Positions 1 to 64,000 of a stretch of DNA of 64,000 nucleotides are shown in pieces; position 1 is the stretch's first letter; each line of letters starts with the position of its first letter. The stretch is from Amphiscolops sp. MND2022 (lineage: Eukaryota): contig OZ076409.1 of NCBI GenBank assembly GCA_964187785.1, positions 39,868,001-39,932,000 on the forward strand, written 5' to 3'. The translations under genes and the position numbers were made by a program. Under the pieces are notes generated by a model. It did not search any database and was not told where the DNA came from. It was given only the letters and a program-made list of their open reading frames with translations.

Positions 1-1
1 T

Positions 2-425
2 CGTGGATTATGGTTACGCAAAGAGGAGTCTGACCTAGCTACTGAATTAGAGAAAATTGAGCGCGAGCGCAACCTTCATGTTCGTGATCTGAAGAGGCAA
101 AACGCCGAAGATGAGAGTCAGTATAGGAGTTTCCCTACTTTAAACAATCGTTATCTTCTGCTGGAGCTTCTCGGAAAAGGAGGCTTCAGTGAAGTTTACA
201 AGGCTTTCGATTTGAGAGAGCAGCAATTTGTAGCGTGCAAAATTCATCACTGCAATAAAGAATGGAGAGAAGAAAAGAAGCAAAATTACATCAAACATGC
301 ATGTCGGGAATACGAGATCCATAAACAGTTAGCCCACTCCAGGATTGTGAAACTGTTCGATGTGTTCGAAATCTCTCAAGATTCGTTTTGCACTGTCATG
401 GAGTATTGCGATGGCAACGATTTAG
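2..425 (+). CDS. TLK: Tousled-like serine/threonine kinase, coding exon (5' end lies outside the window): end of coiled coil plus kinase N-lobe
   Basis: Frame 2 is open from the window start: [79 protein letters not shown], which is diagnostic TLK sequence. Donor G|GTAAG at 425/426. Confidence 0.95.
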
Positions 426-888
426 GTAAGTTTCACCAAGTCCCTACATCTTTAGCCATTTCTCTGATGCCTTAAATGATGTAAACTATACGTGCTTCTT
501 CAAAGTGTAACTAAATCATAGTAAATTTTAAAGTTTGAAGGAATAATAGATATGAAAAGCATTTTTTGCGCCTATGAAGTACCCTCTATTTAGATGTTTT
601 TTGGAACTGAGATTTTTCTGAATTTCTTGAAACTAGCCCCGCCCCCATAATTAAGAAAAATTCCGAGAAATGCCAGCCGGAAGAACTCAAAAGGGCAGTT
701 GGGTGCAATGAAAAATTTTCGAAAAGGATTGCACAGATCCGGAAAAAAACGCAAATGGGATCCTTTGGCCTCACTGGTTTTGTAATTCACATAGAATTGT
801 AAAATTATCAGAGGAGATGGACTCTGGAGGATGTAAACAGTCGATCATGTAAGTAAGTGTGATGTTAGTAGTCTGTGAAAAATAAATT

Positions 889-1378
889 ATTAGTCGGCGC
901 TTTTCTAGTGAAAAGTGCCCGACTCTTACAGTGGCTAGTTTTTTTTCTTTTTTTTTTCGTCAGACTACAATCTCACTCTGATTGGGCCACTTTTCTTACA
1001 ATCGAAACTACTAAAACTACCATAAGGCCAAGTCAGGTCAGCGGAAATTAGTGCAAAAGGGTCCCCCCTTTCATTTTTTACTTTTTTAACGTAACCTACA
1101 AAACCGGACGAGACTAAAGGGTCCCCCTTTCGATTTTTTTTTCTCGGCATTGTGCGACTTTTTCGAAAATTTTTTAATGTCTCAAAAGAGTCCCCCTTTC
1201 GAGTTTTTTATATTTTGCAACAGAATATATGTTAATAAAGCCCGAAGGGTCCCCCTTTTACATTTTTTGGCAATATGCGACATTTTCTGAAAAAAAAATT
1301 CAAGTTTTTTTTTCAAAAAAAATTTTGCGCTTTTTGAGCCTTAGATATAGCGCCGACTTTAGACGTTCCCGTCTTGTT
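889..1378 (+). mobile_element. Non-autonomous Helentron-associated (HINE/DINE-1-like) element, family 1, in TLK intron
   Basis: 5' TT-AGTCGGCGC..GTGCCCGACT hairpin; internal AAAGGGTCCCCC repeats; 3' GCGCCGACT subTIR, GACG-TTCC-CGTC stem-loop and CTTGTT end. Confidence 0.75.
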
Positions 1379-1455
1379 TTCTCTAACGGTGACTAAATCT
1401 AAGCTCTTGATGAATTTTATAATATTTGTGGTAACCTTGCCCCTGCGTGTTTCAG

Positions 1456-2750
1456 ATTTTTGTTTAAAACAATCGAAAAATTTACCCGAGAGGGAAGCCA
1501 AGTCAGTCATTCAGCAGGTTGTCTCGGCCTTGAAGTATTTGAATCAACTGAAGAAGCCAATCATCCATTACGATTTGAAGCCCGCTAACATCCTCATGGG
1601 CAAAGACTCACATGCAGGAGAGATTAAGATTACTGATTTTGGACTTAGTAAAATCATGGACGAGGAAACTTACAGTGAGACTCAAGGTGGCATTGAACTT
1701 ACGTCTCAAGGAACTGGCACTTATTGGTATCTACCACCGGAGGTGTTCGACGATGCTGCACAGGGTCCAGTCGTGATTTCTTCCAAGGTCGACGTGTGGA
1801 GCGTCGGTGTTCTTTTTTATCAAATACTGTACGGCAAGAAGCCATATGGGCATAATGAATCACAAGCAAGTATTTTGAAGAATGACACCATTAGAAACGC
1901 AGGGCCAGTGGAGTTTCCAGCCAAACCAACAATTTCACCTGAAGCAAAAAATTTCATCCGTCGTTGTCTGCAGAGAGTGCATCAACGACCCGATGTTCTC
2001 ACACTTGCCAATGATGAGTACCTAGTGCCGCCAAACAGGAGCTACAGCAGATCCATGAGCAGTTCAACGGCGGGAGGCGGTAGCAATCATGCTGCCAACT
2101 CGGCATCTACCGCCGCCAACCAGGCCTCTTTTGGTGCAGCATCTGTTGCGAGTTCTGCTCTCAACAACCAGGTGAACTCAGGTGCGTCTTCTGTCGCACC
2201 TGGCAGACAACACCTGAACAACCATACCATCAGTGGTGCTAACTCCGCAGCCTCCGTCATACATAACACTGCGGCGGCTGCTACAGGGGCTGCTAACAAC
2301 AATATGCCACCTGCACTACAACATCTAGATAATAATTGTTCGTACGCGGCCACGTCCACTGTAGCCCCAACACAGTCCACTTCCGTTTATCGTTCCTCAA
2401 TCGACCAACAGCAGCAGCAAACTCCTCAGCAACCCATTAATAATTTTTCACCACAAGTTTTTCAATCAACAGCCCCTCCCCCTGCTGCGCCCACCCATCT
2501 AGCCAACCACCACTTGGGGTCCGGCAAATCTTCATCGGTAGCTAATATTATTCAGAACCCTAGTAACACGTCTGCAGCCACGTTGCTTATTGCTTCCGCG
2601 ACATACCCCAATGTGAGTGCTGGAGTCAACTCCTTGTCCTATAGTAATAACAACGTCTCAAACAGTGCATCCGCCGCTGCCTCAGCCGGCGGAGCAGCAA
2701 CCAACGGGGCGGCACAGGTGCCTCCTCAACATATTTATACAGCCAACTAA
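1456..2750 (+). CDS. TLK: Tousled-like kinase, last coding exon: kinase C-lobe plus ~240-aa Ala/Ser/Asn/Gln-rich tail
   Basis: Acceptor TTTCAG| at 1455 joins in phase (GNDL-D-FCLKQ). Motifs [45 protein letters not shown]. Stop TAA at 2748-2750. Confidence 0.95.
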
Positions 2751-4361
2751 TTGATGTTGATTCTGGTGCTGTTGACATCGTAGGTTGTGTTGGCTAGTGC
2801 AACTCACTAATTTGTGGATAAATTGTTGCGCCCTATTCCTTAAGTGTCAATGTTACGAATACTGTCGTGTCTCCATGGGGATCGCCCATCGTCGCCACTA
2901 CCAACACCATCGCAGCCTACTCGAGTTGACCAAGCAAACGTTGTTAGGATGGCTAATGCAAAAACAATTAGAATTGCTTGTAGCCTACTCATGATTTTGA
3001 TTCTAGTCTTTTAAATGACTGCTTGACGTAAGAACTACTTTGTGATAATTTTACTTTGATAAATTTGCGCGAAAAATGGACACTGAAACATGCTGATATC
3101 ACCCAATTTTCCAGCAAACACGCTTAGTATACTGATGGCGCTACCATATGGACTGTTATACGTAACGTACTTATGTTATTCATTAAAAGGCAAATAGAAA
3201 TTGATGGCGGCAGTGCTTGTCACAGCCATCCAGTTTTTTGATGCTTCCACTGGATCGTTCTTTCCGAATGATCTGGTAGTTGCTGTGATTTCGATGGTTC
3301 TCTGATTGTTCTCTATTCGATTCTTTATTCATTGTGCAACCATCAACTTTGATCGAATGTGAATTGAGCAGCCCCTGCTTTTAAAGTATTTTTATTTAAG
3401 TAAATTCACTCAAAATATTTTGTTTCCAAACTCCGTTTTCATTCTTCATCATTTCGTCAAGTTTTCAGTTTTCATTGTGCGGCTGTCTCAGTAATATTGA
3501 TGGAAAATTTGGTAGGCGGAAGCGTATATCCAAATGCTAATATTACGTCAGAAAGTATGAATAAGAAACTTCGGTTTAGGTTACAATAGCGTTCTAAATT
3601 GAATGAAATTTCAAAATAGAAAAACTCGAATTCAAAATTATGAAAAACGTAGCCAATAGGGAGGTATCATCAGCTACAAACCGTCCGTCAAATTTGTCTT
3701 AGTGTATTAAAATATTTGAAATTTCTACGCTGTATATATCAAACGTAGTAAATTTGAGGAACATTTCATCCAATTTTTGTTTCTGAATTTTCGAGGACTT
3801 GAAATCATTTTTTTGGAAACTCTGTTCATTTTCAGATCTCCCGAGCCCACTGAATTGTCTTTGATTTTCAAAATAAACGTACAATATTTTGTATCTATGA
3901 GCACGCTTGTTTTCTGTGAAAAAGTTAATGTGAAAGTTCATTTCACCTACTCGTATTTTGATTTACTGTTCATGTGTAGAAGATTATTGTCCATCATTCG
4001 AGAAAAAAGTTCATTTTTGGATTTGGAAAATTTCAGTGAAACTTATTCGGTATGCGAATTCTAAGGATTCAAAGTGGGATTTAATACGGAGAAAATTATG
4101 GAGAAGGATTAACCTTTTGTTCGAAAAAAACAATCCTAACTTTCGTTGGTTTTCTCTAGTCTGTTTTCTGAATTTTCACTCTTCATTTTCTTTTTCACTA
4201 CCGAAAAACGGTGTAACAAAAACATTTTTCGTATAACGTAGTCGTATTGATTGTTGGTGCTTTCGTTAGAAAACGCAGACTTTAGTAGTGGCTTTTTGAA
4301 GATCCGCGAACAGACAGATTCATAAAATCTATGAGTATCCTTTTGGTCGCACTTTTTCATT

Positions 4362-4455
4362 TGCTGCTTGGCCTAATGGTTATCGCGGGTGTCTGTGCGT
4401 GGTGACAGTGGCTTGAGAACGGGAGCTCGGGGGTTCGAATTTCGCCCTGGGTTAA
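4362..4455 (+). repeat. tRNA-derived (SINE-head-like) segment with Pol III A/B boxes, not an intact tRNA
   Basis: TGGCCTAATGG (A box) and GGTTCGAAT (B box). A related segment lies on the - strand at ~7235-7302. No complete cloverleaf. Confidence 0.45.
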
Positions 4456-4999
4456 AATTTTCAATTTTCAGTTTGTAAAGCTAGACTGAAGTAAAAGGTC
4501 CCTGGGTGGATTTTTAATCACTGTGCAACTTTTCTGGAACGAAATTCATTTCATCCTTGGAATTTTGCAACTTTTTGAAAAAACTTTTCCCATAAATTAG
4601 GGTTTTTTGATGTTTTTAGGTAAGGGATAAAGAGTGGTTATAGCTGTGGTATTTTTCTAATTTACAACGTACAAAAATTGGCTTCCGAAATTTTGGTTTG
4701 CCCAGCTTCAACTTTTTTCATTCACCTGGAAACATGTTTGAAACAAACGAGTAATCGGCAAAAAAGTAACAGTAAAAGTGAAATTTTGCAAAAATTACAT
4801 TTAAACAACGTTTTTTTGCCCATATCTGAGCAACTGTTTCCTAAGTTACTGTCGCACTCGAGTAACACCATCAAAAACGTCCGCCATTGAAAACCTAATT
4901 GGAAGATTTTCAATGAAGCCTCAGCTATGAGTACGACCGGCATTTGAAAGGCCCGCATCGCTGTGTTGGCGCTAACTATTGTGAATTTGAAAGCTTAGG

Positions 5000-6480
5000 T
5001 AAAGGGCTTTCGGAACAGGAAACCTATCAGCTGCGGCTACTATTCGTGGAGAAATGAAGCTTCCTTTGTCCTTTTTCCAACTTCTCGTTGTACTAATGAG
5101 GTTAAAAATCGATTCGTTGCTGAAAATATCGCCAATGAAGTAGAAAGGGTAGAAAACAGCCTGTCTACTCTCGTGGTAAGATATCCCCCATCATAAAAGA
5201 CGTACGTACACATACCAATGCGACGCCGACTACCTGGTGGTATCGAGGTATGTCTGCTTAAATCAACATGACCTGCACTCCAGTGCTGTAGTTGCTTATA
5301 AGATTGGACTGTCGTCCTCTTGCAACCATGTTTCATTGAATCCAATTATTGTTGGAGTGTTTTTTGAGATATTAATGAATTAAATTCCTTGAAAGCCAGT
5401 TTTGATGAACAGACCACTAAGATTTTTCTTTGTCTTAGTCTTGTTGATTTTTGAAAAGAGCTGTTGCAAAATCAAGTTTCGGTTTCATAACAGGTACCCT
5501 GAAATTTGGAGTCTGGTATATGAAAGGATTTTAGATCAGAAGTCAACTAGCTTTGAAGCTCCTAGATCTCTTTTCTTTCGTTAGCAGATGAATTTTGTGA
5601 AGCAGTTCCCTTCCATGTATCAAGAAGTTGGTTGTAATGATCGGTATTGTGTTTGAAATAAGACCCGGTAGCCTATTTCGGCAAACTCTTGTTTTTGTTA
5701 TTTCTCATATATATTTGTTGAAAGTTGGTCCAGTTTCAACTGTTCCAAAGCATGAATGCTTCATGAGTGATGTGAGTTGCACTAATTTCTGGTCCTAGTC
5801 GAATGTTGCCCATTTTCAAAGTGCCGTCTGTTTGGTTGTTTGGGATCTACTTTAGCATGGGCACAATCAAATCATTGTGTTTGAACTAGATAGTCACTGC
5901 ATGTATCGAGATAGCGACTGAATACTCGAAAGAGCTGAACTCAGCTTGGAATCCTTGTATTGTATCTTCGCTCCCATTGTGGTGTTGTCTAAACGTAAAT
6001 AGAATGGTTTATCTAGGACAAAGTTAAACTTTCGGTTGTATTCTTTCATTTGCTGTCGAGATCAGCTGCCTCCCTATCAGCGTACCTATTTCAGCTTGCA
6101 CCATTTCATATTACTTGCTTTTTCTTGCTCCGATTATTTTTATCCGCATATTGCAATTTCGAATTTATCTTGGAAGATCTGAAAAAAATTGACAGGTTGG
6201 TAATTATTTTCAGTAGTTTAGGCCTGCTGAGATTATTCTTAAGGTGAATTGATGGACACATAGTTTAGATTTGATTTTCTCAAAGGTGTCAGTTTTGTAT
6301 CTCCTGAATGGGTTTCTTTATGACTGCTCCAAGTTTTTGTTTTCTCAGCTTCGCTCCTAAATTAACGCCATTGTTGGTGTTAACAATCTTTAACTTTGAC
6401 TTCGATTTTAAATCGGCACCGAATTTCCAACGAGAAACGTGGGCTCATTCGTTTCGAACTTGCACTTTGAGATCCTAAGT
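5000..6480 (-). mobile_element. Highly degenerate LINE-like reverse transcriptase relic
   Basis: Minus-strand remnants NNYQPVN (NYRPIS-like), FRQHH..QGF..VAI and EFAE (FADD-like) appear in the expected order, with many stops and frameshifts. Confidence 0.35.
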
Positions 6481-6563
6481 TGTTTTTTTTTCATATGCTA
6501 AAAATTTTCGGCTTAAATAATTGAGCTCGTGTAGTCTAGCATGTTTCAAAAAACGCCGTTTCT

Positions 6564-6654
6564 TGGAAACCGGAGGTATCTGACAAAGTCAAGGTTTTCA
6601 GAAACGAAGATTCTTTCTGAAAACCTTGACTTTGTCAGATACCTCCTGTTTCCA
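6564..6654. repeat. Near-perfect ~41-bp-arm inverted repeat (hairpin), probably the core of a MITE
   Basis: TGGAAACCGGAGGTATCTGACAAAGTCAAGGTTTTCAGAAA / TTTCTGAAAACCTTGACTTTGTCAGATACCTCCTGTTTCCA with one mismatch and a 9-nt loop. Confidence 0.9.
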
Positions 6655-7395
6655 CTACATGAGAAACTCAGCATGAAAGAAGTTTCACCACGTTTTAGAA
6701 AAGCTGCTTGGGATCTTGTCTTTTGTTCCGTGACGTTGTAATCTCGACCTCTAAAGTGTTGTTTTGAAGTAACTACCATCCAGGCATTACAATTTTTCAG
6801 GAGTGGTTTAAACTTTCTCCACGGTTGCTTTTTTTTCAATTCTAGGAAAGTTAACCTGTTTCGCACTAGTGAAACAGAATTCAACAGAAGTGTTTAACAA
6901 GCCGGGAAATAGTCATCGTCAGCTCAAGGGTTAAAAGAGCAAATTGTTGTAAATAGTCAAAGAGAAAACTATTGTGAAACTTGGTATTTACCAGTTTCCA
7001 AAAGAAACACGAAGGGGTACCTTGAGACTGAAAACTGCTTTTCCTCTAAAAGGGTCTTTTAAAAAACAAAATTTTTTCGGGGAAAAATAATTTTCTCGAA
7101 GTCGCACGGTGTCGAAAACCCAATTAGGAGAGACCTTTCAGGCTTTCCAAACCGAATCAAATGAAAATTTTATCGAAAAGTTGCACGTTGCCGAAAATGA
7201 AAGGGTTTACTTTTGCGGAAAAAAATATTCATCCCTGTTTTCGAACCCTTGAACTTCTGCTCTTCCGCCACTGTCGCTTCCGCGCTAACCACTGGGCCAG
7301 TTAAAGTTATACACATTTATAGAAATCTGTCAGTTCGCTGGTCTTAAAAATGAAAAGCCATTACTATAGTCTACGGAAATGCCTATAAAAAGAAA

Positions 7396-7943
7396 AACAA
7401 GCCGAAAACGGCCAAAGTCGGCGCCATATCTAAGGCTCAAAATTTAAAAGGGGGACCCTTCGGGCTTTGTGAAACTCCAGCTGGTTGCAAAAAATTTTAA
7501 AAATTGAAGGGGGGACCCTTTGGAGACATGAAAAAATTTCCCAAAAAAAAATTTTTTGATGAGATTTTTGAACAGTGTCACAGTGCCGAAAAATGTAAAA
7601 GGGGGGACCCTTTGCGATTTTTTGACATCCATTGTGTTGCAAAACATCAAAAAAATTGAAGGGGGGACCCTTTGGGGAAAAAATTTCAATCCAAAAAGTT
7701 TCAAAAAGTCGCATAGTTCCGAAAAAAGTGGGGGGATCCTTAGTGTGATTTCGAGGTTGTGGACGTCTGTTTTGTTTTTTCTTTTCGTTTTGGACGCGCT
7801 TCTGAGGTTGGAGTTGTTGAGGTTTGAAATTGTTGAGGTTTGAGGTTGTTGAACAAATGAACAAAAAAGTGGACCTTTCGTGTCTAAAAAAAACTACCCA
7901 CTGTAATAGTCGGGCACATTTTCTACTAAAATGCGCCGACTAA
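7396..7943 (-). mobile_element. HINE-like element, family 1
   Basis: AACAAGCCG..CGGC-AAAGTCGGCGC..AAGGCTCAAAA at the left end; CACTGTAATAGTCGGGCAC..GCGCCGACTAA at the right end; GGGGGACCCTTT core repeats. Confidence 0.75.
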
Positions 7944-8033
7944 CAAGTACTATAATCTGTGTTTTTTAACGAAAAGGTTTTAGAGCGTTGATCAACTAAA
8001 GGATTTATTGTATACCTTTTCTATCCTTTTTAA

Positions 8034-8489
<456 letters not shown>

Positions 8490-11057
8490 GTGATATCCTA
8501 GCACGGTTTAAACAACTGGATACGTAATCAGCAAGAAAATACTAATACTCGACAGAGCAGGATGACGAAAGGAAGAAAAACTCTCGGAAGACTTGACTTT
8601 CTTGGGATGTTTATTTGATGGACATAATGTGGATCAACCAATAAATCTGTATTAACACGTTTTTTTTTGTTTGCTCTGAGGTAATTTCGGGGGTTTTGAA
8701 AATCCGCGAACAAACATACTGTATATACCGCTCACTAAGATTAGGGGTGTAGTTATTTGGTTAATGAAACCTTTAAATCGTCGTTTTATCTCGCAACAAA
8801 ACAATAGTTCGATGGTTTTCGTTGTCATTTTATTTCCAACGGTCCTTCCGAAGTGTCAGAAAAATAGTTGTACTTACAATGGAAGTGGGTACCTGAACCT
8901 TTTGATGTTCATCAAGAAGTTGCAAATTTCATGTTCTCAAAATGTTTGAAGTAAACTTTTAACCTAAAGATATCCTTTTATTGGGTTTAAACATGATCAC
9001 TCGGTTTCTAAACTTTCAGTTAGTTGGTGAAAAGTTTAAGTGAAAGTTGAATCGTTCTCATTTTGAAAAATTAAGAACCTTGTGCGTGAGGATCCTTCGG
9101 CTTGTTCGAAATCTCCAGAAAAAATGACGCACTTCTTGTACGTGAAATTTTATATCACTGTATAAAAATAGAAATTTTGAAATAAATACCATGGTTTCGT
9201 AATTTTTGTCGTTAGGTGATTTCCGTTTTTGAACTTCTTAGATAACATCCGCCTGCTTGATATCGTAATTGTTTTTAGCTTCATTCTCGATTTTCGTCCA
9301 GTGCCTGAAAAGTTATCATTATCCTTTATTTTGTAATCCATTCGATTAATTCGATGCGGTCATGACCCTTGACTGGTTATGCGAGACTTTATTGCCGTCT
9401 TTTTGAGCTTGAACTGTTTCTCCTCATTGGAGAAAATTTTGTATTTTCAGCTAAAAATGTTGATCTAAAGTTTGTGAAAGCGATCAAGTGGTTCAATGCA
9501 TTTGCAACGTCCCCTGAGGATGCAGAAAGCGAACCTAATGAAACGAAAGGTATGGTAACTCTATCACTTTCGAGTTTTTGTTCTAGGAGTGATATTATGA
9601 AGTTCTACCCCTCGCTCTCAAGAATTGAGTCATACTTGGTTTTACATACTCAATCTGTGTACGTACTTTTTGGTATTTATATTTTTTAATCATACTGATT
9701 TCGCTACGTAGTCTCTTGTACAAGCAATCTCATTTTTCACTTCAGCTTTCATCAAGTTGAGCCGAGAGTTCTGCAAAACCAATTTTTTCTCTTTACTAGA
9801 CCATTAAGTCATCATATGGTTACTTGTTTTTGTTTGCCTGAAGAAATTCTTTATAATCAAATCAACTCCGAAGCGTATTCATAGATACGGTGTTGCAATT
9901 TATTAGAAGCATAAGTAACACCAAGATTTCTGACAGTTGTCGGCGTTTCATCTCAATTTGACCTTGCGTTCACTGTTGAACCTTTTCGGTTCTACCGTGC
10001 AGTGTTTTATGTGCCAACATTTCTTAAGTTGTTGATTTTTTTCATGATTGGTACAAAGCAACGTGTACAGTGAACCTGTTATACTTTACATTTATATTTT
10101 GCCCATGAATAAAGTAGTTCCGGATCAATCAACTCTAGTTTGTGAGCAATGTTTCGTTCTGTTGGTGGCTTCGAACGATCTTCAGTTCTACAGTACCTAA
10201 TTATGAGTCGTCTATTACGTTGACGAATGACAATAAATCATGTGACATACTTGCTTGTTTTGCCTGTCGCATTTGATTATAGACTGTCATTGCTATATTT
10301 ATAAATAATATAGCTTTTGTCTCATTTAGCGCTTTCTTTGGATATGGTGCTTATTGCGAAGGAAAAACCTTCATATTTTCCTAATCCATTATTCAAGTTA
10401 GTTAGCTTTGAAATTCTTGCTTCAAACCAAGCAAAAGCATCTTTTTTGGTTTTTTGGTTGACCTGTGCTGATCTTAATCGTTATTTTCGGGCATATGCTC
10501 TGAAAGTGAAGTTTTTTGAACTATAAGTATTAAGCCTAGTTGAAAGTACATTGAGTCATGGTTGAAAACGGAAAATTTGCTAGCGTGAAAAATCTGCCAA
10601 GTTGATATACGAAAGTACAAGTTGTCCGACTAAATCAATGTTTTAAATGGATGTGACTTTTTTCGTTCGTGAAAAAACTTGATCACGTGAAAATTGATCG
10701 CTCGTGAAAAAAAACTTCGTGAAAAAACAAGAAGATGCTTCTAGGCAATTGCTTTTTTGTCATTTCCTGTTATCTTTTGCCGAAGTTGTTTTGCTTTCAC
10801 TTCAATCATAGTGCCAGTTTTTATTGGAATGTTAAAAGCGTTAAAAGTGACCAGAAAATTAATTGTGTTTCTGATTGGTTCGATTAAAATTTTCCCCATA
10901 AGTTGAGCCACAGTTTAATGCTAAAATGTAAATACTAAGTCACAAATACGTTTTCTTACCATCTCTATCAGACAGGAATAGATTTAATCAAGCTATTTTT
11001 GTCAGGAGCAATTTGTTTCTTGGTTAGTCACAACCAAAAATGTTTGATTAGCATTAT

Positions 11058-11478
11058 TGGTCGTCTCTTTCTTAGAAAGTGCAGACTACAGTAGTGATTT
11101 TTTCAAACACCATAAACTGACAGATTTTTATAAAATCTACCAATTTCCTGCAGCCACGGAGTAGAAATAAGGCACAACCAAACAGAAAATTACATACTTT
11201 TACGCTGTTTGCAAAGCTAGACGACACCAAAATGTCCCCTCTTTTGAGTTTTTCACGACTGCACGAATTTCAGATTTTTTTTTGTATCGCTAAAGGTTTT
11301 CACCTTTGTTTTTTTTTCAAAGTTTTCAAGTTAGGAAAATGATTTTTGAGCCCCAATGTTTCTCTTTGGGTATTTTTGGCACTGAGATTCAAGGGGATTT
11401 TCTTGAATAGTTTCCTGTAGCGTAATTGAAAAACTGCTCCAGTGGAGCGCCGACTTAGACCGTTCTTGGCGTGTTTTT
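11058..11478 (+). mobile_element. Degenerate HINE-like family 1 copy
   Basis: Decayed 5' hairpin, AAATGTCCCCT core, and 3' GGAGCGCCGACTTAGACCGTTCTTGGCGTGTT end. Confidence 0.5.
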
Positions 11479-11676
11479 CATCGGTATCCTTAATTTGAGA
11501 AATGGTTGACGGACACGCCATGATAATTAATGAAACTTTAATCGGCGCTTAATGAAATGAAATGCGAATGTTATAATGCTTTTTCGTCGTTTTTTTTCAA
11601 TTCGGTCTAAGTTACTATGAAAGTTTACAAAATGCCAGAATCATCTGAAGTGTCCTCCATTTTATTTTTAAACATA

Positions 11677-12799
11677 CACTATTATGTGGACAAAATGTTT
11701 TTAACCATCAGAATGTTTACAATATACACCATAAAACTAAATATAACACAACATATTCGTCAATTTTTAATAATGAGTTGGCATGGACTGATACAATTTT
11801 CGGATATATTCCAGGTACATTTGCCCAAATACTGCAGCTAGTTTCCTCTAATTTCTCAAAGGGCATTTGCATGGTTTGCAGCTGTTTTTTCACGTAAGAC
11901 CAAGCATTTTCTAACTTGTTGAGGTCCGGGCTGTTAGCAGGCCAGTAGACCTGACCAACTCCATTTTCTGTCTTCCATTCTTTGACAATTTTTGCCCGAT
12001 GTATCGGGCAATTGTCATCTATGAAACGCAAGTTGTAAGAAGGCAAATTTTGAATTCCAGCTGTCTCTAAAATTGACATGTACTCCCGGGCGTTACAGCG
12101 ATCTGAAGTTTTCTTAGGGGCAAGACACCATTGTAACTAATTGCTCCCCAAAATTGAACTGAACGGCGATCATTCTACCTCGACACTGTGCACTGATTGT
12201 TGCACCTTTCACCAGCCAATCTCCAGACACATACTCTCCGATCACTCCGTAACTTAAAGCGACACTCGTCAGAAAATACATACCTTGACCATTCCTCGGT
12301 ATTCATGTACTTATTTTCATTTACCCATCTCAGACGGTCCAAGCAAATCTTTGCCGTCAAAAAAATCTTCTTGACTGCTGCTCTTCCTACCATATTGTGC
12401 CGTTTCAAAAGTCGCCGAATCATTTCTAGCACACCGTAGTTTTGACCCTGAAGCTGTTGTACTCACGGATTTGCTTGCAGGATAAGAATCGATTTTTCTT
12501 TCATTTTTCTCATTGCGAAGACTTCTCTTTCGTTCAGTTTTCTCGGACGCCCAGTTGACTTTGACAGCTGATCCTTCGTGCAAATAATGCTGGTATACTC
12601 GATAAGCTGTCGCCTTGCTATTCAATCCAAGTGGTTTAACGATATCCAAAAATTAACTTTTTTCCCGAAGAGCAATGATTTGATTGTTTTTCTAACGAAA
12701 CTTGTTTCCCCATGTTTTTTAAAATACGAAACCAAGCTTAGTTAAAACGGAAATGAAATTATGTGAGCAGAAAGTTGAAAACCTTTTGTCCACATAGTG
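11677..12799 (-). mobile_element. Tc1-type DNA transposon with a frameshifted DDE transposase (pseudogene)
   Basis: Minus-strand ORFs contain WSRYVFSDECRF (D1), FIDDNCPIH (D2) and WPANSPDLNKLENAW (SPDLNPIE-like E). Imperfect TIRs: CACT(att)ATGTGGACAAAATGTTTTTAAC / GTTGAAAACCTTTTGTCCACATAGTG. TA at the left flank. Confidence 0.9.
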
Positions 12800-12934
12800 T
12801 TACTTATTCGGTTTTCAAGCCATATGTGGTTTCATTTGCCGAGTTGTGTTACTTTCGAAAAATTTTGAATTTTTCAAAAGGTTTCCCAATTTGTCATTTT
12901 CCGCCCACATAAAAGAGGGGGGACATTCGTTTTG

Positions 12935-13196
12935 TGATGCGTTTTTTCCAAATTCTGCCAAAACTTCACTTAGTTATTTGACTGTTCTTTAGTTGCTTGA
13001 CTATTTTACTAGTAACTTTATTTTTAGCGGAAAATATCCCGGTGCTTAGCGGGGGTCTGCAAAACTTTTTCGGAAACATTCTTTAAAAAAGACGCCCGCT
13101 AAGCACCGGGATGTTTGCCGCTAATAATATAGTCACTAGTAAAATAGTCAAGTAAATAAATCAAGTTTTGGCAGAAATTGGACAGAAACGCATCAA
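12935..13196. mobile_element. Long imperfect palindrome (MITE/foldback)
   Basis: TGATGCGTTTTTTCCAAATTCTGCCAAAACTT..TTGACTATTTTACTAGT..ATCCCGGTGCTTAGCGGG is mirrored by CCCGCTAAGCACCGGGAT..ACTAGTAAAATAGTCAA..AAGTTTTGGCAGAAATTGGACAGAAACGCATCA. Confidence 0.8.
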
Positions 13197-13379
13197 TATC
13201 TTGAAAGCGTCCGCATTATGGGTTTTAGCATGAAGGCGACTTTTCCCAGAAAAATTTCGTTTCATCGAAGTGTTTCTTCGACCTTTTTAGCCACTGAAAA
13301 GCACTTTGAAGCTCAAAGGGTTTTTCCGGCGCTGTGAAACATTTCCATGAAAACAGCCATTAACCATTATCACGAGTTG

Positions 13380-14101
13380 GAAAAAATCTCGACTACTTGT
13401 GTAATCGTGTCGTTTTTTTTTCTCCCGACTTTTCATGAAAATTTCTCAAAAACTCTTCATACGATTTTCATAAAGTTTTGCGCAGTCATTCTACACCCAA
13501 AGGGGCCCCTGCATGCGCAAAGGCATCAAAATCGTATGACTGGAATGTGAGAAATATAGCCAAAATTGCAAAAAAAAACAGCCATTTTTCGACTTTTTTC
13601 GATTTTCTCAAAAACTCCATACGATTCGAACGAATTTTTATACAGTCATTCTACACCATATTAGAGTCTTATATGTGCAATGGCATCAAAATCGTATGTC
13701 TGGGATGTGAGAAACAGCCAAAATTAGCCCAAAAATGGCCAAAAAACAGTCATTTTTCAATTTTTTTTTCGATTTCCTCAGAAATTGTCAATACGATTTG
13801 AACGAAATTTTGTACGGTAATTTTACACCATATTATGGTCCTTTGTGTGTAATTTCATCAAATGCGTATGGCTGGGATGTGAGAATTATAGCCAAAATTA
13901 GCCCAAAAATGGCCAAAAACATTTTTTTAGATTTTCGCAAAAAGTGTCCATACGATTCGAACGAAATTTTCTACAGTCATTTTCTACACCATAATATGGT
14001 CCTATATGTGCAAGCTCATTAAATTCGTATGACTGGGGTTCGAGCGAGTCAGAAGGAAAAAGACCTAAGCCGACTCCTTAACCGCATATGCGGCTCTGGT
14101 T
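13380..14101 (+). repeat. Interspersed element carrying ~4 tandem units of ~160-175 bp
   Basis: CAGTCATTCTACACC..GGCATCAAAATCGTATG..GCCAAAATTAGCCCAAAAATGGCC recurs. Ends with a CCGCATATGCGG hairpin plus CTGGTT. Second copy at ~23150-23620. Confidence 0.75.
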
Positions 14102-15499
14102 GAAATTTATAATAGTTTTCTGAAGCATTAAGAGACTTCCTTTTAGATTTTTTTCGTCTCTGCGAGATGGGGGGACGTCTAAAGTGAACCCCCGCCTAAG
14201 TCTCAAAAAGCACCGAGTCTTTCGATTATGCTGGCTTCCAAAAGAGTTCTGGAAAATCTCAAAATGGAGAAATATTCTGAGGAAGCCAGTTGATTCGAGA
14301 AACGATTTTCTAAACTTGAAACTTCGGAAATGAAGATTTTCCGAAAAGTGATAGTGTTGAGAAAAAGTCGGTACCCTTTAGGCTTGAAAAGTTTTTCCTA
14401 AGACCTAGAAGACCCTTCGGTGAAAGACCTAGCGTGGAATTTTTGGTGAAATGATTTTTTTCGAAAAAAAGTTGCACAGCGCGGAAAAAACATGTACAGA
14501 TTTTTCGACCTGCGATTTTCAAGATCTGCGTCACAAAGTTGAAAAAATTACAAGATGATGTTTTGCCATTTTGCCGGTTTTCCAACCAAAGGATGTTGAG
14601 ATTCTTAAACTTTTGCTTTCAAGAAATTTTGAATTTCCTGAAAACTGCATTTCGACATTTTTAGACAACGGAACCGACTGTCTTTCGTTACCCTGGAGTA
14701 TTTTAGGATTGAAATTCACCTGAACCTACATAGTTTTTGAAAATTTTATTGAGGATTTGATTCAAGATAGCCTAGGCTATTTTGTCGGTAATTTTCATCG
14801 TGGTAGTCAGATTTCGTCCTACTCGCCAACTGCTATTTTAATTGAAGATCTGTTAGGAAAGTTTAAATGGGCTCTTTTCGGTCCCCCTCCACCACTAAAT
14901 TTTTTGAAAGTAAATTTCCTTGAAAATTTCAGATTAGCCTAATTTAAAGTAAATTCTTTTTCAATAACCGGAAGTTAACGAATATTATAATATTTTGTTT
15001 GAACGAAACATTTTTCACACATTTTAATTGTTTGTAATTATTTATGTTCGAATTCACTGTTTGTTGTGACTCAAAACAGGAAACCGTTCAATTTCTCATT
15101 AATACTGCGTGAATTCACAAAATAATGTGAACAAAGTTTTCATCTCAATTCTCAACTGTCACTCTGGAAATAAATATAAAATTGGATTTCTGGTTTGTAA
15201 TCAAGTGTTTTTGTTATATTGTCTCAAGTTTTGGTGGTGGGGGGCAGAAAAGAGCCAAGTCTTCGAACCCTATCATCTTGTTTCGAAAACCTCGGGAGGT
15301 CCTCTGGTTGATTCTGGCCGTTCTCTGCTTTTGATTTCTTTCTGAAATTTACTCTAAAGAAGCTCAAAAAATCTGTAACCTCAATCTCGTTGAGGTCGAT
15401 CTGCAACCTCGAATCATTGAAGTGAACTGGAACCGCCTTTTTATCTTTTCGAATTTCTTCACGAATTTATCTTAGTTGTTAGTATATTTTGGGAGAAGT

Positions 15500-16800
15500 A
15501 TTCAGGCTGCCCTGTGGTGTCAAATATTCGTGTGTTTTAGCAACTTGAAAATTTGTCATTTTTATCAAAATTGGCTTGCTCTGGACTAGCAGTTGTAGTG
15601 CATGCATTGTTTGTGCTACACATTCCTATTTTCTGTTCAACTTGTGTTGATTGTGACCTTCAGTTGAGCCCATTGAAAGTTGCCATTCTCATTGTCGTAT
15701 GTGGTTGCCATTCAATTTGTCTTTTTAACTACTTTTCAATATTTCATGCTTTCCCAGTCTTGTTTGTGATGACGTCATTCTACATGACATAACATGATGT
15801 GCTCGACGAATTGAATGAAAAAAATTCAGTATGAGGAGGCTTTGAATAGGTCTTATTGTGCCGTGATTTTGTGCATGAGGCAATTGGTTGTTGGCGTCTA
15901 CCATGCCTTAATTCAATCATCAGATACTTTGCTACCGTTTGATGATAGACTCAATATGACGTTCCGGGTCGCGCTGATTTAGAGCCACTATTTCTCTTGC
16001 TCCATCCTTCTTGTTCATGCGTGATGCCATTTTTATTCAACAACTACCGGCCACAACTCGACATCTCAATTTCCTCGCTCCCTGCTGTTGGTTTAGTGTA
16101 CAACTGCTTGAAGTTCCGCTCCGTGTATCGACATTTTGTTTGCTTGTCTCGCAATGTGAACATTCTTGAAGTGCGATATTATTTTCCACTTTTTTGGCAA
16201 AAAAATTGTCCCAGTTGAAGTGAATATTCATACCTACGTGCACTACGGTTTCATAAGCGGGGTATATCATCGTTTTATGCTATTGCAGAATAATTGTTAG
16301 TGAACTTCTTTGCTGAAAGTGGGTCACGTCGAAAACATTTATGAAAGCAAATAGTTATTTGGGTTTGTTTGTGTATCATATTGGAAAGAAAAGGCCATTT
16401 ATTATTCTTACAGTGCTTGTGTATTAGTTTATTCGTTATATTTGCCGCTGCCACCATGGTATTGTTGGCTTTTGTGTTTGGTGTGATTGTACTAGATGGT
16501 TGTTGCGTATTCGGTCATATGGTCGAGTGTTCACTAATGGCGGCGGCTATTTAGCGTTGTCTGTATCCTGTTTGTTCCTTATCCTTCGTCTCTTTTCTGT
16601 TGCTTTTTACGTCACAACTACCCAGCAGCAAATCGGTGCCTAACAGCCTCCGAAGTACCACCTAGCATTACCACCACGACACACAAAATTCTCAGGTTGT
16701 CGTTCTCGATACTTTACCTAGCAGAAACACTTACCAAGCCAACAGAGAAAATATGCAACCAAGATCATTCCGTGTTTCTCGACTTATGACCGGCGGTCTA
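15500..16800 (-). mobile_element. Possible decayed CR1/L2-type LINE fragment (ORF1 esterase-like remnants)
   Basis: Minus-strand peptides YETVVHVGMN (HVGTND-like) and HCKNNKWPFLSN. Fragmentary. Confidence 0.25.
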
Positions 16801-19115
16801 ATAGTCAGCGTCTAGTCTACTTTCAGTCTTGGTCTCTGCGAGAGATATATAAACCCTCCATGTCATATACTTGTACCTCTTCGTTGATTTGTAAAGCCCA
16901 TTCCTTTTCTCTATCCCTGCAGCCATCGGCTTCAAATAGCAGAAAAATGCAGCTTTTCATTTCTTTCAAAGACTCTTTCCATAAATGGCTAATAACTTCA
17001 ATTTCGTCGACGAAGCCTTCACACTTTAGTTAACCGTTCAACGTACTTTAACATAAATATCGCAAACTAAGCCCGTCAGGCAATGTCAACTTTATTTTTC
17101 CTCTGTCATATCCCGAAATTTTCCCAAAATTAAAAACCGCAGCAGAGATAGTTTTGCATTGGTTGTCTAAGGACACCGGCCTACATATAGAGAAAGTTGA
17201 TTTGCAGTTATTACGGCTTTTAAAATACAGACTCTTCAGGTAAGCAGTTCATACAGAACAATAGCAACTAATTGCCGCTACCTCCAGTTATCTATTTCAA
17301 AAGACTCTTACCGGTTGTTCGTATTGATTTCAGCATTTATTGTTGCGTGGCGTCTTAACCAGTTGCATCGATTGTGTAACGCTTTTCTGGTTGCCTGCTT
17401 TTGGTTCCTTATCCTTCTTTGCTAATGCCGCACCTAATTTTTTGAATAGTTCCTTTCAGTGTATGCTTCAGTTGAAAGTATTATTTCGAGTGGTTTGCTG
17501 AGTATTAAGCTGCGAAATTCAAGCAATTTAACCCGGCTATCTGAAAATCGCGGAGTGTCTCAAAGTGTCTTTCGGTCTTGAAATTTTGCTGAGCCTTCGC
17601 TGAAAATTAATTCCAATTTTTGTCCTCATTGACCCAGTCTGTCTCCATTTTGGCATAATTCTTACATGGACTTAGAGCTTGAAAAATGCAGATTCCAATG
17701 TTATTATCTAGACCCTTTTTCTGTAATTGGAAGTGGACTGTGTTCTATAATAAAGTTGAATTTTTACTTGTGTTGAATTGAATATTAATTATTTCTCGAT
17801 TTGAATTTCATTTCGAATTTTTTGAAGTCATTCATGAGCTTGACTCATGATATTGGCTTTTAAACCAATTTAATAAAGTCAACATTGATTCATTTGGAGA
17901 TTGTTTTAAAACTGAACTATATTGGTACGTTTGTGTTTTTTTGCTGAAACCTTGTAGAAGCTATTTGATTTTAGCTTGTGAAAAAACACGAAGTGTTTGA
18001 TTTAGTACCATTGTGGTTTCTCGATTAATTAGTCCATCGAAATTTCTGTGCTGTTTTCTGGCGAAGATATGAGGAATCACTAGTGTTTGAATTCAACTCA
18101 ACTGTTACCATTATCAACCTTAACATGTTTCCTTTTTGTTCCAGAGTATTCCATCTATCTTGGATTTCATGTCCTTCTGACAACCCCTAATTATCTCCAC
18201 TCTCTGGTTACAACCGGTCAATGGACAGGGCTTCCTTCGAGTAGAATTTCACAAGTGTGGGACTCAGTGTGGTCGTCAATTTCAGTAAGTTACACCGGAT
18301 TTTATATCGGGGTAGAATATCATTCGACCGCCTTTTTTCTCAGTTCGGCGCGCCCTATCTAAGATTCTGTCAACTTTGACGCCAGTGCTTCAATTTCCTA
18401 ATATGGAGGTGTAAATATGCTTCGCAATATGATTGGCCGGTCATAGAGTTTGTTTATTTTACCCCTAACCGTGCTCTTCTTGCCGAAGTAGTCGGGGATC
18501 GAGTGCAATCGTTTTCTGACAGTAAAAATTTAGTATATTTTTTCAAGCACTTTCGAATCTGAAGTTGATTTCTTTGTATTTATGGGAGGGGATGAAATAT
18601 CCCGGTATTACATGACTTTTTGATCGACTGCGATTTTTTAGTGTTTCCAAAATAATTCATATTGACTCTAATATTTTTTTTGTGAATAAGTGAACTGAAA
18701 AGCATGAATACTCAAAAACGAAATTTGTTTAAAATGTGCTTGTTTAAATTCATTTCTTTCACTACTTTTTGTATCAATATAGGAGGATAGTTTGGGGATG
18801 CTTTCAGTGTACGTAGAGGATGCTCACAAGTCACTAGAAAGATTTTTTTCAACATTTTTAAAGCCAAAACGGTTGACATTATTTTGTGTATTCAGGCATT
18901 AAATTCATGATTTCCTGCATGCTTAAAAACTGCTGAAAAGGTAACAATTTTGATACCAGCTTGAAGTACAGGAAACAAATTTCACACACGATGCTTGAAA
19001 GTTTTTTTTCAAAAATTATTCAATAACTGTCACATTTTTAGTCGACGTTTCATAAAGTGAAACGCGACTATTATAATGACTTTTCAATCCACACGAACTG
19101 ACCAAAATAGTTCTT

Positions 19116-22100
19116 CGAAATTTTATGGTCCCAAATTGGATCATTTGGCCTAGCGAACTGAACCAAAAAAGTTTTTCCTCTTTTTCCGCGCAACATACAA
19201 TACCGGGAGAGACTAAAGGGTCCCCTTTCAGTTTTTTTGTCATCGTGGGTTTTCACGACAAAAAAATTTTCCCCAAAGGGGGTCCCTCTTCAATTTTTTG
19301 ATGTTTTGCGACAGAATGGATGTTGGAAAATCCCAAAGGGTTTTTTTTATAGTTTTTCAGTGGTCTTTTTGAAGCTCTTTCCGAACATGAAACTGCAATT
19401 GATTTTCAAAACTTCTACTCTATCTCGCGTTTGTTTGCTGTTGAATGTTCTCATTCTTCTAGTATAGGAAATTTACGAAATTTCCAAAAAATCGTTTCCG
19501 GAAAAGTTTTGGATTTTCGACTCGTTTGGATCATTGAGATAATCGTGTACCTAGAAAACTACAAAGTTTTCTTTAAAACAAGTACTGCATTTCTTGATGA
19601 AGGATTGTCTGGAGATTTAGGACCATCTAGTGAACGATTTAGAAATATTTCAAAAAATGGATTTTTCACTTATTTCAAGTCGTTGTGACGAACTTCTTAC
19701 ATACAAGTTACTAGATTTCCTCTTTTGAACATTCTGCATGCCTATTTAAAAAGTTTAGATTCATAGAATTTTACAAAATTTTTGTAAATTATTAAAAATT
19801 CTCTAGTTTGTCAAACAACTGCCAAAATTTTTTTCGTTTTTTTTGGGGTCACTTTGAGGCTGTTTTCTAACGTAATGCTGGAATTGACCTTCAAAATGTC
19901 TACTGAATTCCGCATTTGTTCACTATTGAACGTTTTCATTCTTCCAACGCTGGAAACTTCTCAAGTTTAGAACCTTGCATAAGAAACAGTGAAGTTGGAT
20001 TTTTTTCGTTTCCGACTCAGTGTCATTTTTGAAGTGACTTTGAAGCAAAATACTGCAACTCCATTCAAAATGGCATACTGCAGAGCTAGTTTGTTTGTTG
20101 TTCAGTGTTTTGAATTGTCTTAGTCACAAAAATTTTCAAAAGTGGTACTCAAACTGGAGGAAAAACGACAAACTGGAAAGATTTGGGTTTTGATATTTTG
20201 GAGTTATTTTGAGGCAATTTTTTATATTAACATGCCTTTTTTTCAAAATGCCTACTGCACATTATAATCAAATGTTAATGAAACGTTTCAGAATTCTAAT
20301 TTACAAATTTTTTCATAATTTCGGAAAAAAATGCGTTAAAGAATCAAAAATTTCGAAGAAAACTTTAGTTTTTCTGGGGTCTTTTTGAGGCTCTTTCCGA
20401 ACATGAACCTGCAATTGATTTTCAAAAAGTTTACTCTATTTCGCGTTTGTTTGCTGTTGAGTGTTTTTATTCTTCCAATAAAGGAAATTTACGAAATTTC
20501 CAAGAATTCGTTTTTCGGAAAAGTTTGGGATTTTCGACGCTTTTGGGTCATTCTGAAATAATCTTGTCCTTAGAAAACTACAAAAAGTTTTCCTTCAAAA
20601 GAAGTACTACATTGCTTGATGAGAGGATTGTCTGTAGCTTTAGGACCATGTGGTAATTGAAATTTTATAAATATTTCGAAAACAATAATAATGGATTTCC
20701 TACGAAATTTTATGGTCCCAAATTGAATCATTTGGCCTAGCGAACTGAACCAAAAAAGTTTTTCCTCTTTTTCCGCGTATTATACAATCTCGGGAGAGAC
20801 TAAAATGTCCCCCCTTTCAGTTTTTTTGCCATCGTGGATTTTTTTTCTTGACAGAAAAATTCCCCCGAAGGGGGGTCCCTCTGCAGTTTTGATATTTTGC
20901 GAGAGAATGGATGTTGAAAAATCCCAAAGGGATTTTAATAGTTTTTCAGGGGTCTTTTTGAGGCTCTTTCCGAACATGAACCTGCAATTGATTTTCAAAA
21001 AGTCTACTCTATTTTGCATTTGTTTGCTGTTGAGTGTTTTCTTTCTTCCAATAAAGGAAATTTACGAAACTTCCAACAATTCGTTTTTCGGAAAAGTTTG
21101 GATTTCCGACTCATTTGGGTCATTGTGAGATAATCTTGTACCTAGAAAACTACAAAAAGTTTTCCTTCAAAAGAATTACTACATTGCTTGATGAGAGGAT
21201 TGTCTGGAGCTTTAGGACCATCTAGTGAACGGAATATAAATGTTTCAAAAACAAAAAAAATGGATTTTCAACTTTTAGGTCGTTTTTAATATTTCTGCTT
21301 TAGCAGGAATGTTATTGTAACCTCAAAGTTGGTCCTTTTTTTTTTTCAGTCGTCAAATTTCGTCCTACTGAATAATTCAGATATTTTGTTCGGCAGTGAG
21401 TGTAAGCGTGGGAAAGCTGCCGACAACAATTCAATTCTAGTGCGATAGAACGAGCGAGTGGTAATTATCCATTCGTATGCTGACGTCCTTGAGATGAAGC
21501 GAATGAGTGTTAATTATTCGTTCGTTGAGAGCTTCGCCTGCATTCAAATGCGAATGCGAAACTTCGTCTACGCTTAGTTATATTTTCTTTAGTCCGAGAA
21601 GAATTAAAGGCGGTGTAAACTTGTACAGTGATTAATTGTGCTCTAAGTAATGATTAAACAGGAGTGTATTGGTATTCCAGATATGATTCTTTTATTAATG
21701 ATTTTTTGTTTTAAAAAAATAAAGATTAAAGCAGAAATAGTACTGAGCCCCGGAGGGGCCTATTTTGACGAACTTCTTACATACAAATTTGTAGATTTCC
21801 TCTTTACAACATTCTGCATGCCTATTTAAAAAATTTAGGTTTATAGATTTTTACAAAATTTTGGTAAATTATCAATAATTGACCAGTTTGTCAAAAAACT
21901 GCCAAAATTTGTTTTTTTTCCGACTTTTTCGTGTCACTTTGAGGCTGTTTTCTAACCTAAAGCTGGAATTGACCTTGGTTCGCTATTGAACGTTTTCATT
22001 CTTTCAAAGATGTAAATTTCTCAAAAAATCTAGAACCGTACATAAACGTTGAATTTGGATTTTTTTCATTTCTGGCTCAGTGTCATTTTTGAAGTGATTT

Positions 22101-22720
22101 TGAAGCAAAATACTGCAACTCTATTCAAAATAGCATACTGCAGAGCTAGTTTGTTCGTTGTCCAGTGTTTTGAATTATTTTAGTCACAGAAGATTTCAAA
22201 AATAGTACAGAAACTGAAGGATAAACGACAAACTGGAAAGATTTGGGTTTTGATATTTTGGGGTGAAATTGAGGCATTCTTCTTATATTAACTTGCCTAC
22301 TGCATATTTTCAAAAAGCCTACTGCACATTACAATCAAATGTTAATGAAACGTTTCAGAATTCTGATCTACAAATCCTTTCAAAATTTTAAAAAAATTGC
22401 GTTAAAAAATCAAATTTCGAAAAAAAACTTCAGCTTTTCTGGGGTCTTTTTGATGCTCTTTCCGAATATGAAACTGTAATTTGTTTTCAAAAAGTGTACT
22501 CTTTTTCGCGTTTGTTTGCTAATGATTGTATTCATTCTTCTTATCTAGGAAGTTTACGAAACTTCCAACAATTCGTTTTTCGGAAAAGTTTTGGATTTTC
22601 GACTCATTTGGGTCATTCTGAGATAATGTTGTACCTAGAAAACTACAAATTTTCCTTGAAAGACGTACTGCATTGTTTGATGAAAGGATTGCCTGGAGCT
22701 TGAAGACCATCTAGTTAACG
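19116..22720 (+). repeat. Tandem duplication of a ~1.6-kb composite repeat unit (19116-20700 and 20703-22720), each unit with internal ~340-bp repeats
   Basis: Both units begin CGAAATTTTATGGTCCCAAATTG. 19690-20370 aligns to 21767-22430. The TTTCCGAACATGAA..TTAGGACCAT block occurs four times. Confidence 0.85.
21285..21764 (+). mobile_element. HINE-like element, family 2 (young insertion into a TT site)
   Basis: 5' AATATTTCTGCTTTAGCAGGAAT (subTIR plus inverted repeat); 3' TAAAGCAGAAATAGTA subTIR, GCCCC-GGA-GGGGC hairpin and CTATT. Paralogous empty site GTCGTTGTGACGAAC at ~19679-19693. Confidence 0.8.
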
Positions 22721-23149
22721 AAAAGTTTCTCAAACAAGCGGTAAAACTGTCAATAGTAAACTTTTGACTTTTTATTCCTTTCCCGTTGATATTGAGACAT
22801 TTTCCAAACAAATCAGCAAATACCTTCCACAAAAGCCACCTGGATATAGACTGCGTTTGTTGAACAATTCTATTATTGTAACCCCCGAAACGTTTCGTTT
22901 TACAGACTGCACAAAAACGTTTAAAATTTCAAATTTTCTTTCCGACCTACTTGTCGTTTGAAAGTATTTCTGATGTAAAAAACGTTTCCATTCAAAAAAG
23001 AAACCACTTACTTGACTCTTTCGCCTTTGTTTGGTTTGAATTTTCTAATTCACAAAAATTTTGATCAATTGTACTCAAATATGACTTGAAGAAACTGATA
23101 ATTTTTGGACTTTTCGACAATTTTTGTGTCGAAATAAAGCACATTTTTA

Positions 23150-23620
23150 GGAGTCGGAAACAATTTTCGACTACTTATGCAAACGTGTCGTTTTTTTCTG
23201 CTGACCGTTTCATGAAAATTTCTTATTTCTCAAAAACTCCATACGATTTTCAGAAATTGTGAGAACGACTGGAATGCGAGAAAAATAGCCAAAATTAGCC
23301 CAAAAATGGCCAAAATTAGCCCGAAAACAGCCATTTTTCGACTTTTTTCGATTTTCTCAAACTGTCCATACGATTCGAACGAAATTTTCTACAGTCATTC
23401 TACACCATATTAGAGTCCTAGATGTGCAATGGCATCAAAATTGTATGGCTGGGATGTGAGAAACATAGCCAAAATTAGCCCAAAAATGGCCAAAAAACAG
23501 CCATTTTTCGACTTTTTTCATTTTCCCAAAAACTGTCCCCACGATTCGAACAAAATTTTGTTCAGTCCTTCTACACCATATTAGGGTCCTTTGTGTACAA
23601 TTTCATCAAATTCGTATTTT
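23150..23620 (+). repeat. Second, partial copy of the ~165-bp tandem-unit element
   Basis: Same units as 13380-14101. Confidence 0.75.
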
Positions 23621-25327
23621 GGTGTCATTTTGACAATTTTTTTTGCAAAACTGCATTTATCTGCCCAAACAACCCTATTGGACAACGAATTCGTTCTTTG
23701 TTGAACGTTTGCAACCTTCTGAGTCATGAAAGCTCTTTAAAGTTCGACAAAAGTTGTATAACGTGAAAATTGGTTTATTTTGGAGTTTTGGTCGCAATTT
23801 GAGTTTTTTTTCTTGAAGAAACTGTGTTCATTTCTTAACAAAAGCCTCCCGGGCAAAAAATTCTTTCCTTGTTGAACGTCTTTAAATTTCTAAGCCACCA
23901 AGTCTTTCGAAAAAATGCATGAAAACTTTCAAATTTTGAATCTTTTGATTCTGTCAATTTCGCTCTGAATTTTAGGCATTTTTTTCGAAACAAATTGCTT
24001 TTGTCTCTTCGAAGGTGCCTCTTGGAAAACGAATTTTTTCCCCGGTGAACGTTTTTAACTTTCTAAGCTAGCAAGTGTATCAAGAATTTGACAAAAATTG
24101 CATAAAAACGTTAGAAATCGGAAAATTTTGCAGTTTAGTTTTTTTGGGGGTATTTTTGGGTAATTCTTCGGGGTTAACCAAAAAAGTCTAAAAATCTCTA
24201 CAAATACATACTGCATGATACTAATTTTACTTCAGTTGAATTCTATGAGTGAAACTCTTTAACTTGGATATAAGTTGGGTGCTTGGCAAATTTTGCTAAA
24301 AACCGTTTAATTTAAATATTTTCTTTTTCCATATGACATATGGACGAAAAATAATTATAGATGAATTTTTTGTTGTTTACATGGTCGCCAATACATGCGA
24401 GGTGAATGGATTTCCGGAAAACGCATGTACTCAAAAGACTATATACGACTTCAAAAAAACGTAAGATACCGGGAACATCATAAGTCGGTGTCCCACTTAA
24501 AGCTCGATAAGAGCAAAAGTACTTCAAAGCATCAAGGAATCTTTAGTGAAAAATTTTCAATCTCGTAGTGCCGAAAATCCAATAGGTGGACCCTTTAGGT
24601 TTAAAAGTTTCCGCTTTTTCTTACCGGAAATACGAAAAACCAAAGCTTTTTCCTGTTTTATCACTACAAACATGAGAGCCGAAGTGAGAACCTTTTGTGA
24701 AATATGAAAAAAAAACTATGAGGTGCCCTTTTGGGTAATTGATTTTTTTTCGAAAAGCCGCACAGTTCCGAAAATAACCCCTAAATTCTTTGACACTCAT
24801 CGAAAATAACACTCAAAACACACTGATCGGCATCAATTGGTGCCCCGCTCAAGGCACGAAAAAAACAATCTCTTGAATATGCTGAGGTGTAGTTTTCACG
24901 AAAACCCGAGTGGATTGAAAAAAAAAACGAAAAGCCTTTACAAAAGTTGGGCTGTTCTATATTGGGGCGACTAATTAACAACCAGAAAATTATTTTCAAG
25001 CCATTCAAACAACAGTAGCTGTAATCTGAAAGCCAACTCTGTCTTGATATAAATCATACCACTATATATACTGATATACTACTAGATTCAAACTTCGTCA
25101 ATAGTGTTCGCTGGAACATTGAACAAACATCGTTGAGAACGCTGTGAATTTCTGAATCTTGTTTTCCATGAAAATGGTTATTTTTGGTTGTTTTTGAAGT
25201 CCCATTTGTTTTCCGCGGAGCTAAAAATGTAAATCACTAATCCAGTCATCTTACTGGGTCCTGGAGGTCCAAGGTTGGCAACTTCCGAGTTGTACTTACT
25301 TTACCCATTGATTCGTAGAAGTGTGGA

Positions 25328-25613
25328 ATGAGTTTGCGATCGACAGGAAGTACCTTATCATACAAATCGCAGCAGTCGTCGACTCTCTCTCACATCAAGA
25401 CCAGCAATGAGAAGTTGCCGACGGTGACGTTCGTCAAATCCAACCATATCCATTATGACCCTCCCGATAAAATTGGCATCAACTACATCCAACTGAAGAT
25501 ATCACAGCTCTACTCTGACCATGAAGTGAGGACTGCCACCTCATACAGCTACATAGTCAGAGTTGAGTGCAATCGCCCAGACAATGTATGGATCATGCGG
25601 AGGAATGTGGCCG
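25328..25613 (+). CDS. ARHGAP32/33: PX-SH3-RhoGAP protein (ARHGAP32/33-like), first recognisable coding exon (start of PX-like domain)
   Basis: HIHYD..YIVRVECNRPDNVWIMRRNVA matches the PX N-terminus of the family. Donor G|GTGAGT at 25613/4 (phase 1). An acceptor at 25318 allows a further upstream exon. Confidence 0.8.
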
Positions 25614-25734
25614 GTGAGTCTCTCAAACGCTCACTGTTTTGTATTACAATTGCAATCTGTATAAACGCATGTTATCGAGAGAGAAAACCACATGCCATCT
25701 GCTGCTAGCAATAAAAACGGGAGTATGTGTAGGT

Positions 25735-26846
25735 AACAAGACGGGACTGTCTAAAATTGGCGCCCCGCCTAAAGCTCTAAAAGCGCAGTCGCAAAAATGG
25801 TCGGGTGGCTCTTGAGAAATTTTCATCACTTTCAGACTGAAAAAAAAGGCGACTATCTGAAGGGGCGACCTGCGGCCTCGAAAACGCTTTTCTCTCAAAA
25901 ATAAACCCCAAATTGACAGTTTTTTTAAAAGTCGCATGAAAAAAACAAATGATGGGAGGCATTGAGGCTTGAAAAACGTCTTTTTGGAAGTTGAAATCGG
26001 AAAAGCGAAGGGTGACGCTTTGGTGAAATATTTTTTTTCGAAAAATTGAACAGTGTCGAAAAAACCAAAAGGATGGAGGGGACACTTTGACACGTCAAGG
26101 TTTGCTAATAAAGATATTTAGTCCTCGGCAGGCATCGAAATGACGGCCGTCTGTTTGGGAAGCGCCTATCCTAACTATTGGCGGCGTGAACAAACTCTCG
26201 AACATTCGAATACATTGTGGCCTGACGAAATTGAAACAAGGCGGAAATGTCTAAAGTCGGCGCTATATCTAAGGCTCAAAAAGCGCAAAGGCTTTTTGAA
26301 AATCCAGTTTGTTGCAAAATATCAAAACAATTTAAAGGGGGACCCTTTGGAGGCATTTAAAAAAATTGAAAAGTTTTTTGGAAAAATTTTCGAAAAAAAA
26401 ACGAAAAATAGATTTTTGAAACAGTCTCATAGTGCCAAAAAACTTGAAAGGGGAGACCCTTTGGGCTTTTTGAAACTTCAGTTTGCTGCAAAATATCAAA
26501 AAACTTCAAGGGGGGATCCTTTGGCGACAAAAAATTTCGAAAGTCGCACAGTGCCGGAAAAAAATTCAAAGGGGGACCCTATAGTCTCGTCCGGTTTTGT
26601 ATATTACGTTAAAAAGGGGGTAAATTAAAGGGGGACCCTTTGCGCTAACTTAGATGCGTTTCCGTTTGCCGGTCCAGTAGTTTAGTAGTTCTGTAAAAAG
26701 TGTCCACTTCGCATACATTCTGTTATCCGACGGAAAAAAACCTTGCCACTGTAATAGTCGGGCTCATTTTGTTAAAATGTGCCGACTAAAAAAATAGTCA
26801 CTTGATTAGTCGCGAACATTTCCTACAAACTAAGCACCGACTGAAA
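25735..26846 (-). mobile_element. Older HINE family 1 copy containing a nested younger copy (26234-26790)
   Basis: Two 3' ends (AACAAGACGGG.. at 25735; AAACAAGGCGG..AGTCGGCGC at 26234) and two 5' hairpin ends (26747-26790; ~26800-26846). Confidence 0.7.
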
Positions 26847-27069
26847 ACATATAGAATGGCGGCTCCACTTGATAAGGGCTTCTAAATGTTAGAATCAGCG
26901 AAAATAAGGCTTGTACACCAGGGGGGCTGAAACACTATGTCGGGCAATCAAGTCCCATGTGTGGCCTCATTATGCAGACACAATTTTGCTCGACATTTTT
27001 CAAGGGCTGTGATGTTCTTTCAAGATAGGTACGTCTTGTGAAAATTTCTTGTGTCGTAAAACAAAACTT

Positions 27070-28143
27070 TTGAAAACTAGTTCTTAAGTTCTTAGAAATT
27101 TTATGGTGTCAAATTGAACCATTTGGCAGAGCGAACTGAACCAAAAAGGTTCTTTTTTCGCGTAACACAATACCGGGCGAGACTAAAGGGCGCCCCTTCC
27201 AGTTTTTTTTCGGCATTGTGGGACCTTTTTCGATTTTTTTCTCAACAAAGGGTCCCCCTTCAATTTTGATGTTTTAGGATAGAATGGATGTTGAAAATTC
27301 CCAAGGGTCCACCCTTCCAGTTTTTTTGGCATTTTGGATTTTTTTCACCAAAGGGTCCCCCTTCAATTTTCTTGATGTTATGCGATAGAATGGATGTTAA
27401 AAAATTCCAAAGGGTCCACCCTTCCAAGAATTGATGTTAAAAATTCCAAAGGGTCCACCCTTCCAGTTTTTTTCGGCATTGTGGGACTTTTTTTCGAAAA
27501 TATTTAAATGACTTAAAGGGTCCTCCCTGCAATTTTTTTGATGTTTTGCGGCAGAAATGTTGAAAAATCCCAAAGGGTCCCTCCTTTTAGCGCGCTAATT
27601 CGGTCCAACTTTAGGGTTTTCCGGGTACTGTAAAAGAGAATACTCGACACTAGTGTTGTTAGATAAAAATCAATTGATAAATATCAATGATAAAAATCAA
27701 GATAATTATCAAGCTCAGTTTTCATTATCACTGATTAAAATCAAATACGACGCTTGCAGGCCTGATCGGGTCTAGTTCAATAAGGCCACCGCTCAGCTAA
27801 CCGATTGATAAATTGGGAGACTATCAGTTTTTTTAATAAATTCATTGGTTTATTCAACTTCGCTGACATACTCCGCGTCATTATCATTACCTTACGTAAT
27901 CTTTCAACTGAGCGTCGGAAAGTGTGTTCACAAAGCGGGAAAACTTTCTGTTTCAAAGTTCTGAATAAATAACGAAGTTTGTTATTTTGTCACTGACTTA
28001 CATGTAATTCAATTGTTTCTGCCCAGCCCTATTTTTATCGGATTTTTTGATAATTATCCGATTTACTCGACACTTTGAAGTCCTTTTGCTATTTTTGAGC
28101 CTTAGATGTGGCGCCGACTTATGTCGTTCCCCGGTTGTTTGTT
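27070..28143 (+). mobile_element. 5'-truncated HINE family 1 copy interrupted by a hAT-like MITE
   Basis: Core AAAGGGTCC repeats and 3' GAGCCTTAGATGTGGCGCCGACTT..CCCGGTTGTT end. Confidence 0.65.
27651..28065. mobile_element. hAT-like MITE with 8-bp target-site duplication CTCGACAC
   Basis: Starts TAGTGTTG, has GATAA subterminal repeats at both ends, and is flanked by direct repeats (TA)CTCGACAC. The empty site TACTTGACACTTTGAAG is seen at ~34286. Confidence 0.6.
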
Positions 28144-28558
28144 CAATCATTACTTAGGGGGGCAATACTCTGCTCTTGGTCTACGGATAGATTTTGGCAG
28201 AGTTTGTATGTCTGATTTTGCTAGAATAATTTTGATTATGATGAAATTTGGCTTTTTACCCGTGAAATTGACGAAAACTCTTCGTGAATTTCTGCCATCC
28301 CTGCCATGAATGATGTAGGACTCTGAAAAACAGAATGTAGGGACTTCGGTGTCGCTATAACAGGTGCATATATCCATAAAGATCCCTCTCCTAAACCATA
28401 ATAACTATTCACAGGATTTCTTTTCTACATTGAGTTTAGCTCAGCTCTGATATCATCTTTTTGTGATGTTTATATCTGATTAAAATTTGAAGTAAATCTC
28501 CACAAATCGGTCTAGTTGCAAAGGACGTCCATAGATAGTGTTGAATATCATTATTTAG

Positions 28559-28789
28559 ACTTCAAGATACTTGACCATCTTCTTCACGGCGGTTGTAGTG
28601 CAACGAGTTCTTCGCGGGAACGGGGTCTGCCGAACTTACATCCTCCCGATGTGTTAGACAAAGGTCGCAACCGCTACAGCGAGGTATATTCCCAATACCG
28701 CAATTACATCGACCGACTCAACAAGTTCCTTCAAGAGTTCAACGAGAATGGCAACCTCTTGATGCTCATCTATTTCAACTGCTCACTTA
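28559..28789 (+). CDS. ARHGAP32/33: ARHGAP32/33-like exon (PX-like domain)
   Basis: TTTAG|AC gives DFKILDHLLH..YIDRLNK..NCSL. Donor A|GTTAGT. Phases match both neighbours. Confidence 0.8.
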
Positions 28790-29574
28790 GTTAGTGTTCC
28801 ATTGCTCAGTAGAACTGTTTTGCCTCTAGCTGAGAAACTTCTGAGTTTCCAAAAAGGTTTGAACAAAGTAAGTTAATGCGAGGATTAAAAATCAGTGGCA
28901 AACGTAATTTTTCAATATGCGGTACCTCCGCAAACAATTACCGTGGAACTCAATTGTTCCTTTTCAAATCTGGTCCATTCGTAAACTAGTTTTCAGATAT
29001 TGTAATATAATAACCTCGTTTGAAAAAATGTTTCTTTGGTCCTGTCGAAATATGCTATGCGAGTTTTACTGCGCCTTGCTATCTGAAAAACAGCTGTGAT
29101 TTCATGCGACATAGTTTTGAAGGTCAATCATTTTTGTTTTTATGTTTGTGATATGAACAAATATTTGAGAGGGATTGTAAGCACAGAAAAACTATAACAC
29201 CAGACAGGTTTTTACTGGTATTGTCTATTTAGTCGAGTTTTTGAAGGGAGGATCCTTGGGCTTTTTATTATAGAGTGACATGTGGCATTAGTATTTTCAA
29301 AGAACAGCATTCTAATGTTGGCTACATTAGCTAATTTGTTAGAAGATATTCTTTAGGCTGCTAATAATGAATAAAAATAAGAGTTTTGTTGTCCTAAAGA
29401 GACATTTTGTTTGTGCGTAAGCATTCTATTATCGAGAGCTAGTTACGGGAAAAGACTGGTTTTACCTCAATTGCCTGGGGTTGGCAAATAGTAGCGTTCA
29501 TAAAGGAGAGTTTGTTTTAAAGCTCCTTAATCCTTTTAGATGTAGGGACCGCTCGTAATGAAACCACACATTAG

Positions 29575-30073
29575 TTTTTAGTCGGAGCACTTTCCTTTAA
29601 AGTAAAAATGCCCGGCTCTTACAGTGACCATTTTTTTCTCCAGACCACATACCTCACACTAAAGGGTCCACTTTTTACAGAAACTACTAAAACTACTGAG
29701 GTCAAGTCCGGCCAGCGGAAACTACTGCAAAGGTTCCCCATTTCATTTATTTTAACGTAACCTACAAAATCGGACGAGACTAAAGGGTCCCCCTTTCAAT
29801 TTTTCAGCGCTATGAGACTTTTTTTTCGAAGATGTTTTTGTCTTCAAAGGGTTCCCCTTCAATTTTATTGAATTCCCCCTTCGTAATATCCGAAGTGAAG
29901 CGCAATATCCGAACTTTTGACGTTATATGCGAACTATATTGAGTTTTATTAAGGAGAAGGCTGAGGTTCGAAAACAGGAGTTTTTCATGAAAACGTCGTC
30001 CTACGCAAATTTTAAAAACTGCACTTTTTGAGCCTTAGATATAGCTCCGACTTTAGACGTTCCCGTCTTGTTT
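29575..30073 (+). mobile_element. HINE-like element, family 1
   Basis: TTTTTAGTCGGAGCAC..TGCCCGGCTCTTACAGTG 5' end; GAGCCTTAGATATAGCTCCGACTTTAGACGTTCCCGTCTTGTT 3' end. Confidence 0.75.
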
Positions 30074-30125
30074 TAACTTGTTTGTACCCATAGTGCAGAG
30101 GGGGAGTGTCGGTAAAGATAAATGG

Positions 30126-30654
30126 AAACAAGACGGGAACGTCCCAAGTCGGCGCCATATCTTAGGCTCAAAAATATTCAAGGAACAACTATTGTAAAAA
30201 TTTGGAAAAAAAATTTTTCAAAAAAATTATTTTTGAAATTTTTTTTCGAAAAAAAGTATTTTTTAAGTCGCAAAATGCCGAAAAACTCAAAAAAGGCCAT
30301 TCAGGCTCATTTAACGTTTTCTACAAACCGAAAATTTCAAAAAAAATGCAAGGGGGTACCCTTTGATAAATTTCAAAAATTTTCGAAAAAAGTCGCATAG
30401 TGCCGAAAAAAACCCAAAGGGGGGGCCCTTTGGTCTCACCTGTACTTTTGGAAGCATTAAAAAATTTATGGTTTAGTGCGAGAATCGAACCCACGCACTC
30501 CGGCTGGGTCGAAGATGGAAGATGAACAAATATGAAAGATGAACAAATTGTAAGAAAAGTGGACCACTCAGAGTGAGATTGTCAACTGAAAAAAAAAACT
30601 ACTCACTGTAAGAGTCGGGCTTTTTTCCTTAAGGGAAAAGGCGCCGACTAAAAA
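30126..30654 (-). mobile_element. HINE-like element, family 1 (tail-to-tail with the previous copy)
   Basis: AAACAAGACGGGAACGTCCCAAGTCGGCGCC ... CACTGTAAGAGTCGGGC..GCGCCGACTAAAAA. Confidence 0.75.
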
Positions 30655-31135
30655 TGACCAAAAGATCAGGTGTCAAAACGCTGCAAGCTGGAGAGAGCCT
30701 CCTTAGTGCCAGTGACGGTCTCATGAAAAATATATTTTGTAAACATTGGCAAGTGGAGGATGATTTATAAAAAAAGGTCATCGTATCTCAATTTTATTGA
30801 ACGTCCAGACAGAAGAAAAAGGTGTTGATTCTAGGATAAGTTGTACCCGGAGGATTTTCAAGTTCATGACAGCTCTCCCTCATGGACAACAGCGCTGATC
30901 GACGATTCCGTGGCTGGTTGACGGCGCGTCGACCTACAGCTTTGTATTAAAGTATTTTTGGAAAGCATAATAGATCTCCATAGTTAAAACAAGAGGTTGG
31001 GAAAAATGTAAAGGTGCTACGAAATGTCTGTTTTTGGAGTTCTTTTAAAAGAATCACGTGGCTCCCTTGATAAGTGCGATGTTTGTCAACTCAATGAAGC
31101 GTCAAAACTACCGCGTACTACTGGAATTTTTTCAG

Positions 31136-31368
31136 TTTTGTCGTGGTTCGAGTTGGGACATGACGGAAAACACAAAGTGTACTCAGTGTCTGGTGGGCAA
31201 AACTTCTCAAACTTTGGTGCTTCCCGTAACGCGATTGTGAAATCCCGCTTCCCCAAACAGGGAATAGGAGACTTGTCTCTAGAAGTGAATGATATCATGA
31301 CGGTCATGGAGACTCCAGTCGCGACTGACTCTGTCTGGTCCAGAGGCAAAAGTGACAAAACTTTCCAG
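31136..31368 (+). CDS. ARHGAP32/33: ARHGAP32/33-like exon (end of PX plus SH3 domain)
   Basis: TTTCAG| LSWFEL..AIVKSRF..DLSLEVNDIMTVME..WSRGKSDKTFQ |GTCAGT. Confidence 0.85.
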
Positions 31369-32102
31369 GTCAGTTGAGAAGTTGTCCAAAGCTTCTATTT
31401 TTTCTTTATCCAAAAGACAGCTTTTCAAAAGCCAAAAACGTATCCAATATTGCATTTTAGTCAGTTTGTCTATACCAAAATGGAAATCTTTGATCGAGAA
31501 ATGTTTCTGGTCTTGTTTTTTATTCGACAACTTGAGACTCTGCCGGTCATGTATCGGTTTCTAGGCTCCAATGCTCTAACTAACCACATCGGAGAGTATT
31601 ATCAAATTTTCCCTTAATATATGCCACGAAACCATTTTTTGTTCAATTCTACGGCTTTATCTTTCGAGTACAATTTAGGATACAGCAAATTAGAAGGAAA
31701 AATCCGACGGGGAGATTAGTTTTCCGCCGCCCCATATATGAAATGTATGGCCGGAAAATAATTCAATACATTTAATGTAGTGGTTCTACAGAATACGCCC
31801 GAACAAAAAAACCCATATCAATATTGCATTGACAGAACAGTTTAACTCAGCCATAATTTTTAAATTGGTTGTATGATTCGGCCTTCCTCATTACTGCGCG
31901 GTTCGCACGCCTCCAGATCGGCCTTCGTTAAAACCAGTCACTGGATTTGTAGTTGCATCACGCTTCGCTTCGTTCCTGCATATAGGTGACTAGAGGTATG
32001 TGACCGTAGCTGACTACGTTATCCTTATTTCTTATGGAATTTTTTCCTTGAATGGCCTTTTTCCGGACACTGATTGGGTTCCAGATGGATGTTGCATTTT
32101 AG

Positions 32103-32645
32103 AGTGGCTTGTTCCCTTCTCGGTGCGTGGAGGATTTCCAATTTACCAACGCGGAGAAGCCAAACTTCACTAGCTGCCCGGGATTGCAGACCTTAGTTCA
32201 AGAAGAGGAGAAGCTGTTTTCTCCGCCTTCAGAGGAACCTGCTCCTAGGTTGTTGGCCGGAAGATCGCCTCATTCTTCCAGAAGAGGAGACCAGTCACAC
32301 CTGCCCGTTGAAGTGAATCCAGATTTTCCCGCCATATTCGGCTCAACTCTTCAAACTGCCATGAAATGGAACTACAGCTTGAGGGATGCCAAACAGAATT
32401 TCAAGTGCACTATCTTATCTGAACTGTATACATCTCAGAACTGCGAAGAGTCTTTAGAACATGTGCCTTGTGTTATACAGAGCATGATTGAACATGTTCA
32501 GAAGTACGGGAGCGTCGATGGCATTTACAGGTTGAATGGAAGTAGCAGCGAAATTCTCACTCTCATATCGTCTCTAGATTCAGGACATGTCGACTTGGAT
32601 TGGTCTAATTTCGACATTCATTCTGTCAGCTCGCTTCTAAAGCAG
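32103..32645 (+). CDS. ARHGAP32/33: ARHGAP32/33-like exon (end of SH3, RhoGAP N-terminal half with arginine finger)
   Basis: TTTTAG| SGLFPSRCVE..IFG..VPCVIQSMIEHVQKYGSVDGIYRLNGS..DIHSVSSLLKQ |GTTAGA. Confidence 0.9.
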
Positions 32646-32668
32646 GTTAGAAACATTTGATTCAGTCA

Positions 32669-34363
32669 TTTTTAGTCGGCGCATTTTCCTAAGAAAATGT
32701 GCCCGACTCTTACAGTGGTTATTTTTAGTCGGCGTTTCATGAAGTGAAACGCGACTATTCTAGTGACTTTTCTTCTTTTTTTTTTCAATCCACACGAACT
32801 GACCAAAATAGTTCTTAAAAGTTCTACAAAATATTATTGCACCATTTGGCCTAGCGAACTGAACCAAAAAAGTTTTTCCTGTTTTTCCGCGTAACATACC
32901 ATACCGGGCGAGACCAAAGGGTCCCCCCTTTCATTTTTTTTGGCACTGCGAGACTTTTTTCCCAACAGCCCCCCTTCAATTTTTTTTTGCTGTTTTGCGA
33001 CAGAATGGATGTTGAAAAATCCCAAAGGGTCGGCGTATGGTATTGAAATCCCTTTCATTTTTTTCCGGCACTGCAAGACTTTTTCCGAAAATAAAAATTT
33101 CCACCTTCAATTTTTTGATGTTTTGCGACAGAATGGAGGTTGAAAAACCTCTTTTCAGTTTTTCGGCATTATGGGACTTTTTTTCGAAAATTTGTTTTTT
33201 CTCCAAAGGGTCCTCCCTTCAACTGCGACAAAAATGTTGACAATTTCGGAAGTGTCCCCCTTCTAGCGCGCCAGGGGCTCGCGCTAGCGGGCCCTGGCGC
33301 GCCACTCGGTCCACTTTTTTTGGTTTTTCGAGTTTCGAGTTTTGTAAATTGACACTTGGAAGTCCTTTTGCTTTTTTTGAGCCTTGGATATGGCGCCGAC
33401 TTGGGCCGGTCCCGGCTTGTTCAGCTTACAATCTCACTTTGTGGGTGCCGTTGTAAGTTCGCCACATACAAGTTAGCCCGTAAAACTTAGCCACGTTTAA
33501 GTTAGCCACCATATAAGTTCGCAACGTTTATTTTCTCCACATTTCAGCCAATATGGAATGAATACGAACTGAAGTGGCGAACTTGTATGTGGCGAACTTA
33601 TATGGTGGCTAACTTAAATGTGGCTAAGTTTTACGGGCTAACTCATATGTGGCGAACTTGAACGGACACGCACTCTGTGTGATTAACTTTTCGTACAATT
33701 TTCATAAATTTTATCAAATTCATAAATAATGGCGCAGGGTAAAAATAACCCTCCAGGGTATTTTTACATCATCTCAAAACCAATACCGGATTTAACCCTA
33801 ACCGGATATAAGAATTCCGGATATAACGTTTTTTTTTAAAAAAAACCGACGAAGTGACAGATTTTATCAATTTCTATCAATTTTGTTCAACTTGCAGACA
33901 ACTTAGAATATACATAATATCTAACACGTACATAAATTCGGATAAAACATTTTCAAAGTCGGATATAACGTTTTCATTTCTCGTATAACGTTATCGATTT
34001 TCTCCCAAAATTTCAGATAATTTGCGTCCAATGTGAAACTTTATGGTTAGATTTTCAGTAATTTAAGACTTTGGATTTTCGAAAAGTCTTTACTCAACGA
34101 GTGATACTAAAACCACGTCCCCCGGGTACACTTTTGTGCCTTGTTCCGGCTTTGTGAGAGTTTTTCTTCGAATATATTTTAATGTTTCAAATGGTCCCCT
34201 TCAATTTTTTTGATATCTTGCATTAGAATGGATGGAGCGCGAATTCGGTCCAACTTTTGGGTTTTTCGGGTACTGTAGAAGAGACTACTTGACACTTTGA
34301 AGTCCTTTTGCTATTTTTGAGCCTTAAATGTGGCTCCGACTTGGGACGTTCCCGGCTTGTTTT
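32669..34363 (+). mobile_element. HINE family 1 copy with a nested HINE (32722-33421) and nested MITEs
   Basis: Two successive 5' hairpin ends (32670, 32722) and two 3' ends (CCCGGCTTGTT at ~33421 and ~34361). Confidence 0.7.
33444..33670. mobile_element. Foldback/Mutator-like MITE with modular TIRs and 9-bp TSD
   Basis: Arms are built from AAGTT(C/A)GCCAC modules mirrored as GTGGC(G/T)AACTT. Flanks CACTTTGTG / CACTCTGTG. Confidence 0.8.
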
Positions 34364-34803
34364 AAAATTGATTCTGGGTTGTTAGATTTTCGTTTTGTTC
34401 TGTTTTTGTACATTTTTAAGGCCAAAGAAAACTAGGAAATTCCTGTAGAAAAAGTGTTGATGCTCTCACCAGTGATTTGACCGTTAAACGCAGTTTAACT
34501 ATAGCTACCGCTAATGGTCAAAAACTGTCTCGAAACATTTTCTGATGATCTTCATAAATAGAGAGCACTCAGTGGTCTAAAATTTGAGAAGTATTCACAG
34601 AAATGATATCTAGAATTCATGAAAAAGTAATTACAAGGTTCTTTGCTTACTTACTGAATGCCGGTATACTGCAAAGTAAAATTTTCCCTACAAAAAAGAT
34701 ACTTGGTGGAATCAGTGTTCAAACAATGATCACTAGCTTTGGCGAAATAAGCTACACGCGGTAACTTTGAGTGTGGGTAGTGATGTAGCCACTAATTTCA
34801 CAT

Positions 34804-35295
34804 TTTTTATTTCTGCGATAGCAGGAATGATATAAAAGCTGTAAGGAGGAGTTTTTCAGCCGAGTATGCCCGTTAACCGAGTACCTAGTGAAATGATTCA
34901 AATATTTCCGGCTAGTGAGGATGAGCGTGAAGGTTAAATTTTTCAAGCTGCCACCGTATAATCTTTGACTTCAAGCGAGCGTCCGCCACCGCATTAATGA
35001 AGCCAATGAATATTGATTTTTCGTACATCGAGAGCCTGCATGTTTTACAATACGAATGAGAAACGTCATAGTCATATACGTTCAGTAGTTGTATTCGTTT
35101 GTTCAAGTAATGAAGCCTATCGTCCAGGAAAACCAAAGTGTAAACTGGTAGATTCATTAATTGTACGCTTTATAATGAACTAACCGAAGTGTATACTAAT
35201 TGATAGATTGCATATTTTGATTTATGAACTTTGAAGTTAATGATTATTGTAGCTTAAAGCATAAATAATACTGAGCCCCACAGGGTCCTATATTT
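34804..35295 (+). mobile_element. HINE-like element, family 2 (diverged)
   Basis: TTTATTTCTGCGATAGCAGGAAT 5' end; AAAGCATAAATAATACTGAGCCCCACAGGGTCCTAT 3' end. Confidence 0.65.
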
Positions 35296-36441
35296 CAGAA
35301 TGAATTCGTCCCAGAAACTATTTCGAAGGTTCTACGAAGTTGCTCGTTTTTCCGAGGCGCTCTTTGTTGCGAAGGGTCACTTTTCCCAATTGGGAACTTC
35401 TGTATTGGCGGGTAGAGGAAAGAGGTGGACGCTGAAGATTTTCGAAGTATTACGCTACCCATGCGTACATTTAGTGCTGAAATGTTTCTTTGAGTTAGAT
35501 GAATGCCCTCTGACTGAATTTCGTAGCTTGACATTGAAGTTGTAAATCGATTTCAAAATTTTTTCAACGATATCTTACACGTTTTCGTGTATTTCCTTTA
35601 ATAGATTTTTTCCGTATGCAATTAGATGGTTCAATTTGTTCTCGCCGGCGAAGTATACGAGCAGCTCATGAATGGTAATTACACTTGTGATAAGCAAGTG
35701 TTGTGGGAAAGTGCCAGTGCTTTTTTTCCGCGCGACAAATCCCTTGCCGGCAAGTCGCACAGTTCATGTGTTCGTGCTCTATTGGTAAGATGCTTGCTTT
35801 TCAACCCTTCGAACCGGTGCGTATGCGCTAATTTTTTTACAAGCAGAAGGTTCCCACTTTTGTCGGCACTATGAGACTCCCCTTTTCGGCTTTGTGAGAC
35901 TTTTTCGAAAAGTTTTTAATGTCTACAAAGGGTCCCTCCAATTTTTTGATATTTTGCAACAAATTGGATGTTAAAAAATCTCAAAGCGTCCCCCTTTTAC
36001 AGTTTTCGGGATTGAGATTTTTCAAAATGAATATTTGTGATAAAATTAGGTTTTCTCGGGCCCAGCACGCTATATCCGAATTTTGTTTTTTTAAGACCGT
36101 CTTTTTTTAAGCGACTTCTTTCTAATTTGTTTTCATTGAACTCCCTCTCAATTTTTACTAGAAACGAAACGTTTTTTGAAAAGTTTTCTGTTGGGAAGGA
36201 TGGGTTTTTTGTTGTTTCCAGTTGGGAAAAATGGTTTTCAAGTCTTATGCGCACCCCTTCGGGTATTTTTTGGTGCTGGAAAATTGATGGAATTTTAACA
36301 ATAATGTCATTTTACCCTTGGTTCTCCGGATGATTTTGCTCATTTGGTTTTCTCTTCAAAAGTTCGCAAATTTCTTCGCAAGTGTTTGAGAAGCACGGCG
36401 TCGCCTCTGTGTGATATTTGATTTAAAATTAATTGTTTCAG

Positions 36442-38238
36442 TACTTTCGAGATCTGTCTGTGTCATTAATACCGGCCAACAATTATGCAGCTTTCATACA
36501 ACCTTTGGTCTCTAGACCTGAGTTGCTGACGGAGCAATACAAAATGAATGACTTGGAAATTGGAGCTAAGGACTCTTTGAGATGGGCGTTGGATGAGATT
36601 TTAGAGCAGCTGTACCTGTTGCCTTGTACTTATTATCATACCCTGAAGCTGCTTATGCTGCATTTGAACCTGATGGTGTCTAAGGTTGAAATGACTAACA
36701 TGAATTTGTACAATCTTGCCATAATGTGGGCCCCCAATTTGCTGTTCGACCCTCTAGAGAAAAATTGCCAGGATTACATCGAGATTGCTAAGAAGGCGAA
36801 AGAAACCGCTGCTAGGAAAGGTAAATTGATGGAGATCATGATCGCATATGCTGGACACTTGTTTTGTGACAAGCTCACCAAATCCACCCTGCAGCATATT
36901 AACGAAATAGGTTGTAATGACAAGTTGCGCGGAAGACCTCGCTATGAGAACGAAGATTACGAAACTGTGATTCTCGCAAATCGGTCTAAAGATATCCCGA
37001 TATCGAATTCTGTCAAAGAACGGGATGGAAAGAACGACAAGTTCAAGTTCATGATCCAGAAATGGTTCTCTAAAACCGAGAAGATGAAAGAAGCTCCGAA
37101 GAAGCAGCGCAGTACGTCTTTGATACATCCATATGAGTCTTACATGCAGCGAGATGAAAATTCCTATGCATCTGGGCTGTATAGTTGCATAGGGACGGGG
37201 AGTACAAGTACCAAGGATCTGAGAGAAAACCCTGCAACTCCAGATTCGTTTGACGATGTCAAGGGTTTCAAAAGCAATCATGATTACAATAGTTTTGATT
37301 CTCTGGAGCGAAGTGAATACGGTTCTGAAGATTCAACGATCGCAGGATTTTCCCAAAACATTGGTGCTAGTAGACATACTGATTTAGAACATTCTACATC
37401 CACTATCATGGATGACCCTGAAAACCATATTTATTCCCAAATTCAGAAAAGTAAAAACAGCTTCTCCCGTAGATCCGAGAGTTTTATTACGGCTAAAGCC
37501 TTCAACGTGCAGACCTATGACGAAGACCAGGACGAAGTTTTCAAATCCACCATGCCCCCTCGGTCTACATGCCCTAAGAATCTACGTCTTCTGTCAAATG
37601 GTTCATCTTCCAATTCCATGACGAAAGAAGACGCGATTCCTTTCATAGATAGCACTTCCCCGACTTCTGCCAGCAGCACTCCTTTCATGTTCAAACACGG
37701 GCGGAATGAGTTGAATAAAAGCAAAGACTCTTCGATTGATATGATTGAAAAAGACTTGGAGCCTGTAACGACCAAGTCTTCAGTGCGATCTCCTGTACAA
37801 CGCCGCCAACCAACTGCTGGCTTCGGTTACGACTATAACGCAGGTTGTACTCTGGACAACTTCAGTTCTGACAGAGCTTACATCCCAGCGAGCAACGCAA
37901 CTTATCAACGCTACTTCAACAGAGAGAAAAGCATACGTAGGGGACCTAAGTCAGTGACGCCATTGCGTACATATAGACCTCGTAACACCAACACTGACTC
38001 AGCTGCCAATTTGATGCCGAGGAGCAGACCAGTTCAAGAAGCAAGTCCGCTCCTGTTTCGCCAGTCGCCTCTATCTAGTCATCCAATCGTTAGCCCTGAG
38101 AGACTCAAAGCCAGCGGAGAAGGAAGCGAAACGCTTCAGAAAGGCAACTTGAAGGGCAACTGGGGTACTGCTTATTCGTTTGATTCAGGTGTGGAAAACA
38201 ATGGATCTTCTAATGATGATTTGCTGAGCAATACTTGA
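36442..38238 (+). CDS. ARHGAP32/33: ARHGAP32/33-like last exon (RhoGAP C-terminal half plus long Ser-rich tail)
   Basis: TTTCAG| YFRDL..LPCTYYHTLKLLMLHL..TNMNLYNLAIMWAPNLL; open for 598 codons to TGA. Confidence 0.9.
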   Translation, partial: YFRDLSVSLIPANNYAAFIQPLVSRPELLTEQYKMNDLEIGAKDSLRWALDEILEQLYLLPCTYYHTLKLLMLHLNLMVSKVEMTNMNLYNLAIMWAPNLLFDPLEKNCQDYIEIAKKAKETAARKGKLMEIMIAYAGHLFCDKLTKSTLQHINEIGCNDKLRGRPRYENEDYETVILANRSKDIPISNSVKERDGKNDKFKFMIQKWFSKTEKMKEAPKKQRSTSLIHPYESYMQRDENSYASGLYSCIGTGSTSTKDLRENPATPDSFDDVKGFKSNHDYNSFDSLERSEYGSEDSTIAGFSQNIGASRHTDLEHSTSTIMDDPENHIYSQIQKSKNSFSRRSESFITAKAFNVQTYDEDQDEVFKSTMPPRSTCPKNLRLLSNGSSSNSMTKEDAIPFIDSTSPTSASSTPFMFKHGRNELNKSKDSSIDMIEKDLEPVTTKSSVRSPVQRRQPTAGFGYDYNAGCTLDNFSSDRAYIPASNATYQRYFNREKSIRRGPKSVTPLRTYRPRNTNTDSAANLMPRSRPVQEASPLLFRQSPLSSHPIVSPERLKASGEGSETLQKGNLKGNWGTAYSFDSGVENNGSSNDDLLSNT

Positions 38239-38599
38239 TCCACATTCAATCATGCCATTGTTCTATAGGTAATTCTTCTAGTTATGATAAAATTAAAACT
38301 GGTTAATTGTGATATAATGAGATGACGAAGATCGAACTTAGTTCTGTTGTTGAGTTGTTAGTTTAATTTTGTTTATTTTATTTGTTTATTCGAAAATAGT
38401 AATAATTAAATTAATGAACTGCGACTTGAAGTCTCGGTCACCTAACTTGTGATTTTCATTATGGCTGTATCAATTTTGAATCATGAATATTTTTGTATTT
38501 ATTTTCATAGGTTTTAATTACAAATTTGAATATATTTATTTCCTTGATAGATGTTCTGAAAATCTTGAAGTAGTTTTTGTGGTGTTTCGTGCTATTGAC

Positions 38600-39720
38600 A
38601 CCATTATTGAAAGCTAGAGCATGAAGCTTCCTACCTTGTGTTGTTTGTAAGTACTTCCACCAAAAGATCTGTATGCAGAGATATCTTGAATTTCGTGTAC
38701 CTGATTTTCGCCACTGCCTATAAGTTTAAGCAACAAATAAGTTACCTTTTCGTTGACTCCCGTATTATCCGTTTTCAAGAGGTATTGATTGCCCCTCACG
38801 TTATGAAACGGTATGAAGAGGTTGTTTAGAATTCTCTCCCCCCATTTTTGCAGTTACTACACGACCAGTTTGCAACCGTGGTTATTTGAACGATTTCCAT
38901 TCAACAATACTGATTACTGTGAGTCTTTAGTTGGAACTAGGTCTAAAAAAATATTGATGCAGGCTCAAACTTTCATACATCCTTCGAAAACTCACGGATG
39001 CTATCTGGTAGCTTCAAGACAAATCTAGTTGGTAGAAATGCTTCGTAGCCTTTCAATTCTGCTCTGGTGTTATTCGTTATTTCTAAAATATCTTCTGAAA
39101 CGTCAATTAGTGAAACTTTCGGGATTGCAAATTAAACCAGGAGAATCTGATGTTAATCTTGATTCCAAATTTCCTGAAAATCCCATTTCCACATATATGC
39201 TTGCAAAATTTCACCACAAAGGAAGCGAAGACGAATTCATCCAACAAAGATATTTCTTGATCCTAAAAATCTTCAATGATAAAGATAGGTCATATACCAG
39301 GTTTCAAACAGCGTAGCCGTTTCTTTGGAAACATCTCTGTGAAAGTTGAACGGACTCTTTGCTTTCATAACCCGCTTTTTGCAAATCAAGATATCAGTCT
39401 TGAGGACAAGAAAAATATTTGTCTCACTGTCAAAAAACATCCAAACTATAGAAAAACCCTTCCAGCTTGTTCACCTTTCGTTGAAGGAAATGTCCATCCG
39501 GGGATTCGATACAATGTACCACGACTTCATAGGCAGACATTCTGTCCCCTAGACCAAGTGATGTGGCAAGGAAACGAACCAAATGAGCTTATAAAAATCT
39601 TTATACAAGCAGTCAGTTCGCTTTTCTTGAAAAAACTATAGGTTACTTCATGAATTCAAACAAGATGCGTATGTAGAGGCTAAATGCTTTTAGAAAACTA
39701 TAACACTTAACTGGAACCAA
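38600..39720 (+). mobile_element. Possible degenerate LINE RT 3' fragment
   Basis: Run of short + strand ORFs with LIFATAYK (FADD-like) remnant and fragmented downstream frames. Confidence 0.25.
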
Positions 39721-39960
39721 AGATTCAAAAAACAAACGCCCAGAACACTCTGCATACGCGCCCCAGCATGACTAGAGTCTGCTGCATCAATATATGGATC
39801 CAACTTAACTTTCAATTTTGTACTCGCCTATAGTAACAAAACACATTACCTAATTGTTTCAAACAATCATTTGTAACACGAAAGCATTACCAAAATGAAG
39901 CTAGCCAGTTCTTTGCCCACTCTGAATCCTCGATAAGCATCACGGACATTTTTCAATTAA

Positions 39961-40429
39961 TTTTTTATTAGTTCTGCGGTAGCAGGAATATTATTGAAAT
40001 CTCAAGATGTCTACTTTTTTCAGTAAAATTCTTCGCATGATATTGAATAATTCAGATATTTTGTTCGACAGTGACTATAAGCGCGAGAATTAAAATTCTC
40101 AAGCTGCCGACGACAATTGAATTCTCATGTGATGGAACGAGCGAGTGGTAATTAAGCAATCGTACGCTGACGTCATTGAGATAAAGCGAATGAGTGTTAA
40201 TCATTCGTAGAGAGCTTCGACTGCATTCAAATGAGAATGGGAAACTTCGTCTGCGCTTAGTAGTTACATTTGCTTTATTCCGAGATTTAAAGGCGGTATA
40301 AATTGGTACAGTAATTAATTGTGCGCTAAATACTGATTAAACAGGAGTTTATTAGTATTCCAGATATGATTGTATTATTAATGAAAGAACAAAGCAAAAA
40401 TAATAAGTGTGCCCCGGAGGGGTCTATTC
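39961..40429 (+). mobile_element. HINE-like element, family 2
   Basis: Clear similarity to 21285-21764 (TGAATAATTCAGATATTTTGTTCG..GAACGAGCGAGTGGTAATT..GCCCCGGAGGGGTCTATT). Confidence 0.8.
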
Positions 40430-40582
40430 TATATAACAAAACAGCTAGCAACGGCCCATTATTTCTCAAAGCATCTCGAGGACAAAAATTGAGAAACATT
40501 AACCAGTCTCAGTGTCAAAAGTGAGGCATCTGAACTCGATAAAAAACTTTTCCTTAACTGCAAAATAAATTAACTAATACGT

Positions 40583-40853
40583 TTTTTGTCGGCGCGTTAA
40601 TGAAAACAAAAAACGCGACTTAGACAAATTTTGACATTATATCCGAAGTGAAGTGTTTTTTAGGGATGAAGCAGAGGTTCGAAAATATTGCGGTATGTCC
40701 GACTTTCGACAAAGTAAACTTAAACAAACTTTAAGCACAACAAGGTCCTCTTTTTTTTTGGGTACTGTGAAAGAAAAATTGGCGCAAGAAAGTACTTTTC
40801 GCTATTTTTGAGCCTCAAGCAGGGCACTTACTTATGCTGTTCCCGGCTTGTTT
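40583..40853 (+). mobile_element. Short degenerate HINE family 1 copy
   Basis: TTTGTCGGCGCG..CGCGACT 5' end; TTTTTGAGCCTC..GTTCCCGGCTTGTT 3' end. Confidence 0.55.
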
Positions 40854-40929
40854 GGGAATACGTTAAATTCATGCAATTGTTGAATCATCTTGATGGCGCA
40901 TTGATGTGTTCTTTTCCGAGCAAAAACGT

Positions 40930-43900
40930 TTTGGTGTGAGGGTGTATGTGTCGTTGATACCAGCGGAGATGTTGGTCAGCTGATCAGCGAGGCTTCAATC
41001 TCTTTCAAGGCGGCGGCGAAGAAGTAATCTAAAATCTGAGATCCAATGACCCAATCAAGGTAGAATCATATGATAGAATAAACGTCGGATAAACTTTATT
41101 TCGTTGTTTACTAGGAACCGCTAGAGTGTAAAGGCATGACAACGCGTATGGGCAGATGTTCGGTGTCAATATTGAAGCGACTGTTGGTTGGCAATGATTT
41201 TCCGCATTTTCCGGCAGAGTTTCCCGGGAAAATGAAGTATCTGAAAGCCAAAGGAGTTTGGTATTAGCGTGTGTGTGAGTTAATGGCTGTGAGGTCAGAG
41301 CAATTCTGAGTTTTTAACTGACATTCTGTAATTCCATACGGCGGGATAAAGGAATGAGGTCATACGTAGTAGGCCCAATTTTTGAAAAAAAAACGGTAAT
41401 AGGGAAGTGGCTCGGTTCTCCGAATAAATCGTGGCATGTGAGAGTATCGAAAGGTTAATCAGCAAATGGTGCAGAAGCCATTTGTAGTATGTCGATGTAC
41501 CTGTTTTCGGGTGTTTTGGTCACAGAAGATCAACATGTCAACCAGCGGCAAGTGTTGGTGGGATCAACAACGGGTATTCTTCTGGTAGCAGGCTATGTGC
41601 CCGAGTGTAGTGACGCCACTGTTGTACTGTAGTTGTTTCGAGGAGTTCGGAAACACGGTTGGCGATAACAGTTTGATGTCGTTTGCGTGAGTTTCGGACC
41701 CATGGTTGTGCTGCTATGGGATCGGACATTTGTTCTTCAGTAAGATTTATTCTCTCTTGATGACGCTAACGATACGTATTCCAAGCACGGCTGATTGGTG
41801 CTTGTGTTTTGTTTCTGTATGCTGCTTGTGTTTTGTTTTTGTATGCTGCCTGAGAAGAATAACACATGCTTTTTCCAAAAGAAACACTTTCAGAAACGTC
41901 GATTTTAGGTAATTCCTAGACAAATTGAGCAACGGCGGCGAAAGCGAAACACGAAACGTCAAAAATATGTGGAGATAAAATTGCATTGATGGGTGTTTGC
42001 GTAGATATCATAAAACTTTTGCAAAAACGTTGATTTCTGGCAGTTCGCCGACGGCTGTTTGGCATCCCAATCATATTTTTTTTTCACGTGACTGTTAAAT
42101 GATTTGCAACTGAATGACCATTGGTGAGTCTACCTAGAAGATCAAGTAGCAATGAATGACACTCAGTATTAGGCGTGGAAGTTCGTTCACCTCCAAAACG
42201 TATGTAGGCATACCATTCTGCAATGTTTGAGGTATTGCATAAGTTTGTTGTTCGGAGTTCAGGTTGTAGACTGACTATAGATTCAGATGTTCGACTGGAA
42301 CGGCGGTGAAAAATATTTTTTTGATGGAAACGTTTCAGTTAAGTTGAAAAAACCTTTCTGTAGCAGACACCGTAAATGTTATATTTTTGATAGTTTCTGG
42401 AATGACGTAAGTTGATAGATAGTTAGTCATCAAAAAAATTTCGTGGACGAGGCACTCGACGGACGGGTAGTCAGATGTGTGGTCTTTTGAGCAGATATGG
42501 AGAGCATCATCAGCGTATGTAGCATCTATGAGGAATTCGTACATTCGGGCTTCTCTGATCCCCAGTGTTAACCAATAAACTTTCATTCTTGTTGGAGGTC
42601 GGACTTGCATATCATACCTTCAATGACTGCGGAAATTGGGTTTTTCTGACGGTACCAAAATATCAACACAACAAGGTTTGCGAGACGTCAAGAGCATGTC
42701 ATTGAGACAATTTCCTTTTCCTTTCGTGGCCATGTAAGATGTTCGACTGCTTATGGTGATCGGGAAAGATTCACCCAGTTGCGGGAATTTCATGGATTCC
42801 AATTCACGAATTTTTTTTCAAAGACTTTTTCAAAGTCGTCTCGACACATGGTGAGAATGTTGGGGTGTTGTTAGAAGCGATGTTTCAGTCGCTTGTATTG
42901 TTGGATCGCGGTTTCTCCAAGATACCAGAGAGGCCGACTTCGTCTCGGCCAGCTTCCCAAGTTTTTTTCTGTGTAGCGTTGAAAGGGTGTGTCGACTGTA
43001 ATCAGTTATCGTGATTTTAAGCCAAGTGGCTGTTTTTAGGTTTTTCAAAGATTAGGAGAAGTTCGGAAAGTTGATTATCAGGTTTTGGATTGGTTTTACA
43101 CACAAAAAAGAAATCCGATTACGATTATAATGGTTAATTTGGAGTGTTCAATCGAGCTTCGTTTGAATGGCTCCAGGTGTGTTGTTATCTCTCTCTTGAA
43201 GACAAGTTCGGGAGTGAACACACCGAGGTTGCTCCTGAAGGAGCACTTTAACTTAGCTGTCTGTCGATATCGCAAATCTGATGTCTTGAAGATATTCATG
43301 CTGTTGACAGATTGTTTGAGATGAGATTCAGATGATCCATAACAAAATTGTTTTGCAGATTTAAAACTTTGTTGATGTTCACAGCGTGTGAAAGAATTTG
43401 AAGGCTCTGGTGGAGACATTGAATTAGAACGTGTCCTGACTTCGATTAAATCGCACTACGAGTTGTCTTGCGATGGCTTTTCCAAGGTCATTGCAACTAT
43501 TTCTCATGTGCGAAAAACCTAGGTACTATCAAGCTTGTTGAATTCGCACTCTCTGTGAAATTGATTGCGGAGTGTGATTCCTTTGTTGCGAAATTTTGTC
43601 GCGCGTAAGGTAGTGTGATGATTGTCGAGACATTTTTCACAGATTCTGGACACTTAAAATACTAGTTGCTCTTGTGGACGAATTTGCGTTTGGCTGGTAT
43701 GGGACACTGGAAAATGTTGAAATGAGATGAGAGGCGTGTTTGCTGATCGAAAGAACAAGTCTGCTACTCGGCAAATGGGTTAGTCTCGACTTTTTACTGG
43801 AACCTTCTTGGTTAGTTGCTGACCCAAACTGTTGTTCCAAATGATGTCTTCTCCGAATTTTCAGATAATTTCTTCCGGTACAATTTACTGTATTTAGCAT

Positions 43901-44350
43901 CAGAAATTGAGAACAAAGCGATTGAACAAAAAATTTTAGGAAAAGATGGTCTTTCTTGGTATCGTACCTCTTGAACGTACCGAAAAACCATTCAACATCC
44001 AAAAATTCTGTCAGGATAGTATTTTTTGAGTGATTCGTGCTTCCTTGATCTTACTTTGAGAACTAATAATGAGACAAACGTAAAGCAGCACTTTTTTCCA
44101 CCAATTCGTCTCCGCATGCTCGAATTATATCCTTCAGCCCAAGGTTTACCAAATTGCATTCAGTAAAAAGCGAATATCAATCGCCTTAAGACTAGGTTTA
44201 ATCGAGGGCCTTCGTTCTAAATTTTGTGCTTGAGTGTAGTACGATTGTTGTTGACTTGGTTTCGGCAATTACAGAAGAATGTCCCGTGCGAAATACAGTG
44301 ACCTGTATGTAGAAATTTCGTTTTCCCCGTCATCGTTCGAGAACGCTTTT
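40930..44350 (-). mobile_element. Heavily decayed BEL/Pao-like LTR retrotransposon fragments
   Basis: VIANRVSELLETTTVQQWRH (BEL RNase H end), TPQHSHHVSRRL (PPxAPHxGGxWERL-like integrase) and WFFG..K (RT-like), all on the - strand. Confidence 0.55.
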
Positions 44351-44674
44351 TAAGAAAGTATCCGCTTTTTACTCTCGGTGGCCATTCTCCAGCGATGAAG
44401 ACGAACGTTTAAAAGATCCTGTTAAACTTGACACTGTTAGGTTTTTCAATAAGAATCAAAGACAAACTGGCAACCTGCCACATTCTTTGAACGAAAAGAT
44501 GTGCAGCTGCGCCGACAAATGTTCTGTTTTTCTCATTGTGGATAGAAACGTGTGTATTGTGATTTTCCGATCAAGGATGAGCCAATCATGGAGTTCAAGC
44601 AACATGTACGTGCCTTTTTGAGTCGTAAAGTCAGCAATAAAAATTACCAGACATACGTGACGACCCGAACTGGA

Positions 44675-47037
44675 ATCTCCTACCAAGTTTCCCTTAAAGG
44701 CCGTATGTTTATTTTGAATTCTTACCTATCAGCCTGTCAACCCATTTTTGTGACTCCAGTTTTCTTGCTGTCATTTTCCGATGGTGGGCATTTGCCCTTC
44801 ACTCGAGCCTTAAAACGGATTTTAAATTTCAGAAATGGAGTTTCCGATTTCTGATGAGATTGTGTTTTATTATAAATGTTTCAAATTTGAATTAAAACTT
44901 GACCCAAATTAATTTTTTTATTATGCGCTATTCTAGAGAGTAAGATTAATCTTTCATTGCCGGAAAAATAGACACCGAGCACAGCCCGCGATTTGAAACT
45001 TTGATATGTTTGATGAAATACACTCGAATAGGTGTTCAGATTCGTTCCATAGTAGGCCTTTTGTAGATGCCGAACAAGTTCAATACAAATAGCGAGTTCG
45101 TTTTCATCAAGTTCTCGCCTTGTTCGCAATTAACTTGGTGTACAAAAAATGGAGTCAAAGTTTGAGAGGAATTGAGTATCTTTTACTGGCATCTCTCCAA
45201 TCATAAGAACGATAATAGCCTTTCCGGGAAAAATTTCCGAAAATTGGTCGCTTGGATACCGATTTCTTCTAGTTGGATGGTACAACTTGGTGTTTGCTTT
45301 GGTGACATATAGCACTATGTAGTCTGCCAGGTCAAACAAGGTCCAGCAACAGTCCTTGTTTATCTCTCATCTGCATGTTCTGCCCTCTTTGAGCACCACC
45401 GATAGCACAGAGGAAAAATCTCTAAGAAGAACCACAATACTGTGGCTTCCATAGGTGATGATGTTACAGACTAATGAGAGGCAAATAAAAAAGAGAGAAG
45501 GGAGATATAATGTATTGCAAACTGTATCTCGAATCAAAGGAAACCGCAACTGAATGTTATGTTAAGTAACTCATTCTAGCATTTGTGACAGGTGTTGGTA
45601 AATACTATCTTGAATTCACTTTTAGCTTAACTGCTCTTTTTGTACTCTGTCACACTCCCCAGTTTAATACAACACCTGGGTTAATTCATACATGGTAATA
45701 AATAAACCATAGCTGTTAGTGTTATTTATTTCAGATTACATGACTTTTTGGTGATAATTTAGTAAAGTAATCACAACAGTATTTAATGTTTCTTCTGTTT
45801 CAGATGTTTTCGATTTTTGTGTTTCTTTCTTCATCTTCGACTTTTGTCGCAACCCAGAAGTTGCGTGGGAGCCCTGGCGCATCAATAAATAAAGCCAAAC
45901 AAGATAACACCCACAACAAACTCTCGAAACTAGAATGTAGGAGAAAACTTTAAACCAATGAACTAACATTTTGTCTTGTTTTGCTAGTTTTGTAAGTTAT
46001 GTAAGTACAATATTTGTATGTATTCCATTGATGAAGCCTTCTCTAATAATGCTAATGAACAATAAAACTTCAATGAGAACCCTTATTTACACATACAATG
46101 AGTTGCCCAAGTCTTAGATGACGTAATTGGAAGCTTAAACACATTTGAAATTGTCCCCAAATAGTAATTTTCCTTCCAGCATGGTACCACTATGCGGTAC
46201 CATGCGGATCGAGGAGTGACGTATACTCGTCACTATGCGGAATTTTCCACTCTATTATGCGGCATTATACGTTTCGAGGTGTGACGTATACTCGTCACTT
46301 TACGTTTTTAGCAGAGACACTATGCGGCATCCTGCGGAACGAGTAGTGACGCATACTCGTCACTATGCGTTTCTTGCAGGACCTACTATATAACGTGAAA
46401 AGGTGATATAGTGCTATTTGGAAATCATCTCGAATGCAATTTATACTATATTCTGAGTAATTTCCAGGGTTTCTCTAGTCCTTTCGTTAAAGATGTTCCG
46501 AACGTGATATAATTTAGTTGATGCTAAAAATAGGACGACGTTACCCTACGTAACTCTATTTTTACTTTTTCCTAACAATGACTATGGAAAAAAAAGAATG
46601 TCATGTTATTTTTTGGAGCTTCTTCATTGTAAACTGAGAGGGGGAATCATTCAAAACTCAACCGTCAAATAGTGCAGTTGTCCCCTTCGTACATTTGTAA
46701 ACCTTTTGGTGTCTTTGCGATACTCTCAGGTCTTGTTGTTTTGAATAAACAAGATAATGCAAATTCTTCCCCAAAAGTCAGAAACTATTTTTCATTCAAA
46801 GCAATATGGGAAACAAACGTAATAGACGTTCTAGAAGATTGGAAACTCCGTCCCAGATAGAGAAGTAGAAGTAACTCAAGTAGGAACGTCCATTTCAGGT
46901 AATGATAGGATTGAAAAGATGAGAGAAGAAATGGAGAATAAACTTGAAACAATCTGGAAGAAAATAAAATTAAACAAAAGTGCATCAACTGTAACAAAAC
47001 GATAAATCCGATGCCGACGAAAACGAGGATTATCAGA
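44675..47037 (+). repeat. 5' LTR-like direct repeat (left end undefined)
   Basis: Aligns to 59644-61865 with reciprocal deletions. Ends TATCAGA immediately before the PBS. Confidence 0.8.
46186..46372 (+). repeat. 65-bp-period array (3 units) in the 5' LTR
   Basis: GTGACG(T/C)ATACTCGTCAC at 46216, 46281 and 46346; TATGCGG cores. Confidence 0.9.
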
Positions 47038-48056
47038 TGGTGACAGGAGCCAACCGACAACTCTATAGTCAAAGCTCTCAAAAACTAAATGACACAGTAG
47101 GATCCCCGCAGACCACAACTTGTCAAATTCGACAGTAAAACCACTTGACCCAGTTAACCAAATCGTTTTAGCAATAGAAAAACTGGCAAATAAAAACCCT
47201 ACACAATCACGTTTTCATCCGAAAAACACATTAACTTTCAATGGACAAAAAAACGAAAAAATGAGAAATTTGAATACTTCGAAGACTTATTCAATACGAC
47301 ACTTCGAATGCAACAAAACCTAACAGAGGACAAGAAAATTAACCATTTTCATGCCCACCTCAGGGGTTTGGCACTCAAGACATTCAAGAACATACAACGA
47401 ACCCCAAACACGACTTTAGAAGACATACTCAAAATCTTTAGACGAAAATATGTGAAACCGGAATGCAGTGCATCAGCGAAGCACAGATTCAACAGACTCT
47501 CAATTGACCCGGAAAATCAGAAGCTCCCAGAAGAGTGCTGAAAAAGCATTTGGGGAAAACGCCCACCAAACGAAAGAAAACTTACTATATGCAAAAATGC
47601 CTCCCCACTTTAAAAAGTCAATTATTCAAGGCTACCTCGAGAATGGCACATATGATCCAAAGAGGAACCAAAAAGGAACAAAACACTGAAAAACCCAACA
47701 AAAAACAAAATGATAAAGCCAAAAATCAAACTCCAAAAACAGTACCCGATAAAACACTCAAAAAAGACCAATGCCGTTATTGCAATGATGCCAGCCACAT
47801 GATGACTGACTGCCCCAAATTAGCAAAACGGCGGAAACTCGAAGAAGACCCGGATCACCCAAATGCCCCAACTGCCAAAATTCAGGTCAAGACGAAGAAG
47901 ATTGCTATTTTGGTGCCAATATGGATAACCGACCACCAACATGGAACTTGACTGAAGCACAAAAGAAAAATATCGAATTCTACAAGCCAGCAAAAAAAAA
48001 ACCAATCAGACCAAAACTGGAACGACACCAACAATCCTCCTCAAAGGATATAAACT
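46806..48056 (+). pseudogene. gag: Gypsy gag (frameshifted), starting inside the LTR
   Basis: MGNKRNRRSRRLETP..; KINHFHAHLRGLALKTF; CCHC knuckle CRYCNDASHMMTDC. Confidence 0.8.
47038..47049 (+). promoter_or_regulatory. Primer-binding site, probably tRNA-Leu type
   Basis: TGGTGACAGGAG directly follows the LTR end and is one mismatch from the TGGTGTCAGGAG complement of the tRNA-Leu(CAG) 3' end (from memory). Confidence 0.65.
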
Positions 48057-48359
48057 AGAAACGCCACGCCTTTACACAAAATCACCACAAGTATCGAACT
48101 CAATTGATGACTGGCAGCATCAGTTGAGCCCAAAACCCACAAAAACACCAGTCTGTGAAGCTGACAACAGAACACCTATGACGGTTAAATCTGGAAACTC
48201 AAACTGAAGACTTATGCGAACTGTTACATGACGCACCAGACAACTACTTTCCCCAAGAACCAAACAACCCCGCAACCGACTCAAACTCAGAAATCCAACA
48301 CACAACAAAACACCACGTAACATAAAAAACTTCTTGCAATGATGAAAAACAACAACCCT

Positions 48360-51300
48360 TAAATGAAGATCTCACCGAATACATACAATTTGACAAAGAA
48401 CGGATCTTGTCATACCTTCCAATTTCAACCTCCTTGATATTGAAGCGAAAGGGTCACATGTATTACATTCCAATGGACTTCGAAAAACTCACATTTGACG
48501 GTCTCATTGATAACGGAGCCCTTACAAGTGCAATCTCCGAACAAGACCTCACTAAAATCAAGGTGCTAGCAAATGAAGCAATTAAAGAAACTGGTCCCCA
48601 CCAAACTTCTAAATTATGGTGGCCAATGGACAACTAGAAGTCCCCATTGGTACTGTATTACTAGAATTTCACTGAAGTGGCTAATTTCATGGTAAAGGAA
48701 AATTTCATCATCATGAAAACTCTACCAAACTCGCTAATCGGATTGTGTTTCCTTCGCAGAAATAACGCAATTTTTGATGTCACCCAAGGTATCCTTACTT
48801 TCCCCTATCTTTCAATGCAGCTCAAACCTGATACCCAAACATCGATACGACAAGCAACACCATTGTTTGCTGAAATCACCTAAACCTTACAACCAGGCGA
48901 ATTTCTCGCCATCGCAAGCAGAATGCCCCATCTGATGGACCATAATGCCACTGGCATAGTCACCCCATCACAACCATATGAAAACCATGATAGCATTTTC
49001 ATCACTGCATCACTCAGTACTGTTAACAACAATGCTATCGGGTACCAAATCATCAACTTTTCTGAACTACCATACACAATCACAATGGACACCCAATTAG
49101 CAGATTTTAAGATATAAACCCCAGAACAAATTAAACATATACAACCAGTAGACGCAGCCTTGCTATCTTTCATGATACAACATGAGGAAACAACAGAAGT
49201 TTACATAACTTCTCAAGGTACCACAACAAAATTCCGAGCCGGAAACATACTGGTTCCCTACCCCTGAAGAACCAGGCGACCCTGCAACATACACTCCAAT
49301 TCAGCAACGTATCTACAAAGTACTTCTTGAACTACAAGAACTCGAGAAACTGAACCCAAATGATAACGACACATCCAGAAAAACATTTATTTCAAACTTC
49401 GACTGGTCCGACACAACGCTCAGCCCAGACTAACGACAAGAAATTGAAGAGACTATCGTTGAATTCCACGACATTTTTGCCAGACATCGTATCGATATAG
49501 GCATAAACCGTGAACTCAATGTGAAACTAACGCCGAATGTTGACAGACCTGCTTACAGTCAAAGTCTGCCGACTCCAATCAATCTCAAAGATGATATCAC
49601 AGTAGAACTTGCACTTCTACATAAGTACGGTATCATTACAACTTTACCGTTCTCCAAATATGCAAGCCCAATTTTTGCACGACGCAAACCTAACGAGCGC
49701 CTTAGACTTTTAGTAGATCTCAGGAAGATCAACAACCTCATCACTGAAGATTACACCAATAACAATTACCCGGTAGGCACTTTATCAGATGCAGCCCAAC
49801 ATATGGCAGGGAAAAACTTTTTTGCAAATTGGATTGCTCACAGGCTTACCACCGCCTTCAGATGGCAGATTACCAACCCATTCAGATGCTCGCCTTTAAT
49901 TCTGCAAGTAGAACATTTGCTTATCGTCCCCTTGCTCAAGGTCTCAGCAGATCACTTTCTGCATTTTCAAGCTTTATGAGAGACAACCTAGATAGAGCAA
50001 TCAAGGCCGACCAATGTCTCCAATATGTCGACGACATTGGCATAGCGGCAAATGACACAAAACAATTGTGTACAAATATCAAAACTGTCTTTGAATGCAT
50101 TCGAATGCAGGACTAAAACTCTCAATGTCAAAATGTCATTTTGGAGTCAAACAAGTCGACTTTCTGGGACGCACAATACAAAACCGAATGGAGTCGCCCC
50201 TCAAGACGACAAAGTGAAAGATTTCCTCTCGAAACTTCGCGTTCCTAAGTCAAAAAAGGCGTTAAAAAGGTATATTGGATTTTTAAACTTTTACCGAAAC
50301 TACAAACCACGCCTTTCGGAACGGCTTTCTCCGTTCTTCGAACTCCTCAAAGAAACCTCCAAATTCTACTTACCTACAAATTTGGTGGAAGCCTTCACCA
50401 ACCTCAACTAACTTCTAGAAAACTCCTGTCAGTTCGCTTTAAAACAACCACTGAAAAACAAGCAATTTATAGTCATGTCCGATGCTAGCTTCACAGCAGC
50501 AGGATATGCTATCATGATCGAAGACGATCCGAACCGAAAACTTCAATCTAAACGCAAAACATATGCACCCCTTGCATTTGGTTCGAAAACTTCCAATCCA
50601 ACACAGACAAAAATGTCAATTTACGCAAAGGAATTTTTTTCCCATATACTTTGCATTTGTCGAATTCGGACACCTCATGTGGGGTAGTACCTTCCCAGTA
50701 ATCGTGTTCACAGACAATCGTTCCATAACCCGTTTTTTCCAAACGGAAATGATCCCTCCAGCACTCTGGAATGACTGCAATTACGTCCTTCAATACAACT
50801 TCGTGATCGCAAATGTTGCTGGATCTATGAACACCGCTGCCGACTTCTTGTCTAGAACGGAAGTCGATCCAACCGAAAAACTAGAAATGGCCATTCGGAA
50901 TGATATTCATACGAAAGCAATCGAAGTGAATATCCAATCAACCGGCATTGTTGAAGAAGAACAAATCTATGTTCTCCCCGATGAAGAAATTCACGAGATT
51001 GAACTCTGGGAAGAAAAACAAAATGTACGAAAACCAAGGCCAAACGGAAACCCACAACGACCCAGAAAATGAGGTTGCTGAACTACAACACTTTCATAAA
51101 CCCACATCAGGATTGATCTCAATATCATCTGGGTAATTCAAGGACAATGCAAAAATTTGCCCTGAACAGAATAATGATGTAGTCCTCAGAAATCTGCGAG
51201 CTAAAATCGAAGGTAACCCTTTTGATGAAAATGAATTGGCATCCGATTACCTATACCAGCATTATTCAAAAACATAACGCGAATAGAGATAAGACATAAC

Positions 51301-52880
51301 ACGAATTATCTTACACGCAAATACTACGGGGATCTGGAACCATATCTCACTACCAAATTCTACCAACCCAACTCCTAGAAGTATTGGTTCAGGCCCTGCA
51401 TGGCTATAATTCAAGTCATCCCGGAATCACAAAATGATCCAGGAAGCACGACAAATATATTACTACACTTGTATGGCAAAATACATCAAAAAATGGGTTA
51501 GTAATTGTCAAATCTGCATCCAAACAAAAAAAATCAATAATAATCTCCTCAAAACAGAACTCCTCAACTGTCCAGAATGGGATCTCCGTCCGGAAAACAT
51601 TTTGCAGATGGATATTTTACCGTACCTTCCCCCTAGTTGTGGTTATGATCATGTCATCACGGCAATAGATGTCTTCTCAAGATACTTGTTTGCCTGTCGT
51701 GTAACTCGCATTACTGCAACAGCGGTATCAAGAGCCATTATGGATATACTATGCAAGCACACTTACCTTCCAAAAACGATAATCATAGATTTAGGCACCC
51801 AATTCAATGCACAAGTAACTCACGAAGTTGCAGCAGTACTGGGAATTGAACTTAAACACGCAACAATGAAACATGCCCAAACAATAGGACTCCTCGAGAG
51901 AACCCATGCTTCAGTCAAAACACACTTAAAAGCTGCAACAGGAGAATTCAGAAATAACTGGTATAAATACCTCCTTTTGGCAGTCCTTAATCATAACACA
52001 ACATACCATGCATCACTCGGTTGCGAACCTTCACGAGATTTCCATGGTAGAGTACCACATAAAATCCTAGATTACAAACTCGGATATAAACCTAACCCAC
52101 GATACCAACCACAAACAGATGTGGCGGAAGAAATTCAAAAACGCATGAAAATCCTTCTAGATCAATCAAAGGAGAACATCATGCAATCTTACCCCAAATA
52201 CAAAGCTTACTATGACCGCAAAGCAAAAGCAGCTCCGCTGGAAACAACGGATTATTGCTACATTCTTAACCCAAAGGCTGAGACACAGGCGACAAAAATA
52301 CCATTTCGAGAATTCAGATGGTGTGGTCCATATAAAGTAGAAAAAGTACTCCCTAACAATAATTACATTGTCCGGAGCTTTAGGACGAACAAAACACAAT
52401 TACTACATAGGATTCGCAAGCAGAAATTCACTTGCAAAGTTGACCAAATGCCTATTGCAAATGATGATCTATATTCCCAATCATAGAACACAAAATTTGG
52501 GTCTAACCCGTTCGACGATGGTCCTTCAGAATTTTCACAAGACACTGAAGATGTTGAATATACTCCAATTCAAATACCATATGATAACCGCCCACACTCC
52601 CCAGGATCTTCAAAAAACAGTGGGAGGAGCTCAGTGGAATAGACCACTGAACCAGAACAAAGTCATGAAAACCATGCAGATGAAATTCCACAACAAATCA
52701 GTGAAGAATAATCAAAATACCCAAAAAACTTAAAAAAATCAAATAATTCATCAGTAGATGATATTCAAAAAACCCCAGAAAATTCCCAAAATACCCCCTT
52801 GCAAGAAGAACCCATAAACACAAGTGGTGAAAAATACAACTTACACCCTAACCCTAACCCAAATTACTCTGACGCTTAAA
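48360..52880 (+). pseudogene. pol: Gypsy pol (protease, dUTPase-like insert, RT, RNase H, integrase), disrupted
   Basis: GLIDNGA (PR, DTG mutated); ASPIF..RLLVDLRKIN; YVDD; SDAS; H..HPG..C..C; QMD/IID/LLER (DDE); GPYKV. Multiple stops and frameshifts. Confidence 0.92.
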
Positions 52881-53089
52881 GATAATAAGAAAACATTTGC
52901 AGAGGAAAATTTTCGGAATGACCTTCTCAACCGGCACTATAGCGTGCAACTAGCTTCCTCTTTTATTTTTCGCTAGAGTCATACTGGTCATCTAGAAATA
53001 CTTGAAGACGACGACCCATTACAAATAAAACAATTGAAACAAATAACTACAAAGTCTCAAAGAAAGAAACAATCAGTTCTTTTTAGCTC

Positions 53090-54245
53090 TTGAGGGTTTT
53101 CTTTTTTGAATCTTCCCCTTGCTCTGTACTGGAACACCGACTGAGCGAAACACTGATTCGTCCCAAAGAAGGATCAGGAGAAGGAGTACTGTTGACACTA
53201 CTTGCCCCGCTTACACTAGGAGTAGTGGTGGAAGAAATCACAGAAGGTCTCTCTAACCGGAGAACAGCTTTCCTGTACCCAGTCTCTAACTTTCCTTGTA
53301 AAGTCGTCCTCCGAGAATGAGTTCCCCTGAAAAAACTCCATATTGAAATTTTTTTTATCTGTCAGCAGCTCTGCCCCTCGTCCCAAAAGACGAAAAACAC
53401 GGTAAATAGCCCTAGCATCTCGAAATAAACTTGACACATGTGGCACTGACTGGTATGAAATTTGCAGACTGACAACATATGACTGAGTAGGAATTGGCAC
53501 CTCAAAAATGGGGGGACCTCCACTATAGGGGAAAGACACAAGCATGAGATTTTGAACAACTGTAACAGCTCAGGTTGACACTGGACCTCTAAATGTGTAA
53601 CAATGAATTGTATCCAATCGTCATAATCGGGAGCAGTCCCAGCACGGAGTATGGACACGAATGACCGGTATTGACTGACAACCTTTACTTTGTCACTCGC
53701 GGAAATTAAGCCAACTGCCACGAAATGGGTGGACAACTTCTCAATGGCAGACACATAGATATCCTCAGGGCTCTCTAGAATGAAAGGGGAATCGAATGCA
53801 GATAGTCCCCTCAGCAAGTCAGACTTCACAATATCTTGCGTCATTAACTGTTTACAAAAGGCTTTGCAAAAACTCACTGACTGACTGCTCTATGAATTTA
53901 CTAGAACGAGGCAGCCTACTAGCAAGCACAAGACGGTGATAATTTTTGTTTAGCATGATTTGGTCTGCAGTTTTGACGGGTAATTCAGTTGAGTCCAAAT
54001 CCAAAGCAAGGAAAGAATCCCAGTCTGAAATATTCCCTAGAATGCTTTCGGGCAAAATGTTCTGCAACTGGGAATATGTAATTATGGCAAATTGGTTGAA
54101 AAGGCGAAATCGTTTTTGAACCCCTGAGAAAGCTGAATCATCTGAAACACATCGAAAAAGTTTAAATAAAACGACAATTTCAAGAAAATGACCTTAATCG
54201 TGGAAGTTTTCGATTAGTTTGAACAAACAACCTTCTAGTTGGATA
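53090..54245 (-). pseudogene. Antisense accessory gene A inside the Gypsy element (spliced, frameshifted, unknown function)
   Basis: Consecutive - strand frames 54141-53852, 53877-53362 and 53545-53216. A 51-nt GT..TTTCAG intron at 54192-54142. Confidence 0.55.
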
Positions 54246-54289
54246 TGTGAAGTAAATGAAAACACGACAAGTTTCCCGTCCTATTGCAC

Positions 54290-54540
54290 TGATTATGCGG
54301 CACTGTACGGATTGAGCAGTGGAAACAATACGATACTATACGCAATTGTAGTGAGGACTAAACGGCATCACGCGGTTTGAGGTGTGATGACTATACGTCA
54401 CTATGCGGATTTACAAGATGGACTATACGGCATCATGCGGTTCTAGGTGTGATGACTATACGTCGCTATGCGGATTTGCAAGGTGGACTATACGGCATCA
54501 TAAGGTTCAAGGTGTGATGATTCTACGTCACCATGCGGAA
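54290..54540 (+). repeat. 65-bp-period array (3+ units), internal
   Basis: GGACTA(T/A)ACGGCATCA at 54355, 54420 and 54485. Confidence 0.9.
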
Positions 54541-54639
54541 ATGAAGATGAAAGCGTGCTGTAGTAGAACATGTCAATAAATGGACACGTTTTGCCTCCAC
54601 AGGACAGAAAAAGGAATGACAACTACATACATCAACTTT

Positions 54640-57517
54640 TTATAATCTGTCTGGAGAAACCTCAAGCTTATTTATAAAAGGAGAAATTTGATTGAACCCC
54701 CCATAAAATACACTGAAACAAAAACGCGAAGAGTTGTATTTCGGACTCCTAATACTAACTAAGATTAGCGCAAATAGAAATTGCCAGGAGATAAAATAAC
54801 TAACATTGATCGAGGACACATCTGATATTGAATAGTCGTGTGAGATAAGCAGTATCCAGACGAAATCATTCGTCAAGCGTATTGGGCTAGAAAAACACAT
54901 GGGATAATTGATTACGAGACTAACTGTGCAATATACCGTGAGTAGAGATAATAACCTTTCTCATGTGGAAACTGTATGCAGGAAGCCGGACAATTTGGTT
55001 GAGGTGATCTCTAACTTCCCAGTTGTTCTCTAACTCCCAGCTGTGCGACAAAATTTCGATTAGGGTCGAGGCATCAGCACGGGAATACTCGAGTCGCAGT
55101 ACACACTAAGAAAAGAATGGAAACACTTAAGCAAATCTTGCCTCAATTACATTAGGAATATAAATTAGGAGACTGAAAGACCTTGTGTAAGGTGGGTAAA
55201 CTCTGCAAACAATCTTTATCTATGGCTGTCCTGAGTTTCATCAGGAGAAAGTCTAAAATTGTCCTGAAATCGCGGCGCTCAAAAATTTGGGCGGTGGGTG
55301 TGGCAAGACAGCGCTCAAAATCATTAGCACCAAATGTGTTGACTAATGATGGCGTTTTTGTCCCTGATAGACAAGATCTCAGACATTCATTTAGTTTATC
55401 CTCATTTCCAATCAGAGAAACGCAGGCTGGAAGCACTTCGAAGAGACTGAGGAAAGAAGACACGAGGGAAAGAACCCTCCTCGGTAAGAGAAGTCCTCTC
55501 GGTGCTCCACCAAAGCAAACCCTATGCATTATACTTTCTGACAAAAAGCAGAGAATGACATAAGAAGCTGTGGTAGTGTGCTGTATGGCTAGGGAGTAAC
55601 AGTCAGAAGTTGATATGGCCTTGACGCAATAGTCCATCAGCTCTCGGAACATTTAGGCCAAAGTTTCCTGTAAAAGAAAAATTATTACCGCTTGTACAAT
55701 CGACTAATGTCTACAATGAAACTTGATGCTAAAACAACTTTGGATTTCAAAAGAAACGCGAATTTCACATCTTCTCAGATGAAAATTGTGCAAAAAAAAC
55801 GAGACTTACAAAGATGCGCTGTTTACTCCAATTTTTCACAGACAGACGATCACGTGATGTTAAACGAACTAGTTCATCGTACATCCCTGTCAGACTGGCA
55901 ATGTTTCCACCATGCCTTAGCCCAAATTTGAGGATGTTGATTTGTGACAGTATCTTTTCCGTTTGACTGGTAGTGACGCTAAAGTCCTGGACGGACTCTT
56001 GTCCCACGAGTGGCCGGTAAAAATCAAGCTGAGGTGGTATGGGATAATTATCTTTTGCTTTCTTTTTCGCATCCTGTAATGCTACACCGAGCAGTTCTTT
56101 TTCGTCACGATCAAAAAGAGGCATCCCTGGTATCTCCATTCTGATACGATGTCCTCTTATCAAGTGCGAGTCAGAGCGATAATGGGAGATTAACTCCAAA
56201 CATCCGCGACTCATTAAGGACAGCTCAACTCTACAGACTCGGCACCACCACTAGAATGGAGTCTTTTCTTTATCTAGGGGCCCTGTTGCTGAGAATTTCA
56301 ACACGGGGTGGCGTTTAAACATACTTCCAGTTAGGGAGTATTTAGGACGTCTCCGTTTCCCTCTAACCATAGTTGAACCTTCTTCAACTTCTGGAAGAGC
56401 AATGTCAGTACTGGCATTAGCGATCATTTCCTCTTGACTTGAAGTAGTCGCTAGAGAGGTGGGGTAACTTCGTCTATGACTGTAAGTGTCAAAGCTTGGT
56501 TCAGATCGGTATCATCTCCGGTAACGAATGACTGGGGAATCCTATCAAGAACACTAGATAAGATTAGGATCTCCTGCCTAGTATTACTGAGGCTTGGGAG
56601 AGTAGTTACAGGATAAATGACTAAAAGACTCATTCGAAAGAACTCCAGCAGTCGATGGGTCCTCTAGGCGATCCTGAATGTTGGGATTATTTCGCGCTTG
56701 GGTAGAAGAACTACCTTGAGCATGAAAAAAAATGCCTTCCTCTCGGATCAACTGACCGAATAGTGGCGTTCGAGTCTGAGAAATACCAGGAGGATTTGAA
56801 CTCCAAAAAAGATTTTGGGTGAAGTCACCCAATGACGCCTCCGTGGGCTTGGCAGTAACAGAAGATCTGGTAACGATCGGGCTGGTCCTAGTAAGTAGGC
56901 ACTATTCGAGCAGCTCACTCATTTCGTGTTTTTCACAAGAAGAGCTTGGGAGACCAGGTGTTGGTGACGTTCTTTCGGTCGCCTCTTCAACAATCCGTAA
57001 AGAGGCTTCAATGGGTGAATCTCCGACTATAGCGGGCTTCAATGGATCAGGAGTCGCGACCTTTAATAGAGTGTAAACTTTTTCGGGTGAACTAGATGGC
57101 GTGCCCTGGGCTGATCATTGTCCAACTGAAACAAATGATTTGTTGTTCAAATGAAAAGAGAACGAATCCTGCAAGCGAAAACGTTTTGCTATTACCTCAA
57201 ACCGGACGCAGGGACAGGAAATGAAAAGAAAATGGAAGTAGCTTAGAAGTCTGAAATGGAAACTTTTCGAAAAATTACATTTTTGGCATAGATTTTATTC
57301 TGGCCATTTTCAATCTGCAGGCCTGGCCAGCCTCTTTTGCAGACAAAAAAATTCAAATATAAAACAATGAACTGAATCCGGAAAAGAACACGTTGGACTT
57401 ACGGGATAAGAGTGCAGGCAGGATGTCAGTTCCCCAGAATTCGTCGTGACTGAGCGAAGCTAAGTTTCTTCGTGACCTACGCTTCCCTGTTGGGCTTGTA
57501 CCAGAGCCAGGATCCAT
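54640..57517 (-). pseudogene. Antisense accessory gene(s) B inside the Gypsy element (spliced, degenerate, unknown function)
   Basis: ATG exon 57517-57403 (MDPGSGTSPTGKRRSRR..) ends at a GTAAGT donor. 70-nt intron 57195-57126. Long P/S/T-rich frame downstream. ORFs 56214-55765 and 55652-55152, the latter following a TTTTACAG acceptor. Confidence 0.55.
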
Positions 57518-57925
57518 TAAGAGGGACAAATGATTTATAAATCAAAGAATCTACAGTAAGGAAGATTGCTGCAAAGTAAATTGAAAGAGGAGTAACAAGA
57601 TGAAAAATGAAGGAAACGAATCCAAATGACTGAGTTGAAGATTATGTTAAGAGATTGAATCTGCAAAGACTAGATTTTGACTAAATTACTGATTTTGACT
57701 GAGAACAGTGACAGTAGGCATCAAGGAAAGTCAAGGTGTGGCGTTAAGAAGAAGGCAAAAAAGCATATGAAACGAGTTTGCGCAAATGTGCAAAGCGTAT
57801 ACTGGAATCTGATTGGTTAATTAAATGTCAATCACGTCTGCCAGCGTGATTGATTGATTCACTATAGCTTTTGGATGAAAGAATACAAGTGGAAATATCA
57901 CTGCAAAGCATATTAGAACGATTTG

Positions 57926-58116
57926 GTATGCGAGAGTATGCGGCAGTTTGCTGATCGACTAATGACGAGTATAAGGCAGTATGCGGAATTGCAGTGAAGA
58001 CTATGCGGCAGTATGCAGATCGACTAATGACGAGTATGCGGCAGTATGCGGAATTGCAGTAAAGACTGTGCGGCAGGATGCGAATCGAGCAGTGACGCAT
58101 ACTCGGTATCCTGCGG
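57926..58116 (+). repeat. 65-bp-period array (~3 units), internal
   Basis: GATCGACTAATGACGAGT at 57953 and 58018; TATGCGG cores. Confidence 0.9.
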
Positions 58117-59643
58117 TTTTTGCTGTGTGTTTTCAAAGAGATGGATTAATACTACCAGTAATCAGAATTAGACGGAAAAAGTAGTATTACGTAAGGTGAT
58201 GAAGAAACTACTCACTCTCAAGGACAAACACGTGTGATACTATTGATGTTTTAATACACAAAACTAATGCTCTTTTGAACCTAATATGGTGGCAAAAGTT
58301 CTGTCTGGCGATACCTTTTGGAGGTTTCTGAATGAACTTACCAGTAAAACTGAAATTCTTTGTTGAATTTTTAGCCCAGTTGCATTTTTCAAATGCAGGA
58401 CTAAGATTAACGCATGGTTTTCCTGGTATAAACTTTAGCTTAGTAGTCTATGAGATTAAAATATGTTGTGTTCATGAGTTTTATAAATTCTTTTCTTTAT
58501 TCAACTAGTCATGTAAGTCAAAATAAATTCAATTCTGAACTGTTTTGATGAATATTTCATAAAAATATTTCTTATTTAGTTACTATGATGTTAGAATAGG
58601 TTTGTTTATATATCATTCAAATAATGGAGAAACGCTGTAACCCTTCATGATAAGTGATGATCTGTTGAAGTTTTAAATGAAACACCTTTTATGGAAGTTG
58701 TTTACAACTTGTTGTGGATGAATCCCTGAAAACCAAGACTCTACGAAACCTTTATAAAGTCGACGAGGGAAATAGAACATGACACTCAACTTTTCCACGG
58801 GTTTTTCTTTTCCCCTGAAGACCGAAGAAGAAGGGAAGTCCATCACAATATGGTCTTTAATTCAACTGAAAGTCAGTAATCTGTCTACTCCGAATCACTT
58901 TGTGAAAAAGTAGCTTTAAACATCTTCTCCAATCATCTGAAATCAAAACAAAAAAATCAACAACCCTAAAAGGAATGCAGTTCAACATTGATGAGATACT
59001 TGACAACTTTAATTCATCACCCTCCGTCATTGATGTGTCCAGTGAATCAAGGGAGGAGTTTATAGTAGAACCCGGGAATATCGAAGCTCTTGATAAAAGA
59101 TTTCGCGTGGTGAGCCCCAACTCAGATGCTATGTCTGCTTTTGTGGGCGCCGTTGCAGCAACCCTTTTCCCTTCTTCTTCTGTTCTTACCAGTCGGAAGA
59201 AGTCATTGACACCACTGGGTCACAAATTGAAAGACAGCTGATGGAACTGATTCAAGAGCACCAGAGTCACCGTTCAAGCTCCCCAACATCGTTCATTGAC
59301 ACTGAATTTTAGGAGTCCCCTGAATCGCCTTATGATCAGGAAATGGAGGACAGCCATTCATCAAACAGCTATGGCAGGTCCTCCGCTTTAGTCTTGCCAA
59401 GCCCCAAGGGGAAGAGGCCGAGGCAGGGGTCTGGTCCCGCACCCGATACCGACCTACCCAACGGGGTTTACTGCAGAAGCTAGCGGCTTCTCTGTCATAG
59501 GGGAGAATATGCAAGAGGTAAGAGCAAATTACTTCAATATTGGGTACACCAGTACACATTTTGGACTTCCAATCACCAACACGATCATGCCATTGGCCAA
59601 AATTATTAACCCAGCGTTGATGATGATACAGATTCCTCTGGTT

Positions 59644-61865
59644 ATCTCCTACCAAGTTACCATTAAAGGCCGTATGTTTGATTTGAATTCTAACCTATCA
59701 GCCTGTCAACCCATTTTTGTGACTACAGTTTTCTTGCTGTCATTTTCCGACGGTGGGATTTTGCCCTTCACTCGAGCTTTAAAACGGACTTTAAATTTCA
59801 GGAATGGAGTTTCCGATTTATGATGAGATTGTGTTTTATTCTAAATGTTTCAAATTTGAATTGAAACTTGACCCAAATTAATTTTTTTATTATGCGCTAT
59901 TCTAGAGAGTAAGATTACTCTTTCATTGCCGGAAAAATAGACACCGAGCACAGCCCGCGATTTGAAACTTTGATATGTTTGATGAAATACACTCGAATAG
60001 GTGTTCAGATTCGTTCCATAGTAGGCCTTTTGTAGATGCCGAACAAGTTCAGTACAAATAGCGAGTTCATTTTCATCAAGTTCTCGCCTTGTTCGCAATT
60101 AACTCGGTGTACAAAAAATGGAGTCAAATTTTGAGAGGAATTGAGTATCTTTTACTGGCATCTCTCCAATCATAAGAACGATAATAGCCTATCTGGGAAA
60201 AATTTCCGAAAATTGGTCGCTTGGATACCGATTTCTTCTAGTTGGATGGTACAACTTGGTGTTTGCTTTGGTAACATATAGCACTATGTAGTCTGCCAGG
60301 TCAAACAAGGTCCAGCAACAGTCCTTGTTTATCTCTCATCTGCATGTTCTGCCCTCTTTGAGCACCACCGATAGCACAGAGGAAAAATCTCTAAGAAGAA
60401 CCACAATACTGTGGCTTCCATAGGTGATGATGTTACAGACTACTGAGAGGCAAATAAAAAAGAGAGAAGGGAGATATAATGTATTGCAAACTGTATCTCG
60501 AATCAAAGGAGACCGCAACTGAATGTTATGTTAAGTAACTCATTCTAGCTTTTGTGACAGGTGTTGGTAAATACTATCTTGAATTCACTTTTAGCTTAAC
60601 TGGCCTTTTTGTACTCTGTAACCCGTAACTCTGTAATTGTACCCAAATAGTAATTTACCTTTCAGCATGGTACCACTATGCGGTACCATGCGGATCGATG
60701 AGTGACGTATACTCGTCGCTATGTGGAGTTTTCCACTCTATTATGCGTTATTATACGTTTCGAGGTGTGACGTATACTCGTCACTTTACGTTTTTTACAG
60801 AGACACTATGCGGCATCCTGCGGAACGAGTAGTGACGCATACTCGTCACTATGCGTTTCTTGCAGGACCTAATATATAACGTGAAAACGTGATATAGTGC
60901 TATTTGGAAATCATCTCGAATGCAATTTATACTATATTCTGAGTAATTTCCAGGGTTTCTCTAGTCCTTTCGTTAAAGATGTTCCGAACGTGATATAATT
61001 TAGTTGATGCTAAAAATAGGATGACGTTACCCTGACGTAATTCTATTTTTATTTTTTCCTAACAATGACTATGGTAAAAAGAGTGTCATGTTATTTTTTG
61101 AAGCTTCTTCATTGTAAACTGAGAGGGGGAATCATTCAAAACTCAACCTTCAAATAGTGCAGTTGTCCCCTTCGTACATTTGTAAACCTTTTGGTGACTT
61201 TGTGATACTCTCAGATCTTGTTATTTTGAATAAACAAGATAATTCAAATTCTTCCCCAAAAACCAGAGTTTGTTTTTCACTCAAAGCAATATGGGAAACA
61301 GACATAATAGACGTTTTAGATGATTGGAAACTCGTTTTAGATGGAGAAGTAGAAGTAACTCAAGTAGGAACGTCCATTTCAGGTAATGAGACTTTAACTA
61401 ATGTTAATAATGTAGTTCAAGGAGGTTTAGGTGAAAACACCTTAGAGAACCATTTTACTGAACCCAGTCAGATAAGCAACGAAATCCAAGAATGGACAGA
61501 GATTATGGATCAAAGGAATAATTGAAGGGTTGAAAAGATGAGAGAAGAAATGGAGAAGAAACTTGAAACAATCTTGAAGGAAGTAAAATCCAACAAACGT
61601 GCATCAACTGTAACAAACCCAAGGTCAGAAATCAACGAAATCAGAGACTCGCAACCGTCGGGAACCAAAACAAATACGTCTATAGGAGTTCACGCGTCTA
61701 ATAACGAAAACTCAGATTCTGAAAACGACGATTATCCTCTCAGAGCTTCTAAAATGAAAGAATTGAAACATCCTGCTAAACCATTGTTCCACAGTGAATC
61801 TGACGTAGAAGTAACCATACTTTCAAACAAAGAATCCGATGCCGACGAAGACGGGGATTATCACA
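59644..61865 (+). repeat. 3' LTR-like direct repeat (may extend left to TGTGATA at 58233)
   Basis: Homologous to 44675-47037. Ends GGATTATCACA, followed by unrelated sequence. Confidence 0.8.
60672..60858 (+). repeat. 65-bp-period array (3 units) in the 3' LTR
   Basis: GTGACG at 60702, 60767 and 60832. Confidence 0.9.
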
Positions 61866-64000
61866 ATTTGCCTACCACGTCTATGCCGTAGCGCTCCGTT
61901 GGCCGTCTTCGGCGTGTTTCCTTTTTCACTGATGCCTTCACGGCTTTCTTCTTTCCTTTTACAGGATTGTTTTCTTTCGTTGGGATTGGCTCGTACCAAT
62001 TTGGACCCTCTAGTCCTCTCTCACCATTATTGCTGAGTCAACTTCCTCCTCAAAATCTGATGTGGTGAACTTTAGGCCTGGGTCTACTTCTGAAACACCC
62101 TTTATTTTGTCTACAATGTTACTTTTTACCGTGTTCGGTTCTCGTCCATACAATTTTCCAAATGGTGACTTTCCGTCCGTTTTTTCTCCCATTCTTAGCG
62201 CGTATAATATTTCCGACAAACCCGATTTGCCTCTTTTTAAGACAATGTTTTTATTCGTTCGTTAACGTTCGTTTATAGTCCGGATAAGTCGCTCGATTGT
62301 ACCGTTTTCCCCGTGGACGCACTGGACAGGTTAATCGATTTATTTGGAAATTAAGACCAAATGTTTTGAGTTCTTCGCTAATAAATACAGTGCCCGAATC
62401 GGATCTAATTTGCTTTGGTATACCGTACTGTGATATGTAGTTTTTTAAAAATTCGATTACTTTCTTGGGTGTTGGTTTATGTAAAAATAGGGCGTCGGGC
62501 CATGCGAAAAAAATATCTATGGTTACTAGCAAGTATTTTTTTCCCGTAATCTGCTTTTTGAAAAGGACCCGCAAAATCCAGTGCTTTTTCGTGGTTAGGT
62601 TTTTCAGATTTTGGAATTTTCCCGGATTGTTTCTGTTTTAGTAAATGTTTAATGTTTTTACCTGCTGGGTTGCACTGATCGCAACTTTTTGCAGTGGTTA
62701 CCACTTTGCAGTGGAGTTTGGGCCACCAGATGTCTGAGATGTACCGTGACATGGTATCTCTACCAGGGTGTCCGTAAAGAATTGAGCTCATATTCGAAGC
62801 GCGTAAATTTGTCGGGATTACTAATCGTTCGTCCATGTACAGATAAATTCTCCTGTCAACGCTAAACGAATCCAATTTTTCGCGCCAGGGTTCAAGCAAC
62901 CGAGAGAGTTTTGCTCCTTTCTTCATTTTCACCAATTGGACTACTTTTTGGAGCATTTTGTCCGCTTCGTAATTTGCAGGTAAGAACGAATCGTTAATTT
63001 TATCAATAACTTCTGACGTGTTATTCAGCATATTTTTCTGATTTTCTCGCTCACTTACTTCATTTAGGTTCGGTACCGCACTGATTTTCTGCTCGTTCCG
63101 CCGCGTGTAACTTTCCTGCGATCTGATTGGTTGATTACCTTTTCGTTCTCTTGCTTACTCAGCAAGCTGTACGTCTTGCTCGCTTTCCACTCTCAATACC
63201 GAATCAGGCGCACGCGGCAGTTTCATCGATTTTGGCATCTCCAGTGGACTTGTCTCATTTTCTGAAATAGCATCAGTTTTTGAGATTGTATTTACAGTGA
63301 ACCAGTCGTTCCATAGTTTTTCAGATTTGACCACGTTTCTTTTCATTTCGCTCGGGTGTCGTGATAGATAATCTGCGAAGCCTAATACTCTACCTGGTGC
63401 ATGAATAACTTCAAATTCGAATGGTAGTAGTCTATCCACCTATCTTCTTAAGCAGCTAGAGAATGTTTTATTACTTCTATTCGGTTTTAGCACTGATGCC
63501 TACGCTTATTGGTCCGAAATGACTTTAAATTTGACGCCGTACACATAGTTTTCAAAATATTCGATCGTCCAAACTACAGCTAGTAGTTCCAATTCATTAA
63601 TAGAGTATTTGGATTCAAAACGTGTCAAAAATCTAGACGCAAATGACACTAGTTTCCATTTTTGGTTATTTTGGTGTTGCTGAAGTACCGCCCCTAATCC
63701 TTGATTACTCGCGTCGCAGATAATTCGCACTTTCTTATCTCTTTGAAAATGTGTCAGTCTTGTTATTCTTTTAACTTCTTGGTTAATCTTTAAAAATGCC
63801 TTCTCGTGTCCATTCCCACTCAGCTTCTTTTTTTATTATTGTTCTAAATGGTGCACAATTGTTAGCCAGGTCTGGTACAAATTTCTTCAATTGGTTAACT
63901 GCTCCCAGAAATGACCTCAATTCTCTCAAATTACCCGGGCGTAAACTTTCTGTGATTCCTTGCACTTTGCCATTTGCCGGGGAGATGCCTTCCCCTGACC
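61866..64000 (-). mobile_element. pol: Second Gypsy element, decayed pol (RT end, RNase H, integrase), continuing beyond the window
   Basis: LRSFLGAVNQ; IICDAS..GAVL; YSINELELLAV; HPG..WWP..C..C; ALDFAGPF; RSDSG; SPFGKLYGR. Frameshifted. Confidence 0.9.

Follow-up and report, generated by a model that had tools for sequence, protein, structure and literature searches.

The stretch of DNA analysed here (the window: 64,000 nt, OZ076409.1, positions 39,868,001-39,932,000 of the forward strand, from a 1.07-Gb genome) raises the question of why an LTR retrotransposon should carry, behind its pol gene and on the opposite strand, several kilobases of reading frames with splice signals. A decayed LTR element spans the window from ~46,150 to 61,865 (Table 1). 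Its LTR remnants are 94% identical over the 761 nt compared (46146-46905 versus 60632-61389), and the LTR of a young copy aligns to 46162-46903. A repeat at 57933-58106 had been taken for the 3' LTR in the earlier note; it is a 65-nt tandem array, and the 3' LTR lies at ~60632-61865. In the window copy gag-pol is broken, as are antisense exons 2, 3, 5 and 6. Young copies have intact long gag and pol frames, in one of which Pfam finds, in order, zf-CCHC, protease, RVT_1, RT_RNaseH, Integrase_H2C2 and rve. Full elements are mostly ~16 kb long with LTRs of ~1.52 kb and TG..CA ends, and several LTR pairs are 100% identical. The same primer-binding site follows the LTR in 13 of 14 copies, and 12 of 14 are flanked by a 5-bp target-site duplication. 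By domain order, LTR ends, primer-binding site and target-site duplications the element is a Ty3/gypsy LTR retrotransposon. The 12 duplications all differ in sequence and the flanks of the 14 copies share only short repeats, which indicates that insertion has no sequence-specific target. The gag frame of one copy starts ~580 nt within the 5' LTR and runs through the primer-binding site (L011:1375-1957), so that the start of gag is carried by each LTR.

Table 1. Features of the LTR element in the window (window positions; predicted exons of the antisense gene are numbered in its own reading direction).
Feature	Position	Strand	Remarks
5' LTR remnant	46146..47037	+	first ~300 nt and internal pieces gone
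65-nt array (2 x 32/33), TATGCGG motifs	46188..46379	+	within LTR
Primer-binding site	47038-47055		directly after 5' LTR remnant; read from LTR end
gag-pol, broken	47194..52880	+	Ty3/gypsy order: capsid, protease, RT, RNase H, integrase
Exon 6	53073..54141	-	helical domain, then Ser-rich and basic tail; frameshifted in window
65-nt array	54290..54539	+	in intron 5 (54804-54142)
Exon 5	54805..54886	-	82 nt; most conserved exon
Exon 4	54956..55105	-	150 nt in window, 135 nt in nearly all other copies
Exon 3	55182..55667	-	486 nt; helix, three strands, helices
Exon 2	55810..57125	-	Ser/Pro/Thr-rich, KRRRPK, finger, helical segment; stops and frameshift in window
C-x2-C-x16-H-x5-H finger	about 56250-56160	-	in exon 2
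Exon 1	57403..57517	-	115 nt; ATG start, KRRSRR motif
65-nt array	57933..58106	+	~420 nt upstream of antisense ATG; not LTR
Second extra ORF, remains	58906..59643	+	sense strand; head to head with antisense gene
3' LTR remnant	60632..61865	+	own tandem array; LTR-LTR match, young LTR mapping

The antisense region is not a peculiarity of the window. Searching the genome's DNA with 55100-57600 yielded 61 matches from the 40 candidates scored out of 397, and in 17 of the 19 loci whose flanks were fetched integrase lies directly ahead of the region. A protein search with exon 6 returned 6,966 candidates, and the 129 that were scored share at least 63% identity with it; 20 further loci were taken from this search, 14 were reached via a divergent homolog and eight via a more distant one. 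Integrase stands directly 3' of the antisense gene in 57 of 61 loci and the end of pol alone in two; the gene is away from pol in only two, both rearranged. The most distant lineages, whose integrase is just 47-54% identical to that of the young query copies, likewise keep the gene, as do all lineages sampled. The proposal of the earlier note that an animal LTR-element lineage carries its own antisense gene is thus borne out by full-length copies and by open, selected frames, and the gene is real, family-wide and selected. Two loci seemed at first to suggest otherwise. One (L105), considered as a free DNA transposon, was rejected as such because a pol end peptide adjoins the gene. The other (L051), considered as a successful subfamily without exons 1-5, was dismissed because the deletion, which runs from array to array, is unique to this young copy (1/40) and did not spread.

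Where multiple gene cassettes had been claimed, the alignment of 20 cassettes yields a single predicted model of six exons and ~1,078 codons with conserved exon phases. Seventeen further cassettes were then aligned, leaving out three copies with a deletion, a duplication and an insertion (L051, L060, L065). The claimed canonical splice signals of the minus strand hold up, with GT donors at 96 of 100 and AG acceptors at 98 of 100 sites in the first 20 cassettes; the second set has 85/85 donors, 84/85 acceptors and an ATG in 17/17. Over all 37 cassettes the signals are above chance, and ten of these have every exon open and canonical sites throughout. The structure is strongly supported. The first exon (57517-57403) had been read correctly at 115 nt, its ATG and the GT of its terminal GTAAGT each recurring in 19 of 20 cassettes, and so had the acceptor near 55668 (AG in 20/20). 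The KRRSRR motif reported there is present in the window, with a similar basic cluster in most copies. The two short introns proposed earlier stand by half: the acceptors of the 70-nt (57195-57126) and the 51-nt intron (54192-54142) are each conserved in 19 of 20 cassettes, while their donors are not (GT in 5/20 and 2/20), and the conserved introns in their place measure 277 nt (57402-57126) and 663 nt (54804-54142). At first reading two small exons had been overlooked, 55105-54956 and 54886-54805. Among eight representatives exons 3-6 are 65-74% identical and introns 2-5 only 38-44%, and exon 1, intron 1 and exon 2 all lie near 56-58%. Intron 1 (57402-57126) equals the exons on either side of it in conservation (56%) and contains short invariant blocks; it may be regulatory. 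Intron 2 is in frame and stop-free in some copies, giving read-through frames of 711-732 codons (L070:1980-4175, L083:1525-3657).

The antisense frames, which the earlier note had asked to see open and under purifying selection, are both in natural copies. Over 38 loci the antisense frame has a pN/pS of 0.20-0.25 and almost no stops, against 0.34-2.5 and 2.7-7.3 stops per 100 codons in the other five frames. Median dN/dS is 0.04-0.11, and 0.29 for the disordered start, values that rest on few usable pairs because synonymous sites are mostly saturated (pS 0.83-0.89). Any reading of the gene as a neutral passenger or as chance frames, to which the broken window copy might lend itself, is refuted by this selection together with the conserved splice sites, and we give it practically no weight.

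Integrase and exon 6 trees were built from the 42 of 60 loci in which each of the two is open over a long stretch. They correlate strongly (rho 0.88, 0 of 999), and deep lineages agree between them; three of the eight strong integrase splits conflict. The exon 6 tree is about six times longer than that of the integrase core (12.96 versus 2.10). This pattern fits an old single capture followed by vertical descent and shallow swapping.

From where was the gene captured? The earlier note could put no name to the encoded proteins; matches in hAT domain order make a hAT derivation of the antisense protein likely. Three methods indicate hAT for different exons, and no other family recurred in any search. 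The predicted order resembles that of hAT transposases, with a zinc finger, a helical segment, the likely start of an RNase-H-like domain, and a putative helical insertion and C-terminal region. Exon 3 is likely the first half of the RNase-H-like domain without its catalytic aspartates, and the helical domain of exon 6 resembles the insertion and C-terminal region of Hermes-like hATs. The finger C-x2-C-x16-H-x5-H is conserved, with a zf-BED match in one of 35 members (E 0.2). Judged from these sequence resemblances, the antisense gene very probably derives from a hAT DNA transposase by way of an intron-bearing hAT gene. Given that origin, we are highly confident that the protein lacks catalysis: in the alignments, placed by eye, no conserved Asp of the D-D-E triad occurs at the strand-1 or strand-4 position, and the CxxH and ERxFS motifs are absent, while the hATs of the same genome have them.

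That the gene is a genuine accessory gene of other descent, such as a captured host or viral gene resembling hAT in helices and zinc finger only, appears improbable. It would accord with the blanks: Pfam gave no useful match to the antisense protein (and no PF04195 on the exon frames), and PDB sequence searches, Foldseek and most profile tests gave nothing useful for it. A PF14291 profile likewise found no match over the genome; this is uninformative, and a DUF4371-like hAT was seen by eye. Agreement of three methods in domain order, and the absence of any recurring rival family, speak against it. We give far less credence to the gene being a second transposase that is still active, or a hAT element of its own inserted into the retrotransposon. 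The full hAT-like domain order would suit such an element, as would the glutamates that the most divergent lineages have close to the first catalytic position. The core lineages, however, appear by eye to lack an aspartate at the end of strand 1 and any CxxH or ERxFS-type motif, and the ends and 5-bp duplications are those of the LTR element, from whose pol the gene is almost never parted. Among the window's 25 longest listed inverted repeats of at least 40 nt, none forms terminal inverted repeats around the gene.

The 65-nt array of 57933-58106 recurs at 54290-54539 and inside both LTRs, and the LTR array occupies the same site in other copies. In the core lineage the LTR, intron 5 and the region upstream of the gene carry TATGCGG-type arrays with 10-nt spacing; a second lineage carries an inverted form in intron 3 as well as in its LTR and ahead of the gene. 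Such arrays are absent from seven of nine extended divergent loci. Tandem duplications or deletion of the cassette were observed in L026-L027, L029-L030, L060 and L051; the breakpoints of L026-L027 and L051 fall at 65-nt arrays, apparently hot spots of recombination. A different tandem repeat, of 88 nt, lies next to the pol end in one lineage (L105:1-3120) and forms multi-kb arrays elsewhere (C6:13.76 Mb, C6:60.06 Mb, C8:57.62 Mb); it may be a satellite that arose from the tail of integrase.

The second extra ORF encodes ~340 aa in young copies (L012:3927-4955) and reaches up to the 3' LTR. Pfam finds no match in it. Purifying selection acts on its C-terminal CxxC domain (dN/dS about 0.08), which is found in eight of nine extended divergent loci.

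What might the antisense protein do? We infer, tentatively and with slightly less than even confidence, that one selected, hAT-derived and non-cutting protein serves as a nuclear DNA-binding regulator of the element's transcription or chromatin. Loss of catalysis with retention of the finger, the basic clusters and the fold points to nuclear DNA binding. An intron-bearing hAT gene would have entered the ancestral element in antisense, behind pol. Introns in antisense survive reverse transcription because the packaged RNA reads the other strand, and this orientation would account for their retention here. Expression would start from an internal promoter between 57517 and 58900, the protein would enter the nucleus by its basic clusters, and the zinc finger would bind short motifs that are repeated in the LTR and near the gene itself. 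The protein would keep copies of the family expressed, much as anti-silencing factors or domesticated hAT transcription factors do. Given hAT origin and loss of catalysis, we favour this chain of promoter, nuclear entry, motif binding and sustained expression, if by little. Arrays placed in LTR, upstream region and intron are what one would expect if the factor acted on the promoters of the element; the seven of nine extended divergent loci that lack such arrays speak against this. Evolution as fast as that of the gene is easier to reconcile with a conflict with host silencing than with a partnership with integrase. Still more guardedly, an ancient animal gypsy lineage may have disarmed a whole hAT transposase, introns included, for use as its own sequence-specific transcription or anti-silencing factor and paired it head to head with a second accessory gene, and this may underlie its spread through a 1-Gb genome and its reach into other species.

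One alternative retains the hAT origin. The protein could act after reverse transcription, binding cDNA ends or integrase and aiding nuclear entry or tethering the intasome, which we regard as unlikely. Transposases bind element ends, and the LTR contains arrays; basic clusters at both ends of the protein and a predicted DNA-binding finger would suit such a helper, and the unique deletion copy failed to amplify. An equal role has been proposed for plant antisense ORFs in the accessible part of PMC7264820. The varied duplications and flanks argue against it, however, and evolution about six times faster than that of the integrase core, with swaps between close integrases, fits poorly with a fixed partner. 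Rather doubtful, too, is a restraining role, in which the element is dampened by the protein or by its antisense RNA as a control of copy number, or a role as decoy or dominant-negative aimed at host hAT transposases or silencing factors. Pairing with the genomic RNA would be possible for an antisense transcript that ends close to the pol stop (as the accessible part of PMC7264820 considers), fast evolution suggests conflict, and the genome contains many canonical hATs (150 scored matches). Yet the antisense protein is too distant from these for detection by sequence, selection acts on the protein frame and not on RNA only, and a purely self-limiting gene should be lost, not present in all sampled lineages.

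The regulator that we prefer has partial counterparts in other systems. The position between pol and the 3' LTR is that of the antisense ORF of plant Tat/Retand elements (maize Grande gene23, rice RIRE2, Silene Retand; TRP28 / PF04195), and retention and neighbouring arrays add to the likeness with Retand and Grande. As far as the accessible parts of PMC7264820 and PMC11963269 go, the plant ORFs are kept in most copies, have their own internal promoter, are nuclear and predicted to bind DNA, and often stand beside tandem arrays. The present gene differs in its animal host, five predicted introns, length of about 1,080 aa and lack of a PF04195 match; the word "intron" does not occur in the accessible main text of PMC11963269. 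The accessible part of PMC7264820 calls origin and function of the plant ORFs unknown and a nested-TE origin unsupported, whereas the origin here is likely traceable to a DNA transposase. With hAT transposases (Hermes, 8edg; the DUF4371 / FAM200 / ZBED-like group) the protein appears to share its domain order, but catalytic motifs appear absent, the N-terminus and tail are long and disordered, and the gene lies inside an LTR element with 5-bp duplications. ZBED and DREF are host-domesticated hAT genes. In DAYSLEEPER/SLEEPER, as partially available accounts describe, the transposase body is likewise kept under selection as a likely DNA-binding regulator; the owner here is a high-copy retrotransposon and not a single host locus. 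VANC of Vandal (MULE) elements, an element-encoded anti-silencing factor whose targets are short motifs in the non-coding DNA of related elements (PMC13317346, accessible part), is our working model for the putative action, by analogy. VANC belongs to plant DNA transposons, and the parallel here may lie in the co-location of arrays in two lineages. Bdelloid ORF3s (PMC5408684) and planarian Burro (PMC6431247) are likewise animal gypsy-type elements with captured extra genes; these comprise nucleases, esterases, env-like and apoptosis-related domains, and the accessible parts of both sources describe no antisense intron-bearing transposase derivative. In the part of the literature that we covered, we found no hAT-derived gene with introns in any LTR element.

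Why LTR retrotransposons carry extra ORFs in antisense is a standing puzzle, and PMC7264820, in its accessible part, calls for a search for their antisense spliced transcripts. The present case, from an animal, offers a likely class II transposase origin and five predicted introns. There are young copies whose LTRs are identical, several lineages of which some have candidate binding arrays and others lack them, and a zinc finger in the protein. If our reading is true, domestication of transposases is not confined to hosts, one mobile element having domesticated another. Genes of this kind would escape annotation pipelines, since Pfam matches nothing in them.

Homologs were also sought outside this genome. 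A representative search with exon 6 gave 292 unnamed homologs; the ten records looked up came from ENA, MGnify and JGI. A separate search for annotated homologs of full length found none for exon 6. Exon 2 returned two unnamed read-through frames and no annotated full-length homolog. One exon-2 homolog is identical to DNA of this genome, and many homologs may consequently be from this organism. The two distant homologs that were tested match the genome at just 24-32% and are likely from other organisms. Two metagenome scans confirmed no locus.

Some further features of the window were observed. A 979-nt segment (97% identical) precedes both LTR remnants (44675-45653, 59644-60622), standing in place of the end of the sense ORF and the start of the LTR; no target-site duplication was seen. 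A second gypsy-like remnant lies on the minus strand at the right end (61890-64000). Translations indicate host genes at 1338-2750, 8034-8489 and 32103-38238, among them a nuclear ATP synthase c gene; the others are presumably a protein kinase resembling Tousled-like and a RhoGAP-like gene. For ATP synthase c the four best matches among solved structures, which we take to be animal, reach 134-140 bits, versus about 76 bits for "subunit 9" chains, presumably fungal; by its best matches the gene appears animal-like.
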